NCBI GenBank assembly: GCA_046861395.1
Contig: JBHHUC010000015.1
Coordinates: 1 to 39,296 of the forward strand
Direction: 5' to 3'
Source of the DNA: Fidelibacterota bacterium
GTDB lineage: Bacteria; Fidelibacterota; Marinisomatia; Marinisomatales; JABMOV01
Length of the DNA stretch: 39,296 bases
Notes under the pieces: model-generated
The model's input: only the letters and a program-made list of their open reading frames with translations
The model's database searches: none
What the model was told of the DNA's origin: nothing
Translations under genes and position numbers: made by a program
In this document: positions 1-39,296 of the stretch, piece by piece
How the letters are laid out: the number at the start of each line of letters is the position of its first letter
Numbering within the stretch: the first letter of the stretch is position 1

Positions 1-2
1 AG

Positions 3-275
3 GGAATGTATAAAATTATCAGAATGGGAAGAAAACCCATTATCGTATTTCGTGAAAAAAATGGAAACGTCAGTGCTCTGGAAGCCACCTGCACCCATCT
101 CGACTGTATCGTGCAGTTTAAGGATGACACAGAACAGATTTGGTGTGCCTGCCATAACGGTATATACGATGTAAAAGGCCGGAATATATCCGGTCCCCCG
201 CCCCGGCCATTAGGCGAATTCCCCGTTGTGATAAAAGATGATGAGATTATTGTTACCAAGAAAGAGGAAGTATAA
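3..275 (+). CDS. Rieske [2Fe-2S] protein of a Rieske/cytochrome b complex (C-terminal part; probably truncated by window edge)
   Basis: CTHLDC and WCACHNGIY boxes plus GPPPRPL motif. The frame is open to the window edge with no TAT/TM anchor visible. The stop overlaps the cytochrome b start. Confidence 0.9.
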   Translation, partial: GMYKIIRMGRKPIIVFREKNGNVSALEATCTHLDCIVQFKDDTEQIWCACHNGIYDVKGRNISGPPPRPLGEFPVVIKDDEIIVTKKEEV

Positions 276-1339
276 TGTCATTATTCAATTGGTTAAACGA
301 AAGATTCGATTTAGACGCGGCCATTAAGTTTGCCAGTAAGAAAAAAGTTCCTCTGTTCTTCGGCACGGTGTGGTATTATTTGGGTGGTATTGCTCTATTC
401 TTATTTTCCATCCAGGTTGTTACCGGGATTCTCCTATTACTTTACTATCAGCCCGGAGCATCCACCGCCTTCGAAAGTGTAAAATTTATCGTGACAAAAG
501 TTGAATTCGGCTGGTTGATCCGGGAAGTTCATGCCTGGTCGGCTAACCTATTCATCTTTTTCGCATTCATACACATGTTTACCGTATTCTTTTCCAAAGC
601 CTACCGGAAACCAAGAGAATTAACCTGGTATAGCGGTTTTCTGCTTTTGGCTTTGGGACTCTTTTTTGGTTTTTCCGGATATTTACTGCCTTGGAATGAG
701 CTGGCCTTCTTTGCAACTAAAGTGGGGACGGACATTGCCGGCGCCATTCCTTTCATCGGAGAATTCCTGCTGCGCCTGTTACGTGCCGGTGACGAAGTAA
801 ACAGTGCAACATTATCCCGTTTTTACGGTATCCATGTTGCCATATTGCCCGCCGTATTTATCGTTTTCTTGGCACTGCATTTAATCCTGATCCAAATTCA
901 GGGAATGAGTTCTCCGCCAGAGCTGGAAAAAATTCCCCCGGAAAAACGTCGCTTTATGCCCTTTTTCCCCAATTTTGCCTTACGGGATCTGATGGTCTGG
1001 CTCATCGTGTTAAATGTCATAGCCTTGTTAGCCGTATTCTTTCCCTGGGAACTAGGTCAGAAAGCCGATTCTCTGGCTTCCGCCCCGGCAGGAATCAGAC
1101 CGGAATGGTATTTCATGTTTATGTTTCAAACATTAAAACTTATTCCTTCTCATGTCCTTTTTATTGAAGGGGAATTATTTGGAATCATCTGTTTCGGCAT
1201 TGGCGGATTGTTATGGTTCCTGGTGCCTTTCTTTGATAAGAAGTCACACTTGAATATCCGGTCGCCTTTCTGGACCTGGTTTGGAATTGGAACCATTATT
1301 TACATGATTATTCTTACCGTCTGGGGGTACCTGGTATGA
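275..1339 (+). CDS. petB: Cytochrome b of Rieske/cytb complex (unsplit b6+subunit IV type)
   Basis: Four heme-ligand His (REVHAWSAN..FIHM; YGIHVAILP..ALHL), GYLLPW and PEWY Qo motifs, multiple TM helices. Confidence 0.95.
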   Translation: MSLFNWLNERFDLDAAIKFASKKKVPLFFGTVWYYLGGIALFLFSIQVVTGILLLLYYQPGASTAFESVKFIVTKVEFGWLIREVHAWSANLFIFFAFIHMFTVFFSKAYRKPRELTWYSGFLLLALGLFFGFSGYLLPWNELAFFATKVGTDIAGAIPFIGEFLLRLLRAGDEVNSATLSRFYGIHVAILPAVFIVFLALHLILIQIQGMSSPPELEKIPPEKRRFMPFFPNFALRDLMVWLIVLNVIALLAVFFPWELGQKADSLASAPAGIRPEWYFMFMFQTLKLIPSHVLFIEGELFGIICFGIGGLLWFLVPFFDKKSHLNIRSPFWTWFGIGTIIYMIILTVWGYLV

Positions 1340-2598
1340 GAACTTTATTTACATCACTACTCTTACTCTTTTTATTCACTGGAACCGGTTATTCGGATCT
1401 TGATCTTGAAAAGGATGCCTGCATCAGTTGTCATTCCGAAATAGATGAAGACCTTGATGTTCCGGTCCTGCCCAACTATTCCGCAGATATCCATGTTGAA
1501 AAAGGCCTGGGCTGTTCTGATTGCCATGGTGGTAATCCCAACGCCTGGGATGATGAAGATAGTGCCATGTGGGACAATGAATCATTCCTGCAGGATATGA
1601 GTAAAGCGGATGAAATCGCAATGTGCGGAAAATGCCATAGCGATCCCGCTTTCATGCGGCAATATACCATGAACTTGAAAACCGACCAGGAAGCACAATA
1701 CTGGACCAGTCATCACGGGGAGAGTCTGAAAGACGGAAATGAGAATGTGGCCACCTGTACCAGCTGCCATTCCGTGCATGGTATTTTACCGGTGGATGAT
1801 CCCCGCTCAACGGTGTACGACCTGAATATTCCCGAAACCTGCGGTACATGCCATTCCGATGAAACCATTATGGCCGGCTCAGGGTTTCCCACCGATCAAT
1901 TGGATGAATACAAAAAGTCTGTCCATGGAAATGCTTTATTGGAGAACCAGGATATTGGTGCACCGGCCTGTAATGATTGTCATGGAAATCACGGTGCTCA
2001 ACCACCGGATGTGGAACACATTTCCGATGTATGCGGGTCCTGTCACTACAATAATATGGACCTTTTCCAGCAATCTCATCTAATGGAAGCGTTTAAGAAG
2101 CGTAACCTGGGACAATGCGAAAGTTGCCATGGGAATCATGCCGTGCTAAAACCTACGGATGAATTTCTGAATTGGGATTCCGATCAGATTGTCTGCGTCA
2201 CATGCCACAAAAATGGTGAAAATGATGTGGATGCCAAGGCGCTGGCAAAGGAATTTTACACGATTATTACGGATATAAAGCACGGAATTGATGAAGCTGA
2301 TTCGTTATTGAAGAATGTTGAAGAAATCGGAATGGAAGTCTCCGAGTATTACTACAACCTGGAAGAAGCCAACCGCGCATTGATCCAAACCCGCACGGGC
2401 ATTCACAGTTTTAATTCGGATTATGTGAAGAAAACAGCCGAACCCGGAATGAAAGAAGTTGAAGCAGCCATTCTGGGAGCAAAAAAAGCCATGAGTGATT
2501 GGATGTTCCGCCGGAAAGGATTATTCGCGTTTTCACTGATCATATCTTTTCTGACTGTTGTGCTATATTTGAAAATTAAAGAAATGGAAAATAAATAA
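1336..2598 (+). CDS. Membrane-anchored multiheme (9 x CxxCH) cytochrome c
   Basis: Signal peptide; CISCH, CSDCH, CGKCH, CTSCH, CGTCH, CNDCH, CGSCH, CESCH, CVTCH; helical C-terminal region and C-terminal TM helix; ATGA overlap with petB. Confidence 0.93.
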   Translation: MRTLFTSLLLLFLFTGTGYSDLDLEKDACISCHSEIDEDLDVPVLPNYSADIHVEKGLGCSDCHGGNPNAWDDEDSAMWDNESFLQDMSKADEIAMCGKCHSDPAFMRQYTMNLKTDQEAQYWTSHHGESLKDGNENVATCTSCHSVHGILPVDDPRSTVYDLNIPETCGTCHSDETIMAGSGFPTDQLDEYKKSVHGNALLENQDIGAPACNDCHGNHGAQPPDVEHISDVCGSCHYNNMDLFQQSHLMEAFKKRNLGQCESCHGNHAVLKPTDEFLNWDSDQIVCVTCHKNGENDVDAKALAKEFYTIITDIKHGIDEADSLLKNVEEIGMEVSEYYYNLEEANRALIQTRTGIHSFNSDYVKKTAEPGMKEVEAAILGAKKAMSDWMFRRKGLFAFSLIISFLTVVLYLKIKEMENK

Positions 2599-2609
2599 TT
2601 CCAAACCTG

Positions 2610-2644
2610 AACGGATGCTTCCTGCAAGGAGGCATCCGTTTTTT
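2610..2644 (+). terminator. Rho-independent terminator between convergent operons
   Basis: aacggatgcttcct-gca-aggaggcatccgtt hairpin followed by a T run, between the cytochrome c stop and the folD stop. Confidence 0.85.
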
Positions 2645-3515
2645 ATATTGTTATTTCAGCGGCTTCCACCGTGTTTTCCACTAGCATTGCAATGGTCATG
2701 GGACCGACTCCTCCCGGAACTGGTGTAATCGCCGACGCCCTTTCCCGGACGGATGCAAAATCAACATCACCAGTCAGGCGGTATCCCCTTTTCGCCTTTT
2801 TATCTTCCACCCGATTAATGCCTACGTCAATCACGACGGCCCCCGGTTTTATATAGTTCTGCTTTACCATTTCGGGACGTCCCACGGCTACCATGAGTAT
2901 GTCGGCCATCCTGGAAATTTCCGGAATGTCAGGCGTTCCCGAATGACATACGGTTGTGGTTGCGTTTTTGTCCGTGGATTTCATGCTGGTGAGGATTGAG
3001 AGGGGTCTTCCCACAATATTGCTACGCCCAATAATAACGACATGCTTCCCTTGAAGTGATATTTTATAATAGGATAGAATTCTCATAACACCTTTTGGTG
3101 TACAGGGAATAAATGCCGGACGGCCCTGGGCTAATAATCCCATATTGACAGGATGAAACCCGTCCACATCCTTTTCAGGATTAATCGCTGCCAGGATACG
3201 ATCCTCGTTCAGATGGTCCGGCAAGGGCAATTGTACCAAAATTCCATGAAATCGCGCATCCTTATTAAGTCTGTCAATCAGTACGATCAGTTCGGATTCA
3301 GGTGTATCTGCGGCTAAATGAAAAGTTTCGGAATATAAATCCAATGCATTGAAACGTTTGGTTTTGCTGCGAACATAAACATTGGATGCAGGGTCATTTC
3401 CTACCAGTACAACAGCCAAACCGGGAATAACACTCTTCAATTTCAACGCAGTTATGCGATCTTTTAGCTGGGAATATACCTCGGTCGCTACTTCAGGCCC
3501 GGAGAGTAATAACAT
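2643..3515 (-). CDS. folD: Bifunctional methylenetetrahydrofolate dehydrogenase/cyclohydrolase
   Basis: GILVQLPLP, KDVDGFHP, PCTPKG and TPVPGGVGPMT motifs. ATG at 3515 with AAGGA RBS preferred over the TTG at 3551. Confidence 0.96.
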   Translation of the reverse strand: MLLLSGPEVATEVYSQLKDRITALKLKSVIPGLAVVLVGNDPASNVYVRSKTKRFNALDLYSETFHLAADTPESELIVLIDRLNKDARFHGILVQLPLPDHLNEDRILAAINPEKDVDGFHPVNMGLLAQGRPAFIPCTPKGVMRILSYYKISLQGKHVVIIGRSNIVGRPLSILTSMKSTDKNATTTVCHSGTPDIPEISRMADILMVAVGRPEMVKQNYIKPGAVVIDVGINRVEDKKAKRGYRLTGDVDFASVRERASAITPVPGGVGPMTIAMLVENTVEAAEITI

Positions 3516-3534
3516 GGGAAAATCCTTATCGGAA

Positions 3535-3825
3535 TCAGAGTGATTCGTCAACCAGATCGATTAAAGAGCCTAGACGGCTGTCCACATCATTCAATACCGT
3601 CTCCTTTTCCTGCTGCAAGGTAAATAGTTCATCGGATATATTCATCGCCGCCAGAATGGCAATGCGTGTGGACGATTGTGATGTAGCTAGGTTGTCCTGG
3701 ACTTCCCTCATTTTACTATCAACAAAGGAAGCAATATCCTTGATATAATTTACGTCCGCCGGTGCTTTGACGGTGTATTCCTGCCCAAAAATAGTTACCC
3801 GGACTAAACTGCTGTGTTCATCCAT
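3535..3825 (-). CDS. zapA: Cell division protein ZapA
   Basis: VRVTIFGQEY...IASFVDSKM...IAILAAMNISDEL signature; typical position after pheT; ATG at 3825 with AAGGA upstream. Confidence 0.9.
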   Translation of the reverse strand: MDEHSSLVRVTIFGQEYTVKAPADVNYIKDIASFVDSKMREVQDNLATSQSSTRIAILAAMNISDELFTLQQEKETVLNDVDSRLGSLIDLVDESL

Positions 3826-4012
3826 TGGTATTTCCTTCAAATTGATCCAATAATTGAATCAGACTTTCAACCCGTGATTCGATTCTCTTGAGCTTATCGG
3901 AGTCCATCCTGGATGACCCTTGATTTACCCCCTGACCTTCGCGGGCATTTTTCAATTCCCGTGCCAGGATTTTAATTTTCGCTTCTAATTCTTCAAAAAG
4001 AGTGATATTCAT
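3818..4012 (-). CDS. Small coiled-coil protein (ZapB-like)
   Basis: FEELEAKIK..L and IESRVESLIQLL heptads; overlaps both pheT and zapA. Confidence 0.7.
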   Translation of the reverse strand: MNITLFEELEAKIKILARELKNAREGQGVNQGSSRMDSDKLKRIESRVESLIQLLDQFEGNTNG

Positions 4013-6399
4013 GCTGAACGTAATTTAGCATGAAATTCCGATGTTACAACATCTATAATTTCATTTATTATTGGATTTACTTCTGACTCTTCAAGTGTCT
4101 TGCTATCGCTGCGAAATTCGAAATTAAAGACGACGCTCTTCTTGCCGGGACCGAGCGATTCATGGCGGAACAGATCCGTGGGTACAATAGATAATAAATA
4201 TCGATATTTCCGGGATTCAATGATACGCATAACTTCACCTGATTGAATGGCTTCATCAAGAATGAAATTCAAATCACGTTTTATCCCGGGATAGGGTATG
4301 ATGGCCTGGTAAACCGGTTTTTCTTCCAGGAATTGCTGCAATTTATCCATGTACAAGGTGAAGCCGACTGCTCCCAACAATTCAATATCCAACTCCCGGC
4401 AATAGACGGGTGAAAAGGTGCCGATTTCACCAACCACCTGATTATCTATAGCGACTGTTTGTCCGTTTTCAAAATATGGAAACAGTTGATCCCTGAATAT
4501 AAAATTCCGTTTTACGACTGATTGGGCGAATTCTTCCAGAATCCCCTTCAGATGAAAATAGTCGAACGGAATGGGGGGTTGAGCCGAATGAACGTTCTTT
4601 TCAAGAAAATTACCGATTGCAATTCCGCTGATATATTGTTCTTCGCATAAGGACGCTGCTCCGGTAGCAGGGCGATAATGAATTTGACCCACTTCAAACA
4701 ATTGATTGGTGTTTTGTCCATTATTCACATTGAATTGAGCGTTCTGAAGCAAGCCGGGATATAATCCGGTGCGCAAAACTGACATCTGTTCTCCCAGCGG
4801 GTTAATGGTTTTAACCGTTTCCTTGCCGGATAATGCGGCAATTCGTTGTGATTGGAGGGAATTATTGAAACATTGATGAAAACCGAATCCCACCAATGAT
4901 TGAATCGTTCGGTCTACTGGTTGCTGGGGGTCGGTCTTAGTACTGGTAAAGATGCTGGTATAACGATTGGGTTCGGGAATTCGGTTATAACCGTATATTC
5001 GAATGACTTCCTCGATGGCATCTATTTCACGTTCCAGATCAGGCCGATAGGTCGGCGCAGTACAGGTCCAGGATCCGGAATCATTTTCCGTAAAAGTAAT
5101 TCCCAGAGCTAAGAAAGTTTCCTGTATCGACTTTTGGTCAAAATCAATTCCAGCGATGGCGTTTAAGCGCTTCAACCGAAATGGAAAGGTGGCCGGTTTC
5201 ACTTTTCGGGGATATGCATCCACGATGGAAGATGTCAGTTTTCCCCCGGCATAAAGCTGTAATAATTCTACGATACGCCGGAAGGCCGTCATGGCACCTT
5301 CCGGATCCGCCCCCCTTTCGAAACGCCGCGATGCTTCCGTCAACATGCCCAGTGATTTTGACCCTTTCCTGATGGTGATGGGGTCAAAGTAGGCGCTTTC
5401 AATCAATACCGTTGTGGTATCGTCCTGAACAGCGGTGTTGGCGCCCCCCATGATCCCGGCCAGAGCAATCGATTGCTGGCCATCGGTAATCAGGAGATGT
5501 TCCCGGTTCAGTGTCCGCTTTTCACCATCCAGAGTGACAAACATTTCCTTATCGGCGGCCCGCCGAACCTGGATCGTTTTTGTCGGTATCAGACGGTAAT
5601 CAAAGATATGCGTCGGATGTCCCATTTCCAACAGAACAAAATTGGATATATCAACAACATTATTAATACTGCGTTGTCCGGCCGCCTGCAACAATTCGAC
5701 CATCCAGTCCGGTGACGGTCCAACGCTGACATTGCTGACCACGCCGGCAATGTATCGCGGACAACCCTCCGGGTCATCGATAATGATGTTGACCGAATGT
5801 TCGGTTGAGGTAGGTTTAAATGGAGTTAGATCGGAAAATGGTTTCAGGGGACGGCCTGTTTTAATGGCGATTTCCCGGGCAATCCCGTAATGGGAAAGGG
5901 CGTCGGGTCGGTTGGGTGTAATATCCAGTTCCAGCGTAATTAAGTTTTCACTCAAGTAAGTTGAGAATGGTATGCCGGGTTGAACATCGGCTGGTAATTC
6001 CATGATTCCGCTATGGTCATCGGACAGTTTCAGTTCCCGTTCGGAACATAACATACCAAAACTTTCGATCCCCCTTAATTTGGCTTTATTTATGGCAATG
6101 CCAGTAGGCAAAACAGCACCTGTTTTTGCAAGAAAGACGTTGAGATTGGGGCGGACATTGTTGGCGCCACAGATTACCTGAAATGTTTCGTTGCCATCGG
6201 TAACTTCACATAAATGAAGTTTATCGGCGTTGGGATGTTTCTCAACCGTTTTTACCCTAGCCGTTACAACTTTGGGAATATCTTGCCGGCCGACGGCTAT
6301 TTCTGCCTCAAAGCCGAGCAGGGTTAATAAATCGGTTAATTCCTCCGGCGATTCATCGATGGTAACATATCGTTTTAACCATTTTACCGAAATCAGCAT
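4009..6399 (-). CDS. pheT: Phenylalanine--tRNA ligase beta subunit
   Basis: KHPNADKL, GMLCSEREL, ITPNRPD and RFERG motifs; FDX-ACB C-terminus; follows pheS. Confidence 0.97.
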   Translation of the reverse strand: MLISVKWLKRYVTIDESPEELTDLLTLLGFEAEIAVGRQDIPKVVTARVKTVEKHPNADKLHLCEVTDGNETFQVICGANNVRPNLNVFLAKTGAVLPTGIAINKAKLRGIESFGMLCSERELKLSDDHSGIMELPADVQPGIPFSTYLSENLITLELDITPNRPDALSHYGIAREIAIKTGRPLKPFSDLTPFKPTSTEHSVNIIIDDPEGCPRYIAGVVSNVSVGPSPDWMVELLQAAGQRSINNVVDISNFVLLEMGHPTHIFDYRLIPTKTIQVRRAADKEMFVTLDGEKRTLNREHLLITDGQQSIALAGIMGGANTAVQDDTTTVLIESAYFDPITIRKGSKSLGMLTEASRRFERGADPEGAMTAFRRIVELLQLYAGGKLTSSIVDAYPRKVKPATFPFRLKRLNAIAGIDFDQKSIQETFLALGITFTENDSGSWTCTAPTYRPDLEREIDAIEEVIRIYGYNRIPEPNRYTSIFTSTKTDPQQPVDRTIQSLVGFGFHQCFNNSLQSQRIAALSGKETVKTINPLGEQMSVLRTGLYPGLLQNAQFNVNNGQNTNQLFEVGQIHYRPATGAASLCEEQYISGIAIGNFLEKNVHSAQPPIPFDYFHLKGILEEFAQSVVKRNFIFRDQLFPYFENGQTVAIDNQVVGEIGTFSPVYCRELDIELLGAVGFTLYMDKLQQFLEEKPVYQAIIPYPGIKRDLNFILDEAIQSGEVMRIIESRKYRYLLSIVPTDLFRHESLGPGKKSVVFNFEFRSDSKTLEESEVNPIINEIIDVVTSEFHAKLRSA

Positions 6400-6409
6400 A
6401 CCTGGCGTC

Positions 6410-7402
6410 CTAAAATTGGCTTAAAAAGCGTAAGTCGTTCTGATAGAATAATCTAATATCATTGATGCGATATTTCAGCATGGCAATTCGTTCTACGCCC
6501 ATACCGAAGGCGTAACCCTGCCATTGTTCGGGATCGTAATCCACATTGCTGAACACGGCCGGATCCACCATGCCACAGCCCAGGATTTCCATCCATTGAT
6601 CCCGTTCTTCATTCCAAAGATCTACTTCGGCGCTGGGTTCGGTAAACGGAAAAAAACTGGGACGAAACCGGATTTTGGCCTTCTGTCCGAACATGCGATG
6701 GATAAAATAGGTCAAGGTGGATTTCAACTCCGCAAATGAAACATTGCGATCGACATACAATCCTTCCACCTGATGGAATAAACAATAGCTTTTAAAACTG
6801 ATGGCTTCGTTGCGATAAACCCGTCCTGGGACAATATACCGAATTGGCGGCTGCTCCTCCTCCATCAGATGAATCTGAACATTTGACGTATGAGTTCGTA
6901 ATACAATGTTTTCACTGACAAAAAAAGTATCCTGCATATCCCGGGCGGGATGATGTTTGGGAATATTCAGGGCCTGAAAATTATGATAATCGTCATCAAT
7001 TTCCGGACCGTAGGCTACGGAGAAACCGATATCCCTGAATATTGCTTTTATTTCATCCAGAGTTTGCTGTAACGGATGAACGGAACCGGCGCGAAAAGGG
7101 ACTCCGGGTAAAGAATAATCGGTAATGACAGTATTTGATTGATCTTTTTTCCCAACCGTCAGATTGGCTCTTTCTTCAAACGCTGACGTAAGTTCAGCCC
7201 GAAGTTCATTCAGCAGTTTACCAATCGCTGGTCTTTCCGAGGGATCGGCTTTTCCCAGTTGATTGAATAAACCTGCAATCTTGCCTTTGCGACCCAGGAA
7301 TCGGGCTTTTAATTCATCAATTTCGTGTCTTGTAGTTGGAAACGCCTCGAGGGCGGTCCGAAATTCTTTCCGAACCGCCTCGATTTGCTTATGTATGGAC
7401 AT
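6410..7402 (-). CDS. pheS: Phenylalanine--tRNA ligase alpha subunit
   Basis: HHPARDMQDTF, LRTHTS, FHQVEG, FPFTEPS and AFGMGVERIAM motifs. Confidence 0.98.
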   Translation of the reverse strand: MSIHKQIEAVRKEFRTALEAFPTTRHEIDELKARFLGRKGKIAGLFNQLGKADPSERPAIGKLLNELRAELTSAFEERANLTVGKKDQSNTVITDYSLPGVPFRAGSVHPLQQTLDEIKAIFRDIGFSVAYGPEIDDDYHNFQALNIPKHHPARDMQDTFFVSENIVLRTHTSNVQIHLMEEEQPPIRYIVPGRVYRNEAISFKSYCLFHQVEGLYVDRNVSFAELKSTLTYFIHRMFGQKAKIRFRPSFFPFTEPSAEVDLWNEERDQWMEILGCGMVDPAVFSNVDYDPEQWQGYAFGMGVERIAMLKYRINDIRLFYQNDLRFLSQF

Positions 7403-7404
7403 CG

Positions 7405-7752
7405 TTATTGCTTGACAGAGTTTACCAACTCGGCAAAAGCATTCGGATTGTTCACGGCTAAGTCTGCCAGTACTTTCCGATTGAGTTCGATACCGTTTTG
7501 TTTTAAAGCGGCGATGAATGCAGAATAAGACATACCATGTTCCCGGGTTGCCGCATTAATTCGCAAGATCCAAAGACGCCGGAATTGGCGTTTTCTCTGT
7601 CGTCGGTCACGGTATGCATAGGTACCGGCGCGCCAGACAGAATCCTTGGCAGCCTTGAAATTGCGGCTCCGGGCACCATAGTAGCCTTTGGCCTGCTTTA
7701 CCACCTTACGGTGTCGGCGATGTCGTGGGACTGAACTATTTGCTCTTGGCAT
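7405..7752 (-). CDS. rplT: 50S ribosomal protein L20
   Basis: [42 protein letters not shown]. Confidence 0.98.
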
Positions 7753-7763
7753 CCGTCCCTCCT

Positions 7764-7958
7764 TTAATCTGCTAACATTTGTCGTACTCGGGATGCTTCG
7801 GAAGCGGAAACCAATCCAGATTGCCGCATGTTACGTTTCGCATCCTTACCACGACGAATGAGCATGTGTCTATGGTTTGCTTTATTACGTCGTAATTTGC
7901 CAGTTCCGGTCAACCGGAAACGTTTAGCAGCACCCCGACGTGTCTTCATCTTTGGCAT
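7764..7958 (-). CDS. rpmI: 50S ribosomal protein L35
   Basis: [21 protein letters not shown]; located between infC and rplT. Confidence 0.97.
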
Positions 7959-7971
7959 TCATTACTCCTAT

Positions 7972-8484
7972 TTATTTTGCAATGAATATTGTCGACATTG
8001 AGCGTCCTTCCAGGCCATTTTCTTTTTCTATGACGGCGACGTCTTCCAGAATTGCTTTCACGCGGTCCATCAATAAATCGCCTAAATCAAGACGCGACAT
8101 TTCACGGCCACGAAACATGACCGTTACCTTCAGTTTACATCCTTCCTGAAGAAATTTTATTCCCTGATTTAATTTTGTCTCAAGATCATGAACATCAATA
8201 TGGGGCCGGATTCTCACTTCCTTCAATTTTACAACATGTTGCTTTTTCTTACTGGCTTGCTTTTTCTTCTTTGCCTCATATTTGATTTTTCCGTAATCCA
8301 GAATTTTACACACCGGAGGTTTGGCGTTGGGCGCAACTTCCACCAAGTCAAGTCCGGTCTCCCTCGCCGTTTGCAGCGCAGTTTCGATACTGACAATCCC
8401 AACTTGTTCCCCCTTGTGATCAATTAAACGAACTTCCTGTTCCTTTATATTATCATTAATTCGCGGTTTATTCTGCTTTGCGAT
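7972..8484 (-). CDS. infC: Translation initiation factor IF-3 (non-canonical ATC start)
   Basis: RINDNI..EVRLI, LDLVEVAP..KPPVCKILDYGK. An AGGAGG RBS (8497-8492) lies 7 nt upstream of ATC at 8484. Confidence 0.95.
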   Translation of the reverse strand: MAKQNKPRINDNIKEQEVRLIDHKGEQVGIVSIETALQTARETGLDLVEVAPNAKPPVCKILDYGKIKYEAKKKKQASKKKQHVVKLKEVRIRPHIDVHDLETKLNQGIKFLQEGCKLKVTVMFRGREMSRLDLGDLLMDRVKAILEDVAVIEKENGLEGRSMSTIFIAK

Positions 8485-10423
8485 AAGGTAACCTCCTTGT
8501 GTTGATTTCATCTATCAGGTCAGCGGTGAAACTTCCCAGGGGCATGGCACCCAAGTCACCCTGGAAACGGCGTCGGACTGAAACCGTCTTGTTGGCCATT
8601 TCCTTTTCACCAATGATTATCATAACTGGAATTTTTTGCATTTCTGCCTGCCGGATTTTAGCACCGATTTTGTCCGGTCGCATATCCTGTTCGATGCGAA
8701 TTCCCCGGCGGAACAGCGTGTCGACAATTTCCTTGCCATATTCATGCACTTTTTCCGAGACGGGCAGAACAATCACCTGCCTTGGTGCCAGCCACAAGGG
8801 CATATCTCCGGCAAAATGCTCAATCAAGAATCCTATGAAACGTTCATGTGTGCTCAGTGGAGCACGATGGATACAAAGGGGCGTCTCTTCACTACCATTA
8901 GGTGCCGTATAGGTCAGGCCGAAACGTTCCGGAATGGCGAAATCAACCTGGTTGGTCGCCAGCGTAAATTCCTTTCCGATGGCACTCCAAACCTGAACAT
9001 CAATTTTCGGCCCATAGAAAGCAGCTTCACCGGGAATTTCAGTATAGTGAAACCCACCCTTGTCCAAGGCCTCACGAACCCAGTTTTCCGTTTCCAGCCA
9101 TAGTTTTGGTTCATTCACATACTTTTTACCCAGACCCGCATCGTCATGCAGACTGAGTCGCATCATGTATTTTTCAATGCCGAAAATTTCGAAATATTTC
9201 AAATAGAGTTGACAGACAGCAAGGAATTCTTCCTGAAACTGTTCCTTGGTACAATAAATATGGGCATCATTCATTTGCATACTGCGAACCCGCATCAGTC
9301 CGAATAATTGACCGGATTTTTCATAGCGATAACAGGTGCCGTATTCGGCCAGACGCAGCGGCAAATCGCGATAACTGCGAGGAACGGAGGCATATATTTT
9401 ATGATGATGGGGACAATTCATCGGCTTGACATAGTAATCCACACCATCGATGGCCATGGCCGGATACATGGAATTCTTATAGTGAGACAAATGACCGGAT
9501 TTTTCATACAGGACACCCTTCGTAAGATGGGGTGTCCTTACGCGAAAGTAGCCTGCTTCCCGCTCCACTTCCTTGGCCAGGTTTTCCAACTCTTCAATGA
9601 TAACGGTACCGCTGGGCAACCAGAGTGGCAAACCAGGCCCCACTTCATCATCAAACGTAAAAATCTCCAATTCCTTACCCAGTTTACGATGGTCTCGTTT
9701 TTTGGCCTCCTCCAGCATATGCAGATATTTCTTGAGCGCCTTTTTGGAAGCAAAGACGGTTCCGTATATCCGTTGCAGCATTTTATTATTTTCATCACCA
9801 CGCCAGTATGCTCCGGAAGAATTCAACAATCTAAAATATTTGATTTTTCCCGTAGTGGGTACGTGGGGACCGCGACATAAATCAATAAAGTCGGACTGCT
9901 GATAGGCTGACAGGGTTTCATCTTCGGCGATGTCGCGGATAATCTCAACCTTATATGATTCTCCCATGGACTCAAACAGCGCGATGGCCTCATCCCGGCT
10001 CAATTCTTTCCGCACGACAGACTGGTTCTTTTTCGCCAATTCGTGCATTTTATCCTCGATGCGCTGTAAATCTTCATCGGTAAAAGTTTCTTCTATATCG
10101 AAATCATAATAAAACCGATTTTCAATCGCCGGTCCTATTGTTACCTGAGCATTAGGATATAATTCTTTTACAGCCTGGGCCATTAAATGAGCCGTACTGT
10201 GTAAAAGGACGTGATGGCCTTCTTTCGTCTCACCGGAGAATAATTCAATCTTGGCATCATTCTCAATTGGAAATGAGAGATCCCGCAATTCACCGTTTAC
10301 TTTACTGACAATCACATTGTCAGCGAATCGAGGTGAGATGGATTCGGCAATTTCCAGGGGAGTAGTACCCGCCGGGAATTGTTTTTGGTCACCGTTTGGG
10401 AATGTAATGGAAATAGTTTTCAT
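8468..10423 (-). CDS. thrS: Threonine--tRNA ligase
   Basis: TGS domain, HSTAHLMAQA, DLCRGPHV, KPMNCPHH, AAFYGPKID and anticodon-binding domain. Confidence 0.98.
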   Translation of the reverse strand: MKTISITFPNGDQKQFPAGTTPLEIAESISPRFADNVIVSKVNGELRDLSFPIENDAKIELFSGETKEGHHVLLHSTAHLMAQAVKELYPNAQVTIGPAIENRFYYDFDIEETFTDEDLQRIEDKMHELAKKNQSVVRKELSRDEAIALFESMGESYKVEIIRDIAEDETLSAYQQSDFIDLCRGPHVPTTGKIKYFRLLNSSGAYWRGDENNKMLQRIYGTVFASKKALKKYLHMLEEAKKRDHRKLGKELEIFTFDDEVGPGLPLWLPSGTVIIEELENLAKEVEREAGYFRVRTPHLTKGVLYEKSGHLSHYKNSMYPAMAIDGVDYYVKPMNCPHHHKIYASVPRSYRDLPLRLAEYGTCYRYEKSGQLFGLMRVRSMQMNDAHIYCTKEQFQEEFLAVCQLYLKYFEIFGIEKYMMRLSLHDDAGLGKKYVNEPKLWLETENWVREALDKGGFHYTEIPGEAAFYGPKIDVQVWSAIGKEFTLATNQVDFAIPERFGLTYTAPNGSEETPLCIHRAPLSTHERFIGFLIEHFAGDMPLWLAPRQVIVLPVSEKVHEYGKEIVDTLFRRGIRIEQDMRPDKIGAKIRQAEMQKIPVMIIIGEKEMANKTVSVRRRFQGDLGAMPLGSFTADLIDEINTRRLPYRKAE

Positions 10424-10601
10424 TAGTTAATTGGGATAATGGATTATGACACGAAAGATATAGGTGATAATTCAATCAAGTCTGATAAGCTTCCATTGAG
10501 ATTGGAATGCAATGCAGCAAAGTCCACGGGGAGCATATCCTGCCCACGGTTTGGTCTTTATCATTGCTTATGGTATTCTTTGCCATTGCATCATATCCTT
10601 G

Positions 10602-10675
10602 TGGGCGATAACGGATTCGAACCATTGACCTCTACGATGTCAACGTAGCGCTCTAACCAACTGAGCTAATCGCCC
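10602..10675 (-). tRNA. tRNA-Val(GAC)
   Basis: Minus strand GGGCGATTAGCTCAGTTGGTTAGAGCGCTACGTTGACATCGTAGAGGTCAATGGTTCGAATCCGTTATCGCCCA folds as a cloverleaf with anticodon GAC; 3' CCA not encoded. Confidence 0.97.
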
Positions 10676-10758
10676 GACAGGCTTCTAAAAAAGCCACGAA
10701 AATTAATGTTGTTTCTCTGTCATATGAGAATGTTTTTATTCAGGAATATGAGAATATC

Positions 10759-12408
10759 CTAATTGCTGATAGTGAGCAAATTCCGGTAGGAATCAGGTTC
10801 CTGCAATAAACGCACGGCTTCCATGACAACCTTATCCTCCGGAATGCGAATCGCCATCCGTTTGGTGGTATTTTCCATTTGCTGGGCAAATTCAGATAAT
10901 AACGCCAATCGTAGTTGATCGTACTCCTCATTAAACAACTGACCTTCTTCCTTGGTAATGAACGCTTTGAGGGATAGCAGACCTTTTTGCAGATCGCTGT
11001 CAGAACTGTCCCGTTTCGAAAAAGCGGTAACCATTTCATCAAATTGCTTTTCACCTTTAATGTTGATATCCAGGTCCATTTCATTAAGCCACGATTGGAA
11101 AGCTGACATGAGCTGATCATCCTGCTCTACTTCAGAAAACGTTGTATATTGCTTACGGTGACTCTGAACGAAGGTAAAAAATAAACTTTTCCGGTAACAT
11201 TCCTGAGTTAGAGGCCCCAATAATGGATTTTTCGCTTCATAATCGGGTACAATGCCTCCTCCCCCACGTACCGGTCGGCCTCCGACCGTGTGGAAAACGG
11301 AGTCAATTTGGCTGGAGTCTACATTGATCACTTCATCATTCAGGTAGTCCGGTTTTTGAATCAGGCGACCACTGGGAGTGAAATATTTAGCAGTAGTAAT
11401 TTTAAGACTGTGAGAATTATCAAGCGGGAATACGGATTGAACCAGTCCCTTCCCAAAAGATTGGTTTCCGACAATGATAGCGCGGTCCAAATCCTGTAAA
11501 GTACCGGCCACAATTTCACTGGCTGACGCGCTACCCTCATTTACCAGAATTGCGATTTTCACATCGGCCGGGACAATTGGTTTCCTTTTGGCCATAATCG
11601 TCTTATTGCTGTCCTTCATCCGACCTTTGGTGGTCAACAATAGTTTGCCCTTGGGAACCATCAGGTCTAGAATGTCTATGGCTGCCCGTAGCAAACCACC
11701 GGGATTGTCGCGCAGATCGATGATGATACTTTGCGGATCGTTCTTCAACAGGGACCTGAAAGCATCCCTCATTTCATCCGGAGAATTACGTGAAAATCGT
11801 GTTAGTCGGATATATCCGGTTTTATCATCGATCATGTCGGCATAGGTTACATCTTTTATCTTAATATTGGATCGGGTAAGTTCAAACGTCAAAGGAGTAT
11901 CACTGGAAAATCGTCTTATGGTAAGAGTGACCTTTGTACCCTTTTCGCCCCGGATTTTTTTAGCGGCTTCATTGATATTCATATCATCGGTTGATTCACC
12001 ATCAATCTCAATGATTATGTCCCCGCTGATGATCCCTGCCTTCTGAGCCGGTGAATCATCCATGGGAGCGATGACGGTCAGGTGGCCGTCTCGTTGTCCC
12101 AGCTGCATTCCCACACCACCGTACTTACCGTTCGTCAGGAGCTCAATCCCTTCCCGGTCTTCTGCTTCCATGTAAACCGTGTAGGGATCCAGATCACTGA
12201 GTAAATTCTGAATGCCGTACCGGGTAAAATCTTCCACATCAATTTCATCGGCGTAATTCATTATGATATTTTTATACACATCATTGATTAATCGCTGAGA
12301 TTGGGCAATCTGCTGGTATAGTTTTGACTTGGATGCCGCCAGGGATAACAATCCCAGGACGACAACCGTCAAAAATGTGTATATATATTTTCGTTTTGTT
12401 GATTTCAT
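10759..12408 (-). CDS. S41 family C-terminal processing protease (CtpA-like, PDZ domain)
   Basis: LDPYTVY, PDZ, IDLRDNPGGLL, SASASEIVAG, SFGKGLVQ and TAKYFTPSGR motifs; N-terminal signal/TM. Confidence 0.95.
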   Translation of the reverse strand: MKSTKRKYIYTFLTVVVLGLLSLAASKSKLYQQIAQSQRLINDVYKNIIMNYADEIDVEDFTRYGIQNLLSDLDPYTVYMEAEDREGIELLTNGKYGGVGMQLGQRDGHLTVIAPMDDSPAQKAGIISGDIIIEIDGESTDDMNINEAAKKIRGEKGTKVTLTIRRFSSDTPLTFELTRSNIKIKDVTYADMIDDKTGYIRLTRFSRNSPDEMRDAFRSLLKNDPQSIIIDLRDNPGGLLRAAIDILDLMVPKGKLLLTTKGRMKDSNKTIMAKRKPIVPADVKIAILVNEGSASASEIVAGTLQDLDRAIIVGNQSFGKGLVQSVFPLDNSHSLKITTAKYFTPSGRLIQKPDYLNDEVINVDSSQIDSVFHTVGGRPVRGGGGIVPDYEAKNPLLGPLTQECYRKSLFFTFVQSHRKQYTTFSEVEQDDQLMSAFQSWLNEMDLDINIKGEKQFDEMVTAFSKRDSSDSDLQKGLLSLKAFITKEEGQLFNEEYDQLRLALLSEFAQQMENTTKRMAIRIPEDKVVMEAVRLLQEPDSYRNLLTISN

Positions 12409-13034
12409 AGAATTTTCCTGTTTTCTAATATGGAAATTATGTTCTGATGGATAGCATCAATCGTCTTTTCTCCGTCAATTGTAATCAATCGTCTCGGAAA
12501 AAGTTTGACAAGTGCCCCGTAAGTAGAACGAACCGACTCCTGAAATGCCAGACCCGCCCGCTCAATCCGGTCAGGATGAACACTTTGACGTTTCAACCCC
12601 GTTTCAGGATTTACATCGACGAAAAAGGTGATATCGGGCTGAAGATTGAACGTGGCGAAGTCGTTTAATTTTCGTAGCCAATCCAGCCCCAGGGAACGTC
12701 CTCCGCCCTGATATGCTAGCGTTGAATCGGCAAAACGATCTGCCAAGACCCAGGTTCCCGCTTCCAGTGCGGGAATAATAATTTCACCTGTTAACTGAGC
12801 CCGACTAGCCGTCATCAGAAGAGCTTCCGTCCTTTCATTCAATTCATCACCGCCGGAATGCAGGAGGATATTCCTGATTTGTTCGGATATATCCGAACCA
12901 CCCGGTTCCCGGACAACGATGTATGCAATTCCGCGAGATTCAAGCACTTTCCCCAGCATGTGAACCTGTGTGGATTTGCCACAACCATCGATCCCCTCAA
13001 AAGTGATAAACCGGCCTTTAATTGAAGAAGACAT
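12405..13034 (-). CDS. tmk: Thymidylate (dTMP) kinase
   Basis: FITFEGIDGCGKSTQ P-loop, REPGG, DRFADSTLAYQG. Confidence 0.97.
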   Translation of the reverse strand: MSSSIKGRFITFEGIDGCGKSTQVHMLGKVLESRGIAYIVVREPGGSDISEQIRNILLHSGGDELNERTEALLMTASRAQLTGEIIIPALEAGTWVLADRFADSTLAYQGGGRSLGLDWLRKLNDFATFNLQPDITFFVDVNPETGLKRQSVHPDRIERAGLAFQESVRSTYGALVKLFPRRLITIDGEKTIDAIHQNIISILENRKIL

Positions 13035-13719
13035 TTTCTTTATTCTTTCCTACCAATATAACGCATTCTCCTTTTATCGAATGGAGATTGAAATACGAAG
13101 CCAGACTGGACAATGTTCCGCGGTAAATACTTTCATGGATTTTTGTCAATTCCCGTCCGACCACCGCAGGCCGATCCCCCAGAAATGACAATAAATCATT
13201 CAGAGTCCGAGGCAGTCGGTGCGGACTCTCATAGAGAATGATGGTGGCTGTTTCAGACTCCAGCATACGTAATCGTTTCTGTCGTCCTTTGCGTGGCGGC
13301 AGGAATCCTTCGAACAAAAACCGATCCGTTGGTAAACCACTGGCGACAAGGGCAGTAGTGACCGCTGTAGGACCGGGAATGGGAATGATTTCCACCTTTT
13401 CATCAATGGCAGCCCGGATTAGTTTATAGGCCGGGTCACTGATACCCGGTGTTCCGGCATCGGTAATAAGACCTACATCCACGCCCGAATTCAATGTTTT
13501 GATGATGGCGGGAATGCGAGTCAGGCGATTGTGCTCATAATAGGATATAACCGGCGTTTTTATTCCGTATTCCTGGAATAGGATCCGACTGCGCCGAGTG
13601 TCTTCCACTGCGACCAACGAAACATGTGACAGTATTTCAACAGCACGATATGTGATATCCTTTAGGTTACCAATCGGTGTTGATATTACATAGAGCTTTC
13701 CCGGTAAACGATCGGTCAC
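13018..13719 (-). CDS. rsmI: 16S rRNA (cytidine1402-2'-O)-methyltransferase
   Basis: LYVISTPIGNLKDIT, EDTR, DAGTPGISDP, YESPHR, RELTKIHE. Confidence 0.96.
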   Translation of the reverse strand: MTDRLPGKLYVISTPIGNLKDITYRAVEILSHVSLVAVEDTRRSRILFQEYGIKTPVISYYEHNRLTRIPAIIKTLNSGVDVGLITDAGTPGISDPAYKLIRAAIDEKVEIIPIPGPTAVTTALVASGLPTDRFLFEGFLPPRKGRQKRLRMLESETATIILYESPHRLPRTLNDLLSFLGDRPAVVGRELTKIHESIYRGTLSSLASYFNLHSIKGECVILVGKNKENVFFN

Positions 13720-15032
13720 AGGCGATTCAATGCCCTCCGGATAATGTCCATCCCCTGATCAATTTCTGAGGTGGATATGTTAAGATGGGGACGAAAACGA
13801 ATGCTTTTTTTACCACATCCCAGAATCAAGGCCCCTTCTTCCGTAATCAAATTCACTAGTTTGTCCCGTTGATTGCCGTCCGGCAAATCAAAGGCACAGA
13901 ACAGACCAGCACCGCGAGAATTGGTAATCAGACCGTTGAAATCATGTTGCAGGTCAAACAGTTTTTCCTGAAGATAATTTCCGTTGGTTCGGGCCTGTTC
14001 CACCAGATTTTCCTGTTCAATAATTTCCAGGTAAATGGTAAAACGAACCATATCAACAATATTGCCACCCCAGGTTGAGTTAATCCGACTGGATTCATGG
14101 AAAACATTGTTTTCCACTTCATCAATCCGGTTACCGGCGAAAATGCCACAAACCTGGGTCTTTTTCCCAAAACTGATAATATCCGGCTCTGTCCCGGGTC
14201 CGAAGTTCTGATGGGCCCACATAGATCCGGTTATCCCAACACCACTCTGGACTTCATCATAGATTAGAATGATATCATTTTCATCCGCCAGGATTCTCAG
14301 CGCCCGGAAAAATTCGGGTCTAAAATGATTGTCACCGCCTTCGCCCTGAATTGGTTCAATGATGATGGCTGCAATATCATGCGGAGAATCGGAAATGGCC
14401 TGTTTCATTTCTGAAATGGCCTGGTTTTCCAAGGCAACAATCTGTTCACGATGTTCATCGACTGGGAACGTGATCTTGGGATTCGTGATACGCGGCCAAT
14501 TAAATTTTGGAAAGTAGAGCGTTTTTCGCGGGTCGGGTGAATCGGTAAGCGACAAGGTATAACCAGTGCGGCCATGGAAACATTCCTTGAAGTGAATGAC
14601 CTTATGCCCCAATTCGCCCAGGCCGGCGGCTAGGTTTTTCCTTACTTTCCAATCAAAGGCTGTTTTCAGGGCGTTTTCAACCGCCAGAGCACCCCCTTCG
14701 ATATAAAAAGCGTATGGAAGATAATGGGGTTGTGCCACTCGTCCCATTGTAGCAACGAATTCAGCCATTTCCTGTGAATACACGTCTGAATTCGTGGGCT
14801 TGTTCAGGGCTGCCGCAGCCAGCCGTTCCTTGTTTTCCAATACATAAGGATGATTGTACCCGACCGACAATGACGCAAACATGGAAAACAAATCAAGGTA
14901 GGAGCGTCCGTTGCGGGCATCTACAAGCCAGGATCCCTGACTTTTCTTCAAATCAATTACCGGTTCCATCCCGTCGGCGAGCATGTGTTGCCCGATGGCA
15001 CGATGGACTTTATTCGCATCTATATGAATCAT
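13716..15032 (-). CDS. lat: L-lysine 6-transaminase (class III PLP aminotransferase)
   Basis: GALAVENALKTAFDWK, FHGRTGYTLSLT, EPIQGEGGDNHF, FGKKTQVCG, SRINSTWGG. Confidence 0.93.
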   Translation of the reverse strand: MIHIDANKVHRAIGQHMLADGMEPVIDLKKSQGSWLVDARNGRSYLDLFSMFASLSVGYNHPYVLENKERLAAAALNKPTNSDVYSQEMAEFVATMGRVAQPHYLPYAFYIEGGALAVENALKTAFDWKVRKNLAAGLGELGHKVIHFKECFHGRTGYTLSLTDSPDPRKTLYFPKFNWPRITNPKITFPVDEHREQIVALENQAISEMKQAISDSPHDIAAIIIEPIQGEGGDNHFRPEFFRALRILADENDIILIYDEVQSGVGITGSMWAHQNFGPGTEPDIISFGKKTQVCGIFAGNRIDEVENNVFHESSRINSTWGGNIVDMVRFTIYLEIIEQENLVEQARTNGNYLQEKLFDLQHDFNGLITNSRGAGLFCAFDLPDGNQRDKLVNLITEEGALILGCGKKSIRFRPHLNISTSEIDQGMDIIRRALNRL

Positions 15033-15058
15033 AATTCCCTCAAAATGGTTAATGGTGA

Positions 15059-16588
15059 TTATTCCAAATCAAATTTGATACCTTGAGCCAAAGGAAGTTC
15101 TTTGCTCCAGTTGATCGTATTGGTTTGACGACGCATGTATCCTTTCCAGGCATCGGAGCCTGATTCGCGTCCTCCCCCGGTTTCCTTTTCACCACCAAAT
15201 GCGCCCCCGATTTCTGCGCCGGATGTCCCAATATTAATATTGGCAATACCACAATCACTGCCCCGGGCGCTTAAAAACAGTTCGGCATGTTGCAGGTGAT
15301 TCGTAAACATGGCGGAGGATAGTCCCTGGGGAACATCATTATGGATTCGGATCGCTTCGTCCAGGTCGGAGTAAGGGATAATGTATAGAATGGGAGCAAA
15401 TGTTTCATGCTGCACAATGTCCCATTCATTTTTTGCCTTGACAATTGTGGGCTCGACAAAATATCCCTCTCCTGTCAGAACTTTCCCGCCATAGAGGATT
15501 TCCCCCTGGCTGGCGCGGATTTCATACAGCGCTTTCTGATACACTTCCACCGCAGCGGGATTGATTAATGGTCCCATCAGAACCCCATTATCGATGGGAT
15601 TACCGATCTTGACCTGTTTGTAAGCATGAATCAATTTTTCAACTAGGGTATCCATGATAGATTCTTGAACGATGATTCGTCGCGTACTGGTGCAACGTTG
15701 CCCCGCCGTACCTACGGCTCCAAAAACGATGGCGGGAACCGCCAAGTTCAAGTCGGCCGTTTCATCGACGATGATTGCATTATTCCCCCCCAGCTCCATA
15801 ATGGTCTTTCCAAAGCGGTGGGCTACCTTTTCGCTCACATGTCTTCCCATATAAGTAGAACCGGTAAACGATACAAGAGGAATACGTTTATCATTGATCA
15901 GGCGTTCACCTATGGTAGAGCCTTTTCCAATGACAAGGTTGAATATCCCCTTGTAGCCATTGCGTTCCATGACACGGTTGCAAATATGTTGCACAGCGAT
16001 GCCACAGAGCGGGACGGAGCTTGATGGTTTCCATAATACTACGTTGCCGGCGATGGCCGCAATAAAGGCATTCCAAGCCCAGACTGCTACAGGAAAATTA
16101 AAAGCACTGATAACACCGACAATCCCCAGCGGATGCCATTGTTCATACATTCGGTGATCTTTACGTTCCGAATGCATGGTTTTTCCGTATAACATGCGGG
16201 ACTGACCAACGGCAAAATCGGCAATATCAATCATTTCCTGGACTTCGCCATCTCCCTCCTGTTTGATTTTACCCATTTCCAGGGATACCAGAGTGCCCAA
16301 GGGATCCTTGTATTTACGCAGTTCCTCTCCCATCAGTCTGACTAATTCACCTCGTACCGGCGCCGGAACTTTACGCCAGGATTCAAAGGCCTTCTGAGCC
16401 GATTCTATGACTGTTTCATAATCAGATTCCGTGCATTGATAGACGCGGCCCAATTCGGCTTCCGTGGCTGGATTTATCGATGGAAGAAGCCCCGCTTCCG
16501 TGGTATTGCTCCAGGCTCCGGACCCGGAACAGGCACCGAAATTATCCGTTTCAATGCCCAGTGTCTTAAACAATTGTTTTGTATCCAT
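15059..16588 (-). CDS. pcd: Aldehyde dehydrogenase family 7 (piperideine-6-carboxylate / alpha-aminoadipate semialdehyde dehydrogenase)
   Basis: [65 protein letters not shown]; adjacent to lat. Confidence 0.92.
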
Positions 16589-16686
16589 TGGAATACTCCT
16601 GTGACCAACGATTATTGAAAATATACCGGCCTGAAAGTTACGTGACAGTCACCCATTATTAAAAGACGGGAAACCGTAGACGGTAT

Positions 16687-16711
16687 AAAAAAGCCCCGTT
16701 GCGGGGCTTTT
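16687..16711 (-). terminator. Rho-independent terminator of the thioredoxin-TPR gene
   Basis: Minus strand AAAAGCCCCG-CAA-CGGGGCTTTTTT immediately after the stop at 16714. Confidence 0.88.
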
Positions 16712-16713
16712 CA

Positions 16714-17745
16714 TTACGAGGCAGGGGCGGCGGTAAATTTATTTTTCTGCCTGATATAATATTCATCTTCCGGCTGCAACGAAATACATTTATTAATAAC
16801 TGTTACTGCTTCGTCTACCCGACCCATTTTCCATAACACTTCCGCTTCAGTATCCATGATCTGGGCCTTGGTCTGGTTATCCATTTGGCTTACCATGTTC
16901 TCAGCCAAGCGTACCTTGACTAGAGCATCGTCCAGATTTCGCTCAAGTTCGGCCATGCGCCAGGAATAACTGTTCAGACTATTCGGATCTTTCAGCTTAT
17001 GGGTTACAATGAAGTCCGCCAATTGCCGGAAAGAAGCGACTTCCTTTTCTATGTCACCGCTTTGCTGGTAGTGCTTCACGATGGCGTAATAGGCATTCTG
17101 GATATAACGACTTTCAGGATATTCCCGAATGAAGGATTCCAGTCTGGTGATGGTACCATCAATCTGGGCCGAATAGGCTGCGACGTGATATCGGGCTTCT
17201 TCACTCAAATCCGGTGTCAGTTCGGAAATCGTTTCCCAGATATCCCGCGCCGATTCCAAATCATTCCGGTCTTCGAATTTTGCTGCTAACTGTTGCCAGT
17301 AATCCACATTATTGGGGTCAGACTTTACTTTGGCCTGTAAATCTCCGATCGTTCCCTCATTTCTAAGAATACGATTGAGTTCAACAACCATTTCTTCCGG
17401 AGGGCGATAACCGACAATCCGATCGATTTCTTTCCCCGTACCATCCAGAATAACCATGGTGGGATAGCCCTGAATTTGATAGTGGTCTTTCAATTCCGGC
17501 CCTGATCCTTTTTCCGCATCTATTTTAATGGCCAGATAATTCTTTTTTACAACTTTGATTACACGTTTATCCGGGAATGTGTCGGCATCCAGCCGTTTAC
17601 ACCAACTTCACCAATCGGTGTAAAATTCCGCCAGAACCAACCGGTCACCAGCCTGTGCCAATACATCCTCAAACGCTGCTTCCGACCAGGGAAATTTCTG
17701 GCAGGAGATTAACAACAGCAACATGAGGAAAGAGAGATATTTCAT
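16714..17745 (-). CDS. Predicted selenoprotein: lipoprotein with thioredoxin fold (UxxC) and C-terminal TPR repeats, 343 aa
   Basis: From ATG 17745: MKYLSFLMLLLLISC (lipobox)...LVLAEFYTDW[TGA 17610-17608]SWCKRLDADTF...IDAEKG...GYPTMVILD (cis-Pro loop). This is in frame with the 259-aa TPR ORF, and a SECIS-like hairpin follows the TGA. Confidence 0.88.
17579..17602 (-). promoter_or_regulatory. Putative bacterial SECIS element
   Basis: mRNA GUGU-AAA-CGGC-[UGGAU]-GCCG-ACAC. The apical loop has G at position 2 and starts 16 nt after the UGA. Confidence 0.7.
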
Positions 17746-17750
17746 TCTGA

Positions 17751-18158
17751 TCACCTTTGAAAATAAGGGTTTAGTTTTTCCTGCATAATTACAGGGAGGC
17801 GTACGGCTCGATTTCGTTCCCGGCTAAGGAAAGCATGGATCGTTTTTCCAGTAACAATGGTACTAGAATCGTTGCAAATTACATAATCAATGATTAATCG
17901 GGAGCGAGGATAATCCTTGATTGACGTATTCACTACCAACGTGTCTTCAAAGCAGGCACCAGTGAGGTATTGACATTCGGCGTGAATAACAGGCAACCAG
18001 ATACCGGACGCTTCGATAGTTGTCACATCCAGACCAATGGAAGCCAGCATCTCGGTTCGGGCCGCTTCAAAGTATTCAAAATAACGGGAATAATACACAA
18101 TCCCCATCTGATCAACATCCTTGTAATACACTTTCGTGGAATAGGGAAAGGAAATCAT
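17751..18158 (-). CDS. YbgC/4HBT-family acyl-CoA thioesterase
   Basis: [27 protein letters not shown] hotdog-fold signature. Confidence 0.92.
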
Positions 18159-19117
18159 TTCTCTTCGTCAAAATAGCCCAGATGATCGAATTTTTCGATT
18201 CGGTGGGTCAGAAATTCGTTTTCCTGATAGCGACTCAATTCTTCCAATTCCTCCTGGATCGCTGTTTTCAGCATTTCGCAGGTTGCTTTGGGATCACGAT
18301 GGGCTCCACCGTGTGGCTCAGGGACGATGCGGTCGCAAATATGGACCTTCTGCAAATCACGGGGCGTCAATTGTAGGGCTTCTGCCGCATCGGCCGCTTT
18401 TGATGCATCACGCCAGAGGATGGAAGCACAGCCCTCTGGACTAATGACAGAATACCAAGTATTTTCCAGCATCAGCAAACGATCAGACAATCCGATTCCC
18501 AAAGCACCTCCACTAGCCCCTTCCCCGATGACAACGGATATAATCGGGACTTTGAGACGGGCCATTTCCATCAGGTTGCGGGCAATCGCTTCTCCCTGTC
18601 CACGCTCTTCGGCACCAATGCCGGGAAATGCACCCTGAGTATCAATCAGTGTAATGACCGGTTTTTGAAATTTTTCTGCCAGTTTCATGATACGAAGTGC
18701 TTTCCGATAACCTTCTGGACGCATCATGCCGAAATTCCGGTAAATATTCTCCTTGGTGTTACGTCCCTTTTGCTGACCGATATAACAGACGCTGCGGCCA
18801 TTGAATGAACCAAAACCAGTCACGACCGACGTATCATCACCGAAGTGCCGATCACCATGCAATTCAATAAAATCGGGCGACCAGGATTGAATGAAATCAA
18901 GACTGTACGGCCGCTCCGGATGCCGCGCCAGCTGCACTCGTTGCCAGCGATTCAATTTCGAAAAGATGCGATGAATTAATTCTTCCCGTTTTTTCTCCAA
19001 TTGCTTTATATTCTGAACAGTCTCAGGTGAAGGATGATTAGCTGCTTGCAGTGTAAGAATTTTTTCGTCGAATTCTTTTATTGGTTTTTCAAAGCTGAGA
19101 TATGTTTTAAGCATCAT
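18155..19117 (-). CDS. accA: Acetyl-CoA carboxylase carboxyltransferase alpha subunit
   Basis: [57 protein letters not shown]. Confidence 0.97.
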
Positions 19118-21177
19118 TATCCGTTAAATAATGTTTTTACCAGAATTTCCATGTCCAGAGTAAAACTCTGGTGCTGAAGATAATAATGATCCAGTAACCG
19201 GCGATCATCAGCGGTTAAATTACTATGCCTTAAACGGTGAATACCAGTAAGACCCGGACGACAAAGAATTTCCGGCGGGTCACCACCGTCCACCATATCC
19301 AACGGGGAACCGACGAAACTCATTCTTCCCTTTAGAATATTCAGGAGCAAAGGCAAATGGCGAATGAAATGGGATGAAGCGCCCGGGAAAATATAACCTC
19401 TGAATTTCTGTTGACTTTCGTTCCAGTATCTGACCGGTTGACGGCTGCCCCAAAGACCGACAAGAATGGGGGCGGTAGCCAGGATCATCACAGCAGAAAA
19501 AGTAATGTCAAATAATCGCTTTAATACCCAGTTTATCCGCCGAAAAAGAGTGTATTCAATATTTACAAATGAATAATCACCAATATCTTCAATGGAAGCC
19601 TTTCCTAATAAAATATCCTGATGACGGGGTACCATCCGATACGTAATGCGTAAATCTTTGGTGGCATCCATGACCCGAAGGATTTCGCGGGACGAAAAAC
19701 GGGCGGTCGGGAAAATGATTTCCTGGATTTTATGAATCTGAATGATAGAACGAATATCATTGATTCGGCCTAGAAACGGAACCGGCAATTTCTCCACTTC
19801 AACTTCTGGATTATAGTCACTAAATCCAATAATATTTAAACCTGTATCAAAACGCTTAAGTAAATGCTTTGCTATTCTTATCGATTCCTTATCGGTTCCC
19901 AGAATAATGGTGCGGCGCGTGAATAAAATACTGTGCTTATCTTTCATCGGACGAAAGCGTCCCTGAGACATAAAATAATGAAACAGGATTCGCCAGCCGG
20001 GGATCAATACGGCAATAATGATGGTCGCCACGATGATTACTAGTCGGGAAAAAGCAAATTGCTTGAAAAAATATGTAAAAACAACGGCAATGAAAAATCC
20101 TGCCAGGGTGGAAAGAATCGCCCGTGAATAGGACAGAATAAATCGTGAATACAGCTGAAACATGGTGCCGATCAAGAGCCAGAAAAGTACGTATACCCCT
20201 GGGATGAATCCGTAGGTCCGGTAAACCGGTTCGTAATCAGGGAAACGTAATGGTAAGGCCAGAGCAAAGGCCAACAAAACAGCAATCGCATCGAATGAAA
20301 CAGAGACAATCTGCGACATGGAATTGGCCAGCAGCGATATGAAATGGCGCAGGCGAACACCCCACCGGATACCAATGCGTGTCATGAATATATTCCCGGA
20401 CGAAAAGTGTTTTTCCGAAAATAAAATCATGGCGTCATAGAAGGCCTGAAGACTGTCGAAAGGCGCTGACTTTACCGATTCACCATGAAAATGGATGATT
20501 TGGGTCGTCGGTAAATAATGGATATCATAGCCCAACTGATGGATTCGGTAGCAAAGATCCAAGTCCTCACCAAACATGAAGAAACGTTCATCGAATTTTC
20601 CAGCCTCGTCAAATACGGGTCGGCGGACGAACATACACGAACCACTGATGGCATCCACAGAATGGATTTCGTCCGGATCCAGGTATGACAGATTGTATTT
20701 ACCGGCCCAGCGTGATCGGGGAAACAGGTACGATAATCCCAGTAATTTCGGCAAAGCTACTGACACGGACGGAAAAGAGCGTTTGCAGGCTAGTTGCAGG
20801 GTTCCGTCGGCATTCAATATCTTCGGACCGACCATTCCAACCTGGCTATGAGCTTCCAGATACGATACAAATTTTCTTATTGTTGTTGATTCAATAATCG
20901 TATCGGGATTCAGAATCAGTAGGTAATCGCCTGAACTTACGGCGTAGGCCTGATTGACCGCCTTCCCAAACCCCACATTGAATTCATTGGGAATAACAGA
21001 TATATCAGAATAATTTTCCCTCAAGGCAACCACCGATCCGTCATAGGAATTATTATCAACAACGATGATTTCGATTCGGCCTTCATATTCCGAAGACTGA
21101 ACTTGGTCGATGGCATGCAGCAGGTAATTCTTTACGTTATAATTGACAATTAGAACTGAAACAACGGGAGCTGTCAT
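19117..21177 (-). CDS. GT2 glycosyltransferase fused to TM helices, a CoA-binding-like domain and a degenerate bacterial sugar-transferase domain
   Basis: [28 protein letters not shown], followed by about 4 TM helices, KRLFDI and [12 protein letters not shown]...PGLTG. Confidence 0.88.
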
Positions 21178-21896
21178 TTATGCCAGCCGAAAATTTTCCA
21201 GATGCGCAGACGCCAGACCATAAAGATGGCTTCAATCATAATATGCCGGGACATTTTCGATTCGCCGACATTTCGATCAATAAAAATCACGGGATATTCC
21301 AGAATACGGAAATTTTTATGATATGTTCGGAAATTCATTTCAATCTGAAAGGAATATCCCTGTGAGCGCACGGATGATAGGTCGATACTTTCCAGTACTT
21401 CTCGTCGCCAGGCTTTAAAACCGGCGGTGGCATCACTGATGGGCATTCCGGCAACAATCCGGCTGTATACATTGGCGCCATAACTTAGAATAAGACGGGA
21501 TAAGGGCCAATTTACAACACTGATACCATTGCAATATCGGCTACCAATGACAAGATCATGTGTTTCCAGACCCTTAAACAAAGCCGGTACATCGCTGGGA
21601 TCATGGGAAAGATCAGCGTCCATCTGAACAATGACATCATAATCCCGCTCCAAGGCCCATTTAAAACCAAAACAATAGGCGGTTCCCAGTCCCTGCTTAC
21701 CCGGACGTTCCTCCAAATATAAATGATCGTATCGGGTTTGTAATTGTTTCACCACATCAGCCGTTCCATCCGGTGAATTGTCATCAATAATCAGCAGGTG
21801 GGCATCCGGATTGACAGTGAAATTATAGCGAATGAAATCACTGATATTCTTCCGTTCATTATAAGTGGGCGTAATGATGAGTTTTTTCACAGTCAC
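21174..21896 (-). CDS. Polyprenol monophosphomannose synthase (Dpm1-like GT2)
   Basis: PTYNERKN, IDDNSPDGT, GLGTAY, QMDADLSHDP, GYSFQIE, GESKMS. Confidence 0.92.
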   Translation of the reverse strand: MTVKKLIITPTYNERKNISDFIRYNFTVNPDAHLLIIDDNSPDGTADVVKQLQTRYDHLYLEERPGKQGLGTAYCFGFKWALERDYDVIVQMDADLSHDPSDVPALFKGLETHDLVIGSRYCNGISVVNWPLSRLILSYGANVYSRIVAGMPISDATAGFKAWRREVLESIDLSSVRSQGYSFQIEMNFRTYHKNFRILEYPVIFIDRNVGESKMSRHIMIEAIFMVWRLRIWKIFGWHK

Positions 21897-22774
21897 ATTA
21901 TCCCGGATTGTATCAATCGCAACTTTATTTTACTTAAGCATGCTTCAAGGGGATCATTCATAAGCCCAAATTTCTTTCGTATCAAATCAGTTTTCAACCC
22001 ACATTTTAGTGGTCGAGGAGCATCCTGGTGCAAATCCTGAGTGGAAATCGGATGAATCAACCGTGGATTCAGATCGAAAACCCGGGCAATCATCAGGGCA
22101 AATTCATAACGGTTAAGCCAATCCCGTCCGCCATAATGATATAGTCCCGAATATTTTTCCGTTACAAAGCGGTTTATTACTGTGGACAAGGAATTGGTCC
22201 AGGTAGGATTATTCCACTGGTCCTTAACAATCCGAATATCTTCCCCCCTTTGCAAGGCATCAATGACCCATTTCACAAAACTAGCCTGCGTAGTGGGCAT
22301 ATAATCAAACACAACATTGGTGCGGATGACAGCCGACCCACCGGAGTGAGACAAACAAATGGATTCCGATTCCAACTTATGTTTTCCGTAGATGTTAATG
22401 GGATTAACCCGATCCTCCTCGCCATAGGGTCCACTCCTGCCGTCAAAAACATAATCGGACGAAATATGCAGAATATAGGCTTCCGGGGCAGTCCTGGAAA
22501 GAAGCTTCAAACTATTGACATTGACAGCATGGGACAACTCCGGTTCCCGCTCACATCGATCAACGTCGGTCAAGGCGGCCAGATTAACGATGATATCAGG
22601 GTCTACTTTCCGAAGGAAAGGCCTCACTGCGGAAGCATCTGTCAAATCCAGGGGATAGATTTCATCTATTTCTGGTGTAATATCCACTCCAACACAATGG
22701 AAATCATTCGGTAGGTGCCGTATTACCGCCTTCCCAAGTTGACCATTGGCCCCGGTTACCATAACGGTCTTCAT
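21893..22774 (-). CDS. rfbD: dTDP-4-dehydrorhamnose reductase family SDR
   Basis: VTGANGQLG, AALTDVDRCE, HISSDYVFDG, YGKHK, DQWNNPT. Confidence 0.88.
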   Translation of the reverse strand: MKTVMVTGANGQLGKAVIRHLPNDFHCVGVDITPEIDEIYPLDLTDASAVRPFLRKVDPDIIVNLAALTDVDRCEREPELSHAVNVNSLKLLSRTAPEAYILHISSDYVFDGRSGPYGEEDRVNPINIYGKHKLESESICLSHSGGSAVIRTNVVFDYMPTTQASFVKWVIDALQRGEDIRIVKDQWNNPTWTNSLSTVINRFVTEKYSGLYHYGGRDWLNRYEFALMIARVFDLNPRLIHPISTQDLHQDAPRPLKCGLKTDLIRKKFGLMNDPLEACLSKIKLRLIQSGIM

Positions 22775-23793
22775 TTTTCTTCGATCCTGAATGTTCCGGC
22801 TATAAGATCAAGTTGGTGCATATAAAGGTTTTTACGTTTCCCCGGAAAATGAATCAGAGCGAAAATAATGAAGGTATTATCGGTCATACCATCATAGAAC
22901 AGAGAGCCGAGAAAAGGGCCACCCTTGGCTTCTTCGATGGCTTCCCAAACCCCAGTATATCGCCAAGCGCTCCAGCGCCCGAAGTCGGTTAATTCACCGT
23001 GAAATTTATAGGGATTAATTTTTATGGTTTTGAAATAGTTTTCCGGAAAAATCCTGAATTGATCGGCGGCTGCAGTGGAATCATTGGCAATGATTCCCGG
23101 TTCGGAATGGACGGCTACCCATTGGTAGGGTGTTTCCCTGCCGATCCAGACAAATTGCGCTTCCAAACTGTCGCGAATGACTTCCCAGCCCCAGGGAATT
23201 TTTATGGACCAGGGATAACGACTGGCAATGAGGTGTTCTTCCTTTTTACGTCTCATCCGATTGAAGAGATATTTGTTTTGTTGCCGAATCATTTTTTCGT
23301 CGAACTGATGCTTGATAAAATCCTTCTTCTCATTGATGGCAGCCCTGAGAGTTGCTTTTTCCCGGGCATTCAAGATCAGTACGAGTTGATTGGAAGCATA
23401 TAAATCCCGGATGAACAGAACACAATGCGCACCTTCCAATGTTTGTGCAAACTGATTTTCCCCCAACAAATCATAAATGAGCTTGGTCGCAGGTTCCGTT
23501 AAATCATCTCCCAAAGATGCGATAATGATATTGTTGAGATTCTTTATATCATTAAATCCTGATGGGTTTACGAATATTGTTTTATACACCGGTTCCGGTT
23601 TGGGAGTATAAATAGTGTCGGAAAATATCTTAGTCAGCAGATTCATGACATCTTTCTTCTGGTCTTCGTTGACAATGACCATTAATTCATCATCAGCCCC
23701 TACTGCTTTGCGTTTTATATCGCAGGCGGACAGAAACAGCAGACCAGTCAGGATGCTTACAATCGTGAATACTTTTCGGAGTAATGATGTCAT
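22771..23793 (-). CDS. DUF4837-like lipoprotein
   Basis: Lipobox LSAC; TPKPEP, RDLYASNQLV and GVWE...GGPF motifs recalled for DUF4837. Confidence 0.7.
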   Translation of the reverse strand: MTSLLRKVFTIVSILTGLLFLSACDIKRKAVGADDELMVIVNEDQKKDVMNLLTKIFSDTIYTPKPEPVYKTIFVNPSGFNDIKNLNNIIIASLGDDLTEPATKLIYDLLGENQFAQTLEGAHCVLFIRDLYASNQLVLILNAREKATLRAAINEKKDFIKHQFDEKMIRQQNKYLFNRMRRKKEEHLIASRYPWSIKIPWGWEVIRDSLEAQFVWIGRETPYQWVAVHSEPGIIANDSTAAADQFRIFPENYFKTIKINPYKFHGELTDFGRWSAWRYTGVWEAIEEAKGGPFLGSLFYDGMTDNTFIIFALIHFPGKRKNLYMHQLDLIAGTFRIEEK

Positions 23794-23865
23794 CTTAGAT
23801 TATTTTCTCGGATAAAAATTATGAGTTCGTTCTCTGTGATAGAATAACTAATATGATATGTTCCG

Positions 23866-24537
23866 TTACTTCTTTTTTATCCTTATTTTATTTCTGAATA
23901 AAATAAAATAGCCACTGTTCCAGCCTATAAAGAAACCGACCATCACCAGTAATACTAGTATAGCCGCCAGGAAGCTGAGTGAAACGGGTAAAAAGTAGGA
24001 TTTCACTTGCAGTCCTTCATTATTCGTGGTTATTCTGACAGCACCGGCAAAATCACCTGGGAAATACCGGGATTCCGGTTGCAATTGGCCTGTTTCCGGA
24101 TCGATTCTTCCGTGGCAACGTAAACAATTTTCTTCAAAACGCAGGGGCATCAACAGGGATGAACCGGCATCGTTTCCCCCCCCTCCTTTGTGAAATACAA
24201 ATGGTTTGGTGGGATCATCTTCCATGATCTGTAATTGCTGCGATTCCCAGGAATCGGGTATATGGTCGGGATTCACAGGATTTCGTGAAATTATTTTAAA
24301 CGAATATCCTGGAATGAGATTTTCTACGTCCCCGTATTTTTGTTGACGAATGTCCTCCGGAAAGGTCATTTCATTTAGTTTATATTGATAAAACCGGTTG
24401 GCGATATCCAACATGAATTCCACATCCGTTACATTTTTCAGGACGATTAAATGACCGGTTGTGAATAGTGCCAATACAATGATGAAAATGGTAATGGACA
24501 AAAGAATCCGCCTGAATTTATCTTCCTGGCGCTGCAT
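23866..24537 (-). CDS. DUF3365 (Tll0287-like) single-heme c membrane protein
   Basis: Two TM helices flanking SRNPVNPDHIPDSWE, CLRCHG and GDFAGAVRIT; no cytoplasmic output domain. Confidence 0.8.
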   Translation of the reverse strand: MQRQEDKFRRILLSITIFIIVLALFTTGHLIVLKNVTDVEFMLDIANRFYQYKLNEMTFPEDIRQQKYGDVENLIPGYSFKIISRNPVNPDHIPDSWESQQLQIMEDDPTKPFVFHKGGGGNDAGSSLLMPLRFEENCLRCHGRIDPETGQLQPESRYFPGDFAGAVRITTNNEGLQVKSYFLPVSLSFLAAILVLLVMVGFFIGWNSGYFILFRNKIRIKKK

Positions 24538-25808
24538 CAGTCCCTGCTCTCCGTCGTATAAGATTTTGCACAGCGAAAACCGACCATGTCGTTGCGCAAA
24601 TCCGGTTTCCCAGATGTTCGGTAGGATACAGTTAGACGATCCGGGATATCAAACCAGCCGCCACCGCGAATGGAACGCTCCACACTGGTGTCAGGTCCGG
24701 TGGGATTGCGCTTCGGAATAATTTTATAGTAATCCTTATCATACCAATCGGCTACCCATTCCAATACATTGCCGGCCATATCATAGACGCCGTATTGACT
24801 GACGCTATGGATTGTCGCCGTGCCGTCCGCTAGAGTATTGATTCCATTGAAATACCCGACTGGGGTCGGTCCCATCTCAAAGGGATCATTACTATTTCTG
24901 AAATTGGCTGCTCGGTAGGTAATGGTGTCACCACCGGGATATTTCCTGTCATCCTTATCTCCGCGGGCGGCTTTCTCCCATTCCGCTTCGGTAGGCAAAC
25001 GCTTCTCCCGAAAGGCAGCATAATCATGGGCTCCGTGCCAGGTTACGTATACCACCGGGAAATCTTCTTTTCCCCTTCGGGGCTGATAACGGCCATCTAT
25101 TCGTTGAATGTCCATTCGAGGGTCAAAATATTGATCATGATCGGCATTAAGAAATTCCGCAAATTGGGCATTGGTCACTTCATATTTATCAATAAAATAA
25201 TCATCGAGGTAAATGGTTGTTACAGGTTGCGCATTAAAATGTTTCCCTCCCAGGATAAATGGTCCGCGAGGCACCATAGCCATCCCTTCGGGGACAACGA
25301 TAATTTCGATTTCCTTCACCAATTGTCCGCCGGAAACCATAAATTGCTGCATTTCGTTCTGTTCGGACAGTAATCGCTTTATTCCCCGGCTGTAATGAGG
25401 TTCGCGCGACGGTTGGTAGGATTTAATATTCATATTTATTAATCTTGCCTGAACGGTCGTCGCACCCGGGGAAATACCGGTCACAGTGCCGGTCGAATCA
25501 ATGGTGGCCGTAATCGTATCTGTATTGGCCCAGATTACTTTATAGCCACCAACTGGTTTTCCGTCAATGTTGGCAGCAAAGGCCGACAGCTTTCTCTTTT
25601 CATCGATTGATAGAATCATGCGATCGGTACTGGTAACAAAACGGTTGAATTCCATTTTCGCCGTACGGGCCGAAATGATGAGATTAATCGTCCTTGATAT
25701 GTACAAATTCACCCATAAAAGCAGAATGGCGACAATGGTCAACAGGGCCAGATAGCGTATGAATTCATACCGCTCCATTCGATAGCCGTATTTTTTAACT
25801 GGGCTCAT
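24537..25808 (-). CDS. Membrane-anchored FGE/SUMF1-domain protein with Ig-like (Big_2) domain, probably non-catalytic
   Basis: N-terminal TM; ATIDSTGTVTGISPGATTV; KYEVTNAQF, RLPTEAEWEKAARG, YDMAGNVLEW, RGGGW, GFRCA. Confidence 0.88.
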   Translation of the reverse strand: MSPVKKYGYRMERYEFIRYLALLTIVAILLLWVNLYISRTINLIISARTAKMEFNRFVTSTDRMILSIDEKRKLSAFAANIDGKPVGGYKVIWANTDTITATIDSTGTVTGISPGATTVQARLINMNIKSYQPSREPHYSRGIKRLLSEQNEMQQFMVSGGQLVKEIEIIVVPEGMAMVPRGPFILGGKHFNAQPVTTIYLDDYFIDKYEVTNAQFAEFLNADHDQYFDPRMDIQRIDGRYQPRRGKEDFPVVYVTWHGAHDYAAFREKRLPTEAEWEKAARGDKDDRKYPGGDTITYRAANFRNSNDPFEMGPTPVGYFNGINTLADGTATIHSVSQYGVYDMAGNVLEWVADWYDKDYYKIIPKRNPTGPDTSVERSIRGGGWFDIPDRLTVSYRTSGKPDLRNDMVGFRCAKSYTTESRD

Positions 25809-28800
25809 TCGAATAATTTTTCACTCAGTTTAAGATTTACCGTCAAATAGAATCCCGATATATCGGAAGAAAGAAAGGCAAAATCCGGATCATTATACCG
25901 GGTAAACATGTAACCCATGCCCAATTGAGTATTCTTGTAAATGACGTAATTGATTTCCACTGCCGTCCCGAATTTATATTCATTTACTGGTTTAAGGTGT
26001 ATCATCCTGAAGTCAGCTGCCAGGCCCCAAGACAGGTTTAATTCATATTCTCCCCGCAAGGAATAGAAATCGGTGGCTGTTTTATCGCTAAATAGATTAC
26101 CTTCTTCATCAAGAATTCTGCGATGGGCGTAGCGACCGCCAAATTCCCATTTTTTCACTGGCTGCCAATAAAGCATGACAGAGGTAATCATTCGTTCCAG
26201 ATTGATTGTAGGTGTAACATGCGTATTTCTATCTCCCACCAGAGATAAACGGGCAAATCCATTGATTCGATCCGATTTTTCGGGACGCAGAGCCAGCCCG
26301 GCACTGTATTCCTGATGACGGGTAAATCCCTGCCCTGATTGCTTGTAACGAGTATATTGATTATTGATTTTCAGAATTCCGCTCAAACTGTTATAGACCT
26401 TGAAATCCGAACCTAAAGTCGTTACCGACTTTTTACTCACCTTATCCGTTTTCAATTCCTGTTTGGCGGTAATCTTAATCGGCATGTCCGGGAAGTATTC
26501 CAGCGACACACTTCCAGCCGAATGTTCCGGCGTGGGTACTTGCAATGAATCAATAGTGGAAACATTTTCATAGGCCAGGTTAATGATCAAATCTTCGCGT
26601 ACACTCCATTGGTTCCGTAATCCGATGGAAGCGCGGTTCCGGTCATCTCCAATGGCACCACCCATTTCATATTTGCCGGTGACTGCAGTATTATCACTTA
26701 CCTTCGAGTCAAAACCCAATACCGTTTGACTAGCATCGGTACGATCATATAAATGACGATATTTAATATAAGTCCGTAATTTTTTCGTTATGTCATATCC
26801 CAGCCCCAAAGCCGTATTGGTCGGTTTGGACGTTTGGCTTCCTCCCAGGTTTTGATCATGATCTATCAGTCCGCTTAATTTATCGCTAATCTTCATTATG
26901 GCCGAACCACGCAGTAAGGTTGCCGTCTGTCCGGTCTGACTACTTGAATATCCTTTTTCTACCTGGTTTTCTTCGTACCCCAATTTGAAGTTGTATCGGT
27001 CCCCCATCTCTTTCTGCATATACACATTGAATACATTCACCCGGCTTTCATTCACGGTTCCCATCTTATTGCCCTGAAAATAATATTCCGATGTTATTCT
27101 TCCAAAGAGGTTGGTGCCGTATTCCCCCTTTATTCCATACTTCATGTTACCAGATTCATTATTGCCGTTCAGTTGAGAACGATTAGTAAATAGACTATCC
27201 ACATTACGAAAATACCCGGTAACATTGAATCGTGCCGCCGGCGTCAGGTTTATTTCCGTTTTATAGGCCAAGCCCTGATTCATGCCACCACTAAGGTTTG
27301 GGTCCCGGGATTGGGCAACCTCACCTTTTACGGCCAGCCAGTCATTCACTGGGAGGGCCAAATCAAAACCGGTCAACATGTAATCATTTTTCCCCTGTTC
27401 CTCCCGCAGGAAGGTCGAGCCCAATCTCAGTCTGTTATTGATTTGGCCTTCGTACCGCAATCCAGTTACAAGTGCAGAATTGGTGTTGGTTTTATATTCG
27501 TAAAATACCAAAATATATCGGGGATTTCCTTCTTCGTCGACACTGGGTACCGGTTGTTTGAACATGATGGTTCCGTCAACATAATTGATATCGTAATCCT
27601 GATATCGGTGCATATCCTGCGATTTCAAAATGACTTCAGGATGGTATTTATCCCGGACTTCAATTTTGATTTTTTCCGAACGCCAGATGATATTGGCGTG
27701 TGAGAGGTAATAAAACCCAGACGTACCATCGCCGCGGATCTGATCACGTCCCAGAACTTGGTCTGCGTAGGAAGCAAAACCAGATACGTAATGATTTCCC
27801 ACATTAAACTGCGAAAACAAACCATTCATGGTACGATTGCTGGCAGCGAATTCCGTACTGTTGAAGCTGGTATTATAATCCCCGAACAATACGAAACTGG
27901 TATTGTGATCCACCCGCGCAAAAAACCGTGATTTGGATTGAGCGTCATAGGTCAGAACACTGGCATCACCGTAAATAGGTAAGGGTTCATCCGGATCAAC
28001 ATCCTGATAGATTTGATCATAATAATCCCGGTCCGTATCCAGCGAAGCCGTTAATCGGTATCCGTCTCCAACCGTTCCGGTGGCGTAAAATGCCGTACGG
28101 CCATCCAGTGCCAGGCCATCCTGATTGAACGCAGCATCCGTGGCATCAATACTTTCCACATAAGGGGAAACATCGGAGCCTGTAGTACTCATTTTTCCAA
28201 TCGCCGTTCCCCGGACCGATCCCACTAGTATAAAGGGTTTAATCGGTGTTGTGTATGAAATGGGAAATTGCAGGTATTCACCATTAATTTCAATTTCCAG
28301 GATACCTTTTCCTGCCACCAACGGCGACTGAAGTGATACGAAAAACACACCATCGCTGATTGCTGCTTGCAGACCGGCTACATCACCGTTTTCATCCTCA
28401 TTCACAATCACACCGTTGGTAAGACTCACCGTAGCGAACTTCACATTCGGTATCGTATAACCCCATTGATCCTGGACTTCAAACTGCAAACGTTTCCGCG
28501 ATATACCATTGGCCGGCAGGGATACATCCGGTTCATAGGGAATAATGTTTTTCGGTGGTCCCAGCACATGAATGGTACGTTCAGCGCGATAGATCCGATT
28601 TCCGGCACCGACCACTTCGACGACAATACTGTTGGGACCGGGCGGAACGACAATATTCAGAAAATCAAGGAAACCGTCAATACGGATTTTTCCTGTTTTC
28701 CGCTTTTCATCATTCACAAACAACGTGGTTTCCGTTCCCGGCCGTCCCGTTACAGTTACTGCGATATGGTTATTGGATTTTATTGCTTTATCAGGCGGAT

Positions 28801-28891
28801 TGGTAATGATGACCTGGGCTTTCAGCAGACCAAGCCACAGAATACTGAACAACGCTCCCTGTTGATATATCCGCTTAATCCGCATTGGCAT
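25805..28891 (-). CDS. Large predicted outer-membrane beta-barrel protein with N-terminal Ig-like domains
   Basis: Signal peptide; several hundred C-terminal residues of alternating amphipathic strands rich in Y/G/F; terminal strand SGFYLTVNLKL; overlaps the DUF11/OmpA gene. Confidence 0.75.
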   Translation of the reverse strand: MPMRIKRIYQQGALFSILWLGLLKAQVIITNPPDKAIKSNNHIAVTVTGRPGTETTLFVNDEKRKTGKIRIDGFLDFLNIVVPPGPNSIVVEVVGAGNRIYRAERTIHVLGPPKNIIPYEPDVSLPANGISRKRLQFEVQDQWGYTIPNVKFATVSLTNGVIVNEDENGDVAGLQAAISDGVFFVSLQSPLVAGKGILEIEINGEYLQFPISYTTPIKPFILVGSVRGTAIGKMSTTGSDVSPYVESIDATDAAFNQDGLALDGRTAFYATGTVGDGYRLTASLDTDRDYYDQIYQDVDPDEPLPIYGDASVLTYDAQSKSRFFARVDHNTSFVLFGDYNTSFNSTEFAASNRTMNGLFSQFNVGNHYVSGFASYADQVLGRDQIRGDGTSGFYYLSHANIIWRSEKIKIEVRDKYHPEVILKSQDMHRYQDYDINYVDGTIMFKQPVPSVDEEGNPRYILVFYEYKTNTNSALVTGLRYEGQINNRLRLGSTFLREEQGKNDYMLTGFDLALPVNDWLAVKGEVAQSRDPNLSGGMNQGLAYKTEINLTPAARFNVTGYFRNVDSLFTNRSQLNGNNESGNMKYGIKGEYGTNLFGRITSEYYFQGNKMGTVNESRVNVFNVYMQKEMGDRYNFKLGYEENQVEKGYSSSQTGQTATLLRGSAIMKISDKLSGLIDHDQNLGGSQTSKPTNTALGLGYDITKKLRTYIKYRHLYDRTDASQTVLGFDSKVSDNTAVTGKYEMGGAIGDDRNRASIGLRNQWSVREDLIINLAYENVSTIDSLQVPTPEHSAGSVSLEYFPDMPIKITAKQELKTDKVSKKSVTTLGSDFKVYNSLSGILKINNQYTRYKQSGQGFTRHQEYSAGLALRPEKSDRINGFARLSLVGDRNTHVTPTINLERMITSVMLYWQPVKKWEFGGRYAHRRILDEEGNLFSDKTATDFYSLRGEYELNLSWGLAADFRMIHLKPVNEYKFGTAVEINYVIYKNTQLGMGYMFTRYNDPDFAFLSSDISGFYLTVNLKLSEKLFE

Positions 28892-31800
28892 ATGATTTAT
28901 TTGTAGTTAAACGAATAACCCTGACCGTTTCATCGGTGATGGGTTGGTTATCTCTAATAAGACGGGTCGATACTTTGAAAATGTCGGTCTGAAAACCAGG
29001 ATCGACATAGGCCTTGACATCAATGGTAATGGACTCATCGGCGGATGAAATTGGTATCCGCCACATGCGCTCACCTATGAAGGACTGATCGAAATCACTA
29101 ATAAGTTTTACGTAATGGGGCATTTGCGCAAATATTTCGATTTGATCGGCAGTATCGATATTGATCATGTCCAAATGCAAACGCAGGGAAACGGGGCCTT
29201 CATCCGGTAGGTTCAGAACGTCCTCATTTTCCGATTGAGCCATGCGTCGGGGTTGCGTTTGGATTTCTTTACCCACCGAATCCCTGATTACTTCAACACC
29301 CATGACGAGATCACTGCCGATTTCGGAATTCACCAAGACCTCCACCCGTCGATTCTTCGCCTTACCGGCTTCCGTATTATTGCCAGCCAGAGGATACCGG
29401 GGACCGAAACCGCGGGTGGCGATTCGGCTGGGTTGAATTAAATAATTCTCCACTAGATAGCTTTTGACGCTTTCGGCCCGTGATTTTGATAGCGCCAGAT
29501 TATAGTTTAAATCACCATCCGAATCGGTGAACCCATCGATGACAATACTAATATTGGGCTGCCAGGTGAGGAATTTCCCAAGTTTTTCAATCGGATCGGC
29601 GGAAGAACCGCGTAGTGTTGCCGAGTTCACATCAAAATTGGTTCCTTCTAAATTCATTTGGAAGGATAATTTCTCTATCAGGACGGAAACATTGGTGATG
29701 AGATCACGAGATATGCCGCTTTTACCGTCTTCATACTCATATTCAATATGTGCTTTGGAAATATTGAAATCGTTAATGGCCGCATAATTCCCTGGTATGA
29801 TATTGAAAACCAGCTTGGCAGTATCATTTTCGGCCAATGAACCCAGAAGCCAGGAAATTGATGAGGATGACACGGAATCGGGTGCCAGAGGTTCACCGTT
29901 CAAGCGGGCCGAGTTTGAGGCATAGATGAATCCAGATGGCAAAGCATCGATAAAGCGCACTTTATCGTACGGTATTCCGCCACGTGTCCGAATATTGAAG
30001 GTTAGCTCTATGGCATTCTGGTGAGGCTGTTCCTCATTGGATGTGCTGAATATGAGTTCCACCCTACGGTTGGCTTTGCGACCTTCGGCTGTTTCGTTGC
30101 TGGCAATTGGCCTTGTTTCCCCATAACCCCTAGAGGAAATTCGGTTGGCACTGATGCCCATCTCATCCACCAGGAATTTTTTAATATTATTGGCCCGATC
30201 CATCGACAAATCCAGATTATTTTCAAATGGAGATGATTCGGGCGGATCAATGTTATCCGTATGTCCCTCGATGGTCAGGTAAATATGAGGTTGCCATTGT
30301 AGGAATTGGGCCACCTTCCGCATTTCTGTATAAATTTCCGGTCGTAACACTGATTCACCCGATAGGAAGCCAAGGCGAAGCAGCATGGACCAGGGTTGAT
30401 AACGCATAATCCTGACACCGTCGGATTTTGCTCTTTCCTGCAGTGAAATCAGCGAAACATTACTGAGGGCGATATCAAGACCGTCACTCCGTACTTGAGT
30501 TTCAGCCTGATGAATGATTCGAACACTAAAATTAGCTTTGGCAATGCCACCCGGACTTACATAAACCAGACGGGATGAATTATCACCAAGATAATCCATC
30601 TCATTCAGGACGACTTCATGATTGGCTGGTATAGAATATTCGTTGATCCGTATTACGTGATTCCCGCCGGGAACATCTGGAATGGAATATTTTCCATACT
30701 CATCTGTCAAAATCCGGATGCCCGTTTCGGAAATGAGTTCCACGCCCTTGATACCGGGTTCATATTCATCATGGATATCATTTCCATTTAAATCATAGTA
30801 CACTTTGCCGAATATCAGTCCGCGATCACTGAACAATCCGGGGTGTACCACAACAGTGGCTTTGGCCTCGTTAGAAGTGACCGGATATCCCCCCATGGTC
30901 CGTCCATTGGCTGAAACAAGGTTATCATTCTCTCCGGCCTGAGCCTGCAACCCAATGATGGTACGGTATTTCAATAGCTTACTTTCACCCGGATTTAGTG
31001 TATCATCAATAGACCAAGTAAGGATGATACGATTATCCGTTCCACTAGAATAGGCCGGTTTCCCAACACGATTGTTATCCCAATATACATTTTTAGATTT
31101 TTGCTTGAAACCCGTTGGCAGGAAATCAACAATCTTGATCTGATCCACATATTCATCTCGGCTCGTATTTTCAACCTGAACCGTGTAGGTCAAGACATCC
31201 CCAAGTTCAGCGACCCGGCGATTGACGTCTTTTTTCACCCGCAGAAAGGGATAAATAATGCGTGTTATAGCATTAGTACGGGCATCATGTGTTGATTGCG
31301 TTGTATCAATTTTATTTGTCACAAAGGATATATTTTCCACCAATGAGGAGCCGTTAAGTTCTTCGCTGGTTCCCACAATGGCCTGGAACGTGAGAGAATC
31401 CCGTTCATGAAGCGTCAGGCCGATACGATGGAATGCCAATATATTCCCCAGACGGTCATAGCCATCATATGTTAAGGTCGGATTCACCTGGATCGACGGC
31501 TCAATAACTGTCAATCCGGTAGGAATATTATCCACTACATATACCGAATCAGTTAAGGCAACATCCTGACTGCCGTAGTAGAGGGTGTAAAATAAGGTAT
31601 CACCCGGTGCTGCTTCATCCATATCCACCGTCTTGTACATGTAGAACGGTGATTGCCGCAATACGATGTTGGCGCCCACGACGTAGGTGCCGGGGTTGGA
31701 TAGATTGACATTAATTGCGCCATCACTGTAGGATCGGGTACCGTTATAATTTGCTTCCAGGAAATAATTGCCCGAATCAAGATTTGTGAAATAATACATG

Positions 31801-34800
31801 CCTGTTGAATCCGTGATGGTTGTGTCCGACCAGGTGTCAGCAAACATACGTCCGTTACCACCATTGGACGAATCGGGGACAAACCACAGAATGATTGTGA
31901 TCCCCGCTTCATTGATTACGCGTCCGGTAAACTGATCGTACAACCAGCCCGAAACGGAATTCAGATTGGGAATGATATCGCCGTTACTGGGAATATCAAA
32001 TTGAACTTCCTGTTCCGTTGACACTTCATTGCCGAAATCATCCAGATACATGTACTGTATGTAGTATTCATCGACGGTACTCACGGGAATCAGGTAGTAT
32101 CCTTCACTGTCGGTGGTGTCGGTACGGACGATTTCATCATCCGAGGTTCGAACCAAATCGACGACAGCCCCTGAAATGGCAGTTCCTTCGTAATCCACTA
32201 CCCAGCCTTCAAAAGCGCCAATCACAAAGGTAACTATGGTGGTATCCTCCGCGAAGGTCTGAGGCGAAGGAATGGCGCGACCGGTTATGGTCGCATCCAC
32301 CGGTTGATCAACGACAATATCCGAAATGATCAGGCTTTGCGCCAAACCATTGACGGTATAGGTTGTATCCAGGATATCCGGGATAGTCCCGCGATCACTG
32401 GCAAAGGTTACCGGCATACCGTCGGGCACGGGATTGCCCAGGTAGGAATATACATGAGCATTGAGAATGGCCGAAGCTTCACCGTTCCCCAGTACTACCC
32501 GCGGATTCGGGGTGAGTACGATGGACAATGGTAAAATATTGGTCGTAACCGATTCGGAATGAACCGGATCCCCTTCGTTGTAATATGCCCAGGCCGTATT
32601 GTAAAACTGATCCCCTTCACCCAGTGTGGGTGTCACGGTAGTCTGAATTGTAATACTGCCTTCTTCACCCGGTTCAAGATAACCGATGTCCCACTCCAAA
32701 ACAGCAATCGTACTGTTATAAGTGTAGGTTCCGGTGGCTGAAATGAAATTCACTTCCGGCGGCAATGTGTCCCGGATGAAAATATCCGTCGCAATATCCG
32801 TTCCCCGGTTGGCATACTGAATCGTATACATAACCTCATCTCCGGGAAATACCTCAACCGTAGCATGTTTGATTAATTCAATCGCCGGTTTTGAAATAAC
32901 TTGGAATGTAACATCAGAAGTGTCGGCCAACCCATCCGCTGAACGGATAATGGCTTGGTTGTGAATCGTTGAGCCGTCGGGAATCGGATTGTCAATTCGA
33001 ACGGCGACTTCTGCAACCTGAATTCCTGCTTCCGTATCATCGACCGGGAGTAAATCACCAAGGGTCCAGGTTACGACTCTGTTCGCTTCATCATAAGTCG
33101 ATTCTCCTGAAGCGTATAAATAGGTCACGCGTTCAGGCAATGTATCAACCAATGTGACGTCCAATGCCGTCGTATCTCCGCGATTGGAATATGTCAGGTA
33201 ATATGTTAATGAATCCCCACTGAAGACATCGGTAGTATCCACTGTTTTATCAAGAACCAGAACAGGTGCCTGAACGGTGGTCCAGGTTTCCGATGCCCGT
33301 ACAATATTTTCCCGACTGGTCATGTAAACCGTGTTATGGATCGTTGATCCGCCAGTTAAACTGGAATTCGCCTGCGTTATTACGGACAGTGTACCGTCAT
33401 CCCCGGCTGGGACCGTACCCAGGTTCCAGGTCAGGACATGACTGGCCGCCTGATAACTGAACGGTCCGGTAGCATAAATGAAACCGGCTTGTGCGGGTAA
33501 TGTGTCGGTTATGACTGCTTCCGTTACAGGCGTTGTACCAACGTTGCTATAGGAAATTGTATAGGTAAGTGTATCACCTGCCAGGATCGATTCAGCCGCA
33601 GATTTTTCCACGCTAAATTCCGGCAATGGTACCATGTAGGTTTCAAAGACATCATCGGCATGAGCTCCTTCGATACTGTTGATTTCAGCGGCATCTGTCA
33701 GAACCTGATTGGTATGGGTCGTATCGTCAATTGTCACCAGAATCGTGCGACTGCCCGATTCATTCACTGTCAGGACACCAATCTCCCATCGGACGCCATG
33801 ATATTCACTCATGTATTGTCCATTATCCGACGCAGAGACAAAGGTAACGCCGGAGGGCAAGGTATCGGTTAACAATACTTCGTGCGCCGTCGTATCACCA
33901 CTGTTGGAATAGAACAGAGTATATTCTAGCGGGTTGCCGGCACTGGACGTAGTATCGCCGGACAGATCCAATTGCAAGACCGGCATTTTCACCTGCGTCA
34001 CAACCTGGTCCCAGGCGCGAAGCTGTTCGTAACAGTCCAGGTAAGCGCGATTGATGATTTGTGTTCCGTAACCCAGCGGAGTGTGAACTCGCGTTAGAAC
34101 CGTTAAACTGTCTTCCTGCCCGACGGTGAGCGATCCCAATTCCCAGGCCACAGAATGACTTTCTGCTTCATAGAAATATAACCCTGAGGCAGAAATAAAT
34201 TCGACCTCGACAGGTAATGTATCCCTAAGGACTACCTGTTTGGCTGATGTAAGACCCGTGTTACTATAGTGAAAACCATATACCAGCGTATCGCCGGGAA
34301 CGATTCGATCCGGTGCCCATTTATCCAGATTTAACTCCGGAGCGGCACCAATCGCAGTAACAGCACTTGAAACATCATTGGCGCCCTGGTCCGTTGCTAT
34401 GAAGACCTGGTTTTCCAGGGTGACATAGGCATCAACCGTATCAGCGATATTGGTAACCAGCGTTATTTCACCTGAAGCACCAAGGTTCAGGGAATCCAGC
34501 GTCCATGACACCGCATGCTCAGCCGACGAGTATACTCCGTCTGGCAGGGATGAAAGAAACGCTGCACCCGCCGGTAAAACATCATTGATACTGATGTTGG
34601 TAAGTGCCTGATTCCCCGTATTGGTATAAAACAGGGAATACACCAGCGTATCACCGGGTAATCCTTCCGGAGCATCCACCGTTTTTACGATAGAAACATC
34701 CGGGGATGGCCCCACGGTTACAAGGTAGGGATTTGATGGCACCGGAACACCATTGTCATATTGCGTCCAGGCCGTATTTACCAACTCCACTCCCGCAGGA

Positions 34801-35228
34801 ATGATTCCGTCAGTGATGGCCTGCAACGTCAATACGATTGTTTCATTACCCAGTATCTGGGGAAAGTTCCAGGTGACTGTTTGTCCGGTGACACTGGCCA
34901 CAGGATCTGTTGCAAGGTACAGTAATCCCGCGGGGAGTGTGTCTGTTACAATTACATCTACCGCACTTGCAACCCCGGTATTGGTGATTTCAAGACTATA
35001 GGTCAACGTGTCATTAGAGAACATGGTTGTCAGATTACCGGTCTTCAGTATGGTCAGACTTACGGCATCCGCAACCACGGTTTCAACGGTGTCACTCGCT
35101 ATGGTATAGGGGAAATCGCTCAGGTCCGTATAGGTACATTGCGCCACATTCGTGATACGCGTAGCACCGGGAACCTGAGCGATCCCCATACTCATTAGAA
35201 AGATAAATAAAACCGTTATGCGCTGCAT
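28875..35228 (-). CDS. Giant DUF11 (isopeptide 'conserved repeat') protein with Big_1/SdrD-B-like domains and two OmpA-like peptidoglycan-binding domains, 2117 aa
   Basis: Signal peptide; about 9 repeats of K..GD.LTY....N.G....V.I.D.LP...W.L..L.....N.A; GKVYYDLNGN; OmpA motifs IEGHTDN..LSMDRA..NRRVE and IDGFTDS..LSKSRA..NRRVE. Confidence 0.9.
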   Translation of the reverse strand: MQRITVLFIFLMSMGIAQVPGATRITNVAQCTYTDLSDFPYTIASDTVETVVADAVSLTILKTGNLTTMFSNDTLTYSLEITNTGVASAVDVIVTDTLPAGLLYLATDPVASVTGQTVTWNFPQILGNETIVLTLQAITDGIIPAGVELVNTAWTQYDNGVPVPSNPYLVTVGPSPDVSIVKTVDAPEGLPGDTLVYSLFYTNTGNQALTNISINDVLPAGAAFLSSLPDGVYSSAEHAVSWTLDSLNLGASGEITLVTNIADTVDAYVTLENQVFIATDQGANDVSSAVTAIGAAPELNLDKWAPDRIVPGDTLVYGFHYSNTGLTSAKQVVLRDTLPVEVEFISASGLYFYEAESHSVAWELGSLTVGQEDSLTVLTRVHTPLGYGTQIINRAYLDCYEQLRAWDQVVTQVKMPVLQLDLSGDTTSSAGNPLEYTLFYSNSGDTTAHEVLLTDTLPSGVTFVSASDNGQYMSEYHGVRWEIGVLTVNESGSRTILVTIDDTTHTNQVLTDAAEINSIEGAHADDVFETYMVPLPEFSVEKSAAESILAGDTLTYTISYSNVGTTPVTEAVITDTLPAQAGFIYATGPFSYQAASHVLTWNLGTVPAGDDGTLSVITQANSSLTGGSTIHNTVYMTSRENIVRASETWTTVQAPVLVLDKTVDTTDVFSGDSLTYYLTYSNRGDTTALDVTLVDTLPERVTYLYASGESTYDEANRVVTWTLGDLLPVDDTEAGIQVAEVAVRIDNPIPDGSTIHNQAIIRSADGLADTSDVTFQVISKPAIELIKHATVEVFPGDEVMYTIQYANRGTDIATDIFIRDTLPPEVNFISATGTYTYNSTIAVLEWDIGYLEPGEEGSITIQTTVTPTLGEGDQFYNTAWAYYNEGDPVHSESVTTNILPLSIVLTPNPRVVLGNGEASAILNAHVYSYLGNPVPDGMPVTFASDRGTIPDILDTTYTVNGLAQSLIISDIVVDQPVDATITGRAIPSPQTFAEDTTIVTFVIGAFEGWVVDYEGTAISGAVVDLVRTSDDEIVRTDTTDSEGYYLIPVSTVDEYYIQYMYLDDFGNEVSTEQEVQFDIPSNGDIIPNLNSVSGWLYDQFTGRVINEAGITIILWFVPDSSNGGNGRMFADTWSDTTITDSTGMYYFTNLDSGNYFLEANYNGTRSYSDGAINVNLSNPGTYVVGANIVLRQSPFYMYKTVDMDEAAPGDTLFYTLYYGSQDVALTDSVYVVDNIPTGLTVIEPSIQVNPTLTYDGYDRLGNILAFHRIGLTLHERDSLTFQAIVGTSEELNGSSLVENISFVTNKIDTTQSTHDARTNAITRIIYPFLRVKKDVNRRVAELGDVLTYTVQVENTSRDEYVDQIKIVDFLPTGFKQKSKNVYWDNNRVGKPAYSSGTDNRIILTWSIDDTLNPGESKLLKYRTIIGLQAQAGENDNLVSANGRTMGGYPVTSNEAKATVVVHPGLFSDRGLIFGKVYYDLNGNDIHDEYEPGIKGVELISETGIRILTDEYGKYSIPDVPGGNHVIRINEYSIPANHEVVLNEMDYLGDNSSRLVYVSPGGIAKANFSVRIIHQAETQVRSDGLDIALSNVSLISLQERAKSDGVRIMRYQPWSMLLRLGFLSGESVLRPEIYTEMRKVAQFLQWQPHIYLTIEGHTDNIDPPESSPFENNLDLSMDRANNIKKFLVDEMGISANRISSRGYGETRPIASNETAEGRKANRRVELIFSTSNEEQPHQNAIELTFNIRTRGGIPYDKVRFIDALPSGFIYASNSARLNGEPLAPDSVSSSSISWLLGSLAENDTAKLVFNIIPGNYAAINDFNISKAHIEYEYEDGKSGISRDLITNVSVLIEKLSFQMNLEGTNFDVNSATLRGSSADPIEKLGKFLTWQPNISIVIDGFTDSDGDLNYNLALSKSRAESVKSYLVENYLIQPSRIATRGFGPRYPLAGNNTEAGKAKNRRVEVLVNSEIGSDLVMGVEVIRDSVGKEIQTQPRRMAQSENEDVLNLPDEGPVSLRLHLDMINIDTADQIEIFAQMPHYVKLISDFDQSFIGERMWRIPISSADESITIDVKAYVDPGFQTDIFKVSTRLIRDNQPITDETVRVIRLTTNKSYANAD
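32540..35070 (-). repeat. Seven tandem ~120-aa DUF11 protein repeats (approximate bounds)
   Basis: Seven consecutive domains with the shared motif; diverged at DNA level. Confidence 0.8.
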
Positions 35229-35280
35229 AGTGTCGGTTTTACACCGTTATTTCCAGATGATAGATAATCGGTAATCCGAA

Positions 35281-36957
35281 CTAATTAATCGTTACCTGGA
35301 AAGTAACCGTATGTGAGCCGCCTGATGATACCTGCCCCAGATTGAAGGTGGCAACCGTACCGTCACAGCTGGCTTCAGGATCAACTGACGTCAGATCATT
35401 TTTTAAGACACTGTCGATCGTCAAAGACCCAGAGACATACGATGTATTGGCAGGTATGTTATCCGTAATGACAACGGAAGTAGCCGTTCCGCTACCGGCA
35501 TTGTTTACCGTTACGGAGTAGGTCAACACGGTCCCAGGAGGCTGATTACCGGTTGGTAAAACCGACTTTGACAGGGTCAGGAACGGGGCTGTCGTAGTGA
35601 TTGTAAAGGTGGCATAATCCGTAACTAACGAATTCCCGGATGATGTTCCGGTCAGGGTAAAGGCATGGATATCACCGTCCGGTGTTCCGGCCGGAATCGT
35701 AGCCACGGCAAAAACCGTCACGGAGGAACTGGCCGCAATGGACCCTGCATCGTCGAGGCCATCGGCGTTGCTATCCGTCAGAAGCGGTTCGCTTCCGTCG
35801 CGGGTTCCGTTTCCTTCATCCAGGTAAAGGGCCCAGGTCCAGGCATCGCTGAAGGTCAAATTAATGACATCAGAAGTGTTGCTCTGGTTGGCCACGGTAA
35901 CGATGAATACCAATTCGTCGCCGGGGTTTCCGGACGCAGAGGAATCGGGATAAATCGCAATGGCATAGTTGGTGCCAACGGTAACCGTAATGGACGGATA
36001 CAGGGTCGGATAGAGATTGTTGTTTCCGTCTTCATAGGTGACGACGGGGTCATCAAGGATCGGTGTGGAATTAGGAACACCGCTATTGACGATGACCGTG
36101 TAGGTAACGCAGACGGTACCACCGGAGGCAATATTACCTAAGGCAACGGTAACCTGTCCCGTGTTGGTTATATTATAGTCACCATCGTCTATATCACCAG
36201 CATCTGTCTGGGATACACCATCCAAGGTAATACTCTGCGCAGAATAGGTTGTATTCGTGGGGATTGGTCCGACGAATTGCATGTTATATGCCATCGCTGA
36301 ACCCGTATTGTCAAAACAATAGGTGTATGTTACGAATTCACCGGGTAAGGGTGCCGGGTTATCCACCGTGGGAGTTACCACAATTACCGGAGCAGATACA
36401 GTGGCGGTAATATCGCCAATATCGGAAACAGCATTATCAAACTGTGATGTTCCAGTAATATCGACGAAGACCTGGTCGCCGTCTACACCCGTTCCGTTAT
36501 CAGTAATGACGATAATGAGATCGAAGGTGGCATCGGCAGCTAGGCTGGTCGTTGCCGTCACAATGGCATCACTGCCATCGATAGTACCATTCGAGTTCAG
36601 GTCGGAATAGATGCTGTAGGAATAGCTGCTGGATCCGGTGGATGAGAGCAATCCCGTTAGGTTAAATACATCGTTGTCATTGCCGGTATTGGTTATGGTT
36701 AAGGGCACCGTTACGCTTCCCATAGATGGCAGCGTGACTACGTTGCCATCGGGGCCGACACTGACACCGGCGACCTGCGATACGGTTGTGGTTACGGTGT
36801 TGGAGGCCACCTGCAACATGGCGTTGCCGTTGGCATCGTTGTAGTTACCGTAAGCGGTATTCGAGATTATGGTCCCTGCCGGCGTTCCTGCTCCAAAGGC
36901 AATACCGACAGTTACCAACATTACAATGATGGTAATCATTGATTGTGTACGTTTCAT
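35281..36957 (-). CDS. Secreted DUF11 protein (candidate major pilin/fibre subunit), 558 aa
   Basis: ATG 36957 with AAGGAAAG upstream; signal peptide ending AFG/A; N-terminal GTPAGTIISNTA; Ig-like domains with DxNxNG-type loops; C-terminal DUF11 ending TVTFQVTIN. Confidence 0.87.
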   Translation of the reverse strand: MKRTQSMITIIVMLVTVGIAFGAGTPAGTIISNTAYGNYNDANGNAMLQVASNTVTTTVSQVAGVSVGPDGNVVTLPSMGSVTVPLTITNTGNDNDVFNLTGLLSSTGSSSYSYSIYSDLNSNGTIDGSDAIVTATTSLAADATFDLIIVITDNGTGVDGDQVFVDITGTSQFDNAVSDIGDITATVSAPVIVVTPTVDNPAPLPGEFVTYTYCFDNTGSAMAYNMQFVGPIPTNTTYSAQSITLDGVSQTDAGDIDDGDYNITNTGQVTVALGNIASGGTVCVTYTVIVNSGVPNSTPILDDPVVTYEDGNNNLYPTLYPSITVTVGTNYAIAIYPDSSASGNPGDELVFIVTVANQSNTSDVINLTFSDAWTWALYLDEGNGTRDGSEPLLTDSNADGLDDAGSIAASSSVTVFAVATIPAGTPDGDIHAFTLTGTSSGNSLVTDYATFTITTTAPFLTLSKSVLPTGNQPPGTVLTYSVTVNNAGSGTATSVVITDNIPANTSYVSGSLTIDSVLKNDLTSVDPEASCDGTVATFNLGQVSSGGSHTVTFQVTIN

Positions 36958-36988
36958 TTTACTTTCCTTTCTAATGAAATTCATGTTA

Positions 36989-37471
36989 TTATTTGACAAC
37001 CACGTCAAATAACAGGCTACGTTCTTCCCCAGGTGATAACGATTCGGTTATTTCCCATTTGATATGTGTGATCATATCCGCCGTAGCCGTTTTATTGATA
37101 TTCTTTCCTTTTTCATTCCGTATGGTGTATTGCACCGGCCAGGAATGAAACGTTTTTCCCATGTCAATCGAAAACAGAACCCGGGCGTTATCGCCGCCGG
37201 CTGTTCCCGTGACATACCTGACGCCGGCAGGAATCGGATCAACCACTTCAGGATTGACCATGGTACCCGTACCGGCATTTACAGCGCGGATCGTATAGCG
37301 AATAGTATCACCAGGGAAATAGGTGATATCCGTTTCCCCTGCCGCTTCCGCGTCTGTGAGGTTTAGCTTTTCTTCGTTAATGGTCAGTTCCAACGATGGA
37401 ACCCCCTGAGCAATTACCCAGGAACCCAACAGGAAGAAAAACATGATTATCAAATTCTTATTGTTTGTCAT
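36989..37471 (-). CDS. Small secreted single-DUF11 protein
   Basis: GAGGAGG RBS; signal peptide; PGDTIRYTIRAVNAG..VVDPIPAGVRYV...ITHIKW..LSPGE..LLFDVVVK. Confidence 0.85.
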   Translation of the reverse strand: MTNNKNLIIMFFFLLGSWVIAQGVPSLELTINEEKLNLTDAEAAGETDITYFPGDTIRYTIRAVNAGTGTMVNPEVVDPIPAGVRYVTGTAGGDNARVLFSIDMGKTFHSWPVQYTIRNEKGKNINKTATADMITHIKWEITESLSPGEERSLLFDVVVK

Positions 37472-37522
37472 AAGACCTCCTCATGTTCTTTATATTGATT
37501 TGATTGTATTCAAATTGATGTT

Positions 37523-38788
37523 TCATTGTATAATGACCCGAAAGATGACAAATCCGGACTCACCAGGCAGTAGCGGGGTAAGCCGCTGGAAGGATATATC
37601 GGTCACATTTGTTTGGTTACTGCCATAAGAAATTCCGCCGTCGGGACTAAAGAGAATATTTATGGGACTTCCCTGGGCGGATCCTGGGACAAATTGCGTA
37701 TGAGCCGGAATGCTTTCCAGGATAAAGACAAACGTTGCATTATCATCCCCGGCGTTGGAATAATACACCGTGTAGGTCAGCGTATCCCCGGGAACTGCAT
37801 TATAAGTGTCCACTGTCTTGGATAAGACTAACTGCGGGCCGATAACTTGCACACCGGCGGTGGGGCCGGTCGTAATACTGGACCCCGATGCATATACTGC
37901 CGTCGCAGAATTTTCATAATAGCCCCGGCTCAATCCCACATGCACGTCAAAAGTCAATGTCACGGATTGACCAGGTGAAACCGTCCAGGGACCAGTCCAG
38001 GTCAGGGTATTATTCTGAACACCGGGTTCGACTGCGGTGATTCCGCCGGTTGATCCCGGGATGTAATTAAAAAGTCCCGGCAGAATATCGATGATTTCCG
38101 TAATGACTGAATCAGCCGAAGAGCCGTTTGGTCCACTATCACTGTGATCATCATCATGATCGTTATCCCCGTGATCATCGCCATGATCATCGTCGTCATC
38201 ACTGTTTCCGTAATTGTTGGTGATGGTAATGGTATAGGTTACCACCGATCCGGTACCGGTCGAATCGACCGAAACATTTTTTGTGATGATTGGGAGTCCG
38301 GTATCGTCATCTTCATAGTCGTCATTATGATCATCGTCGCCATGATCATCGCTGGCGTAGAGCATCCAAGGAGCGAAAGCATTGTTTGCCGCTACAACAT
38401 GCTCCATATCGAAAACACTTACCGGAGCATACTCCCTGGTCGATGGATAATTACCAGACAGGTAACCATTTGGAATACCACCATGATGAGGGGAGTTCAT
38501 GGTCGTATATCCCGCAGTAGCTTTGGTATCAGGTAGGAGTACCGGGGCCCAAATGGTTAACCTATTCGGTAATAATGGTTGCTTAATAGACGGGAAAAGC
38601 CCGGAATCGGATGTTTCTGCCGATAATGTTGAGGGGAAGAACATATCTACGGCAAAAACGGATGTTCCGGATTCCGGGCTAAGAGTTTGATTTACTGGAG
38701 TTAAAGGGGAATTGTAATTATATGCGAAACCAGCACTTAACAGTACTGTAAGCAGAATTGCAAATATGGTGTATCTTTTTGTTATCAT
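37523..38788 (-). CDS. Secreted two-DUF11-domain protein with His/Asp-rich tracts (candidate tip subunit)
   Basis: Signal peptide (AGFA); DDHGDDDH tracts; PIITKNV...IIDILP...YENSA and PQLVLSKTVD...FVIFRVIIQ domains. Confidence 0.83.
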   Translation of the reverse strand: MITKRYTIFAILLTVLLSAGFAYNYNSPLTPVNQTLSPESGTSVFAVDMFFPSTLSAETSDSGLFPSIKQPLLPNRLTIWAPVLLPDTKATAGYTTMNSPHHGGIPNGYLSGNYPSTREYAPVSVFDMEHVVAANNAFAPWMLYASDDHGDDDHNDDYEDDDTGLPIITKNVSVDSTGTGSVVTYTITITNNYGNSDDDDDHGDDHGDNDHDDDHSDSGPNGSSADSVITEIIDILPGLFNYIPGSTGGITAVEPGVQNNTLTWTGPWTVSPGQSVTLTFDVHVGLSRGYYENSATAVYASGSSITTGPTAGVQVIGPQLVLSKTVDTYNAVPGDTLTYTVYYSNAGDDNATFVFILESIPAHTQFVPGSAQGSPINILFSPDGGISYGSNQTNVTDISFQRLTPLLPGESGFVIFRVIIQ

Positions 38789-38978
38789 TAATTATGAGCA
38801 TAATTATTCACTAGGCTATTGCATACAGGGATTCCCCGTTCAGACTACATACAGGGCTATATGAGTAAGAGATTAGTAGGCGATTCCCCTCAGAATACCT
38901 GGTATTTAACTATGCTTCCCCTCTAAATACCGATGGAAACTATACCCTATATAAGGTATTGCCAATACTTATTTAGCG

Positions 38979-38994
38979 TATGAAATTCGTCACA
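38979..38994. promoter_or_regulatory. Second CRP/Rex-like site
   Basis: TATGA-aattcg-TCACA, 9/10 match to TGTGA-N6-TCACA. Confidence 0.45.
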
Positions 38995-39100
38995 TGAAAA
39001 GGGGCAATAAATCAACCACAAATTATTTATCATTAGTACTGATTATATTCATTTTATGACGGATTCACAGATCTGCCGAATGATGTTGTCATGGTTTGTC

Positions 39101-39116
39101 TGTGATAAATGTCACA
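39101..39116. promoter_or_regulatory. CRP/Rex-type palindromic operator
   Basis: Exact TGTGA-taaatg-TCACA in the AT-rich region upstream of the DUF11 operon. Confidence 0.6.
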
Positions 39117-39296
39117 ACAGCCCAGTTGTAAATTCGGCAGTATTAGGGTCTTACATGAGATGATTTACTAATTGACCGTGTGCCAAAATTTCTCTATAAA
39201 ATGAATAATTTCTCATGAAAACAGGATAATACTGTTTTCTTTCACTGCTGTCCAAAACATTTTAAAAAGGTGTTAATTCCAGCATAGTTCTCGTCG

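Follow-up and report, generated by a model that had tools for sequence, protein, structure and literature searches.

Chaperone-usher pili are built of incomplete Ig-like subunits and grow tip first. A Lys-Asp-Asn isopeptide bond formed within one chain has been described for the DUF11/CLIPPER domain, with Lys715, Asp748 and Asn806 of PDB 9IFR as the reported residues (PMC12617251), and a "donor-strand exchange and lock" has been reported for BsaA of Clostridium perfringens, which belongs to the TasA family (bioRxiv 10.1101/2024.11.04.621531).

The present analysis concerns five neighbouring ORFs of the minus strand, of 421, 160, 558, 2117 and 1028 aa, all of which are present in the window (the whole stretch of 39,296 nt that was analysed). 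A sequence-only reading had proposed that DUF11 domains divided between these proteins build a self-crosslinking pilus; this interpretation is supported, and every element of it amenable to computation came out as predicted. We consider it likely that the locus encodes a surface fibre whose proteins complement one another's strands through a DUF11/CLIPPER isopeptide domain that is split by nature, probably with a Lys-Asn bond as lock. Literature searches gave no description of such a system, and a surface fibre of this kind looks undescribed.

Organization of the locus and anatomy of the split domains

The host is diderm, with seven Omp85-family matches in its 94%-complete genome. The same genome has no match to a sortase family, to the usher family PF00577 or to PapD_N; the last is also absent from the Pfam hits of the 26 scanned window ORFs, and no usher family was found within the window. 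The earlier statement that the window encodes neither a sortase nor a PapD-like chaperone therefore stands and extends to the genome. A sortase-dependent Gram-positive pilus was rejected, there being no sortase in the genome and no LPXTG sorting signal at the C-termini; the proteins carry no C-terminal sorting signal and end straight after the FxV strand. Membership of the TasA family was rejected as well, since none of the five proteins has a Pfam match to a TasA/camelysin-family fold. The signal peptides, judged by eye, are of the ordinary AxA type.

Four of the proteins exceed the PF01345 (DUF11) cut-off of 24.6 bits, with 50.2 bits for the 421-aa, 30.9 for the 160-aa, 51.4 for the 558-aa and 353.2 for the 2117-aa protein, and TIGR01451 likewise matches in the NCBIfam scan. 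It was confirmed that the secreted 421-, 160- and 558-aa proteins end in a DUF11/CLIPPER domain halted after the FxV strand (the catcher) and that the two strands absent there, with the Asn among their residues, form the start of the 558- and 2117-aa proteins right behind the signal peptide (the tag); the codons assigned earlier to Asn33 and Lys464 of the shaft and to Asn27 of the base proved exact.

The putative shaft subunit of 558 aa (35281..36957, minus strand) consists of a signal peptide, tag, middle Ig-like domains and catcher. The longest ORF begins at TTG 37008, and the ATG at 36957 comes after a AAGGAAAG stretch. Its two-stranded tag spans residues 23-59 (36781..36891, minus strand; Asn33 at 36859-36861), and the catcher comprises residues 455-558 (35284..35595, minus strand), with Lys464 at 35566-35568, Asp499 at 35461-35463 and the terminal sequence ..FQVTIN before the stop codon. 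The Pfam DUF11 match of this C-terminal domain covers only profile positions 4-84 of 114, and the NCBIfam model TIGR04226 (RrgB_K2N_iso_D2) aligns to it over 5-105 of 123, below the TIGR04226 cut-off. At some loci (L007, L008, L031) two shaft paralogues lie in tandem.

The relation of tag to catcher was examined with an HMM of 123 positions, for which the giant proteins supplied 58 complete DUF11 domains. In 120/120 shaft homologues the C-terminal domain aligns to positions 1-90 and never further, and in 119/120 the N-terminal piece aligns to ~92-123 (for the 43-residue pieces median E was 0.007, with 24/120 below 1e-3), which bears out the proposal that the tag consists of what the catcher domain lacks. 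Instead of a single contiguous domain with all strands and the triad, the terminal domains hold positions 1-90 of 123, and the remaining strands sit at the N-terminal end of that protein or of a different one.

The putative base protein of 2117 aa (28875..35228, minus strand) carries a signal peptide, the tag, nine DUF11 matches, Big_1, CarboxypepD_reg and two OmpA peptidoglycan-binding domains (30066-30368 and 29328-29636), and lacks a terminal catcher. Its tag, residues 18-52 (35073-35177; Asn27 at 35148-35150), matches the complete-domain HMM weakly (E 0.2) and the HMM of shaft tags with E 1.4e-6.

The candidate tip protein of 421 aa (37523..38788, minus strand) has a signal peptide, a variable N-terminal part, a complete DUF11 domain and a C-terminal catcher, and no tag. 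The complete domain bears an Asp/His-rich insert, and the DUF11 match of the 421-aa protein covers profile positions 2-56 of 114; the catcher (residues 317-421) contains Lys324 (37817-37819) and Glu358 (37715-37717) and ends ..FRVIIQ before the stop codon. The 160-aa protein (36989..37471, minus strand) is a signal peptide followed by a single truncated DUF11 domain, which maps to positions 16-90 of the complete-domain HMM and ends ..FDVVVK. Its Asp78 (37238-37240) lies within DPIP, and the register of its Lys35 (37367-37369) is shifted, with LELTINEEK in place of LxLxK.

The neighbouring 1028-aa outer-membrane barrel (25805..28891, minus strand), which went unmentioned in the sequence-only reading, has a signal peptide, two Ig-like domains (28-215) and ~40 predicted strands (221-1023), and the start of its gene overlaps the end of the base gene by 17 nt. 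It matched no Pfam or NCBIfam family. In structural comparison Foldseek TM was at most 0.24, and VIA Z was ~15 for maltoporin, TonB-dependent receptors, PapC pore, SlpA and SprA, all tied; for the PapC pore it was 15.5 (rmsd 5.5 Å, 307 residues aligned), level with unrelated barrels. The likeness of the modelled barrel to solved ones thus appears only generic, and it is the gene context that points to a possible usher-like role.

Conservation across related loci

Among 7999 candidates scored, 207 shaft homologues were found at E<=1e-3; alignment A1 comprises 120 homologues, 34-47% identical to the window protein. The triad, divided between tag and catcher as proposed, is conserved: the tag Asn33 is kept in 116/120 homologues, catcher Lys464 and Asp499 in 119/120 each. 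The same C-terminal end column is shared by 117/120. Judged at the sequence level this pattern is far beyond chance. The tag, which begins directly behind the AxA signal-peptidase site, is the best-conserved part of the shaft.

Altogether 62 related loci were collected, spread over ~10 phyla, with Neomarinimicrobiota, Lentisphaerae, Acidobacteriota, Desulfobacteraceae, Syntrophales, Latescibacterota, Gemmatimonadota, Ignavibacteriales and Verrucomicrobia among the carriers. The distribution is patchy, since a single-protein query did not find the shaft in 40 genomes belonging to the host's family and order. One cultured carrier is Oligosphaera ethanolica DSM 24202 (locus L063). The gene order is a variable catcher-only tip, the 160-aa protein, the tag-plus-catcher shaft, the tag-only giant base and the barrel; no other gene family common to the 62 loci was found. 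The shaft is intact at 54/62 loci, and the giant lies directly downstream of it in 43/47 assessable loci, three of the four misses (L042, L043, L062) having an OmpA-plus-barrel giant that the DUF11 filter skipped. The split architecture and the division of roles therefore hold across homologous loci.

The tag HMM aligns within the first 150 residues of every one of the 45 giant bases, at E<0.01 in 40, and a terminal catcher is missing from all of them, so that the description of the 2117-aa type as a tag-only base applies generally. Asn occupies the tag position in 43/45 by gapless mapping, and the L050 base has it by eye; the base of L043 has Ser there, and a covalent lock would thus not be universal. 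A separate barrel follows the base in 25/25 assessable loci; in many lineages, at 15 loci or more (15/41 complete bases), the barrel is fused to the base. The barrel family is very large, with 2995 cluster representatives at E<=1e-30. Among the best 150 of these, 117 are fused forms of at least 1300 aa, of which 72 carry the tag (E<0.01), and none of the 33 shorter barrels does. No other component marks the system as well as the barrel.

Upstream of the small protein a catcher-ending DUF11 ORF is found in 29/47 assessable loci, and at none of the assessable loci does the upstream tip bear a tag. Under looser criteria 40 ORFs were collected that end in a catcher and have no tag, mostly tips with ~4 shaft fragments included; Lys is kept in 36/40 of these and Asp or Glu in 39/40. 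A relative of the 160-aa protein is encoded directly upstream of the shaft gene in 46/50 assessable loci. The suggestion that the catcher-only proteins cap the tip fits these upstream proteins; its weakest part is the cap role of the 160-aa protein, which is doubtful since the Lys is out of register and kept in only 43/54 relatives (Asp in 47/54). The 160-aa protein may be either an alternative, minimal cap or a chaperone-like binder of tags that would delay polymerisation in the periplasm.

Proposed assembly and alternative explanations

In the proposed mechanism the last domain of a subunit (catcher), devoid of its final two strands, would receive them from the mature N-terminus (tag) of the next subunit. 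The tag Asn would thereby be brought beside the catcher Lys and Asp/Glu, and the joint between subunits is probably locked by a Lys-Asn isopeptide bond that forms autocatalytically. We infer a surface location for the putative fibre and an assembly order, from the distal end inwards, of the catcher-only 421-aa tip, n copies of the 558-aa shaft and the tag-only 2117-aa base, whose OmpA domains would hold peptidoglycan and which would work with the 1028-aa barrel or, in other lineages, be fused to one. Every protein would be oriented with its N-terminus outward and C-terminus inward, implying that, like chaperone-usher pili, the fibre would grow from the base with its tip first; it may pass through the barrel, and the base tag would stop growth and anchor the fibre. 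Tag-plus-catcher shaft, tag-only base and catcher-only tip look like the parts kit of a surface fibre.

For the joint, a shorter protein was modelled in place of the window's own 558-aa shaft: the L049 homologue of 293 aa (44% identity to the window protein), of which residues 28-293 were used, in three copies and with alignment A2. Interface ipSAE was 0.64, 0.69 and 0.67 (median 0.67), and the best of 3 controls reached 0.00. The ipSAE mark is reached by 20/30 proteins solved as one-chain pairs and by 1/23 solved as single chains, counts that are only a rough guide for a three-copy model with an alignment of our own. The two parts of a split domain tend to pass such a test by resembling solved folds, and the pass accordingly indicates fit and not binding. 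The runs share at least 95% of contacts, with partner pLDDT of at least 88. In the interface the catcher of copy 2 (189-237 and 274-293) meets the tag of copy 3 (28-66); Asp231 and Asn38 form one of the closest pairs, and Lys196 is also part of the interface. The prediction that a multimer would place the tag Asn beside the catcher Asp is thus matched in this homologue.

Left free to close upon itself or to chain, the model chained in 3/3 runs. This bears on the explanation that the 558-aa protein closes on itself, its N-terminal strands filling its own C-terminal domain, so that a monomeric adhesin results and no polymer, with at most a single pairing of base tag and tip catcher. The shaft does carry tag and catcher on one chain, and in the AF2 monomer of 558 aa the tag strands (29-40 and 50-59) have block pLDDT of 83-91, as expected if docked, which could mean self-closure. 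We nevertheless regard such closure as very unlikely: next to the shaft, bases with only a tag and tips with only a catcher are conserved, a division of roles that, as far as sequence tells, makes sense only between chains; tandem shaft paralogues occur at L007, L008 and L031; and in tandem DUF11 arrays the tag strands run straight into the next domain, which is a straight-rod geometry. Hardly any probability is given to the idea that the truncated domains are complete enough alone and that the N-terminal motif is no structural strand but marks the proteins for sorting or recognition by the barrel or by another export route. The motif does stand exactly at the mature N-terminus of proteins that need export and is their most conserved part, yet its homologue in complete DUF11 domains is the final pair of strands, with the Asn, and it aligns precisely to the HMM positions absent from the catchers, and the tips and the 160-aa protein would need export too but lack it.

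A fibre held by donor strands alone, in which complementation between chains is real and Lys, Asp and Asn are inherited from the ancestral domain with no cross-chain bond, would accommodate the Ser of the L043 base, the interchangeable Glu or Asp of the tips and the looser conservation of Lys and Asp in the 160-aa family; moreover, BsaA oligomers are reported to stay SDS-stable without the isopeptide bond (bioRxiv 10.1101/2024.11.04.621531). It is considered unlikely, as the shaft triad, kept in 116-119 of 120 homologues across phyla, is tighter than most of the protein, the L049 model sets Asp231 beside Asn38 with Lys196 in the interface, and the parent domain is described as making its bond autocatalytically (PMC12617251).

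Comparison with known systems

The only solved-structure hit was 9IFR (Acinetobacter silvestris B9T28_05395; E 2e-4), and the published CLIPPER adhesin shares with the proteins described here the domain family PF01345, the Lys-Asp/Glu-Asn triad and the pairing of a CLIPPER stalk with an OmpA-like anchor (PMC12617251). The bond as published closes one domain of a monomeric adhesin, whereas here the terminal domain spans two polypeptide ends, so that this chemistry would act between proteins; and where the published adhesin has its adhesive head, the base has the tag.

With chaperone-usher pili (Fim, Pap) the putative fibre shares an incomplete Ig-like subunit completed by the next N-terminal extension, seen here in the model and in sequence, a tip that is acceptor-only with a rod subunit having both parts, and an implied tip-first growth ending on a terminator at an outer-membrane barrel (PMC11821415). 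It differs in having no PapD-like chaperone or usher family in window or genome, in donating two strands and not one, in the probable covalent lock, in an anchor that would bind peptidoglycan and is often fused to the barrel, and in a larger barrel (~40 predicted strands) that is only generically like PapC and FimD.

In BsaA, too, the N-terminal strand of one subunit enters the next and, according to the report, a donor Asn and an acceptor Lys/acidic residue give an intermolecular, sortase-free isopeptide bond, an analogous logic; N-terminal donor Asn and acceptor Lys/acidic residue are likewise conserved in the shaft homologues. The BsaA fold, however, is unrelated, and the reported system is SipW-dependent, of a monoderm host and without an outer-membrane component (bioRxiv 10.1101/2024.11.04.621531); the present one differs in donating two strands, in dividing tip, shaft and base among separate proteins and in having a barrel of its own. 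The archaeal threads (Saci_0406) combine donor-strand complementation with a proposed sortase-free intermolecular isopeptide bond, described as linking the N-terminal amino group of Asp24 to Asn57 of subunit n+2; as described, they have no Lys-Asn triad, an unrelated fold, an archaeal host and no outer membrane (PMC9715654). In SpyTag/SpyCatcher a peptide and a truncated isopeptide domain likewise reconstitute and bond, but that pair is a man-made split of CnaB2, CnaB-type with a Lys-Asp bond (PMC6539128), whereas the split found here is natural, lies in a CnaA-like domain and appears arranged for polymerisation.

Operon organization and the split DUF11 domain

The putative pilus operon comprises five co-oriented genes on the minus strand of the window, each of which encodes a signal peptide at the start of its product. 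It opens with the tip (421 aa, 38788-37523), a DUF11 protein (Pfam) ending in ..FRVIIQ*, followed by a 160-aa protein (37471-36989; DUF11, ending in ..FDVVVK*) and the shaft (558 aa, 36957-35281; DUF11, ending in ..FQVTIN*). The fourth gene encodes the base (2117 aa, 35228-28875), in which Pfam recognizes nine DUF11 stretches, two OmpA matches, Big_1 and CarboxypepD_reg. The fifth encodes the barrel (1028 aa, 28891-25805), which overlaps the base gene by 17 nt and has no Pfam or NCBIfam match; the sequence-only reading did not take up this gene. The sequence-only reading had proposed a self-crosslinking pilus in which C-terminal DUF11 domains that stop after the FxV strand (catchers) receive the missing two strands with their Asn from the N-termini of other subunits (tags), and computation supports it as a whole. 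The three C-terminal endings, two N-terminal pieces and all codon coordinates on which it was built proved exact when rechecked on the window.

The Pfam DUF11 match of the shaft C-terminal domain spans only profile positions 4-84 of 114, and the same domain covers positions 5-105 of 123 of the NCBIfam isopeptide domain RrgB_K2N_iso_D2, below threshold. A word-indexed search (7999 candidates scored) yielded 207 shaft homologues at E<=1e-3, and the 120 of them that were listed (530-623 aa) were aligned as A1. In 117 of these 120 the chain ends at the same column. The tag, which starts directly behind the AxA cleavage site, is the best-conserved stretch of the shaft, and the triad is near-invariant: catcher Lys464 and Asp499 are each present in 119/120 and tag Asn33, expected to persist among homologues, in 116/120. 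As an independent homology test, an HMM was built from 58 complete DUF11 domains that occur in giant proteins of related loci. In all 120 shafts the C-terminal domain is confined to positions 1-90 of this HMM, and in 119 the N-terminal piece aligns to about 92-123, corresponding to the last two strands including the Asn; the latter scores are modest (median E 0.007, 24/120 below 1e-3) because the pieces are only about 43 residues long. The tag is therefore exactly the part that the catcher lacks, so the observation of split DUF11 domains in the window is confirmed. Among solved structures only 9IFR matched a complete domain of the base by sequence (E 2e-4), and a sequence search with the shaft gave no match. 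Foldseek on the 558-aa monomer model returned generic strings of Ig-like domains (TM <=0.23) rather than a specific fold relative.

Several further features of the window were noted. The tip carries an Asp/His-rich low-complexity insert at residues 197-215 (window 38144-38200; DDDDDHGDDHGDNDHDDDH) and a second such tract near residues 140-155, both within an otherwise complete DUF11 domain; metal ions or mineral surfaces might be their ligands. A minus-strand gene for a 423-aa protein with Big_2 and FGE-sulfatase domains (24537-25808), weakly GldK/PorK-like (115.8 bits, where the cut-off is 350), overlaps the end of the barrel gene with its first 4 nt and is followed by one for a 223-aa Tll0287-like protein (23866-24537, minus). 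Both look co-transcribed with the operon in the window; neither was found in any of the 62 related loci. Downstream of the operon a small polysaccharide cluster consists of a 686-aa protein (19117-21177, minus) in which a family-2 glycosyltransferase is fused to a CoA-binding domain and to the C-terminal portion of a bacterial sugar transferase, an adjoining second GT2 and an RmlD-like reductase. On the plus strand (275-2598), a cytochrome b/b6-like gene (354 aa) comes first and overlaps at its end with the next gene, whose 420-aa product is a multihaem cytochrome c (Paired_CXXCH, cytochrome c7/c3-like); this pair is unrelated to the pilus finding.

Distribution and division of roles in related loci

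Within the host genome (94% complete, 136 contigs), this locus alone has a tag, catcher or barrel; the host is a diderm with seven Omp85-family matches. Family scans for PapD_N, usher and sortase were negative in both the window and this genome, in agreement with the earlier statement that the window encodes neither a sortase nor a PapD-like chaperone. When 40 genomes of the same family and order were searched with the shaft as sole query, no match appeared, which we read as patchy distribution or limited sensitivity and not as absence.

A scan with one genome per species yielded 62 related loci (L004-L065), which were annotated with tag and catcher HMMs derived from A1 and by phmmer with the window's proteins. 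Their hosts belong to Neomarinimicrobiota, Lentisphaerae (including the cultured Oligosphaera ethanolica), Acidobacteriota (including strain Mor1), Desulfobacteraceae, Syntrophales, Latescibacterota, Gemmatimonadota, Ignavibacteriales, Verrucomicrobia and others. The order of genes is repeated: a catcher-ending protein of variable size, a relative of the 160-aa protein, one or rarely two tag-plus-catcher shafts, a giant DUF11 protein and a barrel relative of about 1030 aa. An intact shaft ORF is present in 54/62 loci, the remaining eight being cut by a contig end, frameshifted or under the tag threshold. Directly upstream of the shaft lies a small DUF11 ORF in 47 of 50 loci (46 clear relatives of the 160-aa protein), and upstream of this ORF a further DUF11 protein in 33 of 47, catcher-ending in 29 cases. 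The giant starts within about 400 nt downstream of the shaft in 43/47 assessable loci; in three of the four misses (L042, L043, L062) a giant with OmpA and barrel is present and had been skipped by the DUF11 filter. OmpA was found in 28 and a fused barrel in 15 of the 41 complete giants, and a separate barrel comes next in all 25 assessable loci.

The split architecture is conserved across these loci, with tag-only bases, catcher-only tips and shafts carrying both. The HMM scan of the 62 loci found no tag in tips and no terminal catcher in giants. Each of the 45 full giants, that of the window among them, has a stretch in residues 1-150 that aligns to the tag HMM (40 at E<0.01), and the tag-position Asn was located in 43 by gapless mapping and in L050 by eye. 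Among 40 untagged catcher-ending ORFs, mostly tips but including about four shaft fragments, 36 have the Lys and 39 have an acidic residue (Glu in 20, Asp in 19). When residues 1-420 of the base served as query for base-like proteins, generic DUF11 repeat proteins swamped the search; of 11 matches picked because they had OmpA or shared the domains of the mid-section, 10 start with a tag-like motif and one (P0234) does not. Clustering of all ORFs from the 62 loci found no chaperone, protease, sortase or other further shared family. Beyond the merged DUF11/barrel cluster, the families occurring in at least 10 loci are minus-strand ORFs, which we read as probable antisense shadows, since those with checked coordinates fall inside operon genes.

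Variants were also encountered. The Latescibacterota base of L043 (L043:11824-19179) has Ser where all other bases have the tag Asn, and may be a natural non-covalent variant. Two shaft paralogues are found in L007, L008 and L031, in tandem in the first two; L031 has the unit of 160-aa-like gene and shaft duplicated, and L007 a second OmpA and barrel set upstream. A short shaft of 293-329 aa, with one middle domain between tag and catcher, is encoded in L027, L033, L036, L039, L040, L048 and L049 (Acidobacteriota and relatives), in every one of which the base is fused to the barrel; these loci offer a handy minimal system for experiments.

Predicted pairing between chains, the barrel and a proposed assembly route

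Since the shaft carries tag and catcher on one chain, self-closure is possible in principle. The AF2 monomer of the 558-aa protein (pLDDT 87.2, pTM 0.57; tag strands 83-91) is compatible with intra- and inter-chain pairing alike, since donor-strand subunits are known to complement themselves when modelled as monomers. The complex was modelled with three copies of the short 293-aa L049 shaft (44% identical to that of the window; alignment A2, 127 rows), an input in which self-closure and chaining were both available; a trio of tip, shaft and base was passed over because within-chain covariation would bias it towards self-closure. The three-copy model gave ipSAE values of 0.64, 0.69 and 0.67 (median 0.67), and the highest value among three controls was 0.00. 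The mark was attained by 20/30 proteins solved as one-chain pairs and 1/23 solved as single chains, these counts being a rough guide here because an own alignment and three copies were used. Contact agreement between runs was at least 95% and partner pLDDT at least 88. The tag of copy 3 (residues 28-66) lies in the catcher of copy 2 (189-237 and 274-293), with Asp231-Asn38 among the closest pairs and Lys196 within the interface, so that the predicted placing of the tag Asn beside the catcher Asp is seen in the model of this homologue. The catcher of copy 3 makes no contact with other chains, which fits an open head-to-tail chain. The model thus supports inter-chain pairing of the shaft, as support rather than demonstration, because the halves of a split domain are prone to pass through their resemblance to folds already solved.

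In the AF2 model of the barrel (alignment A3, 41 rows; pLDDT 80.6, pTM 0.67), a signal peptide precedes two Ig-like domains (28-215), and some 40 strands follow from residue 221 to 1023. A specific relative was sought and not found: Foldseek gave a generic barrel likeness (TM <=0.24; Deinococcus SlpA, LptD, MtrB, SprA), VIA tied maltoporin, TonB-dependent receptors, the PapC pore, FimD, SlpA and SprA at Z of about 15 (PapC pore: Z 15.5, rmsd 5.5 A, 307 aligned), and ESM Atlas returned unnamed clusters only. The A3 profile recovered 7903, 4826 and 2995 proteins at E<=1e-3, 1e-10 and 1e-30 from 1.84 billion cluster representatives. Among the best 150 of this family, 117 are at least 1300 aa long with the barrel at the C-terminus, and 72 of these carry a tag at E<0.01 within the first 160 residues; many of the other long ones have a divergent tag by eye or are N-terminally truncated, and none of the 33 shorter proteins has a tag. 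Of the evidence from context, this recurring union of barrel and tag-bearing stalk speaks most strongly for the tag-only protein as the cell-proximal end of the fibre.

In the proposed route all five proteins would be exported by Sec, and at each joint the C-terminal catcher of the distal protein would be completed by the N-terminal tag of the proximal one, so that every protein would point its N-terminus outward. From outside in, the order would be tip (variable head and catcher), n shafts, and the base (tag, DUF11 stalk, OmpA on peptidoglycan) with the barrel; by the polarity of chaperone-usher pili, growth would proceed tip-first at the base and be ended by its tag. A Lys-Asn bond would then lock each joint, an autocatalytic covalent lock being probable. 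We infer that the fibre is exposed on the surface. The fuller reading, which we offer tentatively and consider somewhat doubtful in its entirety, is a pilus spanning diderm phyla, free of sortase and chaperone, in which a two-strand hairpin enters a split CLIPPER (DUF11) domain and is locked autocatalytically. The fibre would be threaded through the giant usher-like barrel of about 40 strands and, as the terminating tag would sit on the barrel's partner or on its own fused N-terminus, would end covalently tied to the secretion pore and peptidoglycan, while the 160-aa protein would control polymerization as a decoy catcher chaperoning tags in the periplasm. That protein is one truncated domain, with Asp in 47/54 relatives and a register-shifted Lys in 43/54, and may serve as a minimal cap or bind tags reversibly.

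Significance and relation to known systems

Searches of full article texts, in a library with few subscription journals, brought up no account of a DUF11/CLIPPER domain that is split or of such an operon, which apparently represents an undescribed, widespread variant of donor-strand pili with its own barrel. If true, it would be a new route of pilus assembly in two-membrane bacteria, self-catalysed, covalent and independent of sortase and chaperone, and would give a function to a very large unannotated outer-membrane barrel family (2995 cluster representatives at E<=1e-30, no Pfam/NCBIfam model). A domain that forms its isopeptide bond within one chain in fibrillar adhesins would have been divided by evolution into a natural tag/catcher pair, and the variants in shaft, tip and base, which have Asp or Glu, would provide orthogonal, naturally tuned protein-ligation pairs. 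It also raises the questions of how the periplasm avoids premature polymerization, how a chain of folded domains crosses the outer membrane and which ligands the tips, highly variable and 250 to 2800 aa long, recognize in bacteria of marine, sediment and vent habitats.

According to the CLIPPER paper (PMC12617251), DUF11 has lately been renamed CLIPPER, and the crystal structure 9IFR, from a fibrillar adhesin of Acinetobacter that is 2129 aa long and has an OmpA-like anchor, contains an autocatalytic intramolecular Lys715-Asn806 bond with Asp748 as the catalyst. The "tafi" paper (PMC11821415) was rejected as a source on DUF11; it had matched through DUF1102 only and does not deal with this domain. 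The window's proteins belong to the CLIPPER family by sequence, though the family feature of one domain with an intramolecular bond is broken here, the terminal domain being split rather than contiguous. With BsaA, in which mutants confirmed that an Asn of the N-terminal donor is paired with Lys and Glu of the acceptor (bioRxiv 10.1101/2024.11.04.621531), the system shares a donor Asn at the N-terminus and an acceptor Lys with an acidic residue, the bond between them being a predicted one here; it differs in its diderm host and in the lack of a TasA-family match among the operon proteins. A resemblance to the archaeal threads (PMC9715654) may also be noted. With chaperone-usher pili it would share the polarity, the N-terminus facing outward in the proposed fibre, but neither the PapD_N and usher families nor the sortase family of sortase pili were found in the window or the host genome. 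Because of these absences, the missing TasA match and the diderm host, the system falls outside the chaperone-usher, sortase and TasA/BsaA systems; nor is it a member of the archaeal threads.
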